This document shows positions 1-64,000 of a stretch of 64,000 nt of DNA, one piece after another. The first letter of the stretch is position 1, and each line of letters starts with the position of its first letter. This stretch comes from Candidatus Zixiibacteriota bacterium. Lineage in GTDB: Bacteria > Zixibacteria > MSB-5A5 > WJJR01. Under the pieces are notes generated by a model. It did not search any database, was not told the DNA's origin, and was given only the letters and a program-made list of their open reading frames with translations. Location of the stretch: assembly GCA_036397555.1 (NCBI GenBank), contig DASWIS010000008.1, positions 544,206 through 608,205 on the forward strand, written 5' to 3'. The position numbers and the translations under genes were made by a program.

Positions 1-440
1 TTCACACGCATGACAACCTCGACGGTATGAGCCGGACGCTGTCGGCATTGCGGGATCACCCGCGCGGGCTCATATTCACCAACCTGGTGGAGTTCGATAT
101 GACTTGGGGACACCGCAATGATCCGCACGGTTTTGCCGCCGCATTGCGGGGTTTTGACCGGCAGCTTGGCACGTGTCTTCCGATCTTGAACGCAGATGAC
201 GCACTCTTCATCGTTGCCGATCACGGCTGCGACCCGACAACCCCGTCGACCGATCACTCCCGCGAACTGGTGCCGTTGCTTGCCTATGGACCCGGCCTGA
301 GACGCGGTGTTGATCTGGGTTGTCGCGATACGTATGCGGATCTGGCGGCCACGATCGGGGAAGTCTTCGGAGTTCCCCACAGAGCGGCGGCGACCAGTTT
401 CCTGGGCGACATCATCCCCCGAATTGCTGAAGCCGAATGA
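1..440 (+). CDS. deoB: phosphopentomutase, C-terminal part (gene begins upstream of the window)
   Basis: ORF 27..440 is in frame with the window start. The motif TNLVEFDMTWGHRND and the C-terminal region are typical of phosphopentomutase. Confidence 0.85.
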   Translation, partial: HTHDNLDGMSRTLSALRDHPRGLIFTNLVEFDMTWGHRNDPHGFAAALRGFDRQLGTCLPILNADDALFIVADHGCDPTTPSTDHSRELVPLLAYGPGLRRGVDLGCRDTYADLAATIGEVFGVPHRAAATSFLGDIIPRIAEAE

Positions 441-453
441 TCCACACGCTCTT

Positions 454-879
454 ATGTTGATACCGGCCGACCGACTGAGCGAACTGGAGACACGCGCCAT
501 CGCGTTGGCGCGCATGGCGCAGGAATGGGCGCATGCCCCGTACTCGAACAAACTCGTCGGCGCCGCTGTGATAACTGCTGCGGGATCGATCTTCACCGGC
601 TGCAATGTTGAGAATCTGGCCGGAGAACTCGGAGTGTGCGCCGAACGCAATGCCATCGGAGCGGCAATCGCCGCCGGTCATCGTGACTTCAGCACCGTTG
701 TGGTGATCGCGCCCGATGAGCGCCTGTGGCCGCCCTGCAATCTCTGCCGTCCGGTGATCGTTGAGTTTTCCGCCAATCCCTCGGTTCTTCTGATCAGCGG
801 CGAGTCGATCTGGCGCGCACGATTCACCGAATTGGGCGATCGCCCGTTTTCCGCCGACGGGAACAGACCGAACGCATGA
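454..879 (+). CDS. cdd: cytidine deaminase
   Basis: Contains the CAERNAI and PCNLCRPV zinc-ligand motifs. The internal ATG at 454 gives ~141 aa. The upstream part of ORF 307..879 is rejected because it overlaps deoB. Confidence 0.85.
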   Translation: MLIPADRLSELETRAIALARMAQEWAHAPYSNKLVGAAVITAAGSIFTGCNVENLAGELGVCAERNAIGAAIAAGHRDFSTVVVIAPDERLWPPCNLCRPVIVEFSANPSVLLISGESIWRARFTELGDRPFSADGNRPNA

Positions 880-1169
880 AACTGGGATTTGTCGCCGGAA
901 CGCTGTGGAACGGCCGTCAGCATGCCGCGCTCGATGGCGCCAAATTGCTGGTCGTGCGCTTTGTTGATCGCGATTTGAAGCCGACCGACGACTATGCCAT
1001 CTGCGCCGACGCGGTCGGGGCCGGTGTGGGGGAGTGGGTCTTGACCGTGGCCGGTTCGTCGGCGCGACTGACCGAGCGCACGCGACGTACTGCGACCGAC
1101 AACTCCATCGTCGGAATCGTCGACCAACTCGACATCGATTCAGCGTATCGATATGTCAGCAAGCGCTAA
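876..1169 (+). CDS. bacterial microcompartment vertex (BMC-P) protein, EutN/CcmL/PduN family
   Basis: The 97 aa sequence MKLGFVAGTLW..GAKLLVVRFVD..DAVGAGVGEWVLTVAGSSAR..IVGIVD matches the EutN/CcmL pentamer consensus. ATGA overlap with cdd. Confidence 0.8.
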   Translation: MKLGFVAGTLWNGRQHAALDGAKLLVVRFVDRDLKPTDDYAICADAVGAGVGEWVLTVAGSSARLTERTRRTATDNSIVGIVDQLDIDSAYRYVSKR

Positions 1170-2019
1170 AACCGTCCCATCGCGACGCGTGCTCATCACG
1201 GCCGCCGATTTGAAAGGTGTGTCAGACCGGCTGCTTGTTCCGATCAACGCGATTATCACACCGTCCGCGCACGACCAGGCCGCCCAATCCGGTATCACCA
1301 TCATCCGTGAACAGCGCGTGACTGCTCCGTTGACCGTCAAGCCGGGCCGCCCGACACGCACTGTGACCAGTGTCGCACGTGTCATCGATCATACGAATCT
1401 GTCACCTTTGGCGACGCGTGACGACATCGCCTCGCTGTGCGGCGAGGCACGGGATTACCGGTTCGCGTCAGTCTGCGTCAGCCCGCCCCACGTTTCGGGG
1501 GCGGCATCTGAGACGCGTGGTACCGATGTCGCCGTCTGCTCCGTGGTGGCATTTCCATTGGGCGCGCATGATTCACAACTCAAGGCATCGGAAGCGCTGG
1601 AGTGTGTCAAATCGGGCGCGCGCGAAATCGACATGGTCGCCAACAGCGGGCTTTTGCATTCGGGCGAACTTCGCGCCTACTACGATGACATCGCCCTCGT
1701 CCGCCGGGCGATTGGCCGCGAAATCAAACTGAAAGTCATCATCGAAGCGCCGTTGCTCGATGAGTGCGACATCGTGCGTGCGGGTGTGCTGGCGGCCGAG
1801 GCGGGCGCTGATTTCATAAAGACTTCAACCGGAGTGTATTCACAGGCGCGCGCGACCGACGTCCACTTGCTCAAACGCGCGCTCGGTTCGCGTGTCCAGA
1901 TCAAAGCCGCCGGGGGCATCCGCGATGCCCAATCCGCCTGCGCCATGCTCGATGCGGGGGCTGACCGTCTGGGCACGTCGTCGTCGATTGCGATTATGTG
2001 GGAGTTGGGGGCGAGATAG
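1153..2019 (+). CDS. deoC: deoxyribose-phosphate aldolase with ~45 aa N-terminal extension
   Basis: IDHTNL and FIKTSTG motifs are present with a Schiff-base lysine region. The start overlaps the BMC-P gene by 17 nt. The N-terminal ~75 aa before IDHTNL is longer than in typical DeoC. Confidence 0.85.
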   Translation: MSASAKTVPSRRVLITAADLKGVSDRLLVPINAIITPSAHDQAAQSGITIIREQRVTAPLTVKPGRPTRTVTSVARVIDHTNLSPLATRDDIASLCGEARDYRFASVCVSPPHVSGAASETRGTDVAVCSVVAFPLGAHDSQLKASEALECVKSGAREIDMVANSGLLHSGELRAYYDDIALVRRAIGREIKLKVIIEAPLLDECDIVRAGVLAAEAGADFIKTSTGVYSQARATDVHLLKRALGSRVQIKAAGGIRDAQSACAMLDAGADRLGTSSSIAIMWELGAR

Positions 2020-2039
2020 TCGCGTCCGACTATTGATGG

Positions 2040-4211
2040 TCAGATCCGTCTTTTCCGCCGATTCGCGCCGGGATCATGCAGGGGACAGACTTCCATCGTG
2101 TCGGCCGAATCCAGATACACTTCCTCGTGTACGCGGTGGCATTGGTCCGACGCGCGGCGATTCGATTCATCGCAGACCGTGGTCAGGATGACGCCGTCGG
2201 GGACAGGAAAGTCGCTCGGCGGCAGATCGCGCGTGGCGAACTTCATGATCTCGGTCCAGATCGGCAGGGCGGTCGCCGATCCGGTGCCGGTGTGGTACCC
2301 GCCGATCGGCGTCTTCAGATCGTAACCGACCCAGGCTCCGCACGTCACCTGTGGCGTGGAGCCCAGAAACCAATTGTCCATGTACTCGTTCGAGGTGCCG
2401 CTTTTTCCGGCGCAGGGGCGTGTAAACCCTCTCGTACGCGCGCCCCGTCCTGTCCCGGTGGGGCCATCCATGACCGATTTGAGCACGTGCAAAACGACGT
2501 ATGCATTGGGAGATGAGAGCACTTCTTCGCGCTCGGGATTCGTGTGGTCCTCAATGACGCGTCCGAACCGGTCGACGATCTTACGGATCAGCACCGGCCG
2601 TGTGCGGATGCCCCGATTAGGAAATGTCGTGTACGCGGCGGTCAGATCGTACAGCGTGACCTCAGAGCTGCCGATCGCCAACGACGGCACCGGCTTCATC
2701 GGCGTCGTAATTCCCATCTGCTCGGCCCAGAAGACCGCCCGACGCACGTCGAGCTTGAGCAGCAGCTTGATCGCGATCAGGTTGCGCGACTCCATGTATC
2801 CCTGCCGGATCGTGATCGGCCCCTTGAACTGCCGGTCGAAGTTGTTCGGCGCCCATTCTTTTTCCGTGCCCGGAATGTTCATCACGATCGGCGAATCGTA
2901 AATCGTGTCGGAGGGCTTAAATCCCGCTTCAACGGCGGCGGTCAGCACGAACGGCTTGAATGCCGAGCCGGGCTGGCGTAGCGCCTGCGTCACACGATTA
3001 AACTGGCTCTCCTTGAAGTCGTAGCCGCCGACCATCGCCAGCACGCCGCCTGTCTCGTTGTCGATGACCGTGACCGCGGCCTGAAGCTGCTTGCGCACAC
3101 GCACCATCTCGCCGGTCGCGGTATCGCGAATCAGATACGTATAGATCGGATCGTCGGCGGGATGCCGCGCTTCAGCAACCGCACGCAGCGAATCGAGACG
3201 GACGTGAATCACCTCTTCGGCGACACGCTGCAGCGCCGTGTCGATCGTCGTGTAGATCGACCATCCCTCCGTGTACAGGGCATCGGTCCCGTATGTCTTC
3301 TCGATGTAACGGCGCACTTCCTCGGCGTAGTAATCGCCCTGCGATGCGAGGACGGTCTTCTCATTGAGTTCGACGGGTAAAATCTTTAATGAATCGAACG
3401 TCGCCTGATCGATGTCGCCGACCGTCAGAAGCGAGCGGTATACGACATTGCGGCGCTTGAGCGCCAGTTCGGGATTTCGTTTGGGCGAATACAACGACGG
3501 CGCGGGCAAAAGGCCGATCAGCACCGCGCACTCCGGCAGCGTCAATTCCGATGCATCCTTGCCGAAGTACGTCATCGAAGCGGCCTGGATGCCGTAGGCG
3601 CCGGATCCGTAGTAGTTGTGATTCAAATACATCTCGAGGATTTCATCTTTGGCGTAAGTGCGCTCCAGCTTGAGCGCCATCATCCACTCTTTGATCTTGC
3701 GTTGGACCGTCTTCTCCGGGGTCAGGAACAACTGGCGCGCCAATTGCTGCGAGATCGTCGAACCGCCCTGGGCGCGTTGCCCCTTCAGGAAATTGATGAC
3801 CACCGCGCGCATGATCGCCTGCCAGCGCACGCCCCAGTGATCGTAGAACTCGCGGTCCTCGGTGGCCAACAGCGCCCGTGTCAACTGCGGGGGCATGCTC
3901 TCATACGGGACCAGGACACGGCGCTCGGTGTAGAACTCATGGACCGGGTTGTCGTCGCGGTCGTAGACCCGTGTCACCAGACGCGGCTCAATGTTGTAGA
4001 CCGCCTCGATCGGCGGCAGCTCGCCCGCGTAACGGACAAGCGTGACCGTGATCCACCCCGCGACCAGAAACAGAACAATCACCACCGGCCACACGAACGA
4101 CGCGCGCGTCCACAGCGAACGCCGCCGGCGCATGGGTGGCGACGTCCGGAGACGGTCGGGCAGCCGACGAACCGCGTCGGCCGCGAGATGACGGTTTTGA
4201 TCGCTGGTCAC
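2040..4211 (-). CDS. mrcA: class A penicillin-binding protein 1A (transglycosylase/transpeptidase)
   Basis: Glycosyltransferase motif EDREFYDHWGV, SxxK (SAFKP) and KSGT motifs, and an N-terminal TM anchor. Confidence 0.9.
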   Translation of the reverse strand: MTSDQNRHLAADAVRRLPDRLRTSPPMRRRRSLWTRASFVWPVVIVLFLVAGWITVTLVRYAGELPPIEAVYNIEPRLVTRVYDRDDNPVHEFYTERRVLVPYESMPPQLTRALLATEDREFYDHWGVRWQAIMRAVVINFLKGQRAQGGSTISQQLARQLFLTPEKTVQRKIKEWMMALKLERTYAKDEILEMYLNHNYYGSGAYGIQAASMTYFGKDASELTLPECAVLIGLLPAPSLYSPKRNPELALKRRNVVYRSLLTVGDIDQATFDSLKILPVELNEKTVLASQGDYYAEEVRRYIEKTYGTDALYTEGWSIYTTIDTALQRVAEEVIHVRLDSLRAVAEARHPADDPIYTYLIRDTATGEMVRVRKQLQAAVTVIDNETGGVLAMVGGYDFKESQFNRVTQALRQPGSAFKPFVLTAAVEAGFKPSDTIYDSPIVMNIPGTEKEWAPNNFDRQFKGPITIRQGYMESRNLIAIKLLLKLDVRRAVFWAEQMGITTPMKPVPSLAIGSSEVTLYDLTAAYTTFPNRGIRTRPVLIRKIVDRFGRVIEDHTNPEREEVLSSPNAYVVLHVLKSVMDGPTGTGRGARTRGFTRPCAGKSGTSNEYMDNWFLGSTPQVTCGAWVGYDLKTPIGGYHTGTGSATALPIWTEIMKFATRDLPPSDFPVPDGVILTTVCDESNRRASDQCHRVHEEVYLDSADTMEVCPLHDPGANRRKRRI

Positions 4212-4371
4212 GCTGGTTTCTACACGTCTTTGGTCGGTTCCGATGCGGCGATTAGTCCCCCAGATGCGAACGTCACTCCGCGCCGCGAGACCGTCAAGGA
4301 AAAAGCCCGTGGCGCTGCGACCATGTCGCGCGTATCATGGTCAAGTTGTTCGCGTTTCGACGGTTACTGCC

Positions 4372-5619
4372 ATGGCGATGCGGCCGGTCAAAGAACAATT
4401 GGCGATCATTCGTTCCGGGACCGTCGAGGTCATCCCGGAGGATGAGCTCGAACGCAAACTCAGACGCGCCGTCTCCGAGAATCGACCGCTGCGGGTCAAA
4501 CAAGGATTCGATCCGACCGCACCCGACATCCACCTGGGGCACACGGTCGGTCTGCGCAAGCTCAAACAGTTCCAGGACCTGGGACATCAGATCGTTCTGA
4601 TCGTCGGCGATTACACCGGCATGGTCGGTGATCCGTCGGGCTGTTCCTCGACACGCCCGCAACTGACCCAAGCCGATGTGCTCCGCAATGCGGAAACGTA
4701 CCAGAATCAATTCTTCAAGATTCTCGACCGCGGCAAGACCGAGGTGCGTCGCAATGGCGAGTGGTTCGCGAAGATGTCGTTCGTCGAGATCATGCACCTG
4801 GCATCGCGCGTGACCGTCGCGCGCATCCTCGAACGCGACGATTTCGAAAAACGCTACCGCGGCGGTGATCCGGTGTCGATCCATGAACTGTTCTATCCGC
4901 TTATGCAGGCCTACGATTCGGTCGCGATCAAAGCCGACATCGAAATCGGCGGCAATGAACAAAAGTTCAATCTGCTCACCGGACGGCAGATTCAGCAGGA
5001 TTATGGCGTCGAGCCGCAAGTGATCCTCACGTTGCCGATCCTGATCGGCACCGATGGGCAACTGCGCATGAGCAAGTCGACCGGCAACTATATCGGTGTC
5101 GATGAGCCGCCCGACACCATCTTCGGCAAAACAATGTCGATTCCCGATGATCTCATCGTGTCTTACTTCGAATTGGTCACCGACTCCACGTTGGAGCGGA
5201 TCGACGAGGTGAAACAATCGCTGCGGTCGGGCGCCAATCCCCGCGACCTGAAGCTCGAGTTGGCCCGAACGCTTGTGCGGATGTATCACGGCGAGGCGGC
5301 GGCGAAGAGCGCCCGTGACGGGTTCATCCGACAGTTTTCCGAGCGGCAGGTGCCGCACGAGATCGAGCAGACTGCCATCATCTCGTCGGAGACGCACCTG
5401 CCGCTGTCGCGGATCATGGTCGAGGCGGGCGCCGCCAAAAGCACCAGCGAATCCAAACGCAAAATCGAGCAGGGCGGAGTCCGCATCATGTATGATGACG
5501 GAGACAGCGCCGATTTCACCTCATTCACCGACCCGCAGGGCACGATCGGCACCGACCGGCCGTTTGTCCTGAACGTGGGCAAACGCTTCTTTAAGCGGAT
5601 CGCATTCTCCAGGGAATAA
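4372..5619 (+). CDS. tyrS: tyrosyl-tRNA synthetase
   Basis: HIGH-type motif (PDIHLGH), KMSKS-type motif (RMSKSTGN) and a C-terminal S4-like domain. The internal ATG at 4372 gives ~415 aa. Confidence 0.9.
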   Translation: MAMRPVKEQLAIIRSGTVEVIPEDELERKLRRAVSENRPLRVKQGFDPTAPDIHLGHTVGLRKLKQFQDLGHQIVLIVGDYTGMVGDPSGCSSTRPQLTQADVLRNAETYQNQFFKILDRGKTEVRRNGEWFAKMSFVEIMHLASRVTVARILERDDFEKRYRGGDPVSIHELFYPLMQAYDSVAIKADIEIGGNEQKFNLLTGRQIQQDYGVEPQVILTLPILIGTDGQLRMSKSTGNYIGVDEPPDTIFGKTMSIPDDLIVSYFELVTDSTLERIDEVKQSLRSGANPRDLKLELARTLVRMYHGEAAAKSARDGFIRQFSERQVPHEIEQTAIISSETHLPLSRIMVEAGAAKSTSESKRKIEQGGVRIMYDDGDSADFTSFTDPQGTIGTDRPFVLNVGKRFFKRIAFSRE

Positions 5620-5630
5620 CGGGGGCACTG

Positions 5631-6744
5631 ATGGAAGGTCTCGACACAATCAACGAAAAGCTCGAACGGCTGCGGAGGTTCCTTTGACATTGATGGTCTG
5701 CGCCGACAGATCGCCGACCTCGAAGAGCAAAGTGGATCGAGCCAATTCTGGAACGATGGCCAGGCCGCGCGCAGCACGTTGAAGCAGCTCTCGCGCGCTA
5801 AGTTTTGGGTCGTCCGCTACGATTCGTTGCAGCAGCGCCTGCAGGACACCGCAACCCTCTGGGACCTCTCCGAGGAGGAAGCGGACCAATCCGCCAGGGA
5901 CGAAGCATCCTCCGAGGCCGCCAAACTCACCGGGGATGTCCGCACATTCGAGTTTCAATCGCTGCTCTCCGGCGAAGACGACCAAAACGACTGCCTGATC
6001 ACGATCCATTCCGGCGCGGGCGGGACCGAATCATGCGACTGGGCCGAGATGCTCCTGCGCATGTACACGCGGTGGATCGAGCGTCGCGGCTTCAGCTACG
6101 ACACGCTCGACTACACTCCCGGTGATGAAGCCGGAGTCCGATCGGTCACGCTCGAAGTGCAGGGCGATTTCTCCTATGGACACTTGAAGGCCGAGGTCGG
6201 CGTGCATCGGCTGGTCCGCATCTCGCCATTCGACGCCAACAAGCGCCGTCACACGTCATTCGCGTCGGTCTTTGTCATCCCCGAGGCCGGGGAAGAAGTC
6301 GTCATCGAGATCAAGGATGAGGATTTGCGCGTCGACACGTACCGCGCCTCCGGCGCAGGCGGCCAACATGTCAACAAGACCTCATCGGCCGTGCGCATCA
6401 CGCACATCCCGACCAACATCGTTGTGCAATGCCAGACCGAACGCTCGCAGCGCCAGAATCGCGAAGCGGCGATGAAAGTCCTGCGCGCGCGGCTCTATCA
6501 GCTCGAGAAAGAAAAGGCCGACGCCAAGAAAGCCGAGATGGCGAAAGCCAAGAAAAAGATTGAGTGGGGCAGTCAGATTCGTTCTTATGTCTTTCAGCCC
6601 TACCAGATGGTGAAGGATCACCGCACCGGCGTGGAGACATCGAATGTGCAGGCGGTCATGGACGGCGACATCGACGATTTCATCGAAGGGTTCCTCAGCC
6701 ACGGACAGGCCGGAGTCATGACTGTCCCGCAGGCGGAATCGTAA
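5631..6744 (+). CDS. prfB: peptide chain release factor 2, with programmed +1 frameshift at CTT-TGA-C (5682-5688)
   Basis: Frame-0 ATG 5631 reads MEGLDTINEKLERLRRFL then TGA at 5685-5687. An internal SD GGAGG lies 3 nt upstream of CTT. The +1 frame continues into the SPF/GGQ-containing ORF 5779..6744. Confidence 0.9.
5675..5690 (+). other. RF2 autoregulatory +1 ribosomal frameshift site (GGAGG-ttc-CTT TGA C)
   Basis: The sequence ggaggttcctttgac matches the canonical prfB shift site. Confidence 0.85.
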
Positions 6745-6907
6745 ACGATTGAGCTTATTGAGAGGAATTGGCCATGATTCCAATCTTTCCCTCACCCGTC
6801 CCTCCGTCCCGCGCACTGCTGTGTTCGGGACTCGGGACGACCTCTCTGCCTCGTCTTCGTATGGGACCCAGGGACACAGGGACACAGGGAGAGTTTAAAA
6901 GCTTCTG

Positions 6908-6945
6908 CTCCCTCTCCAATCGGGAGAGGGCAGGGGTGAGGGAAA
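6908..6945 (+). repeat. hairpin repeat copy A (CCTCTCC-aatc-GGGAGAGG + GGGGTGAGGG)
   Basis: One of three near-identical copies (the others are 21902-21936 and 43065-43101). Lies intergenic between prfB and pta. A possible pairing partner CCCTCACCC sits upstream at 6785-6793. Confidence 0.65.
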
Positions 6946-7032
6946 CCGCAGCCGTACCCAAAGCGAGATCATGAGACCGAGTCCATGTCGCACACAGCAC
7001 CATCGTCACTGGATGAAGAGGCGACCGACAAT

Positions 7033-8037
7033 ATGATGAATCCCCTGCAACACATCCGCGAGCGGGCGCGACGGATCAAAGCGCGCATCGTCCTGCCCGA
7101 GGGGACCGATCCCCGCGTGATCATGGCCGCGCGATCGCTCGCGTCCGAAGAAATCGCGCAGGTCACGTTGCTGGGCGATGAACGCGCTGTTCGTCAAGCC
7201 GCCGAAGCCGAACACTTGTCTCTGCGCAAAGTGACCATCATCGATCCGGCGTTGTCGCCGCAATTGGCCGAGTATGCCGCCGAACTGCGCAAGCTGCGTC
7301 CCGACCAATTCCCGACCGACGACACGGCGCGCACACAAGCGGCCGACATCCTCTGGTATGGAGCGCTCATGGTGCGCACCGGCGCGGCCGATGGCATGGT
7401 CGGCGGTGCGGCGCACACCACCAGCGATCTGTTGCGCGCGGCGCTGCGGGTGGTCGGGCTGGCGCCGGGGATCAAGACCGTGTCGGGATACTTCTTCATG
7501 GTCTTCCCGCGATTCAACGACGAACTCAACAAGGTCTTCATCTTCGCCGACTCGGGTGTGGTGCCCGATCCCGATGCCGCGCAGCTTGCCGACATTGCGA
7601 TTTCCTCGGCGGGTGCGTATCGATTGCTCACCGGCGATGAACCGCGTGTGGCGCTGCTCTCGTTTTCGACCAAAGGCTCAGCGAAACATCCGATGCTCGA
7701 CAAGATCACCGAGGCGCTCTCGCTGATCCGTCGGCGCGATTCGGCGCTAATCTGCGATGGCGAGTTGCAGCTTGATGCGGCGCTTGTCCCCTCGGTGGCG
7801 CGCAGCAAAGACCCCGACGGCATGATTGCGGGCAAGGCCAATGTCCTGATCTTCCCCGACTTGAACTCCGGCAACATCGCCTACAAACTCGCCGAACGGA
7901 TGGCGGGCGCCAAGGCGGTCGGCCCGCTCTTGTCGGGTCTGGCCAAACCGGTCAACGATCTCTCGCGCGGCTGCTCCGCCGAAGACATCGTCAACGCCGT
8001 CGCCGTCGCCGCGGTGACCTCCCGGCCCGGGCGATAG
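7033..8037 (+). CDS. pta: phosphate acetyltransferase
   Basis: Full-length similarity to Pta (RIVLPEG..., SGN..AYK, C-terminal VNDLSRGCSAEDIVNAV). The start is taken at MMNPLQHIRERA. Confidence 0.85.
   Translation: MMNPLQHIRERARRIKARIVLPEGTDPRVIMAARSLASEEIAQVTLLGDERAVRQAAEAEHLSLRKVTIIDPALSPQLAEYAAELRKLRPDQFPTDDTARTQAADILWYGALMVRTGAADGMVGGAAHTTSDLLRAALRVVGLAPGIKTVSGYFFMVFPRFNDELNKVFIFADSGVVPDPDAAQLADIAISSAGAYRLLTGDEPRVALLSFSTKGSAKHPMLDKITEALSLIRRRDSALICDGELQLDAALVPSVARSKDPDGMIAGKANVLIFPDLNSGNIAYKLAERMAGAKAVGPLLSGLAKPVNDLSRGCSAEDIVNAVAVAAVTSRPGR
7949..8014 (+). repeat. direct repeat copy 1 (pta 3' end), matches 11583-11648
   Basis: 66 bp identical except for one mismatch to the downstream copy. 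Confidence 0.8.
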
Positions 8038-8112
8038 CTGTCCTTGGGCCTCCGCATGCGTCGCTGAGGCAGAACTGTCAGAATGTGGGACCAGTCTTCC
8101 CCGAATAGAAAA

Positions 8113-8128
8113 GTTAGGTTGACCTAAC
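8113..8128 (+). promoter_or_regulatory. palindromic operator-like site GTTAGGT-tg-ACCTAAC overlapping a -35 box
   Basis: Perfect 7+7 inverted repeat. Resembles the DtxR/IdeR iron-box half-sites TTAGGTTAG/CTAACCTAA. Confidence 0.5.
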
Positions 8129-8147
8129 AATCGTCTGGCGCTATGAT
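8119..8147 (+). promoter_or_regulatory. σ70-like promoter (-35 TTGACC, 17 bp spacer, -10 TATGAT)
   Basis: TTGACC at 8119-8124 and TATGAT at 8142-8147. Sits ~70 bp upstream of the OMP gene start. Confidence 0.5.
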
Positions 8148-8175
8148 CGCCGCGGGTTTTTCCGAAGGAACTAAC

Positions 8176-8189
8176 TTAGGCGCACCTAA
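8176..8189 (+). promoter_or_regulatory. second palindromic site TTAGG-cgca-CCTAA in the 5'UTR
   Basis: Shares the TTAGG/CCTAA half-sites with 8113-8128. Lies ~30 bp upstream of ATG 8218. Confidence 0.45.
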
Positions 8190-8217
8190 CTTTCAATCCG
8201 CCAAGGGGACATATCAA

Positions 8218-9399
8218 ATGACGAGATCAGCAATCAGGATCGTTCTCCTGAGTTTTGGGCTGACGACAATGACCGCCGTACCGGTTGGCGCACAGTTGGC
8301 TCCGGGCAGCCGACCATCAGTTCCCGGAGGAATCTATGACAAACCCTACCTGCAGAATTACAGCGGTGGCATCGCGCTGGGAGGGTACATGGATCATGAA
8401 CTCTTCGTGCAGCCCGACCATTCGACCTTCGATCAGCACCGTTTCATTCCCTTCATCTTTGCCTCCCCGACCGAATACATTCATGTCACCGCGGAGATCG
8501 AATTCGAACACGGCGGGCTGGTGAAAGGAAGCGGCACTAGTGACGGCGAGATTAAGCTGGAGTTCGCCGTCATGGACTGGGTGATCAGCGATGCATTCGG
8601 ATTTCGCGGCGGGGTGATCCTGACCCCGCTGGGAAAGCTAAACCTCACCCACGACAGCCCCTTGCAGGACCTCACCAACCGTCCTCCGGTGTCGAGCCAA
8701 CTGATCCCGACTACGCTTTCGGAATCCGGGATGGGTGTGTTCGGCGTGTTGTACCCGGGCGATTGGGTCGTCGGCTACGAACTGTACGTCGTCAACGGTT
8801 TCAACGAGAAGATCATCACCGGCGCCGGCGATCTGCGTGTGCGCGGCGGGCGCGGCTCGCAGAAGAGCGACAACAACGAAAACAAAGCCGTCACGGGCCG
8901 TCTCTCGGCTTCGCCGATGCTGGGTCTGGATGTCGGCGTGTCCGCGCACAGCGGCACCTATGACCCCGCCGGTGAGCATCGACTGACCATCGCTGCGGCC
9001 GACTGGGACTGGCAACGCGGTCCGTTCCAGTTCCTCGGTGAGGCGGCCTTGGTGAATGCCGAGATCCCGTCCGCCGAACTGCGCCTCGCGCAGACCGGTT
9101 CAGCCGACATTACCCAACGCGGTCTGTATGCTCAGGCGAACTATCACTTCGGTTTCGGCACAATCCGGCGATACCCCGAAAGCGTCTTCACCAGTATCGT
9201 GCGCTGGGATTATGTCGACTTCAATGCCGACGCCTCCGGTGACGACACACAGCAGGCGACCGTGGGCTTGAACTTCCGTCCGGTCGAACGCAGCGTGGTC
9301 AAAGCCGATTACCGCTGGGGCTGGTCTCGCGGATCCGGGACCGAATCCTGGTCGAGGCCGGACAAGCTCTTCAGCTTCTCCGTCGCCACCTACTTTTGA
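8218..9399 (+). CDS. outer-membrane β-barrel (porin-like) protein, hypothetical
   Basis: Signal peptide MTRSAIRIVLLSFGLTTMTAVPVGAQ. β-strand-rich alternating pattern. C-terminal aromatic residue (..ATYF). Confidence 0.55.
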   Translation: MTRSAIRIVLLSFGLTTMTAVPVGAQLAPGSRPSVPGGIYDKPYLQNYSGGIALGGYMDHELFVQPDHSTFDQHRFIPFIFASPTEYIHVTAEIEFEHGGLVKGSGTSDGEIKLEFAVMDWVISDAFGFRGGVILTPLGKLNLTHDSPLQDLTNRPPVSSQLIPTTLSESGMGVFGVLYPGDWVVGYELYVVNGFNEKIITGAGDLRVRGGRGSQKSDNNENKAVTGRLSASPMLGLDVGVSAHSGTYDPAGEHRLTIAAADWDWQRGPFQFLGEAALVNAEIPSAELRLAQTGSADITQRGLYAQANYHFGFGTIRRYPESVFTSIVRWDYVDFNADASGDDTQQATVGLNFRPVERSVVKADYRWGWSRGSGTESWSRPDKLFSFSVATYF

Positions 9400-9440
9400 T
9401 CCTGAACCGACTGACCGTGAACCGGATCGATCCGATTCCG

Positions 9441-10481
9441 ATGACACGACGGCGCTTTGTCGCGCTCGGTGCGATGTCGGCCCTCGGCGCGCTGATCCCG
9501 GCGCCTCTTCGGCGGCTTGTCGAGATTCCCGGCGACAGGTACTCAGACCTTCTGTGGTCTATGGGGGGCTGGAACCTGATCGAGGTGCGCGCACACACTT
9601 CGGACGGGGCCGCCGCCGCGATCTCCGTGGCCAAGGACGCCATCCGGCAAATCGATCGGACCTTCTCGGTCTTCGACCGCCGTTCCAAACTCTCTCGGAT
9701 CAATCACGACCGTGGATGTCACGTAGCCATCGACGATCAATCCATTCTCAACGGCATCGCGGCGGCGCTGCGCTGGGCGTCGGCGTCGGCAGGTGCCTTC
9801 GACCCCACAGTCGAACCGCTCATGAGGCGCTGGGGATTTCGCGAAGGCATCGACCGCGCCGTCGACGGCAATCAATCATCGTCATGCGATCATCGGGCAA
9901 TCGAACTGGATCTGGCGCGGGTATGCCTGCGGCGCGAGACACCCCAATTGCAACTGGATTCGGGCGGCTGGGCGAAGGGATGGGCGGCCGGATTGGCCGC
10001 ACAGGCCGCGCTCCGCCACGGTGCGGTCGAGGCGCTGGTCAACTGCGGCGGCGATATCGCGCGTGCCGTTGCGCACGGCAACCCGGAGTGGACCTGCGGC
10101 ATACGCAACCCGGCGGGCACGCGGCACGAAATTGTAGCCCGGGTCCGCCATATATTCCCGGCCGCGGCGACATCGGGTGACTATGAAAACTACCGGCTCG
10201 ACGACCACAACAGGCGCATCGGCCATCTGATGGATCCCCGATCACGCCGACCGGCAATCACCGATTTGTTCTCGGCGACCGTCTTCGCTCATGATGCCCT
10301 CGCGGCCGATGCGATGGCGTCGGCGCTGTTTGTGATGGGCTCCGCCCGGGCCACGCGCTGGCTTTCGGCGCATCCAGATTTCGCGGCCGTTCTCATCACC
10401 GATGCCGATTCGGGCACTGGCCTCCGCATTCAGGCGATCGGTCCGATCGATTTGACCGCCGTGCCCTTGCCGCGCGGGTAA
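9441..10481 (+). CDS. apbE: FAD:protein FMN transferase (ApbE/Ftp family), TAT-secreted
   Basis: ApbE motifs FDPTVEPLMRRWGF, LDSGGWAKGWA, ATSGDYENY, HLMDPRS. Twin-arginine signal MTRRRFVALGAM. Confidence 0.85.
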   Translation: MTRRRFVALGAMSALGALIPAPLRRLVEIPGDRYSDLLWSMGGWNLIEVRAHTSDGAAAAISVAKDAIRQIDRTFSVFDRRSKLSRINHDRGCHVAIDDQSILNGIAAALRWASASAGAFDPTVEPLMRRWGFREGIDRAVDGNQSSSCDHRAIELDLARVCLRRETPQLQLDSGGWAKGWAAGLAAQAALRHGAVEALVNCGGDIARAVAHGNPEWTCGIRNPAGTRHEIVARVRHIFPAAATSGDYENYRLDDHNRRIGHLMDPRSRRPAITDLFSATVFAHDALAADAMASALFVMGSARATRWLSAHPDFAAVLITDADSGTGLRIQAIGPIDLTAVPLPRG

Positions 10482-10487
10482 AGACGC

Positions 10488-11081
10488 ATGAGAACCCCGG
10501 TGCCCATCCTCGTGATTTTGCTCGTTCCGATGTCCTGCCCGCGCGGATACGCGCAGGAGCCGACAGAAGACGAAATCGGTACTGTGCAGGTTCTCACTTC
10601 GGAGGAGCATGCCCTGGCGGCGATCTTTCCCGATGCCGATTCCGCTCATCCCGGCGTTATTGCCCTCGATTCCATCCGCCGTGAGGCGTTACGCGCGTTG
10701 CTGGGCCGACATGTGCGTGACTCCGCGTTCGTCTATTTTGATGTCTTTGCGCAGGGACGACGTGCAGGAACAGCCGTCATCGCCGAGGAACGCGGCAAAT
10801 ACCGCCCCATCACCTTCATGGCCGGCGTTGATACCGCGCTGCGAATCGTTGATGCCCGCGTGCTGGTCTACCGTGAGAGCCGGGGGGGAGAGGTGCAGCG
10901 CACGCGCTTTCTGAAACAGTATCGGGGCAAGTCCCTCAACGACCCGATCCGCATCAACCGCGACATCATCAACATCACCGGCGCGACCATCTCGGTCAAT
11001 GCGCTCAATGCCGGAATCCGCAAAGTCCTGGCGGTCGCGGCCCTCCTGCATCCGCCGGCAACGGGGGAGGGGGGGCCATGA
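10488..11081 (+). CDS. FMN-binding domain protein with flavinylation motif (TGATIS)
   Basis: Signal peptide. The C-terminal FMN_bind-like region DIINITGATISVNAL matches the [S/T]GA[T/S] ApbE target motif. Confidence 0.75.
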   Translation: MRTPVPILVILLVPMSCPRGYAQEPTEDEIGTVQVLTSEEHALAAIFPDADSAHPGVIALDSIRREALRALLGRHVRDSAFVYFDVFAQGRRAGTAVIAEERGKYRPITFMAGVDTALRIVDARVLVYRESRGGEVQRTRFLKQYRGKSLNDPIRINRDIINITGATISVNALNAGIRKVLAVAALLHPPATGEGGP

Positions 11082-11554
11082 CCCTGCCGCGGCTGCGCAC
11101 CTGGTCGCGTCCGTTACGCCTGCTGACACTGGCTTTCGTGGTCGTCGTGGCCTTGGGGTATGCGGTCGGGCTGGCGTTCATTGTCCACAACACCGCGGTT
11201 TCCCCATCAGGGATCGTCGATCACTACCACGGCAACGAAGACCGCATGAAATTCGGCAAATCGACGGGGGAGATGCTCGAAATCGTCCACAATCACCTGC
11301 TCGGCATGGGCATGCTGTTCTTCGCGGTCGGCTTACTCTACATCGCCGCCGACACCCCGCCCCCATGGAAAACCCTGATCCCCGTCGAAACGCTCCTGAC
11401 CCTCCTGTCGACCTTCGGCGGCCTGTGGCTGATCCGCGAGGGCCTGGCCTGGGCCAACTGGCTGGTCTTCCCCTCTTCCTTCCTGATGCTGGCCGGGTAT
11501 ATTGCCATGTGCACGACGGTGATCTGGAACTGCCTGACGCCGTCGTCGAATTAG
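11078..11554 (+). CDS. 4-TM membrane protein with conserved His (HYHG, HNH), hypothetical
   Basis: ATGA-coupled to the FMN-binding gene. Four hydrophobic helices. Confidence 0.5.
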   Translation: MTLPRLRTWSRPLRLLTLAFVVVVALGYAVGLAFIVHNTAVSPSGIVDHYHGNEDRMKFGKSTGEMLEIVHNHLLGMGMLFFAVGLLYIAADTPPPWKTLIPVETLLTLLSTFGGLWLIREGLAWANWLVFPSSFLMLAGYIAMCTTVIWNCLTPSSN

Positions 11555-11582
11555 CTTGGCCCATGTCGTACCGACTTGCCCG

Positions 11583-11670
11583 GTCAACGATCTCTCACGC
11601 GGCTGCTCCGCCGAAGACATCGTCAACGCCGTCGCCGTCGCGGCGGTGGCGTCGCGACCGGGGGGGGTAG
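11583..11670 (+). pseudogene. remnant duplicate of the pta 3' end (direct repeat copy 2)
   Basis: Encodes PVNDLSRGCSAEDIVNAVAVAAVASRPGG with no in-frame stop. An 8-G homopolymer sits where the pta stop would be. Confidence 0.7.
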
Positions 11671-11685
11671 CCGATTCGTGGATTT

Positions 11686-11702
11686 GTAGGGTGGGCTCTG
11701 CC
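11686..11702 (+). terminator. GC hairpin GGTGGGC-tct-GCCCACC followed by an A/T-rich tail
   Basis: Perfect 7 bp stem followed by atttacttaatt. Placed where the original pta terminator would be. Confidence 0.4.
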
Positions 11703-11719
11703 CACCATTTACTTAATTC

Positions 11720-12382
11720 GTGCGAGATATGGCAAGCCCTGACGAGAGTGCTTGTCCCGAGCGAAGTGGAGCGATCAGGGCCACGAACCCGCTGACGAAG
11801 GACTGCAGCGCAGGTGCAATGAAGAACACTGAACTCGTAGAGAAGACCGCCGAGCTGACTCCGCACAATCGAATACAATCGAACCGGCCGTGGTGGAAAG
11901 ACGCGAAGTTCTGGATCACTACTGTCGTGTCTTTGTTGGCAGTAGCCGTAGCGTTCGATGCTCGTGACAAGGCGCTTACTGTCAACGTAAGGCTGAACAA
12001 TCTCGTTGGTGAAGAGGGTAGGACATTGCTTGTCACAGAACTTGAGCAAACTCGACGACTCCTAATAAAGACCGAAGGGGCCATCTCAGATAGCATCGAA
12101 GCTGGTCGTAATCGTGCGGGTGCGAAAGGATTTGCGGGTGGCTCAGTTCATACGTATGAGATCAAGCGAGCATTGGAGCCTCTAAGAGAATTAGTGGAAG
12201 AAGAGTGGTTCGGATTGGATCGTCGTATAGCCAAACTCTTGGCCCAGATGGGACACAGCGCAGACTCGTTGAATCAAGTTGAATCACTGGTGGACTTGAA
12301 TCAAAGCTACGCCGAACTCAGGATACAAAAGGATTCTGTCTTGTGCGTGATTCAAGTAGCCATCGAACAGTCTGGGCAGTGA
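11720..12382 (+). CDS. hypothetical single-TM protein (lower-GC gene); start may be ATG 11819
   Basis: TM helix WWKDAKFWITTVVSLLAVAVAF. The C-terminal region is helical. GC is visibly lower than in neighbouring genes. Confidence 0.4.
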   Translation: MRDMASPDESACPERSGAIRATNPLTKDCSAGAMKNTELVEKTAELTPHNRIQSNRPWWKDAKFWITTVVSLLAVAVAFDARDKALTVNVRLNNLVGEEGRTLLVTELEQTRRLLIKTEGAISDSIEAGRNRAGAKGFAGGSVHTYEIKRALEPLRELVEEEWFGLDRRIAKLLAQMGHSADSLNQVESLVDLNQSYAELRIQKDSVLCVIQVAIEQSGQ

Positions 12383-12402
12383 ATATGTGGCACTGACCTT
12401 GG

Positions 12403-13491
12403 TCAGTGGATTTGGGCTCTCCCCGCCAACTGCCCGCACGCCGCGTCAATGTCGACGCCGAAGGACTTGCGGATGTTGACTGCCGGGCAGCGCGGGTAGA
12501 GGTATTCGCGGAAGGCAAGGACGCGCTCTTCGGGCGGGCGGCGATACGGACTCTCGGGGTTGGGGTGGAAACGGATCAGGTTGATCTTGCAGGGGATGCC
12601 GTGGATGAACGTGACAAGCTGTTGGGCGTGCTCGATGGAGTCGTTGATCCCGTCCATCAGCACATACTCGAATGTGACACGACCCTTGGTGCTCTCGGCG
12701 ACCGCGATCGCCGCGTCGCGCAGTTGCGCCAATGGATAGCGCCGATTGATCGGCATCAGCTCGGACCGCAGCGGGTCATTGGGCGCGATCAGCGAGATTG
12801 CCATCTTGGCGCGCACTTTCTCCTGGGCCCATTTGCGCATCGCCGGGACCAGCCCGACAGTCGAGACCGTGACCCGATTGTGCGAAATCGCCAGCCCTTC
12901 ATCGTGCGTCAGTATGTCCAGCGCCGCCTTGACGGTCTTGAAGTTCTGCAATGGCTCGCCCATGCCCATAAAGACGACATTCGTAACGCATTCATCATCA
13001 GGGAGCAGCCGCGCTGTCGCCATCACCTGCCCGACAATCTCACCGACCGTCAGATTGCGCCGCAGCCCCATCCGCGCGGTCGCGCAGAAGACACATCCCA
13101 GCGCACACCCCGACTGCGATGAGACACAGACCGTGCGACGCCTGCGGCCATCGCGCATCAGTACCGATTCCCATAGATCCTTGCCGCTACGGAACAGCAG
13201 CTTGTCGGTGCCGTCGGGGGAATGCTGGATCGACTCGGGCTGGGGAATGTCGATCGTGAAGCGCTCGGCCAGCAGCGAGCGCAGTTCCAGGCGCAGATCG
13301 GTCATCGATTCGAAATCAGTCGCACCGCGCCGGTAGATCCAGCGGTAGAGCTGCCGCCCGCGATACGGCGCCTCGCCCAGCGACTGCATTGCTTCTTCAA
13401 GCTGCCCCAGCGACTGCCCCAATAGGTCAGTCCGAGTCGAGGGCTCGGCCGCATGGGAATGCGAGGCGATTGTTAAGGCGTTATTGTGCAT
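12403..13491 (-). CDS. rlmN: 23S rRNA/tRNA adenine-C2 methyltransferase RlmN (radical SAM)
   Basis: CALGCVFCAT radical-SAM cluster motif. RlmN N-terminal region. Start taken at internal Met (cat at 13489-13491). Confidence 0.85.
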   Translation of the reverse strand: MHNNALTIASHSHAAEPSTRTDLLGQSLGQLEEAMQSLGEAPYRGRQLYRWIYRRGATDFESMTDLRLELRSLLAERFTIDIPQPESIQHSPDGTDKLLFRSGKDLWESVLMRDGRRRRTVCVSSQSGCALGCVFCATARMGLRRNLTVGEIVGQVMATARLLPDDECVTNVVFMGMGEPLQNFKTVKAALDILTHDEGLAISHNRVTVSTVGLVPAMRKWAQEKVRAKMAISLIAPNDPLRSELMPINRRYPLAQLRDAAIAVAESTKGRVTFEYVLMDGINDSIEHAQQLVTFIHGIPCKINLIRFHPNPESPYRRPPEERVLAFREYLYPRCPAVNIRKSFGVDIDAACGQLAGRAQIH

Positions 13492-13678
13492 ACTGTTACG
13501 GGCATCGCTCTGCGATGCCGATTCAGCAGGCGCAGCAATCCCGACCTGCTGCGTCCTCAACTCAAGAATAACCGCTGATCGACGCAAGCGGGCAGGAAAC
13601 TGGCATAATTCCGTCAAGAGCTCTCCGGGATGGTCCGACAACTTGAATAGGCCACATTGTGCCGTGTGCGAGTATCCA

Positions 13679-14068
13679 ATGTTCCATGAGCATAGCGCCA
13701 AAGTCTTAGTCGTTGATGATGATCCGGGAATTACCGAGATCGTCGATGCCTTTCTGAGTACGGCGGGCTATGACGTTTCGGTGGAGAATACCTCGGAAAG
13801 CGCCATCAAGAAGGCCAAGGAGTGGCGTCCCGATGTCATCCTGCTGGACATTATGATGCCGCACATGGATGGCTACGATATCGCCGAGACGCTCAAAGAT
13901 GAAAAGAGCATGCAACAGACCCCGATCATCTTTCTGACCGGCAAGGACGCCGAGGAGGATCAAGGGCGCAGTTTCCGTGCGGGCGGCAACCTTTACGTGA
14001 AGAAACCGTTCTCGTGCGAACGGCTGCTGGATATTGTCAAAATCGTGCTGATGTCGGTGAACAAATAG
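13679..14068 (+). CDS. single-domain response regulator (CheY-like receiver)
   Basis: KVLVVDDD receiver aspartates, LLDIMMPHMDGY, and a K(KP) C-terminal motif. Confidence 0.8.
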   Translation: MFHEHSAKVLVVDDDPGITEIVDAFLSTAGYDVSVENTSESAIKKAKEWRPDVILLDIMMPHMDGYDIAETLKDEKSMQQTPIIFLTGKDAEEDQGRSFRAGGNLYVKKPFSCERLLDIVKIVLMSVNK

Positions 14069-14136
14069 CGGCGGCTTTTTTTGGCAAAATTTTTGTGCGT
14101 TGCACACAGATTTACGTATCAGCACCAGGGAGTCCG

Positions 14137-14742
14137 ATGGTCCTGAACGATTCTCAGGTCCGGGTCTTGAAGCGATACCGAAACCGGCGGCTCTACGACC
14201 CCGAGACCAGGCAACAGGTCACTCTCGCTTTTGTCCGGGGATTGGTCAACAAAGGCGCCGATTTTCGGGTCGTCGACAATGCCAGCGGGCAGGATGTCAC
14301 CGTCGCGGTCCTGGTCCAGGTCTTAGGCGAGGATGCGCGCGGCTGGCGCGATTGGGACGAATCGACGCGGGTCTTACGTTTGCTCATTCAACGAGGAGGA
14401 GATGCCGGAATGGCCATTCTGTCGAAAACAGTGTTGGCGGCGATCGGCGCATTGGCGATCACGCGCGAAAACGCCGAGAAGTGGGTCGATGAACTCATCA
14501 GACGCGGCGAGCTCGACAAGAGCAAACGCGCCGAGGCGATCAAAGAGGCAGCCGCCCGGGCCGAAGTGCGCGCCAAAGAGACGGCCCAAAAGGTCGGCAA
14601 GAAAGTCTCGGATGCGTACCGTGAGGTCAAAGAGCAGGGAATCGGCAAGCGGTTCGCCAAGTCGGCCGAAGTCGCCGAACTGAAGCGCACGGTCGATGAA
14701 TTGACCGCAAAGCTCGAGGAGTTGCGCGCCAAACTCGGCTGA
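14137..14742 (+). CDS. PhaR-like (PHA synthesis repressor N-terminal domain) / phasin-like protein
   Basis: KRYRNRRLYDPETRQQVTL matches the PHB_acc_N-type DNA-binding domain. Coiled-coil C-terminus. Confidence 0.7.
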   Translation: MVLNDSQVRVLKRYRNRRLYDPETRQQVTLAFVRGLVNKGADFRVVDNASGQDVTVAVLVQVLGEDARGWRDWDESTRVLRLLIQRGGDAGMAILSKTVLAAIGALAITRENAEKWVDELIRRGELDKSKRAEAIKEAAARAEVRAKETAQKVGKKVSDAYREVKEQGIGKRFAKSAEVAELKRTVDELTAKLEELRAKLG

Positions 14743-14842
14743 TCGAGGTCAGCAACGAATTCAGAACGCCCGGCGACGCTCGCGGGGCGTTCTGCATCCG
14801 GCCCGTCGCCCGTAACGAGAAAGCCATTGGACATCCGGTTCC

Positions 14843-15601
14843 GTGCCAGTATTGTCCGCGCGGAGCCGGGGGAATTCGATCACTCTTCAGATCATCATCT
14901 ACCTGATCGGAGCCGCGCTGGCCGATCTGTTCGGCGCGTGGCTCTTTCTTTTGCGCAAGCGTTGGGAAGCCGAGCCGTTACGATTGCTCATCGGCGCGGG
15001 CGCCGGGTTTCTGCTCGCGGTCGCGCTGCTGGAGATGGCCCCGCATGCAGCCGGAATGATCCCGACAGCGCCGGTCTGGCTGCTGGGCGGATTTCTGCTT
15101 GTTCATGTGGTCGAACACGTGGTACCGGCGCACTTCCACTACGGTCACGAGACCCACTCCGGGCTGCAGCCCCATGTCGGGGTCACCGCGACGGCCGGGT
15201 TGACGATCCATTCACTGCTCGATGGCGTGGCCATCGTGGCGGCGCTGCAGGCCGACAGTTGGCTGGGTGGGATGGTGTTCGCCGCGATGGTCTGGCACCG
15301 CATTCCCTCGGGATTCACGGTCGCATCCGTGGTACGCGCCGTTGGCGGATCACCCGGCAGCGCCATGCTGGCGGCGGGAGTCCTCGGTGTCGCCGCGGTC
15401 CTGGGCGGGCTGCTTTGGCTCGCGCTTCCGCAGGGACGGTGGCTTGGGGCGGCGCTGTCGGTGTCGGCGGGGTCGCTTCTGTATGTGGCTGCGACCGATC
15501 TGTTGCCCGAAGTCAATCGCCGACGCACGCTGCTGGCCCCGCTGGGCGTCGTCATCGGGGTCGGTGTCTACTATGTCATCCATCTGGGCTTCGGGCACTG
15601 A
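14843..15601 (+). CDS. zupT: ZIP family metal (zinc) transporter
   Basis: 8 TM helices with HSLLDG and HRIPSG motifs. The overlapping Arg-rich ORF 14827..15708 is rejected. Confidence 0.8.
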   Translation: MPVLSARSRGNSITLQIIIYLIGAALADLFGAWLFLLRKRWEAEPLRLLIGAGAGFLLAVALLEMAPHAAGMIPTAPVWLLGGFLLVHVVEHVVPAHFHYGHETHSGLQPHVGVTATAGLTIHSLLDGVAIVAALQADSWLGGMVFAAMVWHRIPSGFTVASVVRAVGGSPGSAMLAAGVLGVAAVLGGLLWLALPQGRWLGAALSVSAGSLLYVAATDLLPEVNRRRTLLAPLGVVIGVGVYYVIHLGFGH

Positions 15602-15674
15602 TGCCCGCGGCTGTATTTCCGGTCGAAACTCCCGTTTCCCATCGGCGTAAAAAGGTCCTATCATATCGGCCGGG

Positions 15675-16388
15675 TTGGGTCGGCCAAAATCTGTGGAGGG
15701 CGAAGTGAAACGGACAATCTCGGTCTTCGTCATTTATGTGGGTGTCGCGCTGGTCTGTGGCTTCGGAGCAACAGTCGCGCAGGCATCGTTCTTTGGCCAG
15801 GTGACCACCGCGCGGATTCTCGAACGCGGCGTACAGGACGTCAGCGCCTTCGTCGGTTTCTACGAAGATGCGACCATGTTCTTCGGCCAGCTTCGGCGCG
15901 GTTTTTCTTCCAGCGTCGAGGGCGGTCTCCAGTTCGGTCTGCTCGACCCGGAGGTCGGCGATGTCGGACTTGCGGCGGGTGGCGACTTTAAGTTCGGGTT
16001 GATGGCATCGAAGCCGGGACAACCGCTCGACATGGCATTCGACATTCGCGGCGCCTATTTCAATCTTGATGCATTCAGCGTGGTCGAGTTGGGAGCATCG
16101 GCCATCCTGTCGCACCCCTACGTCCTGACCCAGGGCTCGACGTTGACCCCGTATGGAGCCGTCAATCTGCGGGTGGAGCATGTTTCCATCGACAATCAAC
16201 CCAATGCCGCCGCGCGCCGATACACGCCGGCACGCGCTCTGGCCAATGGCGGCGGTGACGACACGAGTTTGGAAATCAGCGCCATGGGCGGAGTCAAGTG
16301 GGACATCTCCGATCTGCTCGATCTGCTCGGGGAAATCGTCATCGATGACCAGCTCGGTCTGATCTTCGGCATCAATTTCAAGATTTGA
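15675..16388 (+). CDS. small outer-membrane β-barrel protein, hypothetical (possible GTG start ~15706 after GGAGGG)
   Basis: Signal peptide. β-strand pattern. C-terminal INFKI. Confidence 0.5.
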   Translation: MGRPKSVEGEVKRTISVFVIYVGVALVCGFGATVAQASFFGQVTTARILERGVQDVSAFVGFYEDATMFFGQLRRGFSSSVEGGLQFGLLDPEVGDVGLAAGGDFKFGLMASKPGQPLDMAFDIRGAYFNLDAFSVVELGASAILSHPYVLTQGSTLTPYGAVNLRVEHVSIDNQPNAAARRYTPARALANGGGDDTSLEISAMGGVKWDISDLLDLLGEIVIDDQLGLIFGINFKI

Positions 16389-16493
16389 TCTTTCCGGACT
16401 GCTCGAGTTCTCATCTGCCCCGAGGCAGCCCTCAGGGTGTTGTGCATGTGCCCATCAGATGGGCCGTTGCCTTGTGCACGTGAAGCCGATTCC

Positions 16494-17282
16494 ATGACTG
16501 CATATGAGGCCGTCTGGTTGGGAATCATCCAGGGCGCGACCGAGTTTTTGCCGGTCTCCAGTTCGGGCCATCTGGTGATTGCGGAGCGTCTGCTGGGAGT
16601 CAGACAACCCGGAGTCGCTTTGGAGGTCGCGCTGCACCTGGGAACGCTGCTGGCCGTCATCGTTTACTTTCGCCAACAGCTCCGGTATCTGGCGCGAGGC
16701 GTAATCGGATTGATACCCGACGTGCCGGAGAGACGGACCGCTCGGCGCCTGTTCCTGCTTCTGATTCTCGCGTCGGTCCCGGCTGCCGTTGTGGGATTGC
16801 TGCTGAAGGATCGTATCGAGGAGGCATTCGCTTCGGAGGTTTTTGCCGCGTCAATGCTGATCGTGACCGGACTGCTGCTCTTGAGCACCGTCCGTGCCCG
16901 CGTGTCGCGCGCGAGAATCGATCCGGCATCCGCCTGGTGGGTGGGCTGCGCGCAGGCGATCGCGATTCTCCCCGGCATCTCACGCTCCGGCTCCACGATG
17001 GCCGTCGGGATGATGCGCGGGATCAGCCCTACCGAGGCGGCCGAATTTTCGTTTCTGTTGTCGATCCCGGCGGTCGCCGGCGCATCGATCCTGACACTGC
17101 CGGATGCAATGTCACGGTCGCAGCTCGGGATGCCGCATTTGATCGGCGGCCTCGTCGCCGCGGTCACAGGGTATGCCGCGCTGGCTTTTCTCTTTGCCAT
17201 CCTGAGGCGGGGACGCCTCTGGTGGTTCGGCTGGTACTGCGTCGGCGCCGGAACCGCCACGATCCTGGTCTTTCGCCTGTAG
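16494..17282 (+). CDS. uppP: undecaprenyl-diphosphatase
   Basis: Characteristic N-terminus YEAVWLGIIQGATEFLPVSSSGHL and 8 TM helices. Confidence 0.9.
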   Translation: MTAYEAVWLGIIQGATEFLPVSSSGHLVIAERLLGVRQPGVALEVALHLGTLLAVIVYFRQQLRYLARGVIGLIPDVPERRTARRLFLLLILASVPAAVVGLLLKDRIEEAFASEVFAASMLIVTGLLLLSTVRARVSRARIDPASAWWVGCAQAIAILPGISRSGSTMAVGMMRGISPTEAAEFSFLLSIPAVAGASILTLPDAMSRSQLGMPHLIGGLVAAVTGYAALAFLFAILRRGRLWWFGWYCVGAGTATILVFRL

Positions 17283-17306
17283 CCGACACCCACATACATT
17301 GATTCC

Positions 17307-18329
17307 ATGAATGCGCTGGTGATTCGCTTCTCGTCGCTGGGCGACGTGGTATTGTCGACGTCTCTCGTCGATGCGCTGCTTGAGTCCGATCCCAGCACTC
17401 GCGTTACGGTCGCGACCAAAGCGCAGTACGCCCCTGTTTGGGAGCACCATTCCGAGCGCGTGGATGTCCTGCCGCTGGAGACCGGGATGCGGTTGCCGGC
17501 CTATCTCCAACAATTGCGACGGGGGCGTTTTCACGTCATACTCGACCTGCACCGCTCACTGCGATCACGCATTCTGCTGCCGCTTCTGAAGGCCAAACGT
17601 GTCGGGCGCGTCCGCCCGCGCTGGATAACGCGACAGATGATGGTGCGGCTCAAGCGTGGGCTGGAGCGCCCGCTCGATCGCCTGGCCAGCTACTACGAGG
17701 CGGCAACGGATGCCGGGCTCGTCTTGCACCGTCTGCCGACCCGTATCGGGCTCTCCGGCGACGAGCGGAGCCGATGCGATTCCATCCGGTCAAACGGTGT
17801 GCCTGCCATTGGCTTCGGCTGGGGCGCGCGCTGGGACACCAAGGCAGTGCCGGTACCCTTGTGGATTGGCCTGCTGCAACGGCTGTCGGGGCCGAGTACA
17901 GTACGCGCTTTGATCTTCGGTCTGGAGACCGATCGGCGGCAGATCGAGTCGGCGATCAATGCTCTCGCATCGGATCCGTCGGTGACTTGTGAGGTCCATT
18001 ACGGGTTGCCGTTGCGCGAGGTCGCCGTCCGAGTCGCGGCGTGCGGCGCATTCGTGTCATCCGATTCAGGATTGGCCCACATGGCAATGGCACTGAATGT
18101 GCCGACCGCCGTGCTCTTTGGGCCCACACATCCCGCCCTGGGATTTGGGCCCCCCAGTGGGCACTCGCAGGCATTTCATGCCGGAACCTATTGCTCACCA
18201 TGTCATGTTCACGGCCGTGCCCCATGTTTCCGTGATCGTCGCTACTGTTTCGATGAGATCGATATCAACGCTGTCGCAGGATTCCTGCGTTCGCACATGA
18301 CAGACGACCCGATGCAGGCGTCCGCATGA
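17307..18329 (+). CDS. ADP-heptose:LPS heptosyltransferase (GT9 family)
   Basis: LVIRFSSLGDVVLSTSL N-terminus and GT-B fold features. Confidence 0.8.
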   Translation: MNALVIRFSSLGDVVLSTSLVDALLESDPSTRVTVATKAQYAPVWEHHSERVDVLPLETGMRLPAYLQQLRRGRFHVILDLHRSLRSRILLPLLKAKRVGRVRPRWITRQMMVRLKRGLERPLDRLASYYEAATDAGLVLHRLPTRIGLSGDERSRCDSIRSNGVPAIGFGWGARWDTKAVPVPLWIGLLQRLSGPSTVRALIFGLETDRRQIESAINALASDPSVTCEVHYGLPLREVAVRVAACGAFVSSDSGLAHMAMALNVPTAVLFGPTHPALGFGPPSGHSQAFHAGTYCSPCHVHGRAPCFRDRRYCFDEIDINAVAGFLRSHMTDDPMQASA

Positions 18330-18928
18330 GTGACACCGCCCCCCGACCCGCCGCGTTTCTCGACCGTGACGGGACCCTCATCGTCGAATACGGATACCTC
18401 GGCGATCCGGCATTGGTCGAGCCGCTGCCGGGAGCGGTCGAAGCCGTACGAATCCTGCATGCGGCAGGATACCATGTTTTCGGCGTGTCGAATCAATCGG
18501 GCGTGGCGCGCGGATACTATGATGCTGAAACAGTTGACGCAGTTAATCAGCGGATTATCGATGAGTTCGATGAGATGGGGGCGCGAATCGACCGGATCTA
18601 TTACTGTCCGCATCTGCCCACGGGGAGCGGAGCGATGCGCGAATCCGACTGCGAATGCCGCAAACCCAAAGATGGAATGGTACGGCTGGCGCAGCGGGAA
18701 TTCCGTATCGACATGTCACGGTCGTTTGTCGTCGGCGATCAGCAGGCGGACCTCGGGCTGGCACGGTCCATCGGAGTCCCCGGCTATCTGGTCCTCACCG
18801 GTTTCGGCCAGGAGACACGAAGCGCGCTCAGCCCGGGACTCGCAGACAATTTCATCGCCGACAATCTGCTCGATGCGGTCCGCCGACACGTCGGACGCAG
18901 CGCGCACAATCGTCAACCGCTTCCCTGA
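18326..18928 (+). CDS. gmhB: D,D-heptose 1,7-bisphosphate phosphatase (HAD)
   Basis: FLDRDGTL HAD motif I, CxC cluster (CECRKPK), GDQQAD motif. Confidence 0.8.
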   Translation: MSDTAPRPAAFLDRDGTLIVEYGYLGDPALVEPLPGAVEAVRILHAAGYHVFGVSNQSGVARGYYDAETVDAVNQRIIDEFDEMGARIDRIYYCPHLPTGSGAMRESDCECRKPKDGMVRLAQREFRIDMSRSFVVGDQQADLGLARSIGVPGYLVLTGFGQETRSALSPGLADNFIADNLLDAVRRHVGRSAHNRQPLP

Positions 18929-19000
18929 ACTGATTGACCCCCGGGACTCTCGGGAGTTAGACTTAGGAGTGATCGCGTCATCCACAACAAGGACACTTCA

Positions 19001-20233
19001 GTGAGTATTTCGACCGCTCCGCCGATCCGACGGACCGAGCTTCCGTCACTCTCTGCACGGGCAACGGCGATTCCGCCGTCAACGATCCGCAAGCTGGTCG
19101 ATGTCGCCAACGCGGCGAAGTCGCGCGGGGTGCATGTCTACCACCTCAACATCGGGCAGCCCGATGTGCCGACACCGCCGGTGTTCTTTGAGACATTGCG
19201 TGCCTTCAAAGAGCCGGTGCTCTCCTATGGCCATTCCAAGGGCCACCCCGGATTGCTCAAGGCATGGTCTGAGTACTATGGACGGATCGGGCTGGACGTC
19301 GAACCGTCACAAATCCAAATCACGACCGGCGGCTCCGAAGCGATCCTCTACGCGCTGACCTTGGTTGCCGATCCCGGCGACAACGTGATCGTCTCCGAAC
19401 CGTTCTACACCAACTACCGCTCCCTCGCGGTGGCGGCCGGGGTAGTGTTGCGCGGTGTTCCCGCCGAGGCGCAACTGGGCTATCCGTTGCCGGCGCGCCG
19501 GTTGATCGAGGACGCCATCGACGAACGCACGCGCGCGATCATGATCTGTTCGCCGAACAATCCAACCGGCACCGTTCTGACACGCGATGAGATTTCGACA
19601 GTGGTCCAGATTGCCGCGCAGCATCGCCTGTTTGTCATCTCCGATGAGGTATACCGCGAATTCTGCTACGAGGGCGGCCATACCTCGATCTGGCAGTTTC
19701 CGCAGGTGGCATCGCAGGCGATCATTGTCGATTCGATCTCCAAGAGATTCTCGGCCTGCGGCGCGCGAATCGGCGCGCTGGTTTCCCGCAACGCGGATGT
19801 CATCGACGGCGCCTTGCGGCTGGGGCAGTCACGCCTGTGCCCGGCGACGCTCGAACAGGTCGCCGCCATTCCCTTGATGGCTTTGGATGCGAACTATTAT
19901 GCCCAACTGGCCGCCGAATACCAAGGTCGCCGCGATTTGATGTGCGAGCGGCTTTCGGCCATGCCCGGTGTCGCATTCCGCAAGCCGGCGGGCGCGTTCT
20001 ACCTGATGGCGACACTCCCGGTCGACGACGCCGATGACTTCTGCCGCTGGATGCTGACCGACTTTGAGCACGAACGCCAAACTGTCATGATGGCTCCGGC
20101 CGCGGGATTCTACATGACGCCGGGTGCGGGCCGACGCGAAGTGCGCATCGCTTACGTACTCATACAGGCCGAACTCGACAAAGCGATGACCGTGCTGGAG
20201 GCGGGGCTTTCGGCCTATCCCGGCCGCGTGTGA
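19001..20233 (+). CDS. PLP-dependent aminotransferase, class I/II
   Basis: SKRFSACGARIG PLP-lysine motif and the overall AAT fold pattern. Confidence 0.8.
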   Translation: MSISTAPPIRRTELPSLSARATAIPPSTIRKLVDVANAAKSRGVHVYHLNIGQPDVPTPPVFFETLRAFKEPVLSYGHSKGHPGLLKAWSEYYGRIGLDVEPSQIQITTGGSEAILYALTLVADPGDNVIVSEPFYTNYRSLAVAAGVVLRGVPAEAQLGYPLPARRLIEDAIDERTRAIMICSPNNPTGTVLTRDEISTVVQIAAQHRLFVISDEVYREFCYEGGHTSIWQFPQVASQAIIVDSISKRFSACGARIGALVSRNADVIDGALRLGQSRLCPATLEQVAAIPLMALDANYYAQLAAEYQGRRDLMCERLSAMPGVAFRKPAGAFYLMATLPVDDADDFCRWMLTDFEHERQTVMMAPAAGFYMTPGAGRREVRIAYVLIQAELDKAMTVLEAGLSAYPGRV

Positions 20234-20264
20234 TTCCCCGTATCAGTCACTCCACACTACGCGC

Positions 20265-21197
20265 ATGAACGCCCACCTCGGCATCGACATCGGCGGCAGC
20301 GCGATTAAGATCGGCGTGATCGATGCCGAGGGACACATTCTCCTGTCCGACCGCATGCCGATCGACCTGACCAGTCGGGAGGCAACTGTGGGCTGCATCG
20401 TTGCCTGCGTGCAGAAGCTGACCGATTGGTGCGGCAGGGCCGGGCACAAACCGCTATCCGTTGGTGTCGGCTCGCCGGGAACCATCGATAGACACACCGG
20501 CATGGTGCAGCCGCCGACACCGAATGTCACCACGATCATCGGGGTTGATTTCGTCGATGTCATAACGCGCGCGACCGGCCTGCCGACCGCGGTCGACAAC
20601 GATGCCAATTGCGCCGCCTGGGCTGAACACCGCTATGGAGCCGGGCGCGGCATCAACAACCTAATCTGCATGACCGTCGGTTCCGGGATCGGCAGCGGAT
20701 TCATTGTCGACGGCCGCATCTTCTCCGGATCGAGCGGCGCGGGAGGAGAGCTGGGGCATGTCTCGATCGAGCACGACGGTCCGCGATGCGGCTGCGGCAA
20801 TCGCGGCTGTCTGGAGCTCTATACGTCGACAACAGCCATTGTCCGTGCAGCCAATGACGCGTCCGGCGCGAATGGGAAGCGGACGATCGCCGATCTGTTC
20901 GATTCAGCGCGAAGGGGAGACTCCGGAGCGAACGAAGTAATCGAGCAACGCGCTGCGATGTTGGGCATCGGGTTGGTCAATGCGATCAATCTGTTCGATC
21001 CCGAAGCCGTGATCATCGGCGGCGGCATCGCCGATGTCGACACCGACGGGCGATTTGTCCGCGCCGTCGCAAAGTCCATTCATGCACTCGCATTTTCCGA
21101 ATCGGGCAAGCATCTGCCGGTTGCCAAAGCCGCGCTCGGCAACGATGCCGGATTCATCGGCGCGGCATCATTGGGCGCAAGTTTGGTGACCGCCTGA
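20265..21197 (+). CDS. ROK family kinase (glucokinase-like)
   Basis: LGIDIGGS ATPase motif and CGCGNRGCLE ROK zinc motif. Confidence 0.8.
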   Translation: MNAHLGIDIGGSAIKIGVIDAEGHILLSDRMPIDLTSREATVGCIVACVQKLTDWCGRAGHKPLSVGVGSPGTIDRHTGMVQPPTPNVTTIIGVDFVDVITRATGLPTAVDNDANCAAWAEHRYGAGRGINNLICMTVGSGIGSGFIVDGRIFSGSSGAGGELGHVSIEHDGPRCGCGNRGCLELYTSTTAIVRAANDASGANGKRTIADLFDSARRGDSGANEVIEQRAAMLGIGLVNAINLFDPEAVIIGGGIADVDTDGRFVRAVAKSIHALAFSESGKHLPVAKAALGNDAGFIGAASLGASLVTA

Positions 21198-21306
21198 ACC
21201 GGTTGCATCCGTCCGACCGCACGATTAGATTGTCAGCGCTCGTGGTGAGCAAAGTCGCACCATCGTCATCGGCGTACCCGGCACGCCATCACTCACGATC
21301 CTCTCT

Positions 21307-21849
21307 ATGAAATCCCGCGGCAAAATCATCGTTGTGCCGCTCGGCGACCTCGACTTTTACCAGATCAACAAGCTCGCCGCCAATCTCTCGGTCGCGTTCT
21401 CGGCCGGAGTCGACATCCTGCAGGGAATCGAGCTGCCCGACGAGGCCGAAAACGAGGAACGCGGCCAGTACTATGCCACTGTCATCCTCACCAAGCTGGA
21501 GATGATGCGCCAGAACGAAACCGAGCGCATCTTCGGGATTACCGAAGAAGACCTGTATGTCCCCACCACGCAGTTTGTCTATGGCGAGGCCGACCCGGTG
21601 TCGGGGTGCGCGATCATGTCGTTTTTCCGGTTGCGGATGGAGTTCTACGGTCTGCCCGAGGACGACAAGATGATCTATTCGCGTTCGCTCAAAGAAGCGA
21701 TTCGCCTCCTGGGCCAACTGTACAATCTCAACACCTGCGGCAATCCGCGCTGCGTGATGTTCCACTCAAACTCGATGCAGGAGATCGACGATAAGAATCC
21801 CCGTTTCTGCGACAACTGCCAGCGCCGTCTCGTGCGGCAGCGGGTGTGA
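21307..21849 (+). CDS. archaemetzincin-like protein with degenerate HEXXH
   Basis: C-terminus CGNPRCVMFHSNSMQEIDDKNPRFCDNC matches the archaemetzincin Cys4 motif. The position of HEXXHXXGXXH reads KEAIRLLGQLY. Confidence 0.6.
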   Translation: MKSRGKIIVVPLGDLDFYQINKLAANLSVAFSAGVDILQGIELPDEAENEERGQYYATVILTKLEMMRQNETERIFGITEEDLYVPTTQFVYGEADPVSGCAIMSFFRLRMEFYGLPEDDKMIYSRSLKEAIRLLGQLYNLNTCGNPRCVMFHSNSMQEIDDKNPRFCDNCQRRLVRQRV

Positions 21850-21901
21850 CTCCGCGCAATGCTTGTCCTTTCCCCGGATGAAGTGGAGAGCTTCCTTTTA
21901 T

Positions 21902-21936
21902 CCTCTCCCCTCTGGGGGAGAGGGTAGGGTGAGGGG
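21902..21936 (+). repeat. hairpin repeat copy B
   Basis: cctctcccc-tct-ggggagagg followed by gtagggtgaggg. Lies just after the archaemetzincin-like gene. Confidence 0.65.
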
Positions 21937-21962
21937 GGGCAAGGCTGACTGACCCCATAGTT

Positions 21963-22196
21963 TTGCAGAAAAACAACGTGGCCGATCGTCAATCCCAACC
22001 GCCCCGTTCCACCGGTCTGTATCGTCTCGGTCGGATTGTCCAGATTCTCGGCCTGATCATCGGGCTGGAGGCGCTCTTGGTCTTCGGCGCCGAACCAAGC
22101 GAAGGCCCGATGATCTATGTCACGTTGGCGGCGGTCGCCGTCTTTTACATTGGGCACTGGCTGGTCAAACGCAGCGGCGCGACGAAGGCGGAGTAG
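21963..22196 (+). CDS. small 2-TM membrane protein, hypothetical
   Basis: ORF with two hydrophobic helices. No similarity recognised. Confidence 0.35.
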   Translation: MQKNNVADRQSQPPRSTGLYRLGRIVQILGLIIGLEALLVFGAEPSEGPMIYVTLAAVAVFYIGHWLVKRSGATKAE

Positions 22197-22289
22197 AATT
22201 GGAGCATCGCGCGGTGGGGTACCAGTTCCCCAAGGCTTGCCGAAAGTACTCCGTAAAGGGCAGTCGGATCGATTGATCGGCAAAGAGTT

Positions 22290-22383
22290 CCAAGAGTCCC
22301 CAAGAAAGTGATGGACACAAGCGTCGCAACGCGCTACAACCATCGTGACGGGTTGACTTGCGCGCCACGTCCTTGAGCAAATC
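22290..22383 (+). repeat. imperfect direct repeat L (~80% identical to 24109-24204)
   Basis: Shares ccaaga..cccc-aagaaagtgatggacac..gcgctac..ttgcgcgcca..cttgagcaaatc with the helicase 5' region. Confidence 0.7.
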
Positions 22384-23643
22384 ATGGAACAAGAGATTGC
22401 CACTGAGTTGGAGAGTGCCGCGACGGATTCCGAATCTGATGAGGTCCGAACTAGACCTATTGTCCACAGATTCTCCACATTCCTCAGGGATCTTCTTGCT
22501 GCGACGTTTTGGACTTACCTGATTACCAAGCTCTTCGTGACAGATCTCGATGCATTGCTCGTTAATCGATTCATTCCTGCACAGTCATGGCTGACGGAGT
22601 TCAAGTTCTTCATCCTGCTAGCCGTGTATGCCGCACTACTGTTGATTGCTGGCGTCAAGCCAGTTCTAAGGTGGTCTCTCTACACGGTCCTGTTTCCAAT
22701 CATTGTACTCGCGTGGAAATTCCCAGTCTTCATCTTCAAGCGAGAAAAGTGGATGCTTTCGCTCGCAATGGCTGATGTTGCTTTCTCGTTCTTCAAATCC
22801 TTCCGGTTTAACGTCGTGATCACCGCACTCTTCCTGTGCTCCTTCGCCCTGGCGCTCGCTGCGGCAAGTCCGTGGCTTCTCTGGCCCGCGACGGTGGTCA
22901 TGCTGGCGACCCTGTCCGTGGTCTACTATCAGAGATTCAGGGTCATTTTCAAGCCTTCAGGGCTGTATCAAATGCATATCAAGGTATTTCGCGAGCTGCG
23001 AACGAGTGCGAGTAAATCCTTCGCTCTCGACGAGAGTATCAAGACTCTGTCCGTGGATCGACTGGATGAAGAGCAGATTCAGAAGCGGGTTGCCACACTA
23101 CAAACGCCGGTGCTGTTTAACAGGGTCTGTTGCTTCGTGGCGAAGAAGCTGAGAGACTATCAAAACAGTGGATTGAACATCATGTTGTATGGCATGACGA
23201 TTCTTTTCATGATAATTCTTACGACTCTTTCGTTTTCCGCGATAAACTTTGCCGTTTTCAAGATCAATGAAGGGCTATTCGAGTTCACGTACGATCCCAA
23301 CTACTTTACTTTTATCTTCTATAGTTTCAACAATCTACTCTTCAATTCAATCAGAGATCTTGGCCCTATCGGCATGTTGTCGCAGGCCGTATCGATGATC
23401 CAGTCGTTGTTTTCATTCTCTCTGGTGGCAATTCTTGTGACTCTCTTCTTCTCCTTACGCAATCAACGGTACACCGAGGAGCTCAACGAGGTCATTTCGG
23501 GGATGGAAACAGAGGGGCATGAGATGGAGCGCTTCATAATAGATGAGTACAGACTAGGTAGCATAGAGGAGGCCATGGCAGAACTTCAGAACGCAAAGGC
23601 AAGTTTCGCAAAATTCATCTACAAGATATCCGAGAGCCTCTAA
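22384..23643 (+). CDS. polytopic membrane protein (≥8 TM), hypothetical, in a low-GC island
   Basis: 419 aa. Acidic N-terminus, two TM bundles separated by a soluble linker. GC ~45-48% by eye. Starts immediately after repeat L. Confidence 0.6.
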   Translation: MEQEIATELESAATDSESDEVRTRPIVHRFSTFLRDLLAATFWTYLITKLFVTDLDALLVNRFIPAQSWLTEFKFFILLAVYAALLLIAGVKPVLRWSLYTVLFPIIVLAWKFPVFIFKREKWMLSLAMADVAFSFFKSFRFNVVITALFLCSFALALAAASPWLLWPATVVMLATLSVVYYQRFRVIFKPSGLYQMHIKVFRELRTSASKSFALDESIKTLSVDRLDEEQIQKRVATLQTPVLFNRVCCFVAKKLRDYQNSGLNIMLYGMTILFMIILTTLSFSAINFAVFKINEGLFEFTYDPNYFTFIFYSFNNLLFNSIRDLGPIGMLSQAVSMIQSLFSFSLVAILVTLFFSLRNQRYTEELNEVISGMETEGHEMERFIIDEYRLGSIEEAMAELQNAKASFAKFIYKISESL

Positions 23644-24108
23644 TTCGATCCGTTTGTAGCGCTTCACTATGTTGCAGTAATTCTTCTCGTCCACCGTCGA
23701 ATCGCTTGCCAAGGACTTACTCCCTAATTGGGTATGAGAACTCGATTCTGCAGATGTTTGTTTCCGGGGGCAATCAGAGGGCATGCTATGTGGTTTGTTC
23801 TGTATCTGCCTCCAGTTCGCCTCTTTGCTTCGCGCTCTGCAACAATTCTCGTAAAAGCCTTTCTGCCACATACTTTGCCGGTGTGACACCCGCTTGTGTT
23901 GACTTCGTGCCGAACTCGGAGGTGCACGTAACGGTGGCACTTCCAACACAGAATTCAGCGCGGTCCAGATGCGGCCCAAACTCTGTCACTACTGACTCAA
24001 ACTTTCGTCCATTGCTCAAGACGTCCTCCTGTGATTCCCGGTAACCCACACCATTGCACGATTCTCCGCATCTTGTAATCTGTCATCCCTCTTCATCAAT
24101 CTGAGGGG

Positions 24109-24204
24109 CCAAGATGTCCCCCCCAAGAAAGTGATGGACACGCGCCTCCCCCTGCGCTACCACCAGCGTGATGGGCTGGCTTGCGCGCCATGACACTTGA
24201 GCAA
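24109..24204 (+). repeat. imperfect direct repeat R, spans the helicase start codon
   Basis: Aligns to 22290-22383. Includes TTG 24181/ATG 24190 and codons TLEQI. Confidence 0.7.
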
Positions 24205-26517
24205 ATCCTCGAACGGCTGCGGCACGATCCCAATGTCGCGCATTGGCACACGCTTGAGGCGGCGGACGGGGTCTATGCCGATTTTCCTGCGAGTCTGGAC
24301 CCACGGCTGGCCGAGGCGGCGAAGCGACGGGGCATTCGGCGGCTCTATCGCCACCAAGCCGACAGCGTCGAGCAAGTCGCCGTCGGACGCAATGTGGTTG
24401 TGGTCACGCCGACTGCTTCAGGAAAGACCCTCTGCTACAATCTGCCGGTATTAAACGCGGTGTTGGCCGATCCCTCGGCGCGGGCGCTGTACCTGTTTCC
24501 GACCAAAGCGTTGGCGCAGGATCAAAAGTCCGAACTGCTTGGCTGGATCGAGGCGCTCGAGGCCGATATCAAGGCGCACACCTTCGATGGCGACACCCCG
24601 GCGATGGCGCGGCGCGCGGTCCGCATCTCCGGGCATGTCGTGGTCACCAATCCCGACATGCTGCACACCGGGATTCTGCCGCATCACACCAAATGGGTCA
24701 AACTCTTCGAGAATCTGCGCTTTGTCGTCATCGACGAACTGCACCACTACCGCGGCGTCTTCGGCTCGCATCTGGGCAATGTGATCCGGCGTTTGCTGCG
24801 CATTGCCCGGTTCTACAACGCCGATCCGCAATTCATCGCCTGCTCCGCGACCATCCACAATCCCGGCGAGCTGGCCGAACGGATCGTGGGCAGGCCCTTC
24901 ACCGTGATCGACCAAAGCGGCGCGCCGACCGCGCAGAAGCATGTGATCTTCTACAACCCGCCGGTCGTCAATGAGCCGCTCGGCATCCGTCGGTCGTCGC
25001 TTTCGGTTGCCAACCAATTGGCGGCGACATTCCTGACCAACCAAGTCTCAACCATCGTCTTCGCACGGATGCGTCGCTCCGTAGAAGTCATCCTCACATA
25101 TTTGCGTGAGCATCTGCGACGGGAAAAGCAGGACCCGAATCTGGTCGAGGGATACCGAGGCGGGTATCTCCCCAACGAACGACGCAGCATCGAACGCGGG
25201 CTGCGCGAGGGATCGATCCGCGGCGTGGTCTCGACCAATGCCCTCGAACTGGGAGTCGATGTCGGCGCGCTCGATGTGGCGATCCTGACCGGCTACCCCG
25301 GCACCGTGGCCTCGCTTTGGCAACAGATCGGCCGCGCCGGAAGGCGCTCCGGCTTGTCCGCCGCAATACTTGTCGCTAATTCCTCGCCGATCGATCAATT
25401 CCTGATGCGCAATCCCGAATACCTGATCGGCCGCTCGGTCGAGTCGGGCATTATCGATCCAACCAATCTTGTCGTGCTAATGTCGCACTTGAAATGCGCG
25501 GCATTTGAGCTGCCGTTCTCGGAGGACGACAAGTTCGGCGTAGACCACACCCTGCCGATGTTGCAATACCTTGAGCAGAACCGCGTCTTGACACGTTCGG
25601 CGGGGCGCTTCTTCTGGGCATCGGAGGTGTATCCCGCCGCCGAGGTCTCGCTGCGTTCGGCATCGCCGGAAAACTTCGTCATTCACAACAGTTCCGATGG
25701 CAACAAGATCATCGGCGAGGTCGACTATTTCTCCGCGCCCGTCTTCCTGCATCCCGAGGCGATATATCTGCATGGCGCCGAGCAATACCAAGTCGAGGAA
25801 CTCGACTGGGATGGACGGCGCGCGTATGTGAAATCAGTCGATGTCGAATACTTCACCGACGCCGAGACCAAGACCGACTTAAAGATTCTCACAGTCGACA
25901 AAGACCGCCGCACCCCCGATGCGCGCCTGTCCTGCGGTGAAGTTGCGTTGACCACGGTCGCGGTGCTCTACAAAAAGATTCGCTTCCACACGCACGAGAA
26001 TGTCGGCTCCGGGCAGATTCGTCTCCCCGAACTCGAGATGCACACGACTGCGTTTTGGATCGAGTTTCCTGAAAACGTCTTAGAGCGGCTCGATCTTCCG
26101 ATCGGCCAGACCGGCTCGGTCCTGCATGCTGCCGCCAACGCCTTGGGACAGATGGCGCCTTTGTGGGTGATGGCCGATCCGCGCGATGTCGGCGCGCTTT
26201 CACAGGTGCGCTCGCCGCGTTCGGGGCTGCCGACTCTGTACCTTTACGACAACATCCCCGGCGGAGTGGGATTCTCGCAGCGCATCTACGAAATGGCAGG
26301 CCAGCTCTTCACCGAGACCGCCAACATGATCGCCGCCTGCCCCTGCCGCAGCGGGTGCCCATCGTGCGTCGCACCCGAAATGGCAGTCGGCGCAACCGGC
26401 AAACGCGGCGCGGAGGCATTATTGCGTTTCGCCGCCGCTACCGCCGACCTCTCACTTGACCCGATCATCGATCAGCCGGTCGCCGAGCTCGCCGCCGATG
26501 AAGGCGGGATGGATTGA
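24181..26517 (+). CDS. DEAD/DEAH-box helicase with C-terminal Cys4 domain (MrfA/YprA-like, COG1205/DUF1998)
   Basis: Walker A TPTASGKT, DELH box, helicase C motifs (QQIGRAGRR). C-terminal CPCRSGCPSCV zinc motif. Possible starts are TTG 24181 or ATG 24190. Confidence 0.85.
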   Translation: MRAMTLEQILERLRHDPNVAHWHTLEAADGVYADFPASLDPRLAEAAKRRGIRRLYRHQADSVEQVAVGRNVVVVTPTASGKTLCYNLPVLNAVLADPSARALYLFPTKALAQDQKSELLGWIEALEADIKAHTFDGDTPAMARRAVRISGHVVVTNPDMLHTGILPHHTKWVKLFENLRFVVIDELHHYRGVFGSHLGNVIRRLLRIARFYNADPQFIACSATIHNPGELAERIVGRPFTVIDQSGAPTAQKHVIFYNPPVVNEPLGIRRSSLSVANQLAATFLTNQVSTIVFARMRRSVEVILTYLREHLRREKQDPNLVEGYRGGYLPNERRSIERGLREGSIRGVVSTNALELGVDVGALDVAILTGYPGTVASLWQQIGRAGRRSGLSAAILVANSSPIDQFLMRNPEYLIGRSVESGIIDPTNLVVLMSHLKCAAFELPFSEDDKFGVDHTLPMLQYLEQNRVLTRSAGRFFWASEVYPAAEVSLRSASPENFVIHNSSDGNKIIGEVDYFSAPVFLHPEAIYLHGAEQYQVEELDWDGRRAYVKSVDVEYFTDAETKTDLKILTVDKDRRTPDARLSCGEVALTTVAVLYKKIRFHTHENVGSGQIRLPELEMHTTAFWIEFPENVLERLDLPIGQTGSVLHAAANALGQMAPLWVMADPRDVGALSQVRSPRSGLPTLYLYDNIPGGVGFSQRIYEMAGQLFTETANMIAACPCRSGCPSCVAPEMAVGATGKRGAEALLRFAAATADLSLDPIIDQPVAELAADEGGMD

Positions 26518-26534
26518 TCCTGCGCTCTGTCACA

Positions 26535-26709
26535 ATGGGCGTGTTGAAAAACCCATTTGAACCCACATAATCGAGTTTCATGGAAGTAATCATTCGGGTC
26601 ATTCCGAGCGAAGCGAGGAATCTCCAACGCGTTGTCGGCGGCCACTCGCGCATCGAGACCCCTCGCTCCGCTCGGGGTGACATCAAATTGGGCTTTTTCA
26701 ACACGCCCA
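26535..26709. mobile_element. MITE-like element with nested inverted repeats
   Basis: Outer IR ggcgtgttgaaaaacccatttga (26538-26560) pairs with tcaaattgggctttttcaacacgcc (26683-26707). Inner IR gtcattccgagcgaagcgagg (26598-26618) pairs with cctcgctccgctcggggtgac (26661-26681). Confidence 0.5.
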
Positions 26710-26848
26710 CAATGTTACGCTGGATTCCCGCCGTGACAGACTCGTACCAAATCCGCATTGACTGACCCATTGCACGCCTTCATCTTGCGCGACCTAAGGG
26801 GGGAGTGGGTCAACTTGCCCATCGCCCCGGAACAAGACGCTAACGGCC

Positions 26849-27361
26849 ATGGATCAGGTCATTTTCTGGGCGGCGGCGATTGTTGCCGCGCTGGCAGCAC
26901 TCAGGACAGTCACGCTCCGTCATCCGGTCTCGGCGGTGTTGCATCTGATTGTCACACTGGTGGCGCTGGCGGTCCTGTTTTTGCAGTTGTCCGCCGAGTT
27001 CATCGCCATGTTACAGATCATCGTCTATGCCGGGGCGATCATGGTCCTGTTCCTGTTCGTGTTGATGCTGCTGAATCTGCGTAAGGACGAATTCGGTTCC
27101 GATGAAATCCCAGGCGTCAAGTTTTTAGGCGGCCTCCTGGCCATTGTCCTGTTGGTCGAATTCCTGGCGGTCTTTTCCAGCGGTGGGGCCGATGTATCTC
27201 CGATGCCGGAAGGATTCGGCGGCATCCGCACCATCGGGCGATTGTTGTTTAGCAAATACCTCCTGCCATTTGAACTGACCGGCCTGCTGCTGCTCGCCGC
27301 CGGATTGGCGGTCATCGTCATCGCGCGCGAAAAGTCACCGCGTCAGACCGAGGACATGTAG
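26849..27361 (+). CDS. nuoJ: NADH-quinone oxidoreductase subunit J
   Basis: Characteristic hydrophobic NuoJ N-terminus. Confidence 0.85.
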
Positions 27362-27362
27362 C

Positions 27363-27671
27363 ATGCTGCCGGTCCCGCTGTCTCACTATCTCATTCTTGC
27401 GGCTGTGCTCTTTGTCATCGGCGTCGTCGGCGTCATCTCGCGCCGCAATGCCATCGTCGTGCTGATGGGTGTCGAACTCATGCTCAATGCCGCCAATCTT
27501 TTGTTGATTGTCTTCTCACGCGTGCACGCCGACCACAGCGGACAGGCGATGGTCTTCTTCGCGCTGACCGTCGCGGCCGCCGAAGCCGCAGTCGGGCTGG
27601 CGCTGTTGGTGGCGGTGTTCCGCCGCAAAGGCGTGATCAATGTCGATGCGCTCAATATGTTGAAGGGATAA
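27363..27671 (+). CDS. nuoK: NADH-quinone oxidoreductase subunit K
   Basis: 102 aa, 3 TM, motif [12 protein letters not shown]. Confidence 0.9.
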
Positions 27672-27687
27672 AAACCGAATACGCATC

Positions 27688-29616
27688 ATGACGTCTCTGA
27701 TCTGGACCATACCGCTGTGGCCGTTGGCCGGGTTTCTGCTCAATGGCTTCTTCGGCCGCCGTTGGGGGAAGCAGTCGACCGGGATGATCGCCTGCGGCAC
27801 GGTCGCCGTGTCGTTTGCGATCTCGGCGGCGGCGTTTCTCTCGTTGCTCTCGCGGGAGCCGCGTCAAATCATCCAAACACCGTTTCTCTGGATCGGTGTC
27901 GAGGATTTCCGAGCGTCGTTCAGCATCCTGTTTGATCCGCTCTCGGCGGTAATGGTCCTGGTCGTGACCGGAGTGGGATTCCTGATTCATGTCTACTCGA
28001 TCGGTTACATGGGTCACGATCCCGACTTCTCGCGCTACTTCGCATTCCTGAATCTGTTTGTCTTCTTCATGCTCATGCTCGTATTGGCCGACAACTTTCT
28101 GCTGCTGTATGTCGGCTGGGAGGGTGTCGGGCTGTGTTCGTATCTGTTGATCGGTTTCTGGTACAAGCGCGAATCGGCCGCGCGCGCGGGGATGAAGGCG
28201 TTCATCGTCAACCGCATCGGTGATTTTGGGTTTGCGATCGCCATCTTCCTGATCTTCACGACATTTGGCACCATCGGATTCCAACAGGTGTTCGCGGCGG
28301 CGCCGGCGGTCGCGGGAATCGCCGGTGCGACCATCACCGCCATCTGCCTGTTGCTCTTCCTCGGCGCGACCGGAAAGTCGGCCCAGATACCGTTGCATGT
28401 CTGGCTTCCCGATGCGATGGAAGGTCCCACGCCGGTCTCCGCGCTCATTCATGCCGCCACCATGGTCACAGCGGGAGTCTATTTGGTGGCGCGTTGTTCG
28501 GCGCTTTTTGCGCTCTCGCCGGTGGCGATGATGACAGTCGCGATCGTCGGGGCCGCCACCGCGCTCTTTGCCGCGAGCATCGCTCTGGTGCAAAACGACA
28601 TCAAGAAGGTGCTGGCCTATTCGACAATCAGCCAGTTGGGATACATGTTTCTGGCGCTCGGAGTCGGCGCGTTCGCGGCCGGAATCTTCCACCTGATGAC
28701 GCATGCTTTTTTCAAGGCGCTGCTGTTTCTCGGGGCGGGGAGCGTCATCCACGCGCTGTCCAGCGAGCAGGATCTGCGTAAGATGGGCGGTCTGCGCCAC
28801 GCCCTGCCGATTACATTCCGTACGTTCCTGATTGCGGCGCTGGCGATCGCCGGAATTCCGCCGCTGGCCGGGTTCGTCTCCAAAGATGAAATCCTCTGGA
28901 AGTCATTCTCCTCACCGGTCGGCCACTGGGCGCTGTGGGCGATCGGCAGTCTGACCGCGCTGCTCACCGCGTTTTACATGTTTCGTTTGGTATTCCTGGC
29001 CTTTTACGGTGAGAAACGCTACGCCGACGATATTCACCCACACGAGTCGCCGGCGTCGATGGCGATCCCGCTGATTGCCCTCGGCATTCTCTCGATAGCC
29101 GGCGGCTGGATCGGCTGGCCCGGTGCGCTGGGCGGCGGCGCGTGGATCGAACACTTTCTCGAGCCCGTGTTTGCCCAGGCGGATGCGGCGCTCCAACTGG
29201 GGGCACACACGGCATCGCGGACCGCCGAATACGCACTGATGGGCACGTCGGTGCTCGTTGCGCTCATCGGGATCGCATGGGCGAATCGCTGGTATGTCCA
29301 CAATCCGGCCGCAGCGGAAGCGATGCAGCGGCGTCTTGCCGGTTTCTACAACGTTTTGGCCAACAAATACAGGATCGATGAATTGTATGACTCGACCGTT
29401 GTGCGTCCGTTGATCGTACTGGGAACGAAGATCTATCGGCGCTTTGATCTCGGTGTCATCGATGCGACCGCCAATGGCGTTGCCTCCACCGCGCAGCAGG
29501 CGGCATCCGAAGGCGTCGCGCTGGCCACCGGACGATTCCGCTGGGGCGCGGTCACCTTTGCGCTCGGATGTGTCATCGGTGTCGGCTGGTTGTTGTTCGT
29601 GTTTGTGGACGGTTGA
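27688..29616 (+). CDS. nuoL: NADH-quinone oxidoreductase subunit L
   Basis: Antiporter-like subunit motifs (WLPDAMEGPTPVSALIHAATMV). Confidence 0.9.
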   Translation: MTSLIWTIPLWPLAGFLLNGFFGRRWGKQSTGMIACGTVAVSFAISAAAFLSLLSREPRQIIQTPFLWIGVEDFRASFSILFDPLSAVMVLVVTGVGFLIHVYSIGYMGHDPDFSRYFAFLNLFVFFMLMLVLADNFLLLYVGWEGVGLCSYLLIGFWYKRESAARAGMKAFIVNRIGDFGFAIAIFLIFTTFGTIGFQQVFAAAPAVAGIAGATITAICLLLFLGATGKSAQIPLHVWLPDAMEGPTPVSALIHAATMVTAGVYLVARCSALFALSPVAMMTVAIVGAATALFAASIALVQNDIKKVLAYSTISQLGYMFLALGVGAFAAGIFHLMTHAFFKALLFLGAGSVIHALSSEQDLRKMGGLRHALPITFRTFLIAALAIAGIPPLAGFVSKDEILWKSFSSPVGHWALWAIGSLTALLTAFYMFRLVFLAFYGEKRYADDIHPHESPASMAIPLIALGILSIAGGWIGWPGALGGGAWIEHFLEPVFAQADAALQLGAHTASRTAEYALMGTSVLVALIGIAWANRWYVHNPAAAEAMQRRLAGFYNVLANKYRIDELYDSTVVRPLIVLGTKIYRRFDLGVIDATANGVASTAQQAASEGVALATGRFRWGAVTFALGCVIGVGWLLFVFVDG

Positions 29617-29618
29617 CG

Positions 29619-31172
29619 ATGGAGCACCTGGGGATTCTCACCGCACTGATCGTTTGGCCCGTTGTAGTCGGAGTATTCGTGTTGCTGGCCGGACGCGGCG
29701 ATACGCTGCGGTCGGGATACATGGCCGCGGCGGGCGCCGCGATCGAGCTGGTGATCGCGATGTGGCTGTGGTTCGGTTTCGAGTTGTCGGCGGGGTTTCA
29801 ATTTGTCGAGCACACGCCCTGGATTCCCAGTCTGGGCATTTCCTACAGCGTCGGCATCGACGGCATCTCGCTGTTGCTCGTGCTGCTGACCGTGCTGTTG
29901 ACTCTGATCAGCATCGCCGCGTCGTTTACGTTTATCGGCAAAGCGCGCAATGGCTTTTATGCCTCGTTGCTGTTCCTCGAGGCGGGCGTCATCGGCGCAT
30001 TCGTCGCAACCGACGTGTTCTTGTTCTATGTTTTCTGGGAGGCGATGCTCATCCCGATGTATTTCCTCATCGGGGTTTGGGGCAGCGAGCGGCGCATCTA
30101 TGCGACCGTAAAGTTCGTGCTCTTCACGATGGTCGGTTCGCTCCTGATGCTGGTCGCGATCTTGTGGGCGTATCACTACGTCTCCGTTGGCGGCGCGCGG
30201 ACATTCGATTTGCAGGCATGGTACCAGACCGATTTTCCCGCATCGGTACAATTGTGGTTGTTTGCCGCATTCGCGCTGGCGTTCGCGATCAAAGTGCCGA
30301 TGTTCCCGTTTCACACGTGGCTGCCCGATGCGCATGTGCAGGCGCCCGCGGCCGGTTCGGTGATGCTGGCCGGGGTGCTGCTCAAGCTCGGCACCTACGG
30401 GTTCTTCCGTTTTGCCGCGCCGCTGTTTCCCGAGGCGTTCGCGGCGGCGCAGACGCCGATCATCATTCTCGCCGTCATCGGCATCGTCTATGGCGCGGTG
30501 ATGACATTGGTGCAGACCGACGTCAAGAGTCTGATCGCCTACTCGTCCGTTTCGCACCTGGGGTTCGTCATGCTCGGTCTGGCGGCGCTGAATTTGATCG
30601 GCGCGACCGGATCGCTCCTGCAGCAAGTCAACCACGGCATTTCGACCGGCGCGCTGTTTCTGATCGTCGGGATGCTCTATGAGCGCCGTCACACGCGGGC
30701 CATCGCCGACTACGGCGGGCTCTTCGCCACGGTGCCGCTGTTGACGATCGCGTTTCTCATCGTCATGCTGTCATCGGTGGGACTGCCCGGTACGAATGGC
30801 TTTGTCGGCGAGTTTCTCATTCTGCTCGGCGCGTTTCGTCATTCGCCCGTTGCGGCGATCATCGCGACGTCCGGTGTCGTGCTGGCGGCCGGGTATCTGC
30901 TGTGGCTGGTGCGCCGTGTGTTTTTCGGCCCGATGACGATATCGGCCAACGAGACGATCCCCGATTTGTCGCGACGTGAATTGGCGACCATCGTCCCGCT
31001 GGTCGCACTCATTATTTGGATCGGCGTCTATCCGCGCCCGTTTCTGGATCGCATTACCCCGGCGATTGATGCCTGGCTGCGTCAGGTCAAACCAGTGGAA
31101 CTGATCGAACAGCAGACGCCGTCGCCCGGAGTATTCGTCTCCGGCGAGAATCCATCGGAGCGCGAACAATGA
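29619..31172 (+). CDS. nuoM: NADH-quinone oxidoreductase subunit M
   Basis: Motif FHTWLPDAH. The start is taken at MEHLGIL immediately after the nuoL stop. Confidence 0.85.
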   Translation: MEHLGILTALIVWPVVVGVFVLLAGRGDTLRSGYMAAAGAAIELVIAMWLWFGFELSAGFQFVEHTPWIPSLGISYSVGIDGISLLLVLLTVLLTLISIAASFTFIGKARNGFYASLLFLEAGVIGAFVATDVFLFYVFWEAMLIPMYFLIGVWGSERRIYATVKFVLFTMVGSLLMLVAILWAYHYVSVGGARTFDLQAWYQTDFPASVQLWLFAAFALAFAIKVPMFPFHTWLPDAHVQAPAAGSVMLAGVLLKLGTYGFFRFAAPLFPEAFAAAQTPIIILAVIGIVYGAVMTLVQTDVKSLIAYSSVSHLGFVMLGLAALNLIGATGSLLQQVNHGISTGALFLIVGMLYERRHTRAIADYGGLFATVPLLTIAFLIVMLSSVGLPGTNGFVGEFLILLGAFRHSPVAAIIATSGVVLAAGYLLWLVRRVFFGPMTISANETIPDLSRRELATIVPLVALIIWIGVYPRPFLDRITPAIDAWLRQVKPVELIEQQTPSPGVFVSGENPSEREQ

Positions 31173-32599
31173 ACATCTCCGCCATTCTGCCCGAGGTCGT
31201 CCTGGCCATCGGCGCGGCGCTGGTCATGACCATCGACGCAATGACCGGGGGACGCCGCAACATCGGTTGGCTGGCGGCGCTGACTGTCATGGTCGCCGGT
31301 GGCGTGGTGATCTCCCAGTTCAATCAAATCGAAGCCGGATTCGACGGCATGGTCTTGGCCGACCGATTCGCGCACCTGATGCGCTTGGTCATCTATCTCG
31401 GGACGCTGCTGGCTCTGCTGACGGCAATCGGAGCTTGGAACGCGCGCGGATCGTCATCAGTCTTCGGTGCCGAACACTACGGGCTGCTGCTCATCGCCGT
31501 CGTGGGAATGGACCTGCTGGTCCTCAGCGCCGATATGACGATTCTGTTTCTGGGCCTGGAAATCCTCTCCATACCGCTGTATGGCATGGCAGCGGGACGG
31601 CTTGGTTCGGATCGGTCGGTCGAGGCGGGCGCGAAGTATTTTCTCAATGGGGCGTTCGCGTCCGGATTCGTGCTCTTCGGTATCGCGCTGGTCTACGGCG
31701 CGGCCGGCACATTCTCCTATGAACAGATTGGCCGCACGCTGCTGCTGGATGGCGATGCCACGGCGCCGTTGTGGTGGATCGGCGGATTGCTCATCGCGGT
31801 CGGCTTCTTCTTCAAGATCGCCGCGGCGCCGTTTCATGCGTGGGCGCCCGACGTCTACACGGGTGCGCCGACTCCGACTGTGGCATTCTTCGCGGCCGCT
31901 CCCAAGGTTGCGGCGCTCGGCCTGCTCGTACGGCTGACGCAGACAATGTTCGTCGATCTGCCGATGCAGCAATTGTTGTGGGGGGTCGCCTGGCTCTCGA
32001 TGCTGGTCGGCAACCTGCTGGCGCTGCGTCAACGTGAGCTCAAACGCCTCTTGGCGTACTCCGGCATCGCGCACATGGGATATGCGCTCGTAGCGCTCGT
32101 GGCCGGCGGCAGCGGTGCGGTCGGCGCGATCGGATTCTACCTGCTCGGTTACACCGGCATGGCGGTCGGCAGCTTTGCGGTGGCCTGTGCGGTCGGTTAC
32201 GACGGAGGGGAAGTCACCCTCGAGCGGCTCGCCGGTTTGGGCAAACGCCAGCCGTGGACCGCGGCGATGATGTCGGTCTTCATGTTTGCACTGGCGGGCA
32301 TTCCACCGACGGTCGGGTTTGTCGGCAAATTCGTTCTCTTCAGCGAGGCGGTCGGGGCCGGGCACTGGCCGCTCGTGATCTGGGCCGTGCTGTTTTCCGC
32401 GTTGTCACTGTACTATTACCTGCGCGTCGTCGTGGCAATGTGGATGTGGGAGGCAACCGAGGACACGGTCGAATCCTCGGCCGGACATGCCGCACTGCGC
32501 CCGGTGCTGGTGCTCGCTTCGCTCATTACGCTCATTCCCGGCGTGTTCCCTCAATATTTTCTCGCGGTAGCGTCAAAGTCGCTTTTCTGGCTATCTTAG
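31169..32599 (+). CDS. nuoN: NADH-quinone oxidoreductase subunit N
   Basis: Motif FHAWAPDVYTGAPTP. ATGA overlap with nuoM. Confidence 0.9.
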   Translation: MNISAILPEVVLAIGAALVMTIDAMTGGRRNIGWLAALTVMVAGGVVISQFNQIEAGFDGMVLADRFAHLMRLVIYLGTLLALLTAIGAWNARGSSSVFGAEHYGLLLIAVVGMDLLVLSADMTILFLGLEILSIPLYGMAAGRLGSDRSVEAGAKYFLNGAFASGFVLFGIALVYGAAGTFSYEQIGRTLLLDGDATAPLWWIGGLLIAVGFFFKIAAAPFHAWAPDVYTGAPTPTVAFFAAAPKVAALGLLVRLTQTMFVDLPMQQLLWGVAWLSMLVGNLLALRQRELKRLLAYSGIAHMGYALVALVAGGSGAVGAIGFYLLGYTGMAVGSFAVACAVGYDGGEVTLERLAGLGKRQPWTAAMMSVFMFALAGIPPTVGFVGKFVLFSEAVGAGHWPLVIWAVLFSALSLYYYLRVVVAMWMWEATEDTVESSAGHAALRPVLVLASLITLIPGVFPQYFLAVASKSLFWLS

Positions 32600-32679
32600 T
32601 GCCGGCTCGACCATCCGGCCCCCGGCTCCAATGAACCGGGCCTTGGCTCGTATGCATTTGTGACGTAGTATTTGCCCAC

Positions 32680-33708
32680 ATGACCGACAACGGCCACAAC
32701 ACTCCGCGCGCGCACGTCGTCTCGCTGTTTTCCGGCGGACTGGACTCATGCCTGTCGGTGCTCTTGATGCTCCGGCAGAATGTGAGGGTCACGGCGTTGA
32801 CCTTCATGACTCACTTCGGCTGCGACCTCTCGGATCGTTCATCCTGCTCGTCGAATCCATACCCCGCCGCGCGACAATTCGGCTTCGATGTCAAACTCGT
32901 ACATCTGGCCGACAAGTTCGTCAAAATCGTGCAGAATCCGGTCTACGGTTACGGCAAGAACATGAATCCATGTGTCGACTGTCGCATTCTGATGCTGACC
33001 GAAGCGAAGGAATACATGGAGATGGTCGGCGCCGATGCGATCGTCACCGGCGAAGTCCTGGGGCAGCGGCCGTTTTCACAATTACGTCCCAAGCTGGCGC
33101 TGACCGAAAAGCAGGCGGGTTTGCAGGGGCGCCTGCTGCGCCCCCTGTCGGCCAAGCTGCTGCCTCCGACACTTCCCGAGCTCGACGGACGCATCGACCG
33201 CTCGCAGCTTGAGGCGATTTCCGGACGCACGCGCAAGCGCCAATTCGAAATGGCCGCCGAATTCGGACTGGAGCACTTCCCGACACCGGCGTCCGGATGC
33301 CTGCTGACCGACCCGGAGTATTCCCGCAAGCTGCGCGATCTGCTGGCCCATTCGCCGCACATCAACTTCACCGATCTGAATCTGTTGCAATCGGGACGGC
33401 ACTTCCGTTTGTCACCCGACACGAAAATCGTGGTCGGACGCGACGAGAACGATAATTGCAAACTTGAGGCATATCTCGAACCGGGGGACTGGCGTGTCGA
33501 GGTGCTCGGTGTCGGTTCTCCCGTGACCGTCGTGCGGGGCACTCCGACGGCTGCGGAACTGGAAATGTCGGCCGCGATTACCGCGCGCTACTCCGATCGG
33601 AAGTCCGAGAAATCCGTCGAGGTCACTGTGATACACAATGGCGACAGTAAGACTCTTCGTGTTCCGCCTGCCGATGAGGCGCTGCTTGAATCGGTGCGGT
33701 TGAAGTGA
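32680..33708 (+). CDS. PP-loop ATP pyrophosphatase family protein (tRNA thiolation enzyme-like)
   Basis: SGGLDS PP-loop at the N-terminus, NPCVDCR, and VTGEVLGQRPFSQ (ThiI/MnmA-like motifs). No THUMP domain. Confidence 0.6.
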   Translation: MTDNGHNTPRAHVVSLFSGGLDSCLSVLLMLRQNVRVTALTFMTHFGCDLSDRSSCSSNPYPAARQFGFDVKLVHLADKFVKIVQNPVYGYGKNMNPCVDCRILMLTEAKEYMEMVGADAIVTGEVLGQRPFSQLRPKLALTEKQAGLQGRLLRPLSAKLLPPTLPELDGRIDRSQLEAISGRTRKRQFEMAAEFGLEHFPTPASGCLLTDPEYSRKLRDLLAHSPHINFTDLNLLQSGRHFRLSPDTKIVVGRDENDNCKLEAYLEPGDWRVEVLGVGSPVTVVRGTPTAAELEMSAAITARYSDRKSEKSVEVTVIHNGDSKTLRVPPADEALLESVRLK

Positions 33709-33726
33709 CCCCCGGTCGAACCCGCG

Positions 33727-35139
33727 TCACGTCGCCGATGTGTCGGCCGCCCGTTCCGCGCGCAGCCATCCCACCAGAAGGATCGTCACTGAAATGACCA
33801 GACCGGGGAAGATCGGTTCGGCTGACAGCGGATAGCTCCCGTAGAGGCCTCTCCACAAGACCCAGATTCCCGACACTGCGCCCGGCGCGACAATCCAAAT
33901 GACCACGGCGGGCGCCGTGAGTGTTGGCCGCTTACTGTAGAACGTCAACAGTACGGGCAGCAGGAGCATCGGCACACCGATCGATCCCAAATCGCGCCAG
34001 ATCGAAATCACCGATCGTGACAACAGCGCCAATGCCACAGCACCGATTGCCGCGACGACGATTGCATAGCGCGTAGCCGTTCGGATTCCGCGCTGCGTCA
34101 ACGGTTTGACACGGGCGATCAGATCGTACCCGAGTGCGACCGCCGCGATGAACATGTAGGAATCGACCGTCGAAACGACCGTGGCGAGTAACCCGACGAA
34201 GAACAACCCGGCGATGCCCGGCGGCAGCACGAGCGACGCCAGCGCCGGATACGCCATCTGCGGCGTCTCCAGGTCGGTCAGCGCCGCGCGCGCATACAGA
34301 CCGGTCGTTGTTGTCATGAAATCGAAAACGATCCAAAAGGCGATCGACCAGAAGATGCCGCGACGCGCAGTCCCCACCGTGCGGGTCGCGTAGCAGCGTT
34401 GATAGAACGCCGGTTCGACCAATGTCGCCAGCGCGATGAAGTACCACGACAGGACAAACCATCCCGAATTGCCGCCGTGCCAGGTCAGATGCGTTGCGGG
34501 CAGACTCTCCGCGAGGTACGACCAGCCGCCGTAGTGGCCGATTGCAAACGGCAGGATCAGAGCGAATCCGCCGAACATACACAAAAACTGCAGAATGTCG
34601 GCACGGATCGCCGCGCGAAATCCCCCGGTCAGCAGGTAGACGATCGAAACTAAGGCCCCGACCGATGCGCCGATCCACAACGGCCATCCCAGCAAAAGCC
34701 GCACAAGATCCCCGAGCATCAGCACGTAGGCCGCCGGCACCGTCATGACAAACACGACCAACGCGCCCGCCACGGCAGCACCCCGACCGTACGCCTGCTG
34801 CAGATGGTCAGGTAGCGAGACAAACTGCGTTTCGCGCGCCTTTCTCGCCAGAAAAAGCGCAAAGACAGCCGCCCACAGGTAATAGGGCAGCCCGAATACC
34901 AGCCAATTGGAAATGCCGTACAAATACGAATACTCACCGACGCCGAGAATGCCGCCGTACCATGTCGACACGAGAGAAGCGACAAACGCCGGCAGCGTCA
35001 GCCGACGGCCGCCGATCAGGTAGTCGGCTGCGTCGGGCGTGGAACGGTCCCTGCGGGATCGACGGAATCCGATATACCCCTGGACGACAAAGAACGCCCC
35101 GATGATGACCCAGTCGACCGGATGGAGAGACACCGTCAT
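33727..35139 (-). CDS. sodium:solute symporter family transporter
   Basis: ~13 TM with SSF-like N-terminal pattern. Confidence 0.8.
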   Translation of the reverse strand: MTVSLHPVDWVIIGAFFVVQGYIGFRRSRRDRSTPDAADYLIGGRRLTLPAFVASLVSTWYGGILGVGEYSYLYGISNWLVFGLPYYLWAAVFALFLARKARETQFVSLPDHLQQAYGRGAAVAGALVVFVMTVPAAYVLMLGDLVRLLLGWPLWIGASVGALVSIVYLLTGGFRAAIRADILQFLCMFGGFALILPFAIGHYGGWSYLAESLPATHLTWHGGNSGWFVLSWYFIALATLVEPAFYQRCYATRTVGTARRGIFWSIAFWIVFDFMTTTTGLYARAALTDLETPQMAYPALASLVLPPGIAGLFFVGLLATVVSTVDSYMFIAAVALGYDLIARVKPLTQRGIRTATRYAIVVAAIGAVALALLSRSVISIWRDLGSIGVPMLLLPVLLTFYSKRPTLTAPAVVIWIVAPGAVSGIWVLWRGLYGSYPLSAEPIFPGLVISVTILLVGWLRAERAADTSAT

Positions 35140-35160
35140 CGTCTGTGCTGCGCAGCCCGA

Positions 35161-37707
35161 TCACAGGACCGCGCGCAGTCCCGCGAAAAAGTTCCGCTTC
35201 GCCGCCGGGATAAAGAGGTAGTCGCCGTCCCAGTATCCGCCGGCTTCATATTCGGCATCGAACACGTTGTTGACATGGATATACGCGCTCACGCCGGGCC
35301 AGCCGACCAGTTTCTGCAGCTTCGCTTCACCGCGGAGGTTGAAGACTGTGCGCGCGTCGATGAGCGATGCGTCCTCGTTGGAGTTGTCGATGAAAATGGG
35401 TCCGACGTGATAGATGTGCGCCGACAAGCCGATGTACGGGTGTTCGTAGTTGGCACGCACATTCGCCAGGCGATTCGGAAAGAGCGCAAGCGTCTTCCCC
35501 GACAGATCGACAACCGAACCCTCGCCGGTGTCGTAGTCGTACAGATACAGATCGAATTCATCGAAACTGTTGTCCGATAGCGACAGGTTCCCGGAAACGG
35601 AGAGACCCTGCCCCAAATCGGCATTGGCCGACAGCTCGATCCCTTGATGGGTCGACCGCGGCGCGTTGGCCCGAATCGGCACCCCGTCATCGTTGATCTG
35701 TCCGTTGAACACGATCTCATCGTGGAAGCGCATGTGGAACAAATTGATCTCCGCCCGCCAGTGCGGCTGATTCAGTGAGGCGCCCAACTCGAAGTCCAGC
35801 AACCGCTCCGGCTTCATGATCGGGTCGTGTCCTTCGATCGTTCCGTCTGCCAGCGTTGCCGTATCGTCGAAGAAGTCTGCAACGTTGGCGTAGTAGTCCT
35901 GCACGTCGAAGATTTCGTCGTTGGTCGGTTCCTGCTCATTATAACTCACGCTGCCGAACATGCTCGCCCGGGCGTGTGGCCGAGCGGTGATTCCCAGGCG
36001 CGGTGAGATGAAATGATAGTCGGTCGTGTGCGTCACTCGCTGTCCCCAAATGTTCGGGAATCCGTCGTCGTAGCGCTCGTAACGTTTGAATGCGTATGAC
36101 ACAGCGCCCGTCAATGTCACTTCCGGAAACGGCGTCAGGATCTCCTGTCCGAACAACGACGCCACCGTCTGGGCGCCTTTGTACGAATAGTATCGCTGGT
36201 CCGGGACAAAGTCCTCCGGGGCGGGATTAGCCGATTTGACTTCGCCCCAGTGATCGGCGGTCAATCGCCTCAGCTCGGCGCCGAAGCTCAGTGTTCCATA
36301 GTCGTGATGGTGTGTGGCGCGCGGCACAATCCCCCAAAAGTCATTCTCAACCCAGCGTCGCCGTACCAGTTGTTCGGCGAGATCGATCAGAACGGTATCG
36401 ATCTTGATCTCGCCGTTGTCGTCATTCACCTCGATGTCCATAAACGGCGTCAACTGGTACTCGCCGAAGTCGCGGTCGAACCGCCGCTGATCGTAGAAAC
36501 CTTCGCCCTTGATGTAGTAGAGCGTGTTTTCCAGCGTCCACTGGTCACTGGGACGAAACTCGGTGAGCCATTGGTACTGCGGCTGATTGAAGTTGTCGGT
36601 TTCGCCGCCCCACAGAATGGGATTGAAACGCCGATCGCCTTCGGCAACACCGCTCGGCGAGATGGTCCCGCCGTCGATCTCCCACACAAATGACGTGTCC
36701 CCGTCAATGAATCGGCGCGGAATCCCCTGATAAGCCAGATGCGTCTGTTCGGGACCGCCGAAAACATACAGCCGATTGGTCCATTGCGCGTCATGTCGCG
36801 CCGCACCCAGGAAGTATGACCACAGATCGGTCCAGGCGTTGTCACGGTAACCTTCGGAGACGATCCGCGAAAACCGGCCGTAGACCGCATGCTGGCCGTC
36901 GATCAGTCCCGAATTCAGCGCGACGCTGAATTTGCGGGTATCATACGATCCGAAACCGGAATTGACCACAATGCGCCGCGGCCCCGTCAATTGGTCGGTC
37001 ACCAGATTGACCGTACCCCCGATGGAGTTTGATCCATACAGCGTCGTGCCGACGCCGCGCTGAAGCTGCACGTCCTCGACGCTCTCCAGCAAGTCGGGCA
37101 GGTCGATCCAGTAAACCTCGTGCGATTCGGGATCGTTGAGAGGAACACCGTTGATGAGCACCGAAACCCGCCGCTGCGCAAATCCGCGCACGAACAGGTA
37201 TGAATACCCGATTCCGTTGCCGTTGTCCGAGTACGCATACACGCCCGGCGATTCGGTCAACACCATGGGCACGTCCTGTGCGTGGTAGGTCCGCCGGATT
37301 TCTTCCTGCGTGATGTTGTCGAACGCGACCGGCGATTGCCCGCGCACAGCCCGATGCGACGTGACCACGACCTCTTCGCCGGACAGCACGGTCGGCTCGA
37401 TTTCGATCCTGAGGACATCGGGTCCCGGGACAACCGACAACGTCCTGGTGGCGTACCCGACATGACGGATTTCAATCCCAAATGCCCCCTCTGCAACATC
37501 CTTGAACAGGAACTCTCCGTTGCGATCCGCCGCCAACGATTGTTGCGCATCGACGATAGTGACCGTGGCCGCTGGGACGGGCCGGCCGCTGGCCGCGTCG
37601 ATAATGACACCGCGCAGTTGTGCCGCGTCGGCGATTGATGCGAGTATCAGCGGAGCGAGGCAGCCCGTAAAAGCGATTCTGACTCGTTGGCCGAACTGGG
37701 CAAACAT
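35161..37707 (-). CDS. TonB-dependent receptor with N-terminal carboxypeptidase-regulatory-like domain
   Basis: Plug and barrel motifs. Strong SD AAAGGAG upstream of ATG at 37707. Confidence 0.8.
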   Translation of the reverse strand: MFAQFGQRVRIAFTGCLAPLILASIADAAQLRGVIIDAASGRPVPAATVTIVDAQQSLAADRNGEFLFKDVAEGAFGIEIRHVGYATRTLSVVPGPDVLRIEIEPTVLSGEEVVVTSHRAVRGQSPVAFDNITQEEIRRTYHAQDVPMVLTESPGVYAYSDNGNGIGYSYLFVRGFAQRRVSVLINGVPLNDPESHEVYWIDLPDLLESVEDVQLQRGVGTTLYGSNSIGGTVNLVTDQLTGPRRIVVNSGFGSYDTRKFSVALNSGLIDGQHAVYGRFSRIVSEGYRDNAWTDLWSYFLGAARHDAQWTNRLYVFGGPEQTHLAYQGIPRRFIDGDTSFVWEIDGGTISPSGVAEGDRRFNPILWGGETDNFNQPQYQWLTEFRPSDQWTLENTLYYIKGEGFYDQRRFDRDFGEYQLTPFMDIEVNDDNGEIKIDTVLIDLAEQLVRRRWVENDFWGIVPRATHHHDYGTLSFGAELRRLTADHWGEVKSANPAPEDFVPDQRYYSYKGAQTVASLFGQEILTPFPEVTLTGAVSYAFKRYERYDDGFPNIWGQRVTHTTDYHFISPRLGITARPHARASMFGSVSYNEQEPTNDEIFDVQDYYANVADFFDDTATLADGTIEGHDPIMKPERLLDFELGASLNQPHWRAEINLFHMRFHDEIVFNGQINDDGVPIRANAPRSTHQGIELSANADLGQGLSVSGNLSLSDNSFDEFDLYLYDYDTGEGSVVDLSGKTLALFPNRLANVRANYEHPYIGLSAHIYHVGPIFIDNSNEDASLIDARTVFNLRGEAKLQKLVGWPGVSAYIHVNNVFDAEYEAGGYWDGDYLFIPAAKRNFFAGLRAVL

Positions 37708-38002
37708 CACGTACTCCTTTCGGGGCCCGAATAGCAAAACGGCCGTTTCCGGGACGGGAAACGGCGCGGTCTGAAGCGGCACGGCTGTCTGTCCGTACCG
37801 CCGCCTGGTCCGTTCCCTACGCCGGCATTACCCGGATCAGGTTCGAAGGGTGTTGTCTCAGGCCCCTTTGATGGGACCACCCCGCGAACACAGGCAAGTC
37901 CACAATAGAAAACTTCACGAGGCGACGCAAGCCGATTTGGGGTCAACGCTTCCCGCCCGTCACGGTGTCGGGTATATTGTCGTGCCCCACACGGTGATAA
38001 CG

Positions 38003-38788
38003 ATGCGCATCCACGGGCTGTTCGAAATCCTCAAACGATTCGCCGCCGAAACACAGGCCCTGGCGGGGTACTCCGTGCGCCTGGCCGTTCGGCTGATCGG
38101 GCGCCCGTTTTATGTCGCCGAAACGCTCGACCAGATGTACTTCCTCGGAGTCGGCTCTTTGTTCCTTGTCGTATTGACCGGAATCTTCGCCGGTCAGGGG
38201 CTGGCGCTGCAATTCTCCATCGAGTTGGCGGAGTTTGGCTCGAAAAACTATCTGGGCCGTGTTATGGTCATCGCCATCGTCCGCGAGCTTGGACCCGTAT
38301 TGACGGGGTTGATGGTCGCCGCGCGCGTCGCCGCCGGGATCACCGCCGAAATCGGATCGATGAAATCGTCGGAGCAGATCGATGCGCTGGTCGCGTTCGG
38401 AGTCGACCCGATCCGACGACTCGCGGTGCCCCGTTTCTGGGCCATCCTGCTGATGTTGCCGATCCTCACGATTTGCTGCGATTTTGTCGCCATCGTGGGC
38501 GGCTGGGTCATCGCCGTCTACATCGCGCACATCTCCAGCACGGCGTACTGGACCAACATCATCAGCAAGTTGTCGCTGGGAAACTTCGTCATCGGACTGG
38601 GGAAGCCGTTTTTATTTGCTGTGATCATCTCGACCATCTCAACCTTCATGGGGTTCCGGACCATGGGCGGCACACGCGGCGTCGGCCGCTCGACGACCAA
38701 TTCGGTCGTCGCGTGCTCGATCACCATTCTGTTCGTCAATTTCCTGTTTACGCGGCTAATTGTTCCGCAATTGAAGGGGCTGCTCTGA
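38003..38788 (+). CDS. mlaE: MlaE-type ABC transporter permease
   Basis: MlaE family conserved region (..EQIDALV..G..P...L..PR). Confidence 0.8.
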   Translation: MRIHGLFEILKRFAAETQALAGYSVRLAVRLIGRPFYVAETLDQMYFLGVGSLFLVVLTGIFAGQGLALQFSIELAEFGSKNYLGRVMVIAIVRELGPVLTGLMVAARVAAGITAEIGSMKSSEQIDALVAFGVDPIRRLAVPRFWAILLMLPILTICCDFVAIVGGWVIAVYIAHISSTAYWTNIISKLSLGNFVIGLGKPFLFAVIISTISTFMGFRTMGGTRGVGRSTTNSVVACSITILFVNFLFTRLIVPQLKGLL

Positions 38789-38800
38789 TCGACCTCTGAT

Positions 38801-39574
38801 ATGATTCGCCTTGAGAATGTCACCTTCGGCTACCGCGATTCCGCGGTGCTGCGCAATGTCAGCTTCCAGGTGGAACGTGGCAAAACGCTCGTCATCTTCG
38901 GCATCTCCGGCTCGGGCAAGAGCACGATCCTCAAGCTGCTGGCCGGGTTGGTCAGGCCGCAGACGGGGCGGATCATCGTCAACGAGACCGACATGACCGG
39001 ATTGCGCGAGTCGGAGTGGCAGGAGCTGCGCCGCCAGATCGGCTTCGTGTTTCAGGGCGGCGCGCTCTTCGATTCGATGACGGTCGGCGAAAACGTCGGA
39101 TTCTATCTCTTGGAACACACCGACCAATCGATGGAGGAGATCGAAATCAAAGTCCGCGAAACATTGCAGTTCATGAACCTGTCCGAGGATCTGATCGATA
39201 TTACGCCGGACGAACTCTCCGGCGGGATGCAGCGACGGGTCGCGATCGGGCGCGCGGTCGCGGCGATCGATCCGCTCATCATGCTCTATGATGAACCGAC
39301 CACGGGGCTGGACCCCATCTCGACAAAAGCGATCACCGAAATGATCGTCAAGCTTCGCGATGTCAAGGGGGTCACCTCGATTGTCGTCACGCATCAAATT
39401 GCCGATGCATTCGAAGTCAGCGATCACTTTATCGTCCTGCAGCAGGGGGTGGTCGCCTTCGACGGCACCGCCGAAGAACTGGTGCGCTCCCGGCAGCCGC
39501 AAGTGCGCTCGTTTTTGACTCCGTTCATTCACTCCATCGAACGCATGCCGGCTATGCATCACGGAGAATCATGA
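38801..39574 (+). CDS. mlaF: MlaF-type ABC transporter ATP-binding protein
   Basis: Walker A GISGSGKST, signature LSGGMQRR, Walker B LYDEPT. Confidence 0.85.
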   Translation: MIRLENVTFGYRDSAVLRNVSFQVERGKTLVIFGISGSGKSTILKLLAGLVRPQTGRIIVNETDMTGLRESEWQELRRQIGFVFQGGALFDSMTVGENVGFYLLEHTDQSMEEIEIKVRETLQFMNLSEDLIDITPDELSGGMQRRVAIGRAVAAIDPLIMLYDEPTTGLDPISTKAITEMIVKLRDVKGVTSIVVTHQIADAFEVSDHFIVLQQGVVAFDGTAEELVRSRQPQVRSFLTPFIHSIERMPAMHHGES

Positions 39575-40038
39575 AAATTCTGTTCTTGTGCACGGGGAAC
39601 TCGTGCCGGTCGCAGATGGCCGAGGGGTTTGCCCTTCACTACGCCGGCTCCGGGGTCGCCGTCGCATCGGCGGGAATCGAAGCGCATGGTCTCAATCCCC
39701 GGGCGGTGACGGTCATGGCCGAAGCGGGCATCGACATCAGCGGCCATACCTCCGATGTCTTCTCGGTGGATTCCGTTGGTCCCAGTGACCTTGTTGTGAC
39801 CGTCTGTGACCAGGCGCGGGAGTCGTGCCCGCGCTTGCCGGCCACGGTATCTCAGATTCACTGGTCATTCCCTGACCCGGCCAAGGCAACTGGATCCGAC
39901 GACGAGATCATGTTCGTCTTCCGCGCAGTCCGCGATGCCATCGACGAACGCGTCCGCGCGCTGGTCGAAGGAATGGCGCGGGAGCACGGCCGGAAGTCGC
40001 GTCCCTCCGCCGGTCCGCGACCAGTGAGACGACATTGA
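39571..40038 (+). CDS. arsC: arsenate reductase / LMW protein-tyrosine phosphatase family
   Basis: CTGNSCRS P-loop plus downstream Cys pair VCDQARESCP (thioredoxin-coupled ArsC pattern). Confidence 0.7.
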   Translation: MKILFLCTGNSCRSQMAEGFALHYAGSGVAVASAGIEAHGLNPRAVTVMAEAGIDISGHTSDVFSVDSVGPSDLVVTVCDQARESCPRLPATVSQIHWSFPDPAKATGSDDEIMFVFRAVRDAIDERVRALVEGMAREHGRKSRPSAGPRPVRRH

Positions 40039-40083
40039 TCGGATCGCCACAAACGGGTATCATGAAGCAGGACGGTCGATGAT

Positions 40084-40407
40084 ATGGGACGCGGCTGCAG
40101 CGCAATTGACTCACTGGCGATCCAGTACGTACGCGAAATCGCGGTCGTATTACGGACTCGCAACCTGGATAACGTCAAGCGATTCTACCATCGCTGGCAA
40201 AGCGCCATGGAGATGGCGCCGATGCCCGACGACCGGCAGTTGGAAATCGACATGCACAAAATGATTCTGGAATTGCCGGCATTAGAAGACTTGCACGACG
40301 AGTCGCTGGCGTGGCTGAAGGAGCGTGACGAAGTCTGGGACGTGCGCGGCAACAATTGCAGCAGCGGCTGCGATCCGGGGTCCTGCGGGCGCAAGGCGGT
40401 CGGATGA
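40084..40407 (+). CDS. hypothetical small protein with Cys-rich C-terminus
   Basis: ORF only. C-terminal CSSGCDPGSC. Confidence 0.3.
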   Translation: MGRGCSAIDSLAIQYVREIAVVLRTRNLDNVKRFYHRWQSAMEMAPMPDDRQLEIDMHKMILELPALEDLHDESLAWLKERDEVWDVRGNNCSSGCDPGSCGRKAVG

Positions 40408-40416
40408 GACCGCTGT

Positions 40417-41373
40417 TTGAATCCTCCGAGAGCGGCAATGCGGCGTAGCGGACGAGTGCCGTGGACCGAGGTCCGTGTCGGAGTCGTGATCCTTTTTGCG
40501 TTTGCCGTGCTGCTGTGGGCGGCGTTTCGCGGCACCGGCATGACCGTCTTCGAGCGCACCAACGATCTATATGCTTACTTTGACAACGTCAATGGCTTGG
40601 TCAGCGGCTCGCCCGTCTGGCTGGGCGGGATTGAAGTCGGGCACGTCACCGGTATCCGATTTGTCGAGGAAAGCGGCACGGGACGCATACTGGTCAGTTT
40701 TCGGATCAAACAGGACGCCTGGTCGTTGGTCTCGAGCACATCGAAGACCTCGATTGCCGCGATGGGGTTGATGGGCGACAAATACTTGTCGGTGTCGCTA
40801 CGCCGGCCCGGCGATCCGCCGGCTCAGCCCGGGGGCTTTCTCGAAGCCGAAGCCGCCGGCGATCTGACCAACGCCTTCGCCGACACGCCGGAGTTGATGC
40901 AAAACCTCTCAGCGACGACCGATCGCCTCGGCGGCATTCTCGAACGCATCGACCGGGGGGAGGGGTTTCTTGGGCGCATGACGACCGACAGCCGCTCCTC
41001 CGATGAACTCGACTCATTGGTTATGTCATCGCGCGAATTGATCCAGAGTCTTAACACCTCGCAGACGCGGCTGGTCGCGTCCATCGAGCGCGCATCCCAT
41101 TCGTTCGATTCGCTCTCGCAAGGTATCCTGCATGGCGATGGCACGCTTGCGCGGCTGGTATGGGATACGACACTGTATACCGAGCTGGCCGGCGTCACGC
41201 GACGCGCCAACTCGCTGATGGAGACAATTGAATCCGGCGACGGTACTCTGGGCCGATTGTCATCGGACTCAGCGATGTATGTCGAGGTCCGCGACCTTGT
41301 CACAGACATGCGCGCGCTGATCGATGACATCATGGCCAACCCACGACGGTATTTCAAGTTTAGCGTCTTCTAA
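40417..41373 (+). CDS. mlaD: MCE/MlaD-family protein
   Basis: N-terminal TM helix plus MCE domain (GLVSGSPVWLGGIEVGHVTGI). Confidence 0.75.
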   Translation: MNPPRAAMRRSGRVPWTEVRVGVVILFAFAVLLWAAFRGTGMTVFERTNDLYAYFDNVNGLVSGSPVWLGGIEVGHVTGIRFVEESGTGRILVSFRIKQDAWSLVSSTSKTSIAAMGLMGDKYLSVSLRRPGDPPAQPGGFLEAEAAGDLTNAFADTPELMQNLSATTDRLGGILERIDRGEGFLGRMTTDSRSSDELDSLVMSSRELIQSLNTSQTRLVASIERASHSFDSLSQGILHGDGTLARLVWDTTLYTELAGVTRRANSLMETIESGDGTLGRLSSDSAMYVEVRDLVTDMRALIDDIMANPRRYFKFSVF

Positions 41374-41412
41374 TTGCCTTAGATTGAGGCGATTACTCAA
41401 TCAATCACCGAC

Positions 41413-43062
41413 ATGCACGAAATCGAAGTCAAACGTGAGGGGCTAAACCTAAAACGGCTACTTCGTGACCGGGACGAACGCGTCCTGGAGCGGAAGGTGA
41501 AAGCGCAAAACACCCTCTGGCAAGAAGCATTAGATGATTGGATGGAATTATTCACAAAGTACACTTGGATGTCGAAGGATGGACAGCAAACCGTGCTGTC
41601 GTCAATCCTGTTGAACGGGATACGCAAGCCGGCAAAGGCGGATTGGGACTCACTCAAGGACAATTCGGAATTCTCGGAATCTGAGCCGCGTAAGCTGGAC
41701 CCCGTTCGACTTCCTCCAATGCCTGGGCGCCCACCAGGGAAGATACCAAAAGCCAACGAATCGAGTATTGTGGACAGGCTATCACTCCTAGACAGGTTGA
41801 TCCCCTCTAGGAAGCGACTCCGACAGCAGGCTATCAATCGACGTCGCGAACTGTTGAATCTTGAATCAGAGAGCGCCCGGTTAGCTGCTGAGCAAGACAT
41901 GAAGGCGCTGCACAGAGATTGGGAGAGTGAATGTGCCGCAATCCGGACCAACGAAGAGAAGGCCCTTCAGCAATCGCTGCGGGAATGGCAGAATAGACGC
42001 GCAGCGTTCATTCTCGACCGCACTAACCTTAATGTAGAAATTGACAGGAGAAGAAAGAACTACGTTAAGGGCGAGCCAGAGGGGGTCGAGGAATTCGCTG
42101 AGCTTGTGCTCTCGCGCTCAATGTACCCCCTTTGTATCCCGCGGGATTTCGACTTCCAATATGACGCCACCAATAAGTGTCTCCTCGTGAATACGATATT
42201 ACCTGCACTGGAAGACATACCACGCACCGACAGTAAAGGGAAAGTTTTGTTTTCAGATCGGGTCTTCCTGTCGCTTTATGACTCTGTCACCTACCAGATT
42301 GCAATCCGCACATTGTTCGAGTTATTCCATGCGGACGAAGCGAATGTCATCGGTGCCATAGTCCTGAGCGGGTGGGTCAACACTTACGACAAGGCAACGG
42401 GCAAACCGATAAGACCCTGCATTCTATCTGTTCACGCATCGAAAGCTGAATTCTCAACCTTCGACCTCGGGCATGTCGATCCCAAAGCGTGCTTCAAGGC
42501 GCTTAAAGGTGTCGGCAGTTCTAAGTTGCACACGATGACTCCGATCATTCCTATAGCAACGTTTGACAAGAGTGATAAGCGTTTCGTTTCACCTATCGAC
42601 GTCGTCCAAGGAATCGATGAATTGTCGAACTTAGCAGCAATGGATTGGGAGGACTTCGAACATCTGGTGAGAGAGATATTCGAGCAAGAGTTTGCGCAGA
42701 ACGGTGGAGAAGTGAAAGTGACGCGAGCCAGTCGCGATCGCGGTGTCGATGCCATCGCATTCGACCCCGATCCCATCAGGGGCGGAAAGATTGTGATTCA
42801 GGCCAAGAGGTACACACGAACGGTTGATGTATCAGCAGTTCGTGACCTCTACGGCACTGTACTCAATGAAGGCGCGACAAAAGGCATCTTGGTGACAACT
42901 GCCGACTATGGACCCGATGCATACGAATTCGCAAAAGGGAAGCCCTTGACCCTTCTAAATGGTGGCCACCTTCTTCATCTTTTGGAAAGACACGGGCACA
43001 AAGCACGCATTGATTTGAAGGAAGCACGGGAATTGAACAAGGATGAGATTGACCCGAATTAG
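41413..43062 (+). CDS. Mrr-cat (PD-(D/E)xK restriction-endonuclease-like) domain protein with ~400 aa unknown coiled-coil N-terminal region
   Basis: C-terminus WEDFEHLVREIF..GVDAIAF..IQAKRY..GILVTTADY matches the Mrr catalytic domain. GC ~50% by eye against ~65% flanks. Confidence 0.7.
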   Translation: MHEIEVKREGLNLKRLLRDRDERVLERKVKAQNTLWQEALDDWMELFTKYTWMSKDGQQTVLSSILLNGIRKPAKADWDSLKDNSEFSESEPRKLDPVRLPPMPGRPPGKIPKANESSIVDRLSLLDRLIPSRKRLRQQAINRRRELLNLESESARLAAEQDMKALHRDWESECAAIRTNEEKALQQSLREWQNRRAAFILDRTNLNVEIDRRRKNYVKGEPEGVEEFAELVLSRSMYPLCIPRDFDFQYDATNKCLLVNTILPALEDIPRTDSKGKVLFSDRVFLSLYDSVTYQIAIRTLFELFHADEANVIGAIVLSGWVNTYDKATGKPIRPCILSVHASKAEFSTFDLGHVDPKACFKALKGVGSSKLHTMTPIIPIATFDKSDKRFVSPIDVVQGIDELSNLAAMDWEDFEHLVREIFEQEFAQNGGEVKVTRASRDRGVDAIAFDPDPIRGGKIVIQAKRYTRTVDVSAVRDLYGTVLNEGATKGILVTTADYGPDAYEFAKGKPLTLLNGGHLLHLLERHGHKARIDLKEARELNKDEIDPN

Positions 43063-43064
43063 CA

Positions 43065-43101
43065 CCCTCTCCCTCCGGGAGAGGGTCGGGGTGAGGGAAA
43101 G
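43065..43101 (+). repeat. hairpin repeat copy C
   Basis: ccctctccc-tcc-gggagaggg followed by tcggggtgaggg. Lies immediately after the Mrr-cat gene stop. Confidence 0.65.
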
Positions 43102-43106
43102 GTGAA

Positions 43107-43601
43107 TTGGGAGAGGAGATTACCATCGTCGCTGATCTTCTGCCACGTCTCCGCCACACGCTCGACTACGATGCCTGGGCGAATCAGCAAACGTTGGAGT
43201 CCCTGCAACGTGCCGACACGCCACCCGTCGAAGCCATCGGCATCATGGCGCACATCATCGCCGCCGATTGGCTCTGGCTGGATCGCATGCGCGAGCAACC
43301 GCAGCATTGTGCCGTTTGGCCGCATTGGTCCGTGAAAGAGTGTGCTGAAGAGGAGAGATTGCTGCGCGAGAGTTTCGACGAGATGCTCACCGGTCTGTCG
43401 GAGCCGTCGCTGGAGCGGCAGGTGACGTACAAGAATACGAAAGGGGAGAAGTGGTCGAACGCGATTGCCGATATACTCGATCACCTGCTGGTACATTCGG
43501 CGTATCATCGCGGCCAGATCGCGCTGCTGCTCCGTCACAGCGGCGGGGAACCGGCCTATACCGACTTCATTCACGCCGTGCGCACCGGCGCGATCAACTA
43601 A
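43107..43601 (+). CDS. DinB/YfiT-family (DinB_2) protein
   Basis: Motifs WANQQTL, HIIAADWLWL, HSAYHRGQI. Confidence 0.7.
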   Translation: MGEEITIVADLLPRLRHTLDYDAWANQQTLESLQRADTPPVEAIGIMAHIIAADWLWLDRMREQPQHCAVWPHWSVKECAEEERLLRESFDEMLTGLSEPSLERQVTYKNTKGEKWSNAIADILDHLLVHSAYHRGQIALLLRHSGGEPAYTDFIHAVRTGAIN

Positions 43602-43607
43602 ACTGCC

Positions 43608-44399
43608 ATGACCAACGCTGAGTTTGCCGCCATTCTGGAGCGTCACATTCGTCCAGCCACATTCCCGGTTGCGGTGAAGATGTTGAAGAAGGGCGAGCGG
43701 ATTCCCGACCGCGCCAAGCGCCCCAAAACCGATCTCGGATTCGATGTCGCGATCTGCCAGTCGGTCGGGTTGGCGCGACGTTACGGCTGGACGCTGGCGG
43801 TCGGACGCGACGACATCTCCTGCCCGATCACCAAGGCGTTTTTCGGATTTGAAGAACGCGTCCCCTACCTGACCGAAGGGCACGCCTGCGCCGGCATGTA
43901 CACCGAATCAACCCAGGCCGGAGCACGCACCGAAGAATCGATCCCACGTTTCGCGCACAAGCAATATGAGTACTTCGTGTGCGGACCCCTGGCCAAAGTG
44001 CAATTCGATTGGGATGTCGTCATCGTCTACGGCAATGCCGCGCAGGTGATGCGGCTGGTCACCGGCGCGCTCTACAAACGCGGCGGCGCGATGATCTCCC
44101 AGACCGCCGGACGGGTCGATTGCGCCGATCTGACCGTTGGGGCGATGAACACGGGCGAATATCAGTATGTCCTGCCATGCTACGGCGACCGCATCTTCGG
44201 CGGCACATCCGACGAGGAGATGGCGTTTTCCCTGCCGCGGTCACGCGCCGATGAATTGGTGGCCGGATTGGAAGGGACCCACAAAGGCGGGATCCGTTAC
44301 CCGATCCCGATGTTCCTGCGCTTCACTGGTGAATTTCCCGAAAGTTATCGCAAACTCGAAGATTTCTGGACTCACGATTCCGATCCGGAGAACAAATAA
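43608..44399 (+). CDS. DUF169-family protein (uncharacterised)
   Basis: Pattern recognition only (ICQSVGLARRYG..., conserved Cys/Gly). Confidence 0.45.
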   Translation: MTNAEFAAILERHIRPATFPVAVKMLKKGERIPDRAKRPKTDLGFDVAICQSVGLARRYGWTLAVGRDDISCPITKAFFGFEERVPYLTEGHACAGMYTESTQAGARTEESIPRFAHKQYEYFVCGPLAKVQFDWDVVIVYGNAAQVMRLVTGALYKRGGAMISQTAGRVDCADLTVGAMNTGEYQYVLPCYGDRIFGGTSDEEMAFSLPRSRADELVAGLEGTHKGGIRYPIPMFLRFTGEFPESYRKLEDFWTHDSDPENK

Positions 44400-44888
44400 A
44401 TGGTATCCACGACGCTCGTCGATCATCGCTCAGGGATGCTCGAACGCCTCCGCACCACCCCGCAGCAGTTGCGTGTCGCCGTCAGCGGCCTGAGCGACGC
44501 GCAGCTTGACACCCCCTACGGTCCGGGCAAGTGGACGATCCGTCAGGTTGTCCATCATCTGGCCGACTCGCACATGAATGCATTTGTGCGCATGAAACTT
44601 GTCCTGACCGAGGACAAGCCCACATTAAAGACCTACGATCAGGATGACTGGGCCGACACGATTGATGGCAAGTTGCTGCCGATTGCGTCGTCGTTGTCGA
44701 TCATCGACGGCCTGCACGATCGTATGTGCAGGATGCTGGAGTCCGTGCCGGACTCCGCCTGGAGCCGTTCGGCGGTGCATCCTGAACGCGGCGACATCAC
44801 ACTCGATGACCTGCTGGCCATCTATGCCCGTCACGGCGAGAAGCACATCGCCACGATCACGGGTTTGCGCGCCGAGAAGGGCTGGTAA
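44400..44888 (+). CDS. DinB_2/YfiT-like metal-dependent hydrolase/transferase family protein
   Basis: Motifs HHLADSHMNAF, HPERG, ARHGEKHIA. Confidence 0.7.
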   Translation: MVSTTLVDHRSGMLERLRTTPQQLRVAVSGLSDAQLDTPYGPGKWTIRQVVHHLADSHMNAFVRMKLVLTEDKPTLKTYDQDDWADTIDGKLLPIASSLSIIDGLHDRMCRMLESVPDSAWSRSAVHPERGDITLDDLLAIYARHGEKHIATITGLRAEKGW

Positions 44889-44892
44889 CAGA

Positions 44893-45921
44893 TTGCCGTT
44901 TCGCGAAAAACTCAACCACACCGAACGCCTGCAGGCACTCACCGAGGGTGTCAAGCCCGACCGTCCGCCGGTCTCGATGTGGCGCCACTTCTACGGCGAT
45001 GAGAACGACAGCGACCGTTTCGTCGACGTGATGGTCGGATGGCAGAAACGCTTCGACTGGGACTTTCTGAAGATCAATCCCAAAGCATCGTATCATTACG
45101 AACCGTGGGGCGTGACCATGCGATATAGCCCCGATGGGATCATCAAGCCCGCCCGCGAATTGTTTCCGGTCAGGACGCCCGGGGATTGGACAAAAATCGG
45201 ACCCTTGGGGGCGCGACATCCTGAATTTGCCGCGCAATTGTACGCGATTTCCAGAATCCGGCGCGCGCTGCCGCGGCCGTTCCGCATCGTGATGACGGTC
45301 TTCAATCCGATCTCAGTCGCCGGCGACTTGGTGCCGAACGATGCCATGCTGGTTTCGCACCTGCGCGACAACCCGACGGCGGTCGTCCCGGCACTCGAGG
45401 CCATTGCCGAGACATTCATCGATCTCGTCGCCGAGATGCGCAACGCGGGCGCCGACGGAATCTTCTTTGCCACCACACAATGGGCCTCCGCGAATCTGCT
45501 GACGGCCGACGAGGTGCGGCGATACGGAGTGGCATTCGACCGTCCGATCTGGGAAGCCACGGGCGCAGACGCATTCAATGTTCTGCATGTTTGCGATTCG
45601 AAGAATTATCTGTCACTCTATGCCGATTTCAATGCGGCATTGACCAATTGGGACGCGAGTGAGCCGACGAATCTGAATCTGACAGAGGGGCATGAACTGC
45701 TCCGATCGCCGGTCCTCGGTGGGATCGGCCACAAGGGCGATCTGAATGACACGAACTCCGACCGCGTTGTCGAGATGGCCAGGCGCGTCATTGAAGAGCA
45801 CAAGAACATACCTTTCGCGCTCGGCCCCGGCTGCGCCGTCCCGGTGACAGTCCCGATGGAGAGCATTGCGGCTGTGCGACAATCGGTCGAATTCGCGTAT
45901 GCGCGCATGAGAACGGCATGA
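44893..45921 (+). CDS. uroporphyrinogen-decarboxylase (URO-D/MtaA) family protein; probable TTG start
   Basis: ERLQALTEGVKPDRPPVSMW N-terminal pattern and URO-D fold signatures. The upstream part of ORF 44644.. overlaps the DinB gene and is rejected. Confidence 0.65.
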   Translation: MPFREKLNHTERLQALTEGVKPDRPPVSMWRHFYGDENDSDRFVDVMVGWQKRFDWDFLKINPKASYHYEPWGVTMRYSPDGIIKPARELFPVRTPGDWTKIGPLGARHPEFAAQLYAISRIRRALPRPFRIVMTVFNPISVAGDLVPNDAMLVSHLRDNPTAVVPALEAIAETFIDLVAEMRNAGADGIFFATTQWASANLLTADEVRRYGVAFDRPIWEATGADAFNVLHVCDSKNYLSLYADFNAALTNWDASEPTNLNLTEGHELLRSPVLGGIGHKGDLNDTNSDRVVEMARRVIEEHKNIPFALGPGCAVPVTVPMESIAAVRQSVEFAYARMRTA

Positions 45922-46385
45922 TGACCCCGATAACGGCCACAGAGAGTATCCTGCAACGCGTCGACGATGCAATACGCCACGGGGGGGATTCCATCGCAGT
46001 CATGGACCGAATCGCGGCGCTGCTGCACGAATCGATCCCTCACTACACCTGGGTGGGATTCTATCTGCTCGAAGGCGACATGCTGACGCTCGGGCCGTAT
46101 CGCGGAAAGCCATCGCCGCACACCCGCATCCCGCTGAACCAGGGCATATGCGGCGCAGCGGCATCCCAGCAGCGGACCGTGATCGTTGCCGACGTCAACG
46201 CCGATCCGCGCTACCTGGCCTGCTCCATCGAGACGCGTTCGGAAATTGTTGTGCCGATCCTGTTCGACGGCATCTGTCTCGGTGAGATCGACATCGATTC
46301 CGACCAACCCGACGCCTTCGGCGCATCGGATCAATCATTGCTGGAAGCCATCGCGGAGCGCATGGCGCCGAAGATGCGGACATAA
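45918..46385 (+). CDS. msrC: GAF-domain protein, free methionine-(R)-sulfoxide reductase-like
   Basis: Motifs WVGFYLL, GICGAAA, EIVVPI and IDIDSD match the fRMsr/YebR GAF pattern. Confidence 0.65.
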   Translation: MMTPITATESILQRVDDAIRHGGDSIAVMDRIAALLHESIPHYTWVGFYLLEGDMLTLGPYRGKPSPHTRIPLNQGICGAAASQQRTVIVADVNADPRYLACSIETRSEIVVPILFDGICLGEIDIDSDQPDAFGASDQSLLEAIAERMAPKMRT

Positions 46386-46409
46386 GTCACCGCATTCGCG
46401 CCCATTGAC

Positions 46410-47387
46410 ATGATGGAGACGACCGCCTCGCCGATCTTCTGGGTCGGGTTTCTCGCTCTCATCTTGGGGTTGCTGACAATGGACCTCGTGGTTTTTCACC
46501 GGCGGCCGCATGTCGTGTCAGCCGGTGAGGCATCGCGTTGGGTCGCCTTCTGGATCGGCTTGGCCGCGGCCTTTAATGTGTTCGTCTACTTCGAGTTCGG
46601 CACCGCCAAGGCGCTGGAGTTTACGGCCGGATATCTGGTCGAGGAGGCGCTTTCGGTCGACAACGTATTTGTCTTCCTGATCGTTTTCCGCTACTTCCAT
46701 GTCCCGCGCGAACTGCAGCATCGCGTGCTGTTCTTCGGAATCCTTGGCGCCATCATCCTGCGCGGCATCTTTATCTGGATCGGTGCAACGCTGATCTCCC
46801 AGTTCAGTTGGGTGCTCTACATCTTCGGCGCGTTTCTGGTGTTCACCGGGATCAAGATCGTCGCGCAGGATGAGATGCAGGTGCATCCCGAGCGCAATCC
46901 GGTTCTGAAGCTCCTGCGGCGCATCCTGCCGATCACTGCCGACTACATGGGCACGCGGTTTCTTGTCCGTGCCGGTGAACGCTGGTTTGCGACGCCGCTT
47001 CTGGCGGTGCTGGTCGTTGTCGAAGCCACCGATCTGGTATTTGCCGTCGATTCAATCCCGGCGATCTTCGGCATCACCCACGATCCGTTTATTGTCTACA
47101 CATCGAACATCTTCGCCATCCTGGGACTGCGGGCGCTTTTCATGCTGCTGGCGGGGATTATGGACAAGTTCCACTATCTGAAATACGGCCTCGGCATCGT
47201 TCTCTGTTTCATCGGCGTCAAAATGCTCATCGCGTGGTTTGTGCACATCCCCATCGAGATCTCACTCGGCGTCGTCGTGCTGTTGCTGGGCGGTTCGATC
47301 CTGTTGTCGTTTCTCCGGCCGGTCAAACCCGCGGAATCCCATGGTTCCGGGCCGGACGCCGGCACCGAGACCCCGCTGGAGGAATGA
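46410..47387 (+). CDS. TerC/Alx family integral membrane protein
   Basis: Motifs LSVDNVFVF and FAVDSIPAIF. Confidence 0.85.
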   Translation: MMETTASPIFWVGFLALILGLLTMDLVVFHRRPHVVSAGEASRWVAFWIGLAAAFNVFVYFEFGTAKALEFTAGYLVEEALSVDNVFVFLIVFRYFHVPRELQHRVLFFGILGAIILRGIFIWIGATLISQFSWVLYIFGAFLVFTGIKIVAQDEMQVHPERNPVLKLLRRILPITADYMGTRFLVRAGERWFATPLLAVLVVVEATDLVFAVDSIPAIFGITHDPFIVYTSNIFAILGLRALFMLLAGIMDKFHYLKYGLGIVLCFIGVKMLIAWFVHIPIEISLGVVVLLLGGSILLSFLRPVKPAESHGSGPDAGTETPLEE

Positions 47388-47392
47388 TCACA

Positions 47393-48490
47393 TCAACGCC
47401 CGCGCATCGCGTAGTACAGAACGCGCGGAGCATTCACCAGACCGGTCCAGAAAATGTTCGGACTGTGACGCAGCCGCCGTCGCGCGTAGGCGATGGCGCG
47501 GTCCCAGTTTTCGGCAAAAGGAACATAGAGTCGGTGGACGATTCCGCGGCGCAAAGCCGATGACGCCCTGCCCGTGTCGTCAATCCCCTCGAAGTATGAA
47601 CCGGACGTGAGAGATTGGATCAGGGCCGCTCTCGGTACTCCCATCAACGTCTGTGTCTCAAACCGGGAGGGACCGATGGCCGCCGTCAAAACGACCTCGT
47701 TGAAGAAGCGTTCGATCAATCCCTGATCGTGCGTCGCGAACTCGACAAACACATCCTTCGCAAACAGCGCGCGTGCCAGGGACAGCATGCGCGATTTGAT
47801 CTCGGCGGGCTGCTGCAGCGCAATCTCGGCGGATTCGCTGTAGATCCCGGTGCACAGTCTGATCCGGGACCCGGACGGCAGTTGGTCAATGTCCGTCACG
47901 GTGCGAAAGAGCCGCGATTGCAGGACGGTGCCGACAGTCCGTCCGTAGCGCGCGAAGAGCTCTGCGTGAATCGACAACGTCAGATCGGTCCATTGATGGT
48001 TTTCCATGTCGATCGTGGCTCGAATCCCGTGTTTCGACGCCGACTCGATCACGCGGCCGATGGCTTCCGCGCAGGCCGTCCGGTCGATCCCTCCCGGATC
48101 GATCACCATGCCATCGTTGTCCTTCGGGGCGACGACGAACGATGACGGCTTGAGACTCACCGAAGGTTTGCGCCCCGGTGGCAGCGCCTGGAGTCGCGCA
48201 TCATGGGCCGCCGATTCGATCAACCGCACATACAACGCGACATAATGGTCCACGTCCTGCCCGGTCGCGGCATCCTCGCCGAGGATGTCGATTGTCGCAG
48301 AGATTCCGGCATCCGCCAGTTCGGCCGCCTTGTCGAGCGCCGCTTGCATCGAATCGCCCGCAATGTAGGGCTTCGAGAAAACGCGAATCGCTGTCTTGGG
48401 GAGTGAATCGACGAATACAAAACGCAGGTTCACGGCATCTCCGGCGACCGATTGCTGGCGCCGCCAGATTAGGGGGAAGTCCTGTCGCAA
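47393..48490 (-). CDS. proline dehydrogenase (FAD-dependent, monofunctional PutA-like)
   Basis: Motifs KPYIAGD, IDMEN, QSRLFRT, RIRLCTGIY, ATHD. Confidence 0.8.
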   Translation of the reverse strand: MRQDFPLIWRRQQSVAGDAVNLRFVFVDSLPKTAIRVFSKPYIAGDSMQAALDKAAELADAGISATIDILGEDAATGQDVDHYVALYVRLIESAAHDARLQALPPGRKPSVSLKPSSFVVAPKDNDGMVIDPGGIDRTACAEAIGRVIESASKHGIRATIDMENHQWTDLTLSIHAELFARYGRTVGTVLQSRLFRTVTDIDQLPSGSRIRLCTGIYSESAEIALQQPAEIKSRMLSLARALFAKDVFVEFATHDQGLIERFFNEVVLTAAIGPSRFETQTLMGVPRAALIQSLTSGSYFEGIDDTGRASSALRRGIVHRLYVPFAENWDRAIAYARRRLRHSPNIFWTGLVNAPRVLYYAMRGR

Positions 48491-48721
48491 TCAACGCCCA
48501 ATTGCGTAACGCAGAGCCCACTCACTGCCCGGGCGCGGGGCGGGGTCGATCGTGTGTTTGTGTCCCAAAAGAAACCCGGGTGCTCCGCTGGGGCGGAACA
48601 CCCGGCTCGAATTTAAGGGGGGTGGTTGGCCAGAGTACTTGTTTTGGGGGGGGCAAAACGTTCCCCCGACCTTCCGCCCCCGCTACTCGGTGACCATCAT
48701 CGGAGGTCTCGTCACTACTAC

Positions 48722-49462
48722 TTAAACATCCCGATCGACCTGAATGTTTAGGCGAATATTGTCCATGATCCGGACTCGATGGCCGCTGTTGCCCGGATTC
48801 AGCCAGGCGTTGCCCGCACGGAACCAGCGGCCGACGTTGAATCGCAGTGTGTATTGGACATCATCGCCCGCGGACAGGTCGTACACGCCGCGGACCGAAT
48901 ACTCCGAAGTGTAGTCGCTGCTGAATGTGAAGCGGCGTGACTCGCCCGCCGACCAGATGCGTCCGCGCACGAGAATCGAATTCCCCAGCAGGTCGTCGAG
49001 CCCATTCAGTTCATCCGAAGCACGCGCGGGCTGCAGCACGAACCGGACTTCTGTGTAGGCGCCGCGCACGACCGCACCGGACCCCAGCGGCTGCAACGCC
49101 GCATTCACCGGCAGAACATACGGTCCCTTGTGGCTGATGTCCGGATCACTCTCGTCGCGGCTTTCTTCCTCCGCGGTGATCTGTGTGTCGACCGCTCCCG
49201 CCTCGCCATCGACGAAGCGCAGCGACCGGATCACGACCGCCCCATAGTCGATTGTGATCGAATCGGGTCCCTCGGCCGCATAGCCCTGCTGCGTGTTCGG
49301 CGTGTCGCCGCCGACGATGTTGGCCGACGGACTGGCGAGGTTAAACTCGATGTTCCATGCCGTGCTGATGTCGGATAGCGAATTGTTGCTGCTCTCCGGA
49401 CCGCATCCCAATGCCAGAATGCAGACGCCGACGATCAGCACTGCCGTCAGTGTGCGTTTCAT
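48722..49462 (-). CDS. lipoprotein, hypothetical
   Basis: Lipobox LALGCG. SD GGAGGGAGG upstream. Confidence 0.6.
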   Translation of the reverse strand: MKRTLTAVLIVGVCILALGCGPESSNNSLSDISTAWNIEFNLASPSANIVGGDTPNTQQGYAAEGPDSITIDYGAVVIRSLRFVDGEAGAVDTQITAEEESRDESDPDISHKGPYVLPVNAALQPLGSGAVVRGAYTEVRFVLQPARASDELNGLDDLLGNSILVRGRIWSAGESRRFTFSSDYTSEYSVRGVYDLSAGDDVQYTLRFNVGRWFRAGNAWLNPGNSGHRVRIMDNIRLNIQVDRDV

Positions 49463-49521
49463 CCTGCCTCCCTCCTGATTCATCTTCATCGTTCCCAAGC
49501 GGTGGTTGACTTCACTCCGGG

Positions 49522-51228
49522 TTACCTCAGCAAAACCATCTGATGCACTCTTGCGACGCCGTCTGAAACCAGACGGGCAAAGTAGACACCCGAGCCGACC
49601 GGACGCCCGTTATCGCCGCGTCCCTCCCAGTTCACAGTGTGCGATCCGGGCGCCAGGAGACCGTCGACCAACGTGGCGACCTTGCGGCCCAGAACATCGT
49701 AGACGTCAAGCTGTACCGGCTGATCGCCCACCGATGAAAACCGTATGGTAGTCGAGGGATTGAACGGATTGGGATAATTGAACAGATCGATTTCGTAGTC
49801 GATCGTGCCCAATCCGCGGTCGTCCTCAATGCCGGTCTCCAGTGTCACGGAGAAATCGGCCGACATGCTCGGCCCGGACGCGGAAATGTTCGTGATTGTC
49901 ACGAACGTTTGCGCCCCGGCGTAGTTGTCCGAATTGGGCGTCGAGGCCGCGGAAAACGTGGTCTTGTTGGTGGTCCCGGGGAACGGATCGGCGCCATCGC
50001 CATAGTCGAGATTCTGTTCCAATTCCCAGAGACCGTCCGCCTGCTCCAACGCAACCCAGTAGTTCCCCGATGACGTGTGTCCGGGGTACCATTCCTTCGT
50101 ATTGCCGCTCTGGCTGTCGTCGATGTGCCAGATGCAAAGCCCTGAGCCCGGTATACCCGTATCGTAGCCGGTCTTCTGACGGTTCTCGATCAGGAAATAC
50201 TGGTTTCCGCCGGCGCCGTCGGACCAAACCCGGTACACGGTCGGCGAGGTCTCAACCGCCGGCAGGTTGACTCCGGTCAGATTCGAACTGACGACCGTCG
50301 GTGTGACGAAGCCGACCTGGCTTTTGCACCACGCGTCCATGTGCGCGGGCGAATTGCCCAACGATCCGTTCCACGAACCTGACGCCATCAGAGACCAGCG
50401 GCCCAGACCGCGCGAGCTGCCGTCGATGTCGTACAAATCCGGAAGCCCGAACAGGTGTCCGATCTCGTGGGCGTAGACACCGATCGTAATGTCGCCGGGA
50501 GAATTCCAGTATTCCGGCTGAACCGAGTACGCGCTGACATAAACACCGTCCCGGAGATTGGCGCTGATTCCCCATTTGTGCGACCAGATGTCATTGACGC
50601 TGCCGGTGAACTCCGCTCCCGCACCGGAATGCATGATGACCAGTCCGTCGACATACCCGTTCCCGTCGTTGTCGTAGTCTGAGAAATCGACGAGCGGATC
50701 GATCAATGCCACCAGGTCCTGCGTCAGCCTCTGCGTGTTATTCGGATAACTCCCCATGCCGAAGTTGCCGTTGACGTAGTACGCGTATGTTTGCGGGGCA
50801 CGCTGCCAGCCGAGCGACGACGGGAGATTGACCGTGACCATTGTGAGATTGCCGTAGCTCATCTCGCTGTAAAAGTGGCGCACCGACCCCGATCCGGTTG
50901 AGAAAATCAGGTTGTCCAGCACGGTGGCGCTGACCTGCGACACCTTGTCGGAGAAGTCCACGCAGATCGCCAAAACGTTAAAGTCCCCGGAGACCGTGAT
51001 GCCGGCCGCCATGCCTCCTCCGGGTGTGCAAATGCCGCGCTCCTGAAAATGCCCGCGCATCTCGGAATACAGTCCGATCCCGGCCGCCATCGACGGGGAG
51101 CCCTGGCGCAAGCTGTCCGGGAAGGGAGGCATCGCAACCAGCTCGGATAGCGGGCCGGATGCACACAGAGCGAGACAGCCCAATGCGACCCCGCACGCCA
51201 GCGTAGTTGCTCTGCCTTTAGCCATCAT
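49522..51228 (-). CDS. M6-family (immune inhibitor A-like) metalloprotease with T9SS C-terminal sorting domain
   Basis: HEIGHLFGLPDLYD zinc motif. The C-terminal ~80 aa match the Por_Secre_tail pattern (NYPNPFNPST..LDVYDVLGRKV..GVYFARL). Confidence 0.8.
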   Translation of the reverse strand: MMAKGRATTLACGVALGCLALCASGPLSELVAMPPFPDSLRQGSPSMAAGIGLYSEMRGHFQERGICTPGGGMAAGITVSGDFNVLAICVDFSDKVSQVSATVLDNLIFSTGSGSVRHFYSEMSYGNLTMVTVNLPSSLGWQRAPQTYAYYVNGNFGMGSYPNNTQRLTQDLVALIDPLVDFSDYDNDGNGYVDGLVIMHSGAGAEFTGSVNDIWSHKWGISANLRDGVYVSAYSVQPEYWNSPGDITIGVYAHEIGHLFGLPDLYDIDGSSRGLGRWSLMASGSWNGSLGNSPAHMDAWCKSQVGFVTPTVVSSNLTGVNLPAVETSPTVYRVWSDGAGGNQYFLIENRQKTGYDTGIPGSGLCIWHIDDSQSGNTKEWYPGHTSSGNYWVALEQADGLWELEQNLDYGDGADPFPGTTNKTTFSAASTPNSDNYAGAQTFVTITNISASGPSMSADFSVTLETGIEDDRGLGTIDYEIDLFNYPNPFNPSTTIRFSSVGDQPVQLDVYDVLGRKVATLVDGLLAPGSHTVNWEGRGDNGRPVGSGVYFARLVSDGVARVHQMVLLR

Positions 51229-51952
51229 TATGATCCCTGCCCTTCTGGGTGTGTGAATGGGAGCCGAACACCGACTCCGCTGATCGTCACGACCGCACTC
51301 GTCGATTACGCGATGGGAGATGCGGGCCGGTTCCGGACAATCCTCAGTCTGATTTGATTCCGTTAAAGCGGTCGCCGACAGGACACATTCAGAGGCATCG
51401 TCGCATTCGCCTGAAGCAATCCGAGGAGTTTGGAATCGTAGTTCGTGTTTGGCCGGTTTCATTATTCCCCCCAAGGAACAAATCCTCCTGAGTGCGAGGC
51501 ACTTCAGCGCAAGGGGCGTGCCGACGACAAGACCGCTCTGACCATATCGCCGATGAGGCGTAAGTCAACCTATGTCAATGCGTTAGGCTCTAACCGTCAC
51601 GGGGCGGGTTCTCCGGGGACCAAGGGACCTCTCATTTCGCTGTGGAGAGTATGGGGGCTTTCCGACACCCACTCGGTCAGAGACGAGCCGTTGACCGCAG
51701 CGTGAATTCAATGCGGAGGGTCCGTAAGTTGCTATTCGCAGATTCTGCGACGCGGAAACCTGCGCTGATTGGGAAAACTACTTGACAAGGATGGGCTTAT
51801 AGCGAGATTGCTTTTGACAAGAGTCGGTGGTCGAGCCGTTTCGGCATCTCACGATCCGACGATTACCTCAGGCGCATCGGCCGACCACAGGCAACGCATC
51901 GCAGTATTTGAGAATCAAAATCGCTCTTTCTTAGGTAAGGAGGCGGGCTCAG

Positions 51953-52297
51953 ATGGCAAGTCGGAAATCCCTTCTGGCTATCGGCCTGACTCTGGCTTTG
52001 ATGTTCACGCCGTTGTCACTCGGCTGGGCGGGCGGACAAGCCTCCGACGAAGGTGACGGTCATCCGTGGGATGACGGCACCACCGGCGAACAACAGCCGC
52101 CGCAACCGGACGGATCGACGACCGGCTTCCGTCCGACGGCACCGGTCGCGACGACGCAGTCGCAGCGATCGTATGCTGCCTCGGCCGTACTGCCCGGCGG
52201 CGCTGTCTGGGTTGCCGATGCGCTTTGGTCGTCGTGGCTGCGCATCATGAACATCAAAACGGAGAGCAGGTCGAGCACAGCAAACAATCGGCGATAG
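51953..52297 (+). CDS. small secreted protein, hypothetical
   Basis: Strong SD AAGGAGG 8 nt upstream. Signal peptide LLAIGLTLALMFTPLSLGWAGG. Confidence 0.5.
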   Translation: MASRKSLLAIGLTLALMFTPLSLGWAGGQASDEGDGHPWDDGTTGEQQPPQPDGSTTGFRPTAPVATTQSQRSYAASAVLPGGAVWVADALWSSWLRIMNIKTESRSSTANNRR

Positions 52298-52313
52298 CGC
52301 CGCATCTCGAAGA

Positions 52314-55277
52314 TTGAAATTGAGCATGAAGCCCCTTCCTCACGATGCTTCCGCGTTGCGCGAGACTATGGACGGCGTCGTACGTCTGCTCGACGACGAC
52401 AACGTCACCGCGGCAGTGAACTTGATGGATCGTCTGGAGAGCGAAGCGCCCGTCACCCCCGGGGCCCCGCTCTTCGGCGAATGGTGCATGGTGCGCGCAC
52501 GCCTGGCCCATGCCGAAGGACGGTATACCGATGCCGTCCGGGAGGCGCGTGCGTGCCTCGACATGATCCAATCGACCGGTTCTGACGCGGCAATTGCGGA
52601 CGTTCACCGCCTGTTGGGCGGCGCCTATCTCGGGATGGGTGTCACCAAGAGCGCTCGGATGCACGCGCGCGATGCCATCGCCATTTATCGGCGTATCGGA
52701 GATCAAAATGGTGTGATGCATGCCGCCAATGACCTGGCACGCATTCACTTCGTCAGCAGCGAATACACTCTCGCCATCGACTTCCTCAATGATGCCGTCG
52801 AGATCGCCCGCCAGACGGGCAACCACGAACGTGAAACGGCGTTCATTGGGAATCTCGGTCGGATCTACCTGCTGCAGGGGCAGTGGCAATTGGCGCACGA
52901 GGCCCTGTCGCAAGCGTGTGGCCGAGCGGAGCGGGCCGGGAAAGACAGTTCGACCGCACGCAATCTGCTGTCGTTAGGATACCTTGGGATCCTTCGACAC
53001 GAATTTGAAGCGTCTGCGCTATGCCTGGACCGAGCGTTGCAATACATCGAGCGCGCGGGATTGGTGCGGGAACGATCGATCCACTTTGAATACACCGGCT
53101 GGTGGCATTTCGAGCAACGGCACTGGATTCAGGCCAAGGAGGACTTCCGCTCGGCGCTGCAAATCGGCCAGAAACTGAGTTCCGAAAACGATTTGGTCTC
53201 ACAATCGCTCCGAGGGCTGGCCGAGTGCGAAGCCGCCCTGGGAGATTGGCCCGAGGCGCAACGATTGGCGGAATCGGGCTTATCCGTGGCCCTTGAGATC
53301 GGTGAGCGTGTGGAAGTCGGCTGCCTGTACCGGGTCATCGCCGAGGCGATGGCGCGCCGGGGCGACGTCAACGGTGCGCAGACCGCCCTGTCACGGGCGC
53401 AAGAAAACCTCGACGTGGCTGCCGATCCGTATGAGTCGGCACGTTTTCAGGTTGTCGCGGCGCGAGTCCTGACGCTGCTGCCGCAATCCGAGCCAACCGC
53501 GATCGTCGATTCGCTGCGCGAGGCACTCAACACGTTCGAGCGATTGGGTGCCTCCGCGCAGGCGACCGAGGTCTGCATATTGCTCGTTGAAGCATTGCGA
53601 AGTGCGGGCCGGTTGGACGAGGCCATTCAGTACGCACGCGCGGTCGAGCGACAAAAGGCGGGGGAATCCTCCGGTTCTGATGACGTCGCTGACCACTGTG
53701 CCTTGCAGTCGGCCCTCTCGAAGTCATGTGTCACCCATGCGCTCTCCAGTGCCAACGAGTTCCGACTCGGTGGCGTGCCGTGGGCGGTCGCCGCACTGGA
53801 CGGTGAGTCGCGCGACGATCTCCAGCAGGCAGTCGCGTTCTTCCGTACCCGGATCAACGCCTCCCGTGCGGTCCTTCTGGAGGTCACTGTTGATGGCGCA
53901 CGGACCGGAAGTGTTGTCACTGTGTCCGGGGCGAATGAAGACTTTGCACATCATTTGGGCGAGTTCGTGGCCAGCCCCTATCAGCGCGAACTGCCGACCG
54001 ATGCGCCGAGATTCTACTGGTCTCATGGAACCACTCCTGATCTGACCGCTCATTTTTCCGAGCATGATGAACCCGCCCCCGTCGCCGTCATCTCTGTCCC
54101 GGTGGAACTGGGGCCGGGCGCGTCGGGGCTGCTTTATGCGGATGTCCTCGGTCAAGACGCCGCGGGCCAGCCGATCCGGTTTGGACCGCGCGATCTGGAC
54201 TTCGCGGTCGCATTTGCCGAAATCGTCGCGTGGCGATCCACACGATTGCGCTCTGAAGGGCTCCATCGCGATGTGCGACGCTTGCGGGACCAACTGGCAA
54301 ACTCCAGCGATTTCCCCAGCATCATCACCCAGAATGAAGCCCTGCGCGACACGCTATCGCGTGTGCGCATGGTCGTCGACACGGATGTCTCGATCCTGCT
54401 GTTGGGAGAGACGGGAACCGGTAAGGACCTGCTCGCTCGCGCCATACATTTCTCCAGCGATCGCCGCGACCACCGCTTTGTCTCCGTCAATTGCGCCGCC
54501 CTGCCCGAGTCGCTGTTGGAAAGCGAGTTGTTTGGTGTCCGGCGCGGGGCCTTCACGGGCGCCGATCGTGACAAAGCCGGGCTGTTCGAGGAGGCGGACG
54601 GGGGTACGTTTTTCTTAGACGAGATCGGGGAAATGCCGGTTTCGCTGCAGGCGAAGCTCCTGCGACTGCTGGAGAACAAAGAGTTGACGCGCTTGGGTGA
54701 CACGCGCCCGCGACAAGTCGATGTGCGCGTCATTTCGGCGACCAATAGCGATCTGTCCGGCGATACCGCGCGTGGCACATTCCGGCGAGACCTGTTTTAC
54801 CGCCTCGCTCCGCTGACATTTACGCTGCCGCCGCTGCGGGAACGCCGTGAAGACATCCCGCTGCTTCTCGACCACATCTTAACGCGCGTATGTGACGAGG
54901 CAGGACGCAAAGTGCGGCTGCTTCCGGAAACTGTCCGGGTCCTGTGCAATTATGACTGGCCGGGCAATGTCCGCGAACTGGAGAATGAAATCCGCAAGCT
55001 GATCCTGCTCGCCGGAGCCGAAGGGACCATCGGGCCGGAACGTCTCGCCCAGAAGCTTCTGGAGACGTGCGATACACTGGGCCAGCCCGGCACGGCCCCC
55101 GCGCTGCCCGAACGCTTCTCGCTGTACGACCACATGGCGCAATTAGAACGACGGTTCATCGCGCACGCGCTGGCCGAGTCGGACGGGATCAAAAAACACG
55201 CCGCCGCGCGGCTCGGAATGCCCGAATCGACCCTGCGCCTGAAGATGAAGCAGTACGATCTGGACGTCGGCGCATAG
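52314..55277 (+). CDS. σ54-dependent transcriptional activator with N-terminal TPR repeats (987 aa)
   Basis: AAA+ σ54-interaction domain (GETGTGKD, GAFTGA, GTFFLDEIGEMP). C-terminal Fis-type HTH. Confidence 0.85.
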   Translation: MKLSMKPLPHDASALRETMDGVVRLLDDDNVTAAVNLMDRLESEAPVTPGAPLFGEWCMVRARLAHAEGRYTDAVREARACLDMIQSTGSDAAIADVHRLLGGAYLGMGVTKSARMHARDAIAIYRRIGDQNGVMHAANDLARIHFVSSEYTLAIDFLNDAVEIARQTGNHERETAFIGNLGRIYLLQGQWQLAHEALSQACGRAERAGKDSSTARNLLSLGYLGILRHEFEASALCLDRALQYIERAGLVRERSIHFEYTGWWHFEQRHWIQAKEDFRSALQIGQKLSSENDLVSQSLRGLAECEAALGDWPEAQRLAESGLSVALEIGERVEVGCLYRVIAEAMARRGDVNGAQTALSRAQENLDVAADPYESARFQVVAARVLTLLPQSEPTAIVDSLREALNTFERLGASAQATEVCILLVEALRSAGRLDEAIQYARAVERQKAGESSGSDDVADHCALQSALSKSCVTHALSSANEFRLGGVPWAVAALDGESRDDLQQAVAFFRTRINASRAVLLEVTVDGARTGSVVTVSGANEDFAHHLGEFVASPYQRELPTDAPRFYWSHGTTPDLTAHFSEHDEPAPVAVISVPVELGPGASGLLYADVLGQDAAGQPIRFGPRDLDFAVAFAEIVAWRSTRLRSEGLHRDVRRLRDQLANSSDFPSIITQNEALRDTLSRVRMVVDTDVSILLLGETGTGKDLLARAIHFSSDRRDHRFVSVNCAALPESLLESELFGVRRGAFTGADRDKAGLFEEADGGTFFLDEIGEMPVSLQAKLLRLLENKELTRLGDTRPRQVDVRVISATNSDLSGDTARGTFRRDLFYRLAPLTFTLPPLRERREDIPLLLDHILTRVCDEAGRKVRLLPETVRVLCNYDWPGNVRELENEIRKLILLAGAEGTIGPERLAQKLLETCDTLGQPGTAPALPERFSLYDHMAQLERRFIAHALAESDGIKKHAAARLGMPESTLRLKMKQYDLDVGA

Positions 55278-55349
55278 ATTCGCGCTGCCGACCGTCGTGT
55301 GACAAACCCGCGGTGTTCTCCGCGGGGTTTTTTGTATCCTGCGCAGGCG

Positions 55350-56168
55350 ATGACTCCAACTTGGCGGTGCCTTCCGCACTACGCATTGCGCGCCCGACAA
55401 CAGATGGCGCTCGACTACGAACTGCTCGAGACGTGCCGGACCGAGCGGGACACCGCCTTCCTGCGCTTCTACCGCATGGACCCGCCCGCGGTGACGATCG
55501 GGCGAAACCAGCAGTGGCAGCATGTTGTTTCGCCGCATCGCTGCTCGGAGATGGGCTGGGAATGGGCTCGCCGCCCGACCGGGGGCGGCGCGTTGCTGCA
55601 TCGAAACGAGATCAATTACGCGATCATCGCCGGGCCGGGTTCCCTCGGATTGGCCGCCAATGCGGGCTTCACTGCCACCCTGCTCACGATCCTCAGTCGT
55701 CTCCAACGGATGCTGATTCGTGCCGGGATCCCCGCCGCGATCGAATCCGGTCGTGCCGACACCATGCCACCAAACGGACGACAACATGGCCTGTGCGGCC
55801 GGTCGCTGACCGGATATGAGATCGGTCTTGACGGGGGCAAGTTGCTCGCGGCCGCGCAGTTCATGTCCCAGGATGTCGTACTGCAGCATGGCACCGTTTA
55901 TCTCCATGCTCCCGTTGATGATGGAATATTTTGGCCCGATGACTCCCATGGACTCCGGGCCCGCACCCAACGGTGGACATCCATGCCGCTGGAGTTTCAG
56001 GATTGCGGGTGGCAAGAATCCGCCGATCGGTTACGGGCTTGCTTTCACGACACCAGCGAGAGCGGGCACTTCGCGGTGGAATCCTGGCTTCCGCCTGATT
56101 CCCTTTGGGATCGGGTTCGCCGACGAGCCGACACATGGCAGCGAGAGCACTGGGACACTTTCCGTTGA
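55350..56168 (+). CDS. biotin/lipoate protein ligase family (LplA/LipM-like)
   Basis: RRPTGGGALLH motif of the BPL_LplA_LipB catalytic domain. Confidence 0.65.
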   Translation: MTPTWRCLPHYALRARQQMALDYELLETCRTERDTAFLRFYRMDPPAVTIGRNQQWQHVVSPHRCSEMGWEWARRPTGGGALLHRNEINYAIIAGPGSLGLAANAGFTATLLTILSRLQRMLIRAGIPAAIESGRADTMPPNGRQHGLCGRSLTGYEIGLDGGKLLAAAQFMSQDVVLQHGTVYLHAPVDDGIFWPDDSHGLRARTQRWTSMPLEFQDCGWQESADRLRACFHDTSESGHFAVESWLPPDSLWDRVRRRADTWQREHWDTFR

Positions 56169-56494
56169 AAAACCGCCTCTTGACGGGAATAAGTGACCCC
56201 ATCAGGGTTAATCTCGCTGGATCAAGAGGATCCGCTCGAATCGGATATCGCAAAAAGATTCGCGGGAACACACGCGTCAAGGACAGCAAATCGTGATTCA
56301 CCTTGACTTTACACAATTAGACGGCTCATGTTCGGCACTTTGGTCCCGCGCCGTCTGCCATGCGGGGAGCAACGCTTGATACGACTGTGATTAGGTAGGT
56401 CATCTTCTGAACGTGTTTCTGCTTGTCGGCCCGCCCCTCACTCCGGTTCGCAGGCCCTCACGCGTAATGACCCGTCACGGGGAGGATTGTAGAC

Positions 56495-59400
56495 ATGATG
56501 CGACCTTCTGAGATCGGAAACCGGATTCGGAGATGGACCCCGTTGGTCCTCGCCGGGATCTGGATCGCATCGGCTTCACAGGGATTTGCGGCCAACGGCA
56601 AGATCGCCGGACAGGTTTTGGACAATAAGTCCAAGGAGCCGCTCATTCAGGCGACCGTCCAGGTCGTCGGGACCACATTGGGTGCGGTCACCGACATCGA
56701 TGGTCGATTCCAGATTCTGGCCGTGCCCGTCGGTGAACATTCCGTCAGGGCGAGCATCATGGGATATCAGCCGGTCGTGGTTACCGGCATCCTGGTCAAG
56801 CCGGATCAGACCGAAAACGTTTCCTTCGATCTTGACGAAAGCGCGGTCGAATTGGAGGCGGTGATCGTCAGGGCGGAAATCGACCTGATCCAGATGGATC
56901 AAGCCACGACAAAACGAGATGTCAGCGCCGAAAAGATCAAGACCCTTCCCGTCACCAACGTCGGCGACATTATCGCGATGACCCCGGGCGTGACCGTTCG
57001 TAACGATCGCTTTCACATCCGAGGCGGGAGATCGTCCGAAGTCCTGTACAATGTCGACGGCGTCTCGATGTCCGATCCGCTCGGCGGACGCGGCCCGACC
57101 CAGGCGTTGAATCTGTCCGGCACCGAGATCGAAAACGTTTCCATCATCAAGGGCGCGTGGTCGCCGGAGTACGGCGGTACCAGCGGCATCATCAGCGTCT
57201 CAACGAAGGATGGCGGCTCCGATACCAAGGGACATGTTCAATACTTCACGGACGATTTCGGGACCAAGAACCTCAACACCTACTCGCGGAATTTTCAGCG
57301 TTTCGAATTCAATCTGGGCGGCCCGGAACCGCTGTTTACCAAGCTCGTGCTCCCGGCGCTGGGACTGGGCGGCCCGTCCGATAAACTGACCTACTTCACG
57401 TCGCTGAACTTCGAACGCTCCGATACCTACACGCCCATCAACAGATTCACGACCGACGCCACGCGGGCGGATTTTCGCGAATTCAAGTTTCTCGCGTGGG
57501 TCCTGCGCGATCGACAGACAAACTTCGGCGACGCCTTGTTCAAAATGTCGTACCGCTTGAGCCCCGACATCCGTCTCACCGGCCAGTACAAGCAGACATA
57601 CGAACGCAACATGCTGTGGCGCTGGAGCTATCGATACGTGCCCAACAACATCCCCTGGGAAGAGGACAAAAGCGAATTCTACAGTCTGCGCTGGACCCAC
57701 AACCTCAGCAAGACCACCTACTACGAAGTCCAGCTCTCCCGGCAACAACGCACCTTCTGGCAAAAGCCGGGGAACCCCAATGTCGCCGGCGGCACGCTGA
57801 ACCCGGATGATTTCCTCTTCGACCATCAGTCCGACACATACGAAGACCGCAATGGCAATGGCGCCTGGGATCCGCCCGAGACCTGGACCGACGTCTATCC
57901 CGACGGCGAGTATACCTTTGGCGATGTCTGGATCGACCGCGACGGCGACGGAAACTATGTCCCTGGAATTGACACGCTGATCTTCGATTTCAACGGAAAC
58001 GGCGTGGTCGATTTTAATGTCGGGGAATCTTTTGTCGATCGCAACGGCAACGGTCGATATGACGAGGGCGATGCGCTGACGCGAGACGGCAACGGCAACG
58101 GCATCTACGATCCCGGCAACGAAGAAGACTTATTCGACATCGAGGGCAGTCCGAATGACATTCCCGAGCCGTACCTCGACGGTGATGTCTCCCTCGGAGA
58201 GCCGTTCACTGATGTCAACCGGAACGGCGTCTACGACGACTCACTGTCGGGATTGCCGTTCGGCGAGCCGTTTGTCGATTTGTCCCACGACAGCAAATAC
58301 CAAGGTCCCAACGACGACTGGGTCGTGGGCGTGCCGTTCCGCGATCTCAATGGCAATGGTGACTTTGATCGGGGATCGTCGACGCCATCCGGCGCGTGGT
58401 CGTCCGATGACGCCAGCTACGACTTCGGAGAACCGTTCAACGACTTAAACGGCGACGGCATCCGCAACGCGGCCGACGGGTTCTATGATCGTGGTTGGGA
58501 TGGATCCGTTGTCTGGCACTATCGCCGTCCGCGCGACACCCGCATGAAGGTTGATCTGGTCAGCCAGATGCGCCGGGAACATGAGGTCAAAATCGGCGGC
58601 GAATACGCGGCGTACGATCTGACATTCGAGGAATTGCAGCAGCCATACGTGGATTTGACGGGGAAAGACCTTGAAAACAGTCTCGGACAGCCATACCCCG
58701 GGCGAGGCACCATCCGCGACTTCTACAATCAGACGCCGAAGACTGGGGCGCTCTACATCGTCGACAAGATGGAATACGGACAGATGATCGCCCATGTCGG
58801 CTTTCGCTACGAGTACTTCATCCAGGCCAATGACGCCTCAGCCGCTGAAGAGGCGGCGATTGGCGAAGATATCCCTTACGCGGACTACCGCGACCGGTTC
58901 GCGCCGCGCATTGCGTTCGCCTATCCGATCTCCGACAAGGCCAAGGTCTTCTTCAATTACGGGCACTTCTACCAACTGCCGCCGCTATTCCAAATGTATG
59001 CGCGTTCGACGTTTACCAACAGCGCTTCGGGGGTCATCGGCAACTTGAACCTCGAGTTCGTCAAGACAATCAAGTACGAGTTTGGCGTCCAATACATGCT
59101 CTCGCCGGAGTACTTGCTGTCCGTTCAGGGGTTCTACTCCGACGATTTCGGCCGCGTGGCCGCCTCGGAGATTCGCGGATACGGCGGACTGGATGCCCGC
59201 AATTTCTATGAAAACTCGGAGTACTCCCGCGCGCGCGGGATCGAATTCGAACTGGAAAAGAAATACGGCAACTACGTTTCCGGATCATTCACCTATGATC
59301 TCTCCTGGGCATTCGGCAAGTCGTCGGCCGAAGCGCTGGATTACTTCGCGAACTTCTATGCGGGCAGCAACGACCGCTTCGTGATTCAGGAGTTCCCGCT

Positions 59401-59863
59401 GGACTGGGATGAACGTCACTCCCTGACGCTCATACTCGACATCCGCGTGCCGGCGAATGACCATCCCAAACTCTTTGGCCGTACCATCCCCAGCGATTGG
59501 GGCCTGAACATATTCTGGCAATACGGATCTGGCTTCCCCTACACACCGAGCACGTCTCATCCGGGGGTCGAGATTGTCGGACAGCTTGAGCCCGACAAGA
59601 ATTCACGACGCTATCCCGCGCACAATAACATCGACGTTCGCTTCAACAAGAATTTTGCCATCGGGCCCATGCACTACGCGTTTGAGGTCTGGGTCTACAA
59701 CGTGCTCGACGAACGGAACATCCGGGAAGTCTACACCGGCACCGGCCGACCCGAAAGCGGGGTCAACCAGAGCCGTGTCATCTATCCGTCCGATGGTCAG
59801 ACCGACCCGCGACTTTGGGAGGCCGGGCGCCAGATTCGTATCGGATTGGGAATGGATTTCTAA
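56495..59863 (+). CDS. TonB-dependent-receptor/SusC-like outer-membrane protein with inserted array of Ca-binding (dockerin/EF-hand-like) repeats
   Basis: Signal peptide, CarbopepD_reg-like domain and TonB plug. Eight DxNGNGxxD-type loops (aa ~450-670). The barrel ends ..GLGMDF. SD GGGAGGA upstream. Confidence 0.8.
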   Translation: MMRPSEIGNRIRRWTPLVLAGIWIASASQGFAANGKIAGQVLDNKSKEPLIQATVQVVGTTLGAVTDIDGRFQILAVPVGEHSVRASIMGYQPVVVTGILVKPDQTENVSFDLDESAVELEAVIVRAEIDLIQMDQATTKRDVSAEKIKTLPVTNVGDIIAMTPGVTVRNDRFHIRGGRSSEVLYNVDGVSMSDPLGGRGPTQALNLSGTEIENVSIIKGAWSPEYGGTSGIISVSTKDGGSDTKGHVQYFTDDFGTKNLNTYSRNFQRFEFNLGGPEPLFTKLVLPALGLGGPSDKLTYFTSLNFERSDTYTPINRFTTDATRADFREFKFLAWVLRDRQTNFGDALFKMSYRLSPDIRLTGQYKQTYERNMLWRWSYRYVPNNIPWEEDKSEFYSLRWTHNLSKTTYYEVQLSRQQRTFWQKPGNPNVAGGTLNPDDFLFDHQSDTYEDRNGNGAWDPPETWTDVYPDGEYTFGDVWIDRDGDGNYVPGIDTLIFDFNGNGVVDFNVGESFVDRNGNGRYDEGDALTRDGNGNGIYDPGNEEDLFDIEGSPNDIPEPYLDGDVSLGEPFTDVNRNGVYDDSLSGLPFGEPFVDLSHDSKYQGPNDDWVVGVPFRDLNGNGDFDRGSSTPSGAWSSDDASYDFGEPFNDLNGDGIRNAADGFYDRGWDGSVVWHYRRPRDTRMKVDLVSQMRREHEVKIGGEYAAYDLTFEELQQPYVDLTGKDLENSLGQPYPGRGTIRDFYNQTPKTGALYIVDKMEYGQMIAHVGFRYEYFIQANDASAAEEAAIGEDIPYADYRDRFAPRIAFAYPISDKAKVFFNYGHFYQLPPLFQMYARSTFTNSASGVIGNLNLEFVKTIKYEFGVQYMLSPEYLLSVQGFYSDDFGRVAASEIRGYGGLDARNFYENSEYSRARGIEFELEKKYGNYVSGSFTYDLSWAFGKSSAEALDYFANFYAGSNDRFVIQEFPLDWDERHSLTLILDIRVPANDHPKLFGRTIPSDWGLNIFWQYGSGFPYTPSTSHPGVEIVGQLEPDKNSRRYPAHNNIDVRFNKNFAIGPMHYAFEVWVYNVLDERNIREVYTGTGRPESGVNQSRVIYPSDGQTDPRLWEAGRQIRIGLGMDF

Positions 59864-59893
59864 GCGCATCGGGGTGGCCGTATTTCTCAGGAT

Positions 59894-62602
59894 GTGATGA
59901 TGCCCATGGACTATGAGAGACAGGCCCAAAGCGTGGCCGATCGCGAAACCACGACCATCCGCATGATCCGTCCGATTAGACGGTGTCTCCGGGCGTCGGC
60001 CAGTGCCCTCATCATTGTTGCGCTCAGTGCTGTCTCAACGTGGTCGCGCGACAACCTCCCGTCCACGCCGCCCCTGAAGGGACCGCAGAGCTGGGTCAAC
60101 GCCGCGGCGCCGATCTTCGACCGGCGCGCTCACTACGTCGGTGAAGTCTGGATCTCGGTTTCGAATGACGGCTCCTTCGGCACCAGCCACCAGATGGATG
60201 CCTGCCCTCAGGATGAGATCGACCTGCGCATCAATTGGTGCCCCTCGTTCGAGCTGCCCGGAGGATCGCGAATCGATTATCTGTACAATGGGGGCCTTTG
60301 GGTCGGCGGAATCATCGGAACCGACACGGTCATCACCTTGGGCTATGAGGGATGGGATGAATCGGGCGACGAGTTCAACGGCTACACGACGATATCGACT
60401 GAACTGCCGGCCGGCTACCGTCACCTGGGGTGTTCTCCGAACGCGGACGGCTCCTTCGCGCCCCCGCGTCGGCTGGAACAAATCTACTATTGTCAGTACG
60501 AGGATACGACCCTCACCAATACAAACCAGACCTCGCACATCCCGATGGGCCTCGAAGTGACCCAGGTTACGCATCAGTCGTCCACGAACTTCGCGCGCAA
60601 CTTCGTCATCTGGGACCTCGAAATCAGGAACATCGGCGATAACCTGATCCGCGGCGTCTATCTCGGCGTCTTCGTGGACACGGATATCTACTGGCAATTG
60701 TCAGCCGGCGGAGAAAACAATGCCAACGACGACATCTCCGGGTTTCTGCACACCTGGCCCAATCCCGTCAATCCCGAATTCCGGGACACCTTGAACATTG
60801 CCTGGGCGGCGGACAACGACGGTAAGCCGGAAGGTGACGGCCCGGAAGACCCCTTCCGCCGCCAGGCGGAACGGGGAATCATCGGCTGGAGAGTCCTGCG
60901 CGCCCCCGCCGGCGCCAACATCAGCTACAACTGGTGGACGTCCAGCGGCCAGGGATTGCTCGACTGGGGCCCGCGTCGACTCACTGACCTTCGTGTCTTG
61001 GGCCACGGGGGTCGCGGGACTCCGTCGGGTGATCGCAACAAGTACCACTACATGTCCAATCGTGAAATCGATTACGATCAGTTGTATGCGGGGATTGATC
61101 TGTCGGCATTCGGCTGGGCACGTCCGTTGGCCGCCGCCACCTCGTGCAATCTCGCCGACGGACTAGACACACGCAGCGTTCTGGCCGTTGGCCCGGTCCC
61201 GCAACTGGCGCCGGGTGAGTCGATTCCGTTCACCTTTGCCATGGTCGGCGGATCCGAGTTCCACACTGTTCAGGACAATCCGATTAACTGCAACGACCCG
61301 ACCGGATTCTACAACAATGTCGATTTTTCCGATTTGGCCGGGAACGCCTGGTGGGCCGGTTTCGTGTTCGACAACTTCGGCGTCGACACAGACAACAACG
61401 ACTACGCGGGCGACTACTACCCGGTGCAGGGCTCGGCAGAGGACACGATTTTTTATCGGGGCGATGGCTGTCCCGATTTTGCGGGGCCGGCGCCCCCACG
61501 CGGGCCGGATAACTCGAATCTGACTCTGATCTCCCGCCCGCACGAATTGGAGCTGAATTGGACCGGGGCCAACTCCGAGTTGCAGGTCGATCCGTTGCTG
61601 CGCGTCAGCGACTTTGAGGGGTATCGGCTCTATATTGCCGAGCGCAATACCTCCAGCGACATCCCTTCCTCCGGCGATTACTCGCTGCTCGCCAGTTGGG
61701 ACATCGTCGACTACCGGCGCTACACGTTCCGGGAACTGACCCAGCGCTGGGAACTGACATCCAATCCGTTGACCGTTGACCAATGGCGTGAAGTATTCGA
61801 CGATCCCGATTTCGATCCCGAGCTCTATCTCTCCTCAGAATTCGATGCGGAATTCCCTCGGGACAGTGCGTATCAGTACCTTGGCGCCGAAGGCGAAGAG
61901 CAGCGCGCCTACTTCGTGCCGCAGGACTACAATCAGAGCAACACGATCATCGATCAGGAGCAGCCGCGCGACAACCTGATTCAACGCATCGACATTCGCG
62001 ACACGATCATCGGACTGGATACGCTCCAGTACGGTGTCTATCGCGTCGTCCTCGAAAACCGATTACCGTCGAAATACTACTTCGTGTCCGTTACGGCGTT
62101 CGACTTCGGCGACCCGGATAACGACCTGGACCCGCTGGAAACGGTTCCCGGCGGACAGAATAACCGGGTCGGCGGAATTCCCATCTACTCATCCGATGTC
62201 GTCGAAAACTATTGGGGCACCGGAGGGGCACAGCGGGATTCGGTGCGCGTCTCGGTCTATCCCAATCCGTACAAGTCGGTCATCGCGCTGGCGGACGGCA
62301 ACTCTTCAACCTACTTTGATGAGGGGTTGGAGGGGACCTTCGGACAGGAGACGTTCGGCGACCGCGATCGGCGCATCCACTTCATCAACCTGCCCGACAG
62401 CGCCACCGTGAGCATTTACACGCTCGACGGCGACTTGGTACGGGAGTTGCATCATCCCGACCCCACCCTCTCGAGTTATCCGTCGAAGATTTCCTGGGAC
62501 CTCGTTTCGCGCAATACGCAGGCGGTCGAGTCCGGTATCTATATCTACCGCGTCGATTCTAAACTGGGCGCGCAAATCGGAAAGTTGGTCATCATCAAGT
62601 AA
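59894..62602 (+). CDS. large secreted protein with T9SS C-terminal sorting domain, hypothetical
   Basis: Signal peptide. C-terminus VYPNPY..IHFINLP..VSIYTLDGDLV..GIYIYRV..GKLVIIK resembles Por_Secre_tail. Confidence 0.7.
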   Translation: MMMPMDYERQAQSVADRETTTIRMIRPIRRCLRASASALIIVALSAVSTWSRDNLPSTPPLKGPQSWVNAAAPIFDRRAHYVGEVWISVSNDGSFGTSHQMDACPQDEIDLRINWCPSFELPGGSRIDYLYNGGLWVGGIIGTDTVITLGYEGWDESGDEFNGYTTISTELPAGYRHLGCSPNADGSFAPPRRLEQIYYCQYEDTTLTNTNQTSHIPMGLEVTQVTHQSSTNFARNFVIWDLEIRNIGDNLIRGVYLGVFVDTDIYWQLSAGGENNANDDISGFLHTWPNPVNPEFRDTLNIAWAADNDGKPEGDGPEDPFRRQAERGIIGWRVLRAPAGANISYNWWTSSGQGLLDWGPRRLTDLRVLGHGGRGTPSGDRNKYHYMSNREIDYDQLYAGIDLSAFGWARPLAAATSCNLADGLDTRSVLAVGPVPQLAPGESIPFTFAMVGGSEFHTVQDNPINCNDPTGFYNNVDFSDLAGNAWWAGFVFDNFGVDTDNNDYAGDYYPVQGSAEDTIFYRGDGCPDFAGPAPPRGPDNSNLTLISRPHELELNWTGANSELQVDPLLRVSDFEGYRLYIAERNTSSDIPSSGDYSLLASWDIVDYRRYTFRELTQRWELTSNPLTVDQWREVFDDPDFDPELYLSSEFDAEFPRDSAYQYLGAEGEEQRAYFVPQDYNQSNTIIDQEQPRDNLIQRIDIRDTIIGLDTLQYGVYRVVLENRLPSKYYFVSVTAFDFGDPDNDLDPLETVPGGQNNRVGGIPIYSSDVVENYWGTGGAQRDSVRVSVYPNPYKSVIALADGNSSTYFDEGLEGTFGQETFGDRDRRIHFINLPDSATVSIYTLDGDLVRELHHPDPTLSSYPSKISWDLVSRNTQAVESGIYIYRVDSKLGAQIGKLVIIK

Positions 62603-62646
62603 GCCGCCCCCGACGCGACTCGGGCGGCAGCGCTGAGGTATCGGAT

Positions 62647-63588
62647 ATGAAGAGACTGCTCTCACTCGTCACGCAAACAGGATTCTGGGCCATCCTGCTG
62701 ATGATCGGCGCTGGGTCGGCGCGCGCCCAGGACAAAGTCGGATCGACCGGAGCGCAATTCCTCGAAATCGGCGTCTCACCCCGTGCCGATGCGATGGGCA
62801 ATGCGTTTACGGCCATCGCCGACGACGTCTCGGCCGTGTACTACAACCCCTCGGGGCTCGTGCAATTCGATCATCCTCAGGTGATGTACTCCTACATCGA
62901 TTATCCGGTCGGCATCATGTACCACTTCATCGGTGCGGCATTACCCGCCCTGGGCGGTATGATCGGGTTCGCATACTATGGATTGGATGCCGGCGACATC
63001 TCGTACACGACGCACTACAGCCAGACGCCCACGCCGGGATGGACATTCGGTGCGCGGGACTACGCGTTGTCATTCTCCTACGCGCGATTCCTCACCGACC
63101 GGTTCTCTCTGGGTGCCACGATTAAGGTTATTGACGAGCTCTACGAGGAAGAGCGGGCCAGTGGCTGGGCAGCCGACGTCGGCACCCAATACAACACCGG
63201 GTTCCGCAACTTCAAGATCGTGATGATGCTTTCGAATTTCGGGCCCGACATGAGCTTCATTGAAGACGAGTTCGCGCTGCCGATCAACTTTAAGTTCGGG
63301 GGGGCCATCGATGTCATGGATTCGCCCGAACACCACGCCATTCTCGCGGTGGAGGGAGCACATCCGTCCGATAACCGCGAACGGTACAACGCCGGGGTGG
63401 AATACACCTACCAGGAGTTTGCGTCGTTCCGCTTCGGCCAGCGATTTGAACATGACTTGGGAGGGCTTTCGGTTGGCGGCGGTCTCAAACTGAATTCCGT
63501 CGGCGTGCCGTTGCAGCTTGACTATGGCTATCGTGACTTTGAAGTGCTCGGTGACATTCACCGCTTTTCGTTCACACTCGATTTGTAG
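62647..63588 (+). CDS. porV: PorV-like outer-membrane β-barrel (T9SS-associated)
   Basis: N-terminus GAQFLEIGVSPRADAMGNAFTAIADDVSAVYYNPSGL matches PorV/LptO-family proteins. Confidence 0.65.
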   Translation: MKRLLSLVTQTGFWAILLMIGAGSARAQDKVGSTGAQFLEIGVSPRADAMGNAFTAIADDVSAVYYNPSGLVQFDHPQVMYSYIDYPVGIMYHFIGAALPALGGMIGFAYYGLDAGDISYTTHYSQTPTPGWTFGARDYALSFSYARFLTDRFSLGATIKVIDELYEEERASGWAADVGTQYNTGFRNFKIVMMLSNFGPDMSFIEDEFALPINFKFGGAIDVMDSPEHHAILAVEGAHPSDNRERYNAGVEYTYQEFASFRFGQRFEHDLGGLSVGGGLKLNSVGVPLQLDYGYRDFEVLGDIHRFSFTLDL

Positions 63589-63613
63589 GATGGGACGGAG
63601 GATGCAGGATCCT

Positions 63614-64000
63614 ATGGGCAGCGAATTGATGGCGCGCACACTTGGTCGCAGGCGCGCAGCCGCCGCGGTCACCGTGTTGCTGGCGATGGTGTGGCTGGGC
63701 GCCGGATGCGCGCCGGAGACCAAGGGCGGTCCGGGTGACAACCTGCCCCCCGAGGTCTTCCTGGTCAACATTCCGGTCGATGGCACCGAGTTCGCCACCA
63801 GTCCGACGATCCGCTGGTACGGCACCGACCGCGACGGGCGGATCATCCGGTTCGATCATACGGTGGTGTTGACCTCCGAAATCGACAGCATCGCCGCGGC
63901 CAACGGCATTGCCGCGCCGCAGCGGCTGGAGTGGTTTATCGAAAACATTCTGACGGATGAGTACGACTACTGGATCTCAATTTTTGTTGACGAAGTCATA
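63614..64000 (+). CDS. lipoprotein, hypothetical (partial, runs off the window end)
   Basis: Open frame from ATG 63614 with lipobox LGAGC. Not in the ORF table because no stop is reached. The alternative-frame ORF 63642..63872 is rejected. Confidence 0.5.
   Translation, partial: MGSELMARTLGRRRAAAAVTVLLAMVWLGAGCAPETKGGPGDNLPPEVFLVNIPVDGTEFATSPTIRWYGTDRDGRIIRFDHTVVLTSEIDSIAAANGIAAPQRLEWFIENILTDEYDYWISIFVDEVI

What the first reader, a model, noticed from the sequence alone, without database searches (positions are those of the whole stretch)
8218..11554. ApbE flavin-transferase module: a candidate periplasmic/extracytoplasmic flavin-based redox system, possibly metal-regulated
A TAT-secreted ApbE (FAD:protein FMN transferase) is followed by a secreted FMN-binding-domain protein carrying the flavinylation target TGATIS. 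Next comes an ATGA-coupled 4-TM protein with conserved histidines (HYHG, HNH; possible haem or metal ligands). An outer-membrane β-barrel precedes them. This resembles flavinylation-associated extracytoplasmic electron-transfer clusters, such as the ferric-reduction/EET modules of Listeria FmnB-PplA. Combined with the iron-box-like operators, an iron-starvation-induced ferric reductase or redox uptake system is a reasonable hypothesis. The TM partner is unassigned.
Basis: inference. Interest (0 to 1): 0.65.

Follow-up and report, generated by a model that had tools for sequence, protein, structure and literature searches.

The report
Iron-regulated porin–flavoprotein–membrane reductase operon
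This is a real four-gene operon (outer-membrane porin, flavin-attaching enzyme ApbE, a secreted flavin-carrying protein and a small membrane protein of an unstudied family) that most likely reduces ferric iron in the periplasm under iron starvation, and whose three-gene core is widespread in marine and sediment bacteria but has not been described in the papers I could search.

Summary
Window 8218-11554 encodes, on the + strand, a 16-stranded porin, a Tat-signal ApbE, a secreted FMN_bind protein with the flavinylation core TGAT, and an ATGA-overlapping 4-TM protein. The TM protein is not DUF4405 or cytochrome-b-like.

The porin–FMN_bind–TM triad is conserved in the same order in Zixibacteria, Flavobacteriia, Marinimicrobia and others (FMN_bind upstream in 65 of 68 loci, porin in 50 of 52). 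Five ~50%-identical porin+FMN_bind pairs were sampled. Two are followed by Aq_1264_TM and three by a non-homologous PepSY_TM, the known ferric-reductase-type partner. All five sit beside iron genes (FeoAB, ferritin, FTR1, imelysin).

In Zixibacterial relatives a DtxR-type repressor with Fe-type ligands flanks the operon. Its palindrome TTAGGN4CCTAA occurs only twice in the 64-kb window, on the operon's promoter.

Best reading: an iron-repressed periplasmic ferric-reductase module in which Aq_1264_TM replaces PepSY_TM as the membrane electron input. It is a new variant of a known kind. The function is inferred, not shown.

The parts
8114..8127 (.). Operator palindrome 1, TTAGGTTGACCTAA. It overlaps the -35-like hexamer TTGACC (8119-8124); the -10-like TATGAT lies at 8142-8147.
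   Evidence: The same TTAGGN4CCTAA palindrome flanks the DtxR-like gene and precedes the porin gene in relatives L001/L002 and L004; L005 has one copy, between the DtxR-like gene and the porin gene.
8176..8189 (.). Operator palindrome 2, TTAGGCGCACCTAA, downstream of the -10-like element and upstream of the porin start codon.
   Evidence: Together with palindrome 1 these are the only two matches in the 64-kb window.
8218..9399 (+). Outer-membrane 16-stranded porin (393 aa). It has a signal peptide, a C-terminal Phe, a long and strongly conserved L3-like loop (residues 136-167), and alternating Glu residues on strand 3 (EIEFEHGG).
9441..10481 (+). ApbE, the FAD:protein FMN transferase, with twin-arginine signal MTRRRFV. 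The ORF is open from a TTG at 9396.
10488..11081 (+). Secreted FMN_bind-domain protein (197 aa), the presumed ApbE substrate. Motif INITGATIS, with acceptor Thr167 encoded at nt 10986-10988.
11078..11554 (+). 4-TM inner-membrane protein (158 aa) of Pfam PF27139 (Aq_1264_TM). It is translationally coupled to the FMN_bind gene (ATGA). The invariant H71-x-H73 (nt 11288-11296) lies at the periplasmic start of TM2.
7948..8031 (+). Left copy of an 84-nt direct repeat, which is the 3' end of pta. It brackets the cassette.
11580..11663 (+). Right copy of the 84-nt direct repeat (92% identical): a non-functional duplicate of the pta 3' end just after the TM gene. A terminator-like hairpin follows at 11690-11706.

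Best explanation
This is an iron-repressed operon for periplasmic reduction of ferric iron, feeding ferrous-iron uptake.

**Shown by sequence, structure prediction and comparison:**
- The operon encodes a 16-stranded outer-membrane porin, a Tat-signal ApbE, a Sec-secreted FMN_bind protein that keeps the acceptor Thr, and a translationally coupled 4-TM protein of family PF27139.
- The porin–FMN_bind–TM triad is a conserved unit across several phyla.
- In close relatives the operon is flanked by a DtxR-type repressor gene and by TTAGGN4CCTAA palindromes. In this window those palindromes sit on the promoter.

**Inferred:**
1. When Fe2+ is plentiful, a DtxR-like repressor encoded elsewhere in the genome binds the two palindromes and blocks transcription.
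2. Under iron starvation the operon is expressed. ApbE attaches FMN to Thr167 of the periplasmic protein.
3. The 4-TM protein supplies electrons to that FMN. The most likely route is oxidation of menaquinol at a periplasm-facing site built around the invariant H71-x-H73 with K61 and E65. A haem or metal bound by those histidines in an oligomer is the alternative.
4. The reduced flavoprotein reduces Fe(III) species that enter through the dedicated porin.
5. The resulting Fe2+ is taken up by a separate transporter such as FeoB or FTR1, or here possibly the nearby ZIP protein.

Aq_1264_TM therefore plays the role that PepSY_TM haem proteins play in sister clusters.
For: **Gene identities.**

**Conserved unit.**
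- The same four genes occur in Zixibacteria loci L001, L002, L004 and L005. Gemmatimonadales L007 has them in a different order.
- The triad occurs in Ulvibacter (L008), Marinimicrobia (L010) and L012.
- Among 80 metagenome loci, FMN_bind lies directly upstream of the TM gene in 65 of 68 loci with enough sequence, and the porin in 50 of 52.

**Iron link.**
- The adjacent 166-aa DtxR-like gene in relatives keeps Met10, Cys102, Glu105 and His106 of DtxR.
- The palindrome with DtxR-type TTAGG/CCTAA half-sites is found only at this promoter in the window, and next to the DtxR-like gene and porin gene in relatives. The published DtxR consensus is TTAGGTTAGCCTAACCTAA (PMC7762939).
- The Marinimicrobia triad is convergent with P19-FTR1-ferritin.
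- Five ~50%-identical porin homologues all precede an orthologous FMN_bind gene (40-47% identity where compared: L097-L099) and lie beside FeoAB, ferritin, FTR1/YHS or imelysin/DHOR.

**Role of the TM protein.**
- In those five loci the third gene is PepSY_TM three times and Aq_1264_TM twice.
- The two TM families are not homologous (hhalign probability 0.5%).
- Porin and FMN_bind identities do not sort by TM type. This points to functional replacement.
- PepSY-like proteins are the proposed or characterised transmembrane ferric reductases of flavinylation clusters (PMC8238504; PMC11334425).
- The residues conserved in the close Zixibacterial relatives mostly lie toward the periplasmic ends of the helices, facing the flavoprotein. 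Family-wide, only H71 and H73 are invariant.
Against: - No experiment exists for any member. Ferric reduction, flavinylation and iron regulation are all inferred.
- The regulator gene is not in the window.
- The 14-bp palindrome is not the canonical 19-bp DtxR box.
- The TM protein has only two invariant histidines, two residues apart and at one membrane face. It cannot carry electrons across the membrane the way two-haem PepSY, MsrQ or DUF4405 proteins do, so its electron source is a guess.
- It has no detectable similarity to any solved structure.
- Menaquinol to FMN is thermodynamically uphill (my own knowledge of the redox potentials).
- In Flavobacteriia the neighbours are mostly housekeeping genes, and I found no Fur-box enrichment upstream.
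- The flavinylation motif lacks the canonical Asp at -6. That substitution had only minor effects in one tested protein (PMC12052999).
- Only five porin homologues could be sampled for TM partner type.
Confidence: 0.55

Rival explanations
1. The flavoprotein is a ferric (or other) reductase, but Aq_1264_TM is not the electron input. It is either a membrane dock for the flavoprotein or a small metal permease that takes up the Fe2+ produced, using the periplasm-facing His-x-His/Glu/Lys site as the metal entry. Electrons would come from another carrier, such as a periplasmic or membrane-anchored cytochrome c.
For: - There are only two invariant His, both at the periplasmic interface, with no cytoplasmic-side ligands.
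- In Flavobacteriia a membrane-anchored CxxCH protein (Haem_bd, PF14376) directly precedes the porin gene in 9 loci.
- His/Glu motifs are typical metal ligands.
Against: - The same porin+FMN_bind pair uses PepSY_TM, a haem reductase-type protein and not a permease, in sister loci. Dedicated Fe2+ transporters (FeoB, FTR1) are already encoded next door.
- A 4-TM protein with few polar intramembrane residues is a poor permease candidate.
- Haem_bd is absent from the Zixibacterial, Marinimicrobial and FeoAB-linked loci.
Confidence: 0.2
2. The module handles a different extracytoplasmic redox task, with iron only as the regulatory signal. Candidates are manganese redox or uptake, repair of oxidised periplasmic proteins, or detoxification of quinones, oxygen radicals or NO.
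For: - DtxR-family regulators also include Mn sensors.
- The anaerobe-clade loci L013-L016 sit beside hemerythrin/DUF1858/DUF2249/Rrf2 genes and a Psr-like oxidoreductase rather than iron transporters.
- The flavobacterial context is uninformative.
Against: - The regulator keeps the Fe-type Met/Cys/Glu/His primary site rather than the Asp/Glu of MntR (plus my own knowledge of DtxR/MntR selectivity).
- Iron transport and storage genes recur beside the module in unrelated lineages.
- No candidate substrate-specific enzyme is encoded in the operon.
Confidence: 0.12
3. It is a flavin acquisition or trafficking system. The porin admits exogenous flavins, and the TM and FMN_bind proteins bind or transfer them for periplasmic flavinylation.
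For: - L012 has the triad immediately after the riboflavin genes ribD-ribE.
- The anaerobe-clade loci carry an ECF-like NusG_II plus Hpre_diP_synt_I/CbiQ pair next to the TM gene. I read this pair, from memory, as resembling the flavin exporter of Listeria.
- The porin is weakly Porin_O_P-like, a phosphate-selective family.
Against: - An FMN_bind protein with an ApbE acceptor Thr is a redox carrier in every characterised case (PMC8238504, PMC12052999).
- The iron-gene contexts and the Fe-type repressor are not explained.
- The conserved Glu residues that probably line the porin lumen argue for cation rather than anion selectivity (inference).
Confidence: 0.05
4. It is a dissimilatory extracellular electron-transfer conduit, with a porin–flavoprotein complex analogous to MtrAB porin-cytochrome complexes carrying respiratory electrons to extracellular Fe(III).
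For: Flavinylated proteins and multihaem cytochromes are proposed to be interchangeable in some systems (PMC8238504). The porin is always co-encoded with the flavoprotein.
Against: - The barrel is a 16-stranded general-porin fold with an L3-type constriction loop. That is too narrow to sheath a 20-kDa protein.
- There is only one FMN per protein.
- Regulation by an iron repressor and linkage to FeoAB and ferritin indicate assimilation.
- The module is common in aerobic marine Flavobacteriia.
Confidence: 0.04

Closest known systems
'PepSY-like' flavinylation-associated iron-reduction clusters (Meheust et al. 2021, PMC8238504; PepSY_TM relatives VciB of Vibrio cholerae and FoxB of Pseudomonas aeruginosa)
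   Same: - ApbE, a secreted flavinylated protein and a small inner-membrane partner are encoded together.
- They are linked to iron uptake genes and to iron-responsive regulation.
- Sister loci found here (L097, L098, L100) carry a porin about 50% identical and, where compared (L097, L098), an FMN_bind protein 40-45% identical to the window's, together with PepSY_TM.
   Different: - The window's membrane partner is PF27139, not PF03929 or PF16357, and has no detectable homology to them.
- It has only one His-x-His at the periplasmic face, instead of His ligands on both membrane faces.
- The flavinylated protein is FMN_bind rather than the DUF2271 typical of PepSY clusters.
- The outer-membrane component is a porin rather than a TonB-dependent receptor.
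Listeria monocytogenes FmnB–PplA extracellular electron-transfer locus
   Same: An ApbE-family flavin transferase (FmnB) flavinylates a secreted FMN_bind protein (PplA) that reduces extracellular or extracytosolic Fe(III).
   Different: - The window's cluster has no Ndh2, EetA/EetB or DmkA/B.
- This is a Gram-negative envelope with a porin.
- The protein has a single FMN_bind domain and is not a lipoprotein with two domains.
- Regulation is by an iron repressor, implying assimilation rather than respiration.
RnfG / NqrC subunits of the Rnf and Na+-NQR complexes
   Same: The FMN_bind fold, with covalent FMN on the Thr of [S/T]GA[T/S]. The window protein aligns with RnfG 7zc6_G across ITGATI.
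   Different: - The RnfG NCBIfam score is far below its cut-off (26.6 against 102 bits).
- No RnfA-E or NqrA-F genes are present.
- The protein has a cleavable signal peptide rather than an N-terminal anchor.
- Its partner is a 4-TM protein unrelated to RnfD/E/A.
DUF4405, MsrQ-like and FezC flavinylation- or ferrosome-associated membrane cytochromes (Huang et al. 2024, PMC11334425)
   Same: Small histidine-bearing membrane proteins encoded beside apbE and proposed to feed electrons to flavinylated proteins. FezC is modelled as a homodimer that binds haem b through conserved His.
   Different: - There is no Pfam hit to these families.
- The protein has four TM helices, not six.
- It has two invariant His at one depth, instead of four central His forming two haem sites.
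- Haem binding by Aq_1264_TM is untested.
DtxR/IdeR iron-dependent repressor regulons
   Same: The operators have TTAGG/CCTAA half-sites overlapping the promoter. The regulator in relatives keeps the Met10/Cys102/Glu105/His106 primary site (consensus quoted in PMC7762939).
   Different: - The operator is a 14-bp palindrome with a 4-bp spacer, not the 19-bp consensus.
- The regulator is 166 aa, has no SH3-like domain and lacks the ancillary-site residues.
- The regulator gene is absent from this window.

Membership tests
ApbE (FAD:protein FMN transferase, PF02424) | Significant match to the ApbE family model and to solved FAD:protein FMN transferases | tested here: met
   Pfam 186.5 bits, E 8.6e-55. 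PDB relatives 1vrm, 6nxi, 4xdt and 4ifu match at E 1e-23 to 6e-26.
ApbE (FAD:protein FMN transferase, PF02424) | Extracytoplasmic localisation signal | tested here: met
   The N-terminus from the ATG at 9441 reads MTRRRFVALGAMSALGALIPAP, a twin-arginine motif followed by a hydrophobic stretch. This is by inspection only; no signal-peptide predictor was available.
ApbE (FAD:protein FMN transferase, PF02424) | Flavin transferase activity on the neighbouring protein | not testable with these tools
   Needs co-expression followed by in-gel flavin fluorescence or mass spectrometry.
ApbE substrate of the FMN_bind type (PF04205) | FMN_bind domain above the Pfam gathering score | tested here: met
   32.5 bits against a 22 cut-off, E 1.3e-7, residues 104-181.
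ApbE substrate of the FMN_bind type (PF04205) | Acceptor Thr/Ser at the end of [S/T]-G-A-[S/T] | tested here: met
   T164-G-A-T167. It aligns with the ITGAT of RnfG 7zc6_G. Homologues keep it as SGAT or TGAT; one has SAAT.
ApbE substrate of the FMN_bind type (PF04205) | Conserved Asp at position -6 of the motif D-x-x-[S/T]-G-A-[S/T] (PMC12052999) | tested here: not met
   The window has I-N-I-T-G-A-T, with Asp at -8 (RDIINITGAT). The same holds in most subfamily members. Asp-to-Ala had only minor effects in the one protein tested.
PepSY-like flavinylated system (Meheust 2021) | A PepSY_TM protein (PF03929 or PF16357) in the flavinylation cluster | tested here: not met
   No such Pfam hit in the window's TM protein. 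hhalign of the Aq_1264_TM profile against the PepSY_TM proteins of sister loci gives probability 0.5%. The window works like this system but is not a member.
Listeria-type EET locus | Membrane Ndh2 with EetA/EetB and DmkA/B beside FmnB and PplA | tested here: not met
   The operon holds only four genes. The flanking genes are pta, a hypothetical and rlmN.
Rnf / Na+-NQR | RnfG or NqrC equivalog score, with the other complex subunits present | tested here: not met
   TIGR01947 scores 26.6 bits against a 102 cut-off. No other Rnf or Nqr genes lie nearby.
DUF4405 / MsrQ-like membrane cytochromes | Family model match and four conserved central His forming two haem sites | tested here: not met
   No Pfam hit at E<=0.1. 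Only H71 and H73 are invariant.
Aq_1264_TM (PF27139) | Match to the family model | tested here: met
   The 99%-identical protein P0001 and all homologues carry the precomputed PF27139 annotation. A profile built from the window protein and its relatives finds 538 representative clusters. This model is evidently absent from the local Pfam copy, so the window protein itself could not be scanned against it.
16-stranded outer-membrane porins (Porin_O_P-like) | Signal peptide, 16-strand beta-barrel, C-terminal aromatic residue | tested here: met
   The AF2 model has 16 strands. Foldseek matches OmpT/OmpU/OmpC/OmpF/PorB/OprO with probability 1.0. The protein ends ...ATYF.
16-stranded outer-membrane porins (Porin_O_P-like) | Membership of the phosphate-selective Porin_O_P family specifically | tested here: inconclusive
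   21.2 bits against a 20.9 cut-off, covering only residues 282-376. Only some homologues carry PF07396. The conserved Glu residues that probably line the lumen suggest a different selectivity (inference).
DtxR/IdeR regulon | Operator with DtxR-type half-sites overlapping the promoter, plus a cognate regulator | tested here: inconclusive
   Two TTAGGN4CCTAA palindromes lie on the promoter. The same palindromes sit beside a DtxR-like gene in relatives. However, the operator is 14 bp rather than the 19-bp consensus, no regulator gene is in the window, and binding is untested.

The most novel reading that the evidence does not exclude
Aq_1264_TM would be a new class of membrane quinol dehydrogenase. 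It would be a 4-helix protein without the two-haem relay of PepSY, MsrQ or DUF4405 proteins. It would oxidise menaquinol at a periplasm-facing His-x-His/Glu/Lys site and pass both electrons directly to the covalently bound FMN of its partner. With the dedicated, probably cation-selective porin, it would form an unrecognised envelope-spanning Fe(III)-reduction and uptake route. That route would be widespread in marine Flavobacteriia, Marinimicrobia (SAR406) and sediment FCB-group bacteria, and so would bear on how abundant ocean heterotrophs obtain iron.
Probability: 0.25. Interest if true: 0.75.

Novelty: new variant of a known kind. Interest (0 to 1): 0.55.

Why it matters
Flavinylation-linked extracytosolic electron transfer has been catalogued with a fixed list of membrane partners: Nqr, Rnf, NapH-like, MsrQ-like, PepSY-like, DsbD, Nqr/Rnf-like, Ndh2/Eet, DUF4405 and FezC. 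This operon adds another partner, PF27139, which swaps with PepSY_TM in otherwise orthologous porin–flavoprotein modules. That gives a first functional hypothesis for a family of at least 538 sequence clusters.

The three-gene core is very common in marine metagenomes. It occurs in Flavobacteriia and Marinimicrobia, groups for which non-siderophore iron acquisition is, to my knowledge, poorly understood.

If the ferric-reductase reading is right, it identifies a testable, iron-regulated reductive iron-uptake pathway in abundant environmental bacteria. It would also be a compact system (porin, ApbE, flavoprotein, 4-TM protein) for studying how electrons leave the quinone pool for a periplasmic flavin.

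Tried and rejected
- **Pfam and NCBIfam scans of the TM protein.** No DUF4405, cytochrome b, NosR, Rnf or any other significant family; only sub-threshold noise.
- **Homology between Aq_1264_TM and PepSY_TM.** Rejected; hhalign probability 0.5%.
- **MtrAB-like porin–flavoprotein conduit.** Rejected because the barrel is a 16-strand general-porin fold with a constriction loop.
- **Mn-responsive MntR reading of the regulator.** Disfavoured because the Met/Cys/Glu/His primary site is kept.
- **Search for a Fur, MntR or DtxR gene in the window.** None found.
- **Classical Fur-box scan upstream of the porin gene in about 55 loci.** No enrichment over background.
- **Neighbour-family census upstream of the triad.** Mostly flavobacterial housekeeping synteny (HMGL-like, LysE, 5'-nucleotidase), with Haem_bd in 9 loci, so it is weak evidence. 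The downstream neighbour set was listed but not scanned.
- **Metagenome scan with the broad alignment A2.** It failed because no stretch was conserved enough. It was rerun with the narrower A3, which biases the 80 loci towards Flavobacteriia-like sequences.
- **Literature.** No paper mentions aq_1264. No paper beyond the two Light-lab surveys combines ApbE, PepSY and flavinylation. Two Bacteroidetes iron-regulon papers (PMC10434189, PMC9478572) do not mention this triad.

Full report
**What is in the window**

Between 8218 and 11554 the + strand carries four tightly packed genes.

- **Gene 1, 8218-9399 (393 aa).** It has a signal peptide and ends in ...ATYF. The AlphaFold2 model, built on 52 homologues, has pLDDT 83 and 16 beta-strands, with a long loop carrying two short helices between strands 5 and 6. 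Foldseek matches classical trimeric porins (OmpT, OmpU, OmpC, OmpF, PorB, OprO) at E 1e-10 to 1e-12. Pfam gives only a borderline Porin_O_P hit.
- **Gene 2, ApbE.** Pfam scores 186.5 bits, and solved FAD:protein FMN transferases match at E down to 6e-26. From the ATG at 9441 it starts MTRRRFV, a twin-arginine motif.
- **Gene 3, 10488-11081.** It encodes a secreted FMN_bind-domain protein (PF04205, 32.5 bits against a 22 cut-off). Its TGAT (residues 164-167) aligns with the flavinylated ITGAT of RnfG 7zc6_G. The canonical ApbE motif is D-x-x-[S/T]-G-A-[S/T] (PMC12052999). Here the Asp at -6 is Ile and an Asp sits at -8, as in most members of this subfamily.
- **Gene 4, 11078-11554.** It overlaps gene 3 by ATGA and encodes a 158-aa protein. 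The model has pLDDT 84, four TM helices and a short periplasmic helix.

**The membrane protein**

It has no significant hit in the local Pfam or NCBIfam copies. In particular there is no DUF4405, cytochrome b, NosR or Rnf match. Its homologues carry the precomputed annotation PF27139, 'Aq_1264_TM', a family for which I found no literature.

A profile search of 1.84 billion representative proteins finds 538 clusters at E<=1e-3, almost all stand-alone proteins of 150-190 aa. G52 and G27 are nearly so, and K61, E65 and Y50 are conserved in 75-80%.

The positively charged N-terminus places it in the cytoplasm. H-x-H then sits at the periplasmic start of TM2, just before the hydrophobic core. The residues conserved among the close relatives mostly lie toward the periplasmic ends of the helices.

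No solved structure resembles it, by fold or by profile.

**Conservation of the gene set**

- The same four genes occur in Zixibacteria MAG loci (L001/L002, L004, L005; partial in L003 and L006). A Gemmatimonadales MAG (L007) has them in a different order.
The porins and FMN_bind proteins are homologous, and the [S/T]GAT motif is kept.
- In 80 metagenome loci, FMN_bind lies directly upstream of the TM gene in 65 of 68 loci with enough sequence. The porin is present in 50 of 52.
- A more distant anaerobe clade (L013-L016) has TM, a ~370-aa protein ending in Phe, FMN_bind and ApbE. It lies next to an ECF-like NusG_II plus Hpre_diP_synt_I/CbiQ pair and Rrf2 regulators.

The triad is thus a conserved functional unit. 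ApbE is inside the operon only in some lineages.

**The iron link**

In the Zixibacterial relatives a 166-aa DtxR-family gene directly precedes the porin gene. It aligns with DtxR and keeps Met10, Cys102, Glu105 and His106. To my knowledge that is the primary site distinguishing Fe sensors from MntR.

A palindrome TTAGGN4CCTAA occurs upstream of the DtxR-like gene and between it and the porin gene in L001/L002 and L004. L005 has one copy, between the two genes. In the window the only two matches in 64 kb lie at 8114-8127 and 8176-8189. The first overlaps a -35-like TTGACC that pairs with a -10-like TATGAT. The second lies between that promoter and the porin start codon. The half-sites are those of the DtxR/IdeR consensus TTAGGTTAGCCTAACCTAA (PMC7762939), although the spacing differs. 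No DtxR, MntR or Fur gene is in the window.

Independently, the Marinimicrobia triad is convergent with P19-FTR1-ferritin.

**The swap that suggests a role for the TM protein**

The porin family is large, with 1144 hits. I looked up five homologues that are about 50% identical to the window's porin. Each is followed by an FMN_bind gene. In the three loci compared directly (L097-L099), that protein is 40-47% identical to the window's over its whole length, including the INRDIINITGATLSV segment.

| Locus | Third gene | Neighbouring iron genes |
|---|---|---|
| L097 | PepSY_TM | Rrf2-FTR1-YHS-ABC |
| L098 | PepSY_TM, then ApbE | two ferritins, FeoAB |
| L100 | PepSY_TM | imelysin, DHOR, ferritin |
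| L099 | Aq_1264_TM | FeoAB (divergent) |
| L101 | Aq_1264_TM | FeoAB (divergent) |

The two TM families are not homologous (hhalign probability 0.5%). Porin and FMN_bind similarity does not sort by TM type. This is non-homologous replacement within one module.

PepSY-like proteins are the proposed transmembrane ferric reductases of flavinylation clusters, and their characterised relatives (VciB, FoxB) reduce iron (PMC8238504; PMC11334425). The simplest inference is that Aq_1264_TM does the same job, connecting the periplasmic flavoprotein to a membrane electron pool.

**Proposed mechanism, with the status of each step**

- *Shown:* the gene identities, the conserved acceptor Thr, the conserved operon, the operator positions and the iron-gene neighbourhoods.
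- *Inferred:*
  1. Fe2+-DtxR represses the operon.
  2. Under iron starvation ApbE flavinylates Thr167.
  3. Aq_1264_TM reduces the FMN.
  4. The flavoprotein reduces Fe(III) that enters through the porin.
  5. Fe2+ is imported by FeoB, FTR1 or another transporter.

The electron source is the weakest step. With one His-x-His at the periplasmic interface and no cytoplasmic-side ligands, a two-haem transmembrane relay is excluded. Three options remain: a periplasm-facing quinol-oxidation site handing two electrons to FMN, a single interfacial haem or metal in an oligomer (FezC is a precedent for haem at a homodimer interface), or a mere docking role.

The porin's strand 3 reads EIEFEHGG and strand 4 reads GEIKLEYA, with invariant alternating Glu residues. 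By beta-strand periodicity these should line the lumen. This suggests cation rather than phosphate selectivity, but it is an inference.

**Comparison with known systems**

The module works like the PepSY-like class but fails that class's defining feature, a PepSY_TM gene. It is not the Listeria EET locus (no Ndh2, Eet or Dmk genes). It is not Rnf or Nqr (sub-threshold RnfG score, no other subunits). It is not a DUF4405 or MsrQ cytochrome system.

Neither flavinylation survey lists this TM family or this porin-containing architecture. Further searches found nothing else. I therefore rate it a new variant of a known kind.

**An insertion scar**

The last 84 nt of pta (7948-8031) are repeated at 92% identity at 11580-11663, immediately after the TM gene. 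A terminator-like hairpin follows. The whole cassette, including its promoter and operators, is thus bracketed by a direct repeat of the pta 3' end.

In relatives the operon sits elsewhere, with the DtxR-like gene attached. This looks like insertion of the cassette at pta, and it explains why the regulator gene is missing here.

**Limits**

- All functional claims are comparative.
- Only five porin homologues could be sampled for partner type.
- The 80 metagenome loci are biased towards Flavobacteriia-like sequences.
- Signal peptides were judged by eye.

Noticed in passing
window 7948-8031 and 11580-11663: An 84-nt direct repeat (92% identical) of the 3' end of pta brackets the whole porin-ApbE-FMN_bind-TM cassette. 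ORF 11556-11795 translates to a copy of the Pta C-terminus. This looks like an insertion scar and suggests the cassette moved here without its DtxR-like gene.
   Followed up: partly
window 14843-15601 (+) and 15675-16388 (+): A ZIP-family metal transporter (Pfam Zip, E 1.2e-22) lies 3.3 kb downstream of the operon. It is followed by a 237-aa protein with no family hit that may be a small outer-membrane protein. The ZIP protein could be the Fe2+/Zn2+ importer, but no TTAGGN4CCTAA operator lies near it.
   Followed up: partly
L008/L009 3645-4121 and eight other flavobacterial loci (e.g. L034, L039, L044, L095): A small membrane-anchored CxxCH protein (Pfam Haem_bd, PF14376) sits directly upstream of the porin gene on the same strand in 9 loci. 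It may be an extra redox partner of the triad in Flavobacteriia.
   Followed up: no
L013 4383-5977, L014 and L016 (anaerobe clade): A NusG_II protein plus a fused Hpre_diP_synt_I/CbiQ membrane protein immediately precede the Aq_1264_TM gene. From memory, these resemble the ECF-type flavin trafficking components of the Listeria EET locus. Rrf2 regulators and hemerythrin/DUF1858/DUF2249 genes flank the cluster.
   Followed up: no
L012 2495-4167: The riboflavin biosynthesis genes ribD and riboflavin synthase (Lum_binding) lie directly upstream of the triad. In this locus the FMN_bind motif is SAAT instead of SGAT.
   Followed up: no
L099 8344-9237 and L101 8243-9142: A conserved ~298-aa secreted protein with no Pfam family follows Aq_1264_TM in the two FeoAB-linked loci. 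No counterpart is annotated beside the window's operon; I did not run a search for one.
   Followed up: no
protein P0145 (340 aa): One representative protein joins the first two helices of Aq_1264_TM to an ApbE-like C-terminal part. It is either a true fusion or a gene-call artefact across adjacent TM and apbE genes.
   Followed up: no
L021, L027, L046, L053, L078, L092, upstream of the porin gene: A recurring AT-rich element of the form TTATTTA(T/G)AAT(T/A)ATT(C/T)TA appeared as the best (poor) Fur-box match in several flavobacterial loci. It might be a lineage-specific regulator site or only shared ancestry.
   Followed up: no
window 37796-37894 (-): A TPP riboswitch (Rfam RF00059, 63 bits). 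It is unrelated to the finding.
   Followed up: no
window 22001-24000: GC content drops to 0.51 against about 0.60 elsewhere. The region holds a 419-aa ORF (22384-23643) with no Pfam family, next to a DEAD/MrfA-type helicase (24181-26517). It may be foreign DNA.
   Followed up: partly

What the first reader, a model, noticed from the sequence alone, without database searches (positions are those of the whole stretch)
22290..24204. Low-GC island encoding a 419 aa polytopic membrane protein, flanked by ~95 bp imperfect direct repeats that duplicate the 5' end of the MrfA-like helicase gene
The repeats at 22290-22383 and 24109-24204 share ~80% identity, including ttgcgcgcca....cttgagcaaatc. In the right copy this spans the helicase start (M-T-L-E-Q-I). 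In the left copy the same LEQI codons are in frame with, and fused to, the start of the island gene (..LEQIMEQEI..). The island therefore inserted into the helicase 5' region with target duplication and took over a copy of its upstream region. The cargo is a ≥8-TM protein with no recognisable family. Two small possible ORFs lie on the minus strand. GC is ~45-48% against ~65% flanks (by eye). The mobilisation mechanism is unknown, with no transposase or integrase present. The membrane protein could be a defence or abortive-infection effector or a transporter.
Basis: seen in the sequence. Interest (0 to 1): 0.75.

Follow-up and report, generated by a model that had tools for sequence, protein, structure and literature searches.

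The report
Channel gene islet borrowing helicase promoter
A 1.7 kb piece of foreign DNA carrying one gene for a predicted ion-channel-like membrane protein sits just inside the start of a DNA-repair helicase gene in a Zixibacteria genome. The helicase's upstream control region was duplicated, so both genes have a copy. The gene belongs to a large, unnamed family often found next to anti-phage defence genes.

Summary
Two direct copies of about 95 bp (22290-22383 and 24109-24204, 82-83% identical) flank a low-GC segment (48.9% against 59.9% for the window) that encodes a 419 aa membrane protein.

Five related Zixibacteria genomes (helicase 72-80% identical) keep the same gene order but have no island and only one copy of the segment. 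That segment is the conserved upstream region, short leader and first codons of the MrfA-like helicase gene. The two window copies share 8 derived bases that the relatives lack, so the duplication arose within this lineage. The left copy has lost the helicase start (ATG to ACG, plus a 1-nt deletion) and now sits directly before the island gene.

Homologs are lone, low-GC genes. They often sit beside restriction-modification and other defence genes, or on plasmids and integrative elements. A defence or stress channel is the best guess and is unproven. The insertion mechanism is unresolved: there is no recombinase, no terminal inverted repeats, and no second copy elsewhere. The minus-strand ORFs are unsupported.

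The parts
21307..21849 (+). Peptidase M54 (archaemetzincin-like) gene. It is the conserved left neighbour and defines the synteny block.
   Evidence: Pfam PF07998, E = 7.7e-20. The same gene lies upstream of the helicase in L001, L156, L159, L161 and L162.
21963..22196 (+). Small (77 aa) membrane protein gene. This is context, not part of the island. It is present only here and in L001.
   Evidence: It is absent from L156, L159, L161 and L162.
22290..22383 (+). Left copy of the duplicated helicase upstream region, leader and first codons. It carries the conserved block CAAGAAAGTGATGGAC (22301-22316), a -35-like TGGACA (22312-22317), a 17-nt spacer and a -10-like TACAAC (22335-22340). The helicase start has degenerated (ACG, 1-nt deletion), and the LEQI codons remain. 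It is inferred to drive the island gene.
   Evidence: Promoter function is inferred from the conservation pattern and was not flagged by the sigma-70 scan.
22384..23643 (+). Island gene: a 419 aa polytopic membrane protein. Predicted layout: about 6 N-terminal TM helices, a ~70 aa cytoplasmic helical linker, a TM / pore-helix / loop / TM module (about residues 264-355; pore helix 307-319, then NSIRD), and a C-terminal cytoplasmic helical domain.
23644..24108 (.). Foreign 3' spacer of the island (50.8% GC) with no supported gene. The 87 aa minus-strand ORF at 23786-24049 is an orphan.
   Evidence: No gene is called here (between the 419 aa gene and the helicase gene) in the loci. No similarity to the rest of the window or to loci carrying homologs. 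No codon-position GC signature. The ORF matches only itself.
24109..24204 (+). Right copy: the working helicase upstream region. It carries the conserved block (24124-24139), TGGACA (24135-24140), a 17-nt spacer, TACCAC (24158-24163), the leader, and the start ATG at 24190 followed by the TLEQ codons.
24190..26517 (+). MrfA-like DEAD/DEAH helicase gene (775 aa). It is the resident gene whose 5' end was the insertion target, and it is intact.
   Evidence: Pfam DEAD, Helicase_C, WHD_HRQ1 and MZB (MrfA Zn-binding) domains. TIGR03817-like. Orthologs at 72-80% identity in conserved synteny.

Best explanation
**What is shown.** A segment of about 1.73 kb (22384-24108) of foreign, lower-GC DNA lies immediately after codon 6 of a resident MrfA-like helicase gene. 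About 95-100 bp of that gene's own upstream region, leader and first codons is present on both sides. Related genomes carry this segment once and have no island.

**Inferred history.** The duplication arose in this lineage when the DNA was captured, through an illegitimate (non-transposase) event. It is not recent. The copies are 17% diverged, with the conserved -35-like block intact and the spacer scrambled. This is the same pattern seen between species, which suggests both copies are kept as working control regions.

**Inferred expression.** The promoterless island gene, whose ATG lies at the junction, is transcribed from the left copy. The helicase is transcribed from the right copy.

**Predicted product.** The protein is a member of a large unnamed family. 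Its C-terminal half is predicted to fold like the pore module of tetrameric P-loop cation channels, with a non-K+ filter (NSI-x-E/D). It therefore most likely forms a gated, non-K+-selective cation channel.

**Least certain step.** Family members are lone, compositionally foreign genes scattered across phyla, often in restriction-modification or defence islands and on plasmids or integrative elements. From this I infer that the channel acts as a membrane-depolarising defence or stress effector rather than in housekeeping ion transport.
For: **Insertion.**
- Five empty sites with the same synteny and a single copy of the segment.
- GC 48.9% against 59.9%, and GC3 0.62 against 0.75-0.81 for the neighbouring genes.

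**Nature of the repeat.**
- The block CAAGAAA[G/A]TGATGGAC and a TA..A element 17-18 nt downstream are invariant in all seven sequences, while the spacer is free to vary.
- There is one copy per relative, always upstream of the helicase, and none elsewhere in the window.

**In-lineage duplication.**
- The left and right copies share 8 derived states against the relatives.
- Left-right identity is 69/83, against 49-54/81-84 for either copy versus the four relatives aligned along the whole segment (L159, L161, L162, L001).
- The left copy carries the degenerate start.

**Age.**
- The copies are 17% diverged.
- The gene's GC (48%) is far above that of its homologs (27-38%), which fits long residence in a 60% GC genome.

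**Channel fold.**
- AF2 pLDDT is 82-91 across the pore module.
- Foldseek gives probability 0.99-1.0 local matches to KirBac and to 80-120 aa viral K+ channels, with target TM-scores 0.71-0.81.
- One homolog has a weak Lig_chan hit.

**Family and neighbourhoods.**
- 1,345 representatives of 50%-identity clusters; sources name members only 'hypothetical protein' or 'Transmembrane protein'.
- Neighbours include type II R-M with LexA-like repressors, type I R-M, YopA and DUF5677, a GmrSD/REase-like gene plus an OLD/AriA/GajA-like gene, and Mrr, PDC-S11, PDC-M50A, a TIR protein and ZacA.
- Others lie next to a large serine recombinase and T4SS genes or on plasmids.
- The family gene always has lower GC than its flanks.
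Against: **Channel assignment.**
- There is no sequence-level link to any channel family. hhalign against NaK is insignificant, and there are no Pfam or PDB-sequence hits.
- Foldseek global E-values are all above 0.04.
- The model is only moderately confident overall, and the N-terminal 130 residues are poor.
- Tetramerisation and conductance are untested.

**Defence role.**
- It rests on about 11 neighbourhoods, not on an enrichment statistic.
- There is no PADLOC hit and no family member was found in phages.
- In this genome the neighbours are housekeeping genes.

**Promoter.**
- It is inferred from conservation only. The sigma-70 scan did not call it, and there are no expression data.

**Mechanism.**
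- No known mechanism produces a 95 bp target duplication.
- The right copy is about as similar to L156's promoter part (38/48) as to the left copy (40/50), so the dating is soft.
- No relative closer than 80% helicase identity exists in the databases.
- Homologs examined elsewhere show no flanking duplications, so this architecture is a one-off.
Confidence: 0.55

Rival explanations
1. The island is the decayed remnant of a site-specific integrative element, in the manner of a cis-mobilisable element. Under this reading the two repeats are attL and attR of an element that targets the 5' end of the helicase gene. The element would carry its own replacement promoter and first codons so that the target stays functional. 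The integrase and other genes would have been deleted since.
For: - Direct repeats flank foreign DNA at the end of a conserved gene.
- There is a perfectly identical 21-nt block that could be a crossover core.
- A 465 bp non-coding tail could be degraded element DNA.
- One homolog lies next to a large serine recombinase in an integrative element, and others lie near integrases on a plasmid.
Against: - No recombinase within 6 kb on either side.
- The two copies share 8 derived states that the relatives lack. This is not expected if one arm came in with an element from another host, unless gene conversion has occurred.
- No other copy of the repeat or the element exists in any collection searched.
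- Homologs in other genomes lack comparable flanking repeats.
- The cargo's ATG lies exactly at the junction, which would be unusual for an att site.
Confidence: 0.2
2. The insertion is real, but the protein is an ordinary physiological ion channel or transporter acquired by horizontal transfer, for example for osmotic or ionic homeostasis. It would have no role in defence or in conflict between genetic elements.
For: - The fold resembles ordinary K+/cation channels.
- In this genome it sits among housekeeping genes.
- Some neighbourhoods show no defence genes (L163 and L165).
- There is no hit to any defence HMM.
Against: - The family has a patchy distribution across unrelated phyla at about 45-50% identity.
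- The gene's GC is always below that of its flanks.
- It is repeatedly adjacent to R-M, Mrr, GmrSD, OLD and TIR genes, to candidate defence genes, and to mobile elements.
- It has no conserved partner genes or operon.
- Its closest species-level relatives lack it.
Confidence: 0.3
3. The arrangement is ancestral. The common ancestor carried the gene between two promoter copies, and the five relatives each lost it by recombination between the repeats, which would leave exactly one copy.
For: Deletion between direct repeats would produce exactly the observed 'empty' sites, so a single empty site cannot distinguish loss from gain (logic).
Against: - All five relatives lack it and only one species has it.
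- The gene and the spacer are compositionally foreign.
- The nearest protein homologs are 49% identical and lie in unrelated phyla.
- The two copies share derived states that are absent from the single copies of the relatives.
Confidence: 0.04
4. The repeats are simply two instances of a common regulatory motif found at many promoters, and are not a duplication.
For: The core block behaves like a conserved regulatory element across species.
Against: - There are only two instances in 64 kb, even with 2-3 mismatches allowed.
- The similarity runs for about 95 nt, through the leader and into the helicase codons.
- Relatives have one instance each, always at the helicase.
- 59 of the 60 metagenome loci with the 18-mer show no similarity to the M54 peptidase, the helicase or the island gene and look like chance matches.
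Confidence: 0.02

Closest known systems
Tetrameric P-loop (pore-loop) cation channels: KcsA, KirBac/Kir, NaK, MthK, Slo2.2 pore, giant-virus Kcv-type mini channels
   Different: - No TxGYG selectivity filter. The family has a conserved FYYSFNNLLF pore helix followed by NSI-x-E/D.
- No Pfam Ion_trans_2, IRK or Lig_chan membership for the window protein, and no detectable sequence relationship.
- A different N-terminal ~6-TM domain, a ~70 aa cytoplasmic linker before the pore module, and a C-terminal helical domain.
- It is a patchy, island-borne gene rather than a core gene.
Hailong HalA, a DNA-gated tetrameric ion-channel effector of an anti-phage system (Tan et al. 2025, as summarised in PMC13434031)
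   Different: - HalA works with the nucleotidyltransferase HalB in a two-gene operon, whereas this family has no conserved partner gene.
- There is no sequence similarity: the profile search of PDB sequences found nothing at E <= 10.
- The fold match is weaker than the match to K+ channels.
Cis-mobilisable elements and decayed genomic islands bounded by attL/attR direct repeats (from general knowledge)
   Same: Foreign DNA without a recombinase, bounded by direct repeats, lies at the end of a conserved gene that remains functional.
   Different: - The repeats are about 95 bp at 83% identity and are paralogous copies of the host's own promoter and leader, with shared derived states.
- The cargo is a single gene whose ATG lies at the junction.
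- No related element or integrase was found anywhere.
Promoterless gene cassettes expressed from a resident promoter, such as integron cassettes (from general knowledge)
   Same: A single promoterless ORF is placed directly behind a resident promoter.
   Different: There is no IntI within 6 kb, no attC-like element was recognised, and the promoter itself is duplicated rather than shared.

Membership tests
Tetrameric P-loop cation channel superfamily (K+-channel-like) | A transmembrane helix / re-entrant pore helix / filter loop / transmembrane helix module | tested here: met
Tetrameric P-loop cation channel superfamily (K+-channel-like) | A K+ selectivity signature T-x-G-Y/F-G after the pore helix | tested here: not met
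   The family consensus after the pore helix is N-S-I-x-E/D (SIRD in the window protein), with no GYG. If it is a channel, it is not K+-selective.
Tetrameric P-loop cation channel superfamily (K+-channel-like) | A sequence-profile match to Pfam Ion_trans_2, Ion_trans, IRK or Lig_chan | tested here: not met
   The window protein has no Pfam families at E <= 1. One distant homolog has a sub-threshold Lig_chan hit (E = 0.002, 18.4 bits against a cutoff of 30.8). hhalign against NaK is not significant.
Tetrameric P-loop cation channel superfamily (K+-channel-like) | Homotetrameric assembly around a central pore, and ion conduction | not testable with these tools
   Only single-chain prediction was available. 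This needs multimer modelling, cryo-EM or electrophysiology.
Known anti-phage defence systems (PADLOC-DB v2.0) | A match to a defence-protein HMM | tested here: not met
   No PADLOC families at E <= 1.
Known anti-phage defence systems (PADLOC-DB v2.0) | Preferential location in defence islands | tested here: inconclusive
   About 5 of 11 independent neighbourhoods have R-M or defence genes immediately adjacent, and about 4 are on plasmids or integrative elements. No background-corrected enrichment was computed.
Known anti-phage defence systems (PADLOC-DB v2.0) | Experimental protection against phage | not testable with these tools
   No literature on this family was found.
Hailong (HalA/HalB) | A two-gene operon with the nucleotidyltransferase HalB | tested here: not met
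   There is no conserved neighbouring gene across the contexts. The immediate downstream genes in L092 and L166 are unrelated to each other, and none is present in the window.
Hailong (HalA/HalB) | Sequence homology to HalA | tested here: not met
Site-specific integrative element / genomic island | Flanking direct repeats (attL/attR) | tested here: met
   There are ~95 bp direct repeats at 82-83% identity, including a 21-nt identical block.
Site-specific integrative element / genomic island | An integrase or recombinase gene in or next to the element | tested here: not met
   None lies among the called genes within 6 kb on either side. The island holds a single gene.
Site-specific integrative element / genomic island | The same element or att site recurring in other genomes or sites | tested here: not met
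   The repeat motif occurs elsewhere only as the single native copy in relatives. Homologs in other genomes lack such repeats.
Transposon / IS / MITE | Terminal inverted repeats, a short (2-15 bp) target duplication, and a transposase | tested here: not met
   There are no inverted repeats at the island ends, the duplication is ~95 bp, and no transposase is present.

The most novel reading that the evidence does not exclude
The 419 aa protein would represent a widespread family (more than 1,300 clusters at 50% identity) of stand-alone P-loop cation channels. These would work as single-gene abortive-infection or defence systems, with the sensor and the depolarising effector in one polypeptide. 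This would be a new branch of the potassium-channel superfamily recruited for immunity.

In this Zixibacteria genome the gene has been wired to a duplicated promoter of a DNA-repair helicase. In two other genomes it sits divergently next to LexA-like repressors. This hints that its expression is coupled to DNA damage or DNA-stress signals.
Probability: 0.25. Interest if true: 0.8.

Novelty: new variant of a known kind. Interest (0 to 1): 0.55.

Why it matters
**The protein family.** If the fold prediction and the neighbourhood signal hold, this is a large, unannotated branch of the pore-loop channel superfamily. It behaves like an accessory, defence-island gene across CPR bacteria, Firmicutes, Proteobacteria, Actinobacteria plasmids and Zixibacteria. 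Channel effectors in bacterial immunity have only recently been characterised (for example Hailong HalA). A stand-alone member built on a K+-channel-type pore would be easy to test and would link classical ion-channel biology with phage defence.

**The locus.** It is also a clean natural example of a promoterless foreign gene becoming expressed without loss of the resident gene, by duplication of that gene's control region. The before and after states are both visible in related genomes.

Tried and rejected
**Sequence-library searches of the 419 aa protein.** Pfam, PADLOC, NCBIfam, PHROGs and a profile search of PDB sequences gave nothing.

**hhalign of the family profile against a NaK channel sequence typed from memory.** Not significant, and misaligned.

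**AFDB50 Foldseek.** Unavailable.

**Closer empty site.**
- A metagenome scan for the 18-mer returned 60 loci. One was a real relative (L156) and 59 looked like chance matches.
- A helicase protein search found nothing between 80% and 100% identity.
- All island-bearing contigs are one strain, at 99.7-100% identity.

**Tandem-duplication remnant test.** The 465 bp spacer and the 101 bp before the left repeat have no similarity to any other part of the window, including the helicase 3' end. There is therefore no trace of a replaced helicase copy.

**Conserved partner gene.** The 242 aa genes downstream of two homologs are unrelated to each other and leave no trace in the window spacer.

**Minus-strand ORFs.** Rejected.

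**Phage carriage.** None in IMG/VR or INPHARED.

**RNA elements and terminators.**
- No Rfam RNA element lies in the repeat or leader. The only hits are a sub-threshold whalefall-1 match upstream.
- No terminator was called after the island gene.

**Promoter readings.**
- I checked a sigma-54 reading of the conserved block by eye and rejected it, because the -12 GC spacing is inconsistent among the sequences.
- I looked by eye for leader hairpin covariation between the two copies. There was no consistent pairing, so I dropped it.

**Flanking repeats around homologs in L089, L091 and L092.** None beyond chance.

**Strain variants.** The L084 SNPs fall outside the island, so they say nothing about selection on the island gene.
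Full report
**1. The observation**

The direct repeat is real.
- The repeat finder reports 22298-22367 against 24121-24190 (70 nt, 83%) and 22372-22390 against 24196-24214 (19 nt, 89%), offset by a single base.
- MAFFT extends the similarity to about 22290/24109. blastn gives 81.9% over 94 nt with E = 4.9e-19.
- The 21-nt block CCCCAAGAAAGTGATGGACAC occurs exactly twice in the 64 kb window even with three mismatches allowed, against 0 expected.

The segment between the copies has 48.9% GC, against 59.9% for the window. The lowest 300-nt windows reach 41.7%.

The 419 aa ORF (22384-23643) is called as a gene in eight independent contigs.

In the left copy the LEQI codons are in frame with the island ATG. 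There, however, the helicase ATG has become ACG, one base is deleted, and an in-frame stop lies ten codons upstream. The codons are a relic, not a translated fusion.

**2. It is an insertion: five empty sites**

The sequence comes from a candidate-division Zixibacteria genome (source names). The local gene order is aminotransferase, ROK kinase, M54 peptidase, (small membrane protein), island, helicase, then nuoJKL.

Five related genomes whose helicase is 72-80% identical keep aminotransferase-ROK-M54-helicase. They have only 137-380 bp between M54 and the helicase, and no island:

| Locus | Helicase identity |
|---|---|
| L159 | 80% |
| L161 | 78% |
| L162 | 77% |
| L156 | 76% |
| L001 | 72% |

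- No database relative lies between 80% and 100% identity.
- All island-bearing contigs are one strain, at 99.7-100% identity.
- The small 77 aa membrane gene is present only here and in L001, so it is not part of the event.

**3. What the repeated segment is**

Each relative carries, once and always upstream of the helicase, the block CAAGAAA[G/A]TGATGGAC. It is followed 17-18 nt later by G-x-T-A-x-x-A (TACCAC, TACAAC, TACTAC or similar). These positions are invariant across all seven aligned sequences, while the intervening spacer is free to vary.

The block is conserved whether or not a coding sequence overlaps it. In L001 it overlaps the stop codon of the small gene. In four other relatives that gene is absent.

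I read this as the helicase promoter: a -35-like TGGACA, a 17-nt spacer and a -10-like TAC.AC, with a conserved upstream element and a short leader. This is an inference. The generic sigma-70 scan did not flag it, and promoter rules in this phylum are not known to me.

No Rfam family matches the segment. The duplicated unit is therefore the helicase upstream region, leader and first six to eight codons. It is not a common motif: there are two instances in the window at up to 2 mismatches, and none elsewhere.

**4. Origin and age of the duplication**

- The two window copies share eight derived bases at positions where at least three of four relatives agree on another base. These include the CTTGAGCAAATC codons, against CTCGAACA[A/G]AT[C/T] in the relatives.
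- At sites where the copies differ, the right copy keeps the relatives' state at six positions and the left copy at two.
- From the motif to LEQI, left against right is 69/83. Either copy against the four relatives aligned along the whole segment (L159, L161, L162, L001) is 49-54 of 81-84.

So the copies are paralogs made within this lineage. The left one has been degenerating as a helicase start.

The differences cluster in the promoter spacer (7 of 17 positions), while the 21-nt upstream/-35 block is identical. This mirrors the between-species pattern and suggests that both copies remain under selection as control regions.

The event is not recent.
- The repeats are 17% diverged.
- The gene's GC is 48%, with GC3 at 0.62. 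Homologs are at 27-38% GC, and host genes have GC3 of 0.75-0.81.

One caveat applies. In the promoter part, the right copy is as close to L156 (38/48) as to the left copy (40/50). Dating from about 50 nt is soft.

**5. The cargo protein**

No Pfam, PADLOC, NCBIfam or PHROG model, and no PDB chain sequence, matches it. It is still not an orphan.
- 55 close homologs (about 45-50% identity, nearly all ~415-425 aa) occur in CPR bacteria, Deltaproteobacteria, Pelotomaculum, Alphaproteobacteria and others.
- A profile search of 1.84 billion cluster representatives finds 1,345 members at E <= 0.001, and 662 at E <= 1e-30. Most match along their full length.
- Sources name them only 'hypothetical protein' or 'Transmembrane protein'.

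The alignment shows strongly conserved motifs: KKLRDYQNSG and FFTFFYYSFNNLLFNSI-x-E.

The AlphaFold2 model has mean pLDDT 71.9 and pTM 0.56. Confidence is poor for residues 1-130 and reaches 82-91 in the C-terminal part. It predicts:
- about six N-terminal TM helices;
- a ~70-residue helical cytoplasmic linker;
- a long TM helix (264-294), a short re-entrant helix (307-319), a loop, and a second TM helix (331-355);
- a cytoplasmic helical tail.

Structure searches place the C-terminal module among pore-loop channels.
- Foldseek global E-values are not significant. Its local matches to KirBac, and to 80-120 aa giant-virus K+ channels, have probability 0.99-1.0 and target TM-scores of 0.71-0.81.
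- One distant homolog has a sub-threshold Lig_chan hit.
- A profile comparison with a NaK sequence is not significant, so the link is by fold only.

The position of the K+ filter (TVGYG) is occupied by N-S-I-x-E/D. If this is a channel, it is not K+-selective. A ring of acidic residues would fit a cation pore. That last point is inference from general channel knowledge.

**6. Where the family lives**

In every locus examined the family gene is a lone gene with lower GC than its flanks.

| Locus | Neighbours |
|---|---|
| L089/L090, L091 | Type II R-M modules with C-protein-like HTH and LexA-like S24 repressors, divergent from the gene |
| L092 | Type I R-M, YopA, DUF5677, and (from reading the sequence) a PD-(D/E)xK-like protein |
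| L094 | A GmrSD/REase-like gene (PADLOC E = 4e-132) and an OLD/AriA/GajA-like ATPase-TOPRIM gene, 23 and 49 bp away |
| L096 | Mrr, PDC-S11-like, PDC-M50A (E = 6e-50), a TIR protein and ZacA |
| L166 | A large serine recombinase with T4SS pilin/SLT genes |
| L163-L165 | Three plasmids: next to a relaxase and ArdC, next to integrases and DUF1016, or among hypothetical genes |

- One further context (L097) is uninformative.
- No conserved partner gene exists.
- No member was found in phage collections.

This is the usual signature of an accessory, conflict-related gene. It is still guilt by association from about eleven contexts, not a statistic. In the present genome the neighbours are housekeeping genes.

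**7. The rest of the island**

The 465 bp between the gene and the right repeat (50.8% GC) has:
- no called gene;
- no codon-position GC signature in any ORF;
- no similarity to the rest of the window or to loci carrying homologs.

The 87 aa minus-strand ORF matches only itself among 5.8 billion proteins. I treat the spacer as non-coding foreign DNA. No terminator-like site follows the island gene, so read-through into the helicase is possible.

**8. How it most likely came about and works**

- *Shown:* foreign DNA lies after helicase codon 6, and the helicase control region is present on both sides.
- *Inferred:* a one-off illegitimate capture duplicated about 95-100 bp of target. It left the promoterless foreign ORF, whose family-typical 'ME.E' start lies at the junction, behind one copy, and left the intact helicase behind the other.
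- *Against a transposon:* there are no terminal inverted repeats, the duplication is far too long, and there is no transposase.
- *Against an active integrative element:* there is no recombinase, no recurrence elsewhere, and the repeats are paralogous. A decayed element remains the main rival for the mechanism (0.2).
- *Against ancestral presence with repeated loss:* distribution, composition and the shared derived states argue against it (0.04).
- *Function:* I favour a gated cation channel used as a depolarising defence or stress effector. An ordinary physiological channel remains a serious rival (0.3).

A speculative thread links two observations. The gene sits behind the promoter of a DNA-repair-type helicase here, and next to LexA-like repressors in two other genomes. 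This would fit expression tied to DNA damage. Nothing here tests that.

**9. Comparison with known systems and novelty**

- It works like a pore-loop cation channel by predicted fold. It fails the sequence-profile and selectivity-filter criteria for any named channel family.
- It resembles Hailong HalA only in being a channel in a defence setting. It has no HalB partner and no sequence similarity.
- It is not in PADLOC, and I found no paper describing it.

I rate it a new variant of a known kind: an unnamed branch of the pore-loop channel fold with an accessory-gene lifestyle. The promoter-duplicating insertion is an uncommon but not unprecedented kind of event.

Interest is moderate (0.55). 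The family is large, and a defence role is readily testable. Here it rests on prediction and on neighbourhoods.

Noticed in passing
window 26536-26709: A ~174 bp MITE-like element lies just downstream of the helicase. It is bounded by 19-nt inverted repeats (TGGGCGTGTTGAAAAACCC / GGCTTTTTCAACACGCCCA, 95% complementary). Its interior has the 'GTCATTCCGAGCGAAGCGAGGAATC' hairpin type. Contig L085, otherwise identical to the window, diverges right at its right end (about 26708) into different genes (sigma-70, trypsin-PDZ). This is either a rearrangement or an assembly break at a repeat. No second copy exists in the window.
   Followed up: partly
window 21865-21936: A G+C-rich palindrome (TATCCTCTCCCC..GGGGAGAGGGTA) lies between the M54 gene and the small membrane gene. 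It gives a sub-threshold Rfam whalefall-1 match (23.5 bits against a gathering score of 37, E = 0.005). It is probably just a terminator-like hairpin.
   Followed up: no
L084 against window 18526-18580, 21600-21726, 24699-24756: A second strain differs from the window only in tight clusters of SNPs: 15 in 55 bp, 6 in 127 bp and 7 in 58 bp. The SNPs that fall in the M54 and helicase genes are almost all at third codon positions. This looks like short recombination tracts from a diverged relative. None falls in the island or the repeats.
   Followed up: partly
L161 3713-3900 and L162 3695-3780: In two relatives the M54-helicase intergenic region holds several copies of a REP-like palindrome (GCCGCGATC.C.GATCGCGGC). 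This spacer is a variable spot in the clade: it holds a small gene in two lineages, palindromes in two, and the island in one.
   Followed up: no
L089 4463-5896 (also L090) and L091 4773-5396: An unusual 477 aa fusion of a LexA DNA-binding domain, an S24 peptidase and an N6/N4 DNA methyltransferase lies next to a type II R-M module. It is transcribed divergently from the channel-family gene, 105 bp away. In L091 a stand-alone LexA-like protein occupies the same position. This may mean DNA-damage-responsive control of the R-M module and/or the channel gene.
   Followed up: partly
window 21963-22196 and L001 2174-2395: A small two-helix membrane protein gene lies between M54 and the helicase only in the window genome and in L001. 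In L001 its stop codon overlaps the conserved helicase-upstream block (..IEPRK* = CCAAGAAAGTGA). In the window it ends 100 nt earlier, and the PRK* codons are out of frame.
   Followed up: partly
window 23786-24049 (minus strand): An orphan ORF with an AGGAGG box upstream of an internal TTG start (77 aa form). It was called once in a JGI contig and has no homolog anywhere, so it is probably not a gene.
   Followed up: yes
P0031 (homolog, 477 aa): One family member carries an N-terminal DUF7695 domain with a Cys-rich, zinc-ribbon-like sequence (Pfam E = 1.5e-10) fused to the channel-like body. Some representatives also have 50-100 aa N-terminal extensions with no Pfam match. These could be sensor or regulatory add-ons.
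   Followed up: no

What the first reader, a model, noticed from the sequence alone, without database searches (positions are those of the whole stretch)
57800..58510. Array of ~8 dockerin/EF-hand-like Ca-binding repeats (DxNGNGxxD) inserted into a TonB-dependent-receptor-like barrel
The repeats include DRNGNGAWD, DRDGDGNYV, DFNGNGVVD, DRNGNGRYDEGD, DGNGNGIYD, DVNRNGVYD, DLNGNGDFD and DLNGDGIRNAADGF. They lie between the plug and the C-terminal barrel of the 1122 aa protein. Such an extracellular Ca-binding or cohesin-docking array in a SusC/TBDR scaffold is unusual. It could tether partner proteins carrying cohesin-like modules, or bind cations or polysaccharides.
Basis: seen in the sequence. 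Interest (0 to 1): 0.6.

Follow-up and report, generated by a model that had tools for sequence, protein, structure and literature searches.

The report
Calcium-loop domain in transporter surface loop
A Zixibacteria outer-membrane TonB-dependent transporter carries a conserved, very acidic ~235-residue domain of calcium-binding-type repeats in one cell-surface loop; the domain is real and matches no described family, but it is not a dockerin.

Summary
ORF 56495..59863 (+, 1122 aa) has eight D-x-[ND]-[GR]-[ND]-G motifs at aa 451-658, plus two degenerate ones; shuffling predicts 0.02. The protein is a TonB-dependent transporter with a CarboxypepD_reg extension, a plug and a 22-strand barrel (AlphaFold pLDDT 84.9; Foldseek E to 7e-29).

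The repeats lie between strands 7 and 8, in extracellular loop 4, not between plug and barrel. That loop is 204-275 aa in 46 aligned Zixibacteria homologues. It is 18-55 aa in 34 repeat-free relatives from KSB1, WOR-3 and Ignavibacteria.

The putative metal-ligand positions are the most conserved columns of the protein. The dockerin reading fails: no Pfam, NCBIfam or PDB match, no helices, no Foldseek hit, no cysteine. The domain is built from about 16-17-residue "GEPFxDxNGNGxYD" units that form two ~100-aa modules. These also occur in giant repeat proteins and in ~350-aa lipoproteins, all unannotated.

Best reading: a Ca2+-held acidic cap (net charge -44) that helps capture ligand or dock a partner. 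The gene sits in a conserved cluster of transporter, CTD-bearing protein and PorV-like protein. Calcium binding and function are inferred, not shown. This is a new variant of a known kind.

The parts
56495..59863 (+). Gene for the 1122-aa TonB-dependent transporter that hosts the repeat array
   Evidence: ORF. Pfam CarbopepD_reg_2, CarboxypepD_reg and Plug. PF00593 barrel at E=1.6e-18 on the C-terminal fragment. AF2 22-strand model, pLDDT 84.9. Foldseek matches to PqqU, PfeA and BtuB. The protein ends in ...GMDF.
56603..56869 (+). N-terminal extension: CarboxypepD_reg-like Ig-fold domain (aa 37-125), expected to be periplasmic
   Evidence: PF13715 E=1.2e-20 and PF13620 E=6.4e-16. [quoted passage not shown]
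56852..56878 (+). TonB-box-like motif LEAVIVRAE (aa 120-128)
   Evidence: Read from the sequence. It aligns with GEEVVVTS of the second TBDR in the window. It resembles the TonB-box consensus (my knowledge). Function not tested.
56897..57181 (+). Plug domain (aa 135-229)
   Evidence: PF07715 E=1.4e-13, 51.7 bits against a cut-off of 23.9.
57227..57766 (+). Barrel strands beta1-beta7 (aa 245-424)
   Evidence: DSSP of the AF2 model gives strands 245-252, 268-277, 298-309, 342-354, 359-373, 388-403 and 408-424. The tight turns at 355-358 and 404-407 are periplasmic.
57767..58510 (+). Extracellular loop L4 with the whole insert (aa 425-672): 248 aa, 55 Asp+Glu against 11 Lys+Arg, no Cys
   Evidence: It lies between beta7 and beta8, and 15 strands follow it, so it starts and ends on the extracellular side. 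The loop is 204-275 aa in the family and 18-55 aa in insert-less relatives. Composition. pLDDT is mostly 85-93 in the full model.
57827..58129 (+). N-module of the insert (aa ~445-545), with the sites at aa 451, 481, 498, 515 and 531
   Evidence: pLDDT 85-94 in the insert-only model. It corresponds to profile positions ~22-124, the part that recurs many times in giant proteins.
58130..58162 (+). Variable, low-confidence linker between the two modules (aa ~546-556)
   Evidence: pLDDT falls to 63-74 in the full model and 42-45 in the insert-only model. The alignment has variable length here.
58163..58489 (+). C-module of the insert (aa ~557-665): PEPYxDGDxSLGEPF, the sites at aa 573, 595 (degenerate), 617 and 650
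   Evidence: It corresponds to profile positions ~128-230. The same ~100-aa module occurs once in 65 proteins of <=420 aa, 41 of which have a lipobox-like motif. E558, D562, G563, D564, G568, E569 and D573 are invariant.
57845..57871 (+). Ca-loop-like site 1, DRNGNGAWD (aa 451-459), with E462 at loop position 12
   Evidence: Ligand positions conserved 0.91-1.0. Glu at position 12 in 100% of 46 sequences.
57935..57961 (+). Site 2, DRDGDGNYV (aa 481-489), the least conserved
   Evidence: Ligand positions conserved only 0.43-0.89.
57986..58012 (+). Site 3, DFNGNGVVD (aa 498-506)
   Evidence: Ligand positions conserved 0.70-0.96.
58037..58063 (+). Site 4, DRNGNGRYD (aa 515-523), preceded by GESF
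   Evidence: Ligand positions conserved 0.96-1.0. Position 12 is Asp in 84%.
58085..58111 (+). Site 5, DGNGNGIYD (aa 531-539)
   Evidence: Ligand positions conserved 0.87-1.0.
58211..58237 (+). Site 6, DVNRNGVYD (aa 573-581), preceded by the invariant GEPF
   Evidence: Ligand positions conserved 0.91-1.0.
58277..58303 (+). Degenerate site, DLSHDSKYQ (aa 595-603). It reads DLNxNGxYD in most homologues.
   Evidence: Positions 1, 3 and 5 are conserved 0.98-1.0, Gly6 0.5 and position 9 0.74.
58343..58369 (+). Site 7, DLNGNGDFD (aa 617-625)
   Evidence: Ligand positions conserved 0.93-1.0.
58442..58468 (+). Site 8, DLNGDGIRN (aa 650-658), preceded by GEPF
   Evidence: Ligand positions conserved 0.96-1.0.
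58511..59857 (+). Barrel strands beta8-beta22 (aa 673-1121)
   Evidence: 15 strands in DSSP, with tight 2-5-residue periplasmic turns at 694-695, 762-763, 812-815, 869-872, 923-927 and 1057-1058. PF00593 and PF25183 hits.
59894..62602 (+). Co-encoded 902-aa protein with no known domain apart from a T9SS-type C-terminal sorting domain. It is a likely surface partner.
   Evidence: Por_Secre_tail E=1.5e-4, below the cut-off. The C-terminal domain ...SGIYxYxVxSxLGxQxGKxVIIK is conserved across phyla. 314 homologues, all 'hypothetical'; only one of the 120 listed (P0390) has a precomputed Pfam domain, the CTD-type PF18962/PF13860.
62647..63588 (+). PorV/PorQ-family outer-membrane beta-barrel (313 aa). 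It is the likely anchor for the CTD protein.
   Evidence: NF033709 PorV_fam E=1.1e-56, 192.9 bits against a cut-off of 90. An orthologue follows the TBDR in every related locus examined.
55299..56168 (+). LplA/LipB-like gene immediately upstream; conserved neighbour
   Evidence: PF21948 E=3.3e-20. It has the same position in 5 of 5 Zixibacteria loci.
52314..55277 (+). TPR/MalT-like sigma-54 enhancer-binding protein; conserved upstream neighbour
   Evidence: Sigma54_activat E=3e-67, HTH_8 and TPR hits. Present upstream in 4 of 5 Zixibacteria loci.

Best explanation
The gene encodes a TonB-dependent outer-membrane transporter of the CarboxypepD_reg (Oar / SusC-like) architecture. Its fourth extracellular loop, between strands 7 and 8, carries a ~235-residue domain.

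The domain is built from ~16-17-residue units of the form (G)EPFxD-x-N-G-N-G-x-Y-D. Each unit holds a DxDxDG-type calcium loop, with ligands at positions 1, 3 and 5, the backbone of position 7, position 9, and in some sites an acidic residue at position 12. Six sites are nearly invariant and three or four are variable, so I expect roughly 6-9 bound Ca2+ ions.

The domain has a net charge of -44, no cysteine and almost no regular secondary structure. I therefore infer that the calcium ions supply its core. It would fold only once it is outside the cell, as thrombospondin type-3 and RTX repeats do. The result would be a rigid, acidic cap or platform above the barrel mouth.

I infer that this cap takes part in capturing the transported ligand, in docking the co-encoded surface protein, or both. 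That protein is the 902-aa CTD-bearing one, which the adjacent PorV/PorQ-like barrel probably holds at the surface. The cluster would then be a sigma-54-regulated, PUL-like nutrient-uptake module.

Shown here: the TBDR identity, the loop position, the insertion relative to homologues, the conservation of ligand positions and the synteny. Inferred: calcium binding, calcium-dependent folding, and the cap or docking role.
For: TBDR identity:
- Plug and CarboxypepD_reg domains.
- PF00593 at E=1.6e-18 on aa 670-1122.
- AF2 model with pLDDT 84.9, pTM 0.78 and 22 strands.
- Foldseek hits to PqqU, PfeA, FhuA and BtuB, E down to 7e-29, target TM-score up to 0.81.

Loop position: 7 strands precede the insert and 15 follow it, and the tight turns alternate with long loops.

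Insertion: the loop is 204-275 aa in 46 family members and 18-55 aa in 34 relatives. Those relatives have no motifs in the loop; four carry a single stray DxDxDG match elsewhere.

Selection on ligand positions: mean column entropy is 0.71 bits there, against 1.89 for the rest of the insert and 1.66 for the barrel. Six sites keep D1, [DN]3, [DN]5, G6 and [DNE]9 in 87-100% of sequences. The first Asp of those motifs is invariant.

Non-random motif count: 7 observed against 0.02-0.07 expected.

A folded rather than disordered domain: pLDDT is 85-94 with almost no helix or strand.

Autonomous modules: the insert profile finds 1744 proteins at E<=1e-3. They include giant tandem arrays and ~350-aa lipoproteins that carry the C-module alone.

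Context: an orthologous PorV-like gene follows the TBDR in every related locus examined (5 Zixibacteria including the window, 3 insert-less). The CTD protein lies between them in 3 of the 5 Zixibacteria loci. In the Ignavibacteria locus the cluster also contains a CBM53 / SusE-F-like / CBM20 protein with a T9SS tail, which points to polymer uptake.

Precedent for Ca2+-ordered TBDR loops: BtuB with bound calcium (1nqg, listed; its mechanism is from my knowledge).
Against: No metal binding was measured, and AlphaFold2 places no ions.

I could not read model coordinates. Whether the domain covers the barrel mouth, projects outward or touches other loops is therefore unknown.

In this sequence Asn outnumbers Asp at positions 3 and 5 (DxNGNG). 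That is compatible with Ca2+ ligation, as in dockerin loops, but gives lower charge density than DxDxDG.

Site 481 is poorly conserved, and site 595 is degenerate in this very sequence.

Two of the five Zixibacteria loci (L001, L009) have the PorV-like gene but not the 902-aa family next to the TBDR. A fixed one-to-one partnership with that protein is therefore not established.

The substrate is unknown, and every partner protein is 'hypothetical'.

No sigma-54 promoter was recognisable upstream of the gene.
Confidence: 0.55

Rival explanations
1. The array is a set of dockerin-like modules that tether cohesin-bearing partner proteins to the transporter, giving a cellulosome-style assembly on a TBDR.
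For: The loops have the D-x-N-x-[DN]-G pattern that dockerin Ca loops also have. Three or four sites carry an acidic residue at position 12. A co-encoded surface protein exists.
Against: There is no PF00404 hit, nor any other Pfam hit, at E<=10, and no NCBIfam hit. A dockerin is a ~70-aa, three-helix pair of loop-helix segments, whereas the insert model has essentially no helix. Foldseek against 350,542 PDB chains, which include dockerins, gives nothing better than E=8.9. A profile search of PDB sequences gives nothing significant. The only 'scaffoldin' hits in the PDB search concern the N-terminal Ig-like domain, aa 23-107, not the repeats. Neither of the two downstream cluster genes gave any Pfam hit other than Por_Secre_tail, PorV and Toluene_X, so no cohesin was seen.
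Confidence: 0.04
2. The acidic Ca-loop domain is itself the ligand-binding organ. It would bind anionic polymers such as pectate, alginate, eDNA or EPS through calcium bridges. Alternatively it would bind mineral or metal-cation surfaces. Either way it acts as an adhesin or antenna that feeds the barrel.
For: The net charge is -44 and there are many carboxylate and amide ligands. The same modules form long arrays in giant, probably surface, proteins and in lipoproteins, which is typical of adhesin-like repeats. A related locus carries starch-binding CBMs. This shows that glycan capture is part of the ancestral module.
Against: No carbohydrate-binding, lectin or metallophore family is detectable in the insert. 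Conservation is concentrated on the metal-ligand positions and the GEPF framework, not on an obvious surface patch. That fits a structural role for the ions at least as well.
Confidence: 0.15
3. The domain has an envelope-structural or protective role. It would cross-link through Ca2+ to LPS, an S-layer or neighbouring outer-membrane proteins. Alternatively it would shield the barrel mouth from phages and bacteriocins that use TBDR loops as receptors.
For: TBDR loops are common phage and colicin receptors, as in the FhuA-pb5 and Cir-colicin complexes listed. The domain is lineage-specific. It shows length variation and extra repeats in some members. That pattern is expected under surface arms races.
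Against: Six sites and the GEPF framework are conserved down to 36% overall identity. That is the opposite of diversifying selection. The strict association with one orthologous TBDR in a conserved operon argues for a role tied to that transporter's own function.
Confidence: 0.1
4. The transporter works outward, as Myxococcus Oar does for PopC. The L4 domain would then be an exit-side receiver or chaperone for the co-encoded CTD protein.
For: The architecture is the CarboxypepD_reg NTE class of Oar. PF25183, the Oar-like barrel, gives a partial hit. A large secreted protein is encoded directly downstream.
Against: The downstream protein carries a T9SS-type C-terminal domain and is paired with a PorV/PorQ-like protein. 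Together these already imply a different export and anchoring route. Insert-less relatives have the same partners, so the insert is not required for whatever the core module does.
Confidence: 0.07

Closest known systems
TonB-dependent transporters of the CarboxypepD_reg (Oar) subclass, e.g. Myxococcus xanthus Oar (PMC6434023)
   Same: Signal peptide, CarboxypepD_reg N-terminal extension, TonB-box-like motif, plug and 22-strand barrel.
   Different: Oar and the insert-less relatives have an ordinary short L4. Here L4 is ~248 aa and carries 8-10 Ca-loop motifs. PF25183 matches only partially. The neighbours are a PorV-like protein and a CTD protein.
E. coli BtuB (PDB 1NQG), a TBDR whose extracellular loops are ordered by two Ca2+ ions
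   Same: It is a TBDR in which acidic loop residues bind Ca2+ on the extracellular side and so shape the ligand site (my knowledge; structure listed).
   Different: BtuB uses a few scattered Asp residues in short loops, not a repeat domain. It has no DxDxDG array and two ions rather than the ~6-9 predicted here.
Thrombospondin type-3 repeats (and bacterial TSP3 repeats in OmpA-like proteins)
   Same: These are tandem short Asp/Asn/Gly-rich DxDxDG-type loops that wrap Ca2+ ions with little secondary structure. The ions serve as the core. This is the closest functional analogy for how the insert probably works.
   Different: There is no PF02412 or PF18884 hit and no cysteine or disulfide. The framework (GEPFxD...YD) and period differ, and Foldseek finds no match.
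Type I dockerin (PF00404) and canonical EF-hands
   Same: The loops are D-x-[DN]-x-[DN]-G loops, and three or four sites have an acidic residue at position 12.
   Different: There are no flanking helices, no duplicated 22-residue loop-helix unit and no HMM or structural match.
SusC/SusD polysaccharide-utilisation pairs of Bacteroidota
   Same: A CarboxypepD_reg-TBDR is encoded beside surface-exposed proteins. In a related Ignavibacteria locus one of these is a SusE/F-like, CBM-bearing protein.
   Different: TIGR04056 scores far below its cut-off and there is no SusD. The partners are T9SS-CTD proteins plus a PorV/PorQ-like barrel instead of lipoproteins.
PorQ-PorZ and PorV-PorU pairs of the Porphyromonas T9SS attachment complex
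   Same: A PorV/PorQ-family barrel is encoded next to a protein with a T9SS-type C-terminal domain. In P. gingivalis such pairs keep the CTD protein anchored at the surface (my knowledge).
   Different: Here the pair is embedded in a transporter operon, sometimes duplicated, and lies outside Bacteroidota. The NCBIfam PorQ and PorV equivalog cut-offs are not reached; only the family-level model NF033709 is.

Membership tests
TonB-dependent receptor/transporter | Plug domain (PF07715) | tested here: met
   E=1.4e-13, 51.7 bits against a cut-off of 23.9, aa 135-229.
TonB-dependent receptor/transporter | TonB_dep_Rec beta-barrel (PF00593) | tested here: met
   Not reported on the full-length sequence. 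It scores E=1.6e-18, 68.2 bits against a cut-off of 27, when aa 670-1122 are scanned alone. Most homologues carry the precomputed PF00593 hit.
TonB-dependent receptor/transporter | 22-strand barrel enclosing the plug; structural similarity to solved TBDRs | tested here: met
   AF2 DSSP gives 7 + 15 strands. Foldseek gives 222 PDB hits at E<=1e-3, the top 50 all TBDRs, with target TM-score up to 0.81.
TonB-dependent receptor/transporter | Functional TonB box that interacts with TonB | not testable with these tools
   The motif LEAVIVRAE at aa 120-128 resembles the consensus and aligns with GEEVVVTS of a paralogue. The interaction itself was not tested.
SusC/RagA subfamily | TIGR04056 above its trusted cut-off | tested here: not met
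   78.6 bits against a cut-off of 368.25, and only aa 36-250 match.
SusC/RagA subfamily | Adjacent SusD/RagB-family lipoprotein gene | tested here: not met
   The downstream genes are a 902-aa CTD protein with no SusD Pfam hit and a PorV-like barrel.
Oar subclass of TBDTs | CarboxypepD_reg N-terminal extension before the plug | tested here: met
   PF13715 and PF13620, aa 37-125. The definition is from PMC6434023.
Oar subclass of TBDTs | Oar-like barrel (PF25183) over its full length | tested here: inconclusive
   33.7 bits, but the best stretch covers only profile positions 585-720 of 838. Some homologues carry the hit.
Dockerin (type I/II) | Match to PF00404 | tested here: not met
   There is no dockerin hit for the insert at E<=10; the only Pfam hit is ZirS_C at E=0.11, far below its cut-off.
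Dockerin (type I/II) | Duplicated ~22-residue segment, each a Ca loop followed by an alpha-helix | tested here: not met
   DSSP shows only 3-5-residue helical turns in aa 425-672. Repeat spacing is irregular, 16-42 aa.
Dockerin (type I/II) | Structural similarity to solved dockerins | tested here: not met
Dockerin (type I/II) | Cognate cohesin encoded in the genome | not testable with these tools
   Only 64 kb of the genome is available. No cohesin hit was seen among the window proteins scanned.
Canonical EF-hand | Helix-loop-helix with a 12-residue loop and an acidic bidentate ligand at position 12 | tested here: not met
   There are no flanking helices. Position 12 is acidic only at site 451 (E, 100%), site 515 (D, 84%), site 650 (D, 69%) and site 498 (E, 41%). 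There is no EF-hand Pfam hit.
DxDxDG calcium-binding loop class (a motif class, not a homologous family) | D1, [DN]3, [DN]5, G6 and an acidic or amide residue at position 9 | tested here: met
   Eight sites in this sequence. Six are conserved at 87-100% per position across 46 homologues. Actual metal binding was not tested.
Thrombospondin type-3 / bacterial TSP3 repeats | Match to PF02412 or PF18884; Cys-containing DxDxDGxxDxxDxC units | tested here: not met
   No Pfam hit and zero cysteines in the insert.
PorV/PorQ family (neighbour gene 62647..63588) | NF033709 above its cut-off | tested here: met
   192.9 bits against a cut-off of 90. The PorQ and PorV equivalog models are below their cut-offs.

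The most novel reading that the evidence does not exclude
The two Ca-loop modules in L4 form a built-in, calcium-dependent lid or docking platform. It would take over the role SusD plays in Bacteroidota. It would belong to a so far undescribed class of nutrient-uptake loci that is widespread in non-Bacteroidota FCB phyla (Zixibacteria, KSB1, Ignavibacteria). In these loci a TonB-dependent transporter works with surface proteins that are anchored by dedicated PorV/PorQ-like barrels through T9SS-type C-terminal domains, rather than by lipidation. The 'GEPFxDxNGNGxYD' unit would then be a new, widespread family of extracellular calcium-binding repeats.
Probability: 0.15. Interest if true: 0.75.

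Novelty: new variant of a known kind. Interest (0 to 1): 0.5.

Why it matters
TonB-dependent transporters are the main route by which Gram-negative bacteria take up scarce or bulky nutrients, and specificity lies in their extracellular loops. Here one loop has acquired a complete ~235-residue domain that looks calcium-built. The domain is conserved across a whole candidate phylum that has no cultured model organism.

The building block matches no Pfam, NCBIfam or PDB entry. Yet its profile finds more than 1,700 cluster representatives, among them giant surface-type proteins and small lipoproteins. Defining it would annotate a visible piece of protein 'dark matter'.

The surrounding cluster is transporter, CTD protein and PorV-like barrel. 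An orthologous PorV-like gene follows the transporter in every related locus checked, in three or more phyla. This hints at a PUL-like uptake system organised differently from SusC/SusD.

None of this is demonstrated biochemically. For now the value is as a well-defined target: a soluble 248-aa fragment whose calcium binding can be tested directly.

Tried and rejected
- Dockerin, EF-hand and TSP3 membership was tested by Pfam at E<=10, NCBIfam, a PDB sequence profile and Foldseek against the PDB. All were negative. The only PDB profile hit was a chitodextrinase at E=0.08, which I judged to be noise.
- The 'cellulosomal scaffoldin' hits looked like a lead for the dockerin idea. They map to the N-terminal Ig-like domain (aa 23-107), not to the repeats, so I rejected them.
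- I looked for further copies of the repeat in the window and in two related loci with an HMM of the insert. Only the TBDR itself matched.
- The second TBDR in the window (35161..37782, -) was tried as an internal comparator without the insert. It is too distant to be useful, at 21% identity in the N-terminus only.
- The genomic context of the small C-module lipoproteins showed stand-alone genes or tandem paralogues with no link to a TBDR. It gave no information on function.
- A sigma-54 promoter upstream of the TBDR was sought. No convincing GG-N10-GC element lies in 56169-56494. Window-wide matches to TGGCAC-N5-TTGCW are at chance level, 25 against 26 expected.
- Literature searches found no description of this protein family or repeat.
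- DNA-level repeat finders show only motif-core similarity. Recent tandem duplication or an assembly artefact is rejected.


Full report
**1. The observation**

The ORF at 56495..59863 (+) encodes 1122 aa. Window 57800-58510 corresponds to aa 436-672. All eight quoted motifs are present, with their first Asp at aa 451, 481, 498, 515, 531, 573, 617 and 650. Two degenerate sites accompany them: DGD at aa 562 and DLSHDS at aa 595.

Seven motifs fit the strict pattern D.[ND]G[ND]G. Shuffling the whole protein gives a mean of 0.02 and a maximum of 2 in 20,000 trials. Shuffling only the D/N/G-rich insert gives a mean of 0.07 and a maximum of 3.

At the DNA level only the ~20-nt motif cores resemble each other, at 70-85% and with different synonymous codons. 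The repeat is therefore old and maintained at the protein level. It is not slippage or an assembly artefact.

**2. The host protein**

- Pfam finds CarbopepD_reg_2 / CarboxypepD_reg (aa 37-125) and Plug (aa 135-229).
- The barrel family PF00593 is not reported on the full-length protein. It scores E=1.6e-18 when aa 670-1122 are scanned alone, together with a partial PF25183 (Oar-like barrel) hit.
- An AlphaFold2 model built on an 80-sequence alignment has mean pLDDT 84.9 and pTM 0.78.
- Foldseek against the PDB returns 222 hits at E<=1e-3. The top 50 are all TonB-dependent transporters: PqqU at 7e-29, PfeA, FhuA and BtuB, with target TM-score up to 0.81.
- A TonB-box-like motif LEAVIVRAE (aa 120-128) precedes the plug, and the protein ends in Phe.
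- The SusC/RagA model TIGR04056 scores 78.6 against a cut-off of 368, and there is no SusD neighbour.

The protein is thus a TBDR with the N-terminal architecture of the Oar subclass (PMC6434023). It is not a SusC.

**3. Where the array sits**

DSSP on the model gives seven barrel strands before the insert: 245-252, 268-277, 298-309, 342-354, 359-373, 388-403 and 408-424. Fifteen strands follow it, from 673-693 to 1113-1121, which makes 22 in all.

Tight 2-5-residue turns lie at 355-358, 404-407, 694-695, 762-763, 812-815, 869-872, 923-927 and 1057-1058. They alternate with long connections.

It is established that both ends of a TBDR barrel are periplasmic and that the periplasmic turns are the short ones. 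The connection between strands 7 and 8 is therefore extracellular loop L4. Counting from the N-terminus and from the C-terminus gives the same answer.

Its statement that the array lies 'between the plug and the C-terminal barrel' is imprecise.

I could not read model coordinates. The position of the domain relative to the barrel mouth is therefore unknown.

**4. It is an insertion, and a conserved one**

The homologue search found a family of ~1105-1190-aa proteins with 36-64% identity and full coverage. Where they are named, the label is nearly always Zixibacteria (a few read 'Acidobacteriota' or just 'bacterium'). It also found shorter relatives (884-1017 aa) from KSB1, WOR-3, Ignavibacteria and unnamed bacteria.

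All 86 family clusters have 4-10 DxDxDG motifs at matching positions. The 34 shorter relatives have none in this loop; four carry a single stray match elsewhere. In the alignment, the segment equivalent to aa 426-660 is 204-275 aa in the family and 18-55 aa in the relatives.

Within the insert, the putative ligand positions (1, 3, 5, 6 and 9 of each motif) have a mean column entropy of 0.71 bits. The rest of the insert has 1.89 bits and the barrel 1.66 bits.

Sites 451, 515, 531, 573, 617 and 650 keep each ligand position in 87-100% of 46 sequences. Sites 498 and 595 are intermediate, and site 481 is weak. The first Asp of the six core sites, and the block E558/D562-G563-D564/G568-E569, are invariant.

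**5. What the domain is, and is not**

The insert has 55 acidic and 11 basic residues, a net charge of -44, and no cysteine. In the model it has almost no helix or strand, yet pLDDT is mostly 85-94.

Several searches for a known family were negative:

- Pfam at E<=10 and NCBIfam at E<=1 give no significant match. The only Pfam hit is ZirS_C at E=0.11, 12.5 bits against a cut-off of 26.
- A profile search of all PDB sequences gives no significant hit. The best is E=0.08, a chitodextrinase.
- Foldseek of the insert-only model (pLDDT 76.5) against the PDB gives no hit. The best is E=8.9.

Dockerin membership is therefore tested and not met. There is no HMM match, no loop-helix duplication and no structural match. 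Canonical EF-hand and thrombospondin type-3 membership are not met either.

What remains is the loop-level motif class DxDxDG. This class occurs in many structural contexts (Rigden and Galperin's classification, my knowledge). Some sites also have an acidic residue at position 12: E in 100% at site 451, D in 84% at site 515 and D in 69% at site 650.

The recurrent unit is ~16-17 aa, of the form (G)EPFxD-x-N-G-N-G-x-(Y/W)-D-x-G.

**6. The same modules occur elsewhere**

An HMM of the insert was searched against 1.84 billion cluster representatives. It finds 1744 proteins at E<=1e-3 and 437 at E<=1e-10. Apart from the TBDR family there are two classes:

- **Large proteins of 600-4800 aa with 5-21 matched stretches.** These match mainly profile positions ~22-124, the N-module. 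Examples are P0126, and P0132 which also has a TolB-like propeller.
- **Proteins of <=420 aa that carry profile positions ~128-230 (the C-module), usually once, at residues ~60-160.** There are 65 of them among the top hits, and 41 have a lipobox-like motif. At least one is annotated as Zixibacteria.

In the insert-only model the two halves are confident and the linker (aa ~546-556) is not.

The insert therefore looks like two pre-existing autonomous modules placed into L4, rather than an in-situ expansion. None of these proteins has a curated family for the repeat.

**7. Context**

In the window the gene order is:

- TPR / sigma-54 activator (52314..55277)
- LplA/B-like gene (55299..56168)
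- TBDR
- 902-aa protein with a weak T9SS C-terminal-domain hit (59894..62602)
- PorV/PorQ-family barrel (62647..63588; NF033709, 1.1e-56)

Four other Zixibacteria loci show the same frame.

| Neighbour of the TBDR | Zixibacteria loci with it (of 5, including the window) |
|---|---|
| LplA/B-like gene upstream | 5 |
| Sigma-54 activator upstream | 4 |
| PorV-like gene within two genes downstream | 5 |
| 902-aa family between TBDR and PorV-like gene | 3 (duplicated with its PorV-like gene in L002) |

The 902-aa family, its C-terminal domain (...SGIYxYxVxSxxGxxxGKFVIIK) and the PorV-like protein are also present next to the insert-less relatives. These are in KSB1 (L005), an unnamed bacterium (L004) and Ignavibacteria (L003, where only the C-terminal domain matches).

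The Ignavibacteria cluster also holds a CBM53 / SusE-F-like / CBM20 protein with a T9SS tail. The 902-aa family has 314 detectable homologues, all 'hypothetical'; only one of the 120 listed (P0390) has a precomputed Pfam domain, the CTD-type PF18962/PF13860.

The core triad therefore predates the insert and looks like a polymer-uptake module. The insert is a Zixibacteria-lineage addition to it.

**8. Mechanism**

I commit to the following, and mark what is inferred. The L4 domain binds roughly 6-9 Ca2+ ions through its DxNGNG loops (inferred from the motif and from the conservation of ligand positions). The ions replace a hydrophobic core in a domain with net charge -44, no disulfides and little secondary structure. 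The domain would therefore fold only outside the cell. This is inferred by analogy with TSP type-3 and RTX repeats.

The result would be a rigid acidic cap or platform on the transporter. It would contribute to ligand capture, to docking of the PorV-like-anchored CTD protein, or to both (inferred from position and synteny).

A precedent for Ca2+-ordered TBDR loops is BtuB (1nqg; mechanism from my knowledge). I give this explanation a confidence of 0.55.

Rival explanations:

| Rival | Confidence |
|---|---|
| Ca-bridged binding of anionic polymers or minerals by the domain itself | 0.15 |
| Envelope cross-linking or phage shielding | 0.10 |
| Oar-like export role | 0.07 |
| Dockerin-cohesin tether | 0.04 |

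**9. Novelty and verdict**

The host is a member of a known kind. The loop domain is a new variant: a large repeat domain of calcium-loop type inserted into L4. It is built from a repeat that no library describes, although the repeat is widespread.

Literature searches found nothing on it. Function is unproven, and the organism is known only from metagenomes.

Interest is 0.5. This is higher than for an ordinary loop variation, because of the conserved 'dark' domain and the cross-phylum cluster of transporter, CTD protein and PorV-like barrel. It is limited by the lack of any functional handle.

Noticed in passing
window 59894-63588; L002 13435-22551; L003 10741-17054; L004 11000-14174; L005 11062-16670; L008 12593-18126: A PorV/PorQ-like barrel (310-350 aa) follows the CarboxypepD_reg TBDR in every related locus checked. 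This holds in Zixibacteria and in insert-less relatives from KSB1, Ignavibacteria and an unnamed bacterium. A ~730-900-aa protein with no known domain and a conserved T9SS-type C-terminal domain lies between them in six loci; L001 and L009 lack it and L003 shares only the CTD. In L002 the protein-plus-barrel pair is duplicated. In L003 the cluster also holds a CBM53 / SusE-F-like / CBM20 protein with a T9SS tail. This looks like an undescribed PUL-like organisation.
   Followed up: partly
window 55299-56168 (+): A lipoate-protein-ligase-like gene (LplA-B_cat) sits immediately upstream of the transporter in all five Zixibacteria loci examined. I have no explanation for a lipoyl/biotinyl-ligase fold next to an outer-membrane transporter operon.
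   Followed up: partly
window 52314-55277 (+) and 51508-51523 (-): The TPR/MalT-like sigma-54 activator is transcribed divergently from a Peptidase_M6 gene with a FlgD_ig-type C-terminal domain (49522..51474, -). A sigma-54-like element CGGCAC-N5-TTGCG lies 34-49 nt upstream of that peptidase's start codon. No comparable element precedes the transporter. Window-wide, such matches are at chance level (25 against 26 expected), so this is only a hint.
   Followed up: partly
window 35161-37782 (-): A second TonB-dependent receptor (873 aa) has the same CarboxypepD_reg + Plug + barrel architecture but no repeat insert. It is only ~21% identical in the N-terminal part. It lies next to a sodium:solute symporter gene (33727..35139, -).
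   Followed up: partly
L006 3545-5845; L007 1017-2135; L010 8001-9053; L011 8001-8951: A family of ~300-400-aa proteins, most with a lipobox-like motif, carries a single copy of the C-terminal module of the insert followed by an unknown ~200-aa domain. They occur as stand-alone genes or tandem paralogues (390 + 372 aa in L006). At least one is annotated as Zixibacteria. They are not linked to a TBDR.
   Followed up: partly
proteins P0125 (4813 aa), P0127, P0129, P0151; P0126, P0132: Giant proteins consist largely of tandem 'EPFxDxNxNGxWDxG' units, with up to 21 matched stretches. In P0129 a ~109-aa super-repeat recurs at least eight times. P0132 joins the array to a TolB-like PD40 propeller, and P0142 joins it to an AI-2E-type permease. 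No Pfam or NCBIfam model covers the repeat.
   Followed up: partly
window 22001-24000 and 41413-44000: There are two dips in G+C content: 0.507 and 0.549, against ~0.60 elsewhere. The first covers two ORFs with no Pfam hit (21675..22478 -, 22384..23643 +). The second covers an Mrr-type restriction endonuclease gene (41413..43062). Both may be horizontally acquired.
   Followed up: no
window 56495-56810 (aa 23-107 of the transporter): The N-terminal Ig-like domain gives weak sequence hits (E 1e-4 to 4e-3) to the X-module region of clostridial cellulosomal scaffoldins in the PDB. This is a shared Ig-like fold and unrelated to the Ca-loop repeats. It could mislead a dockerin-minded reading.
   Followed up: yes
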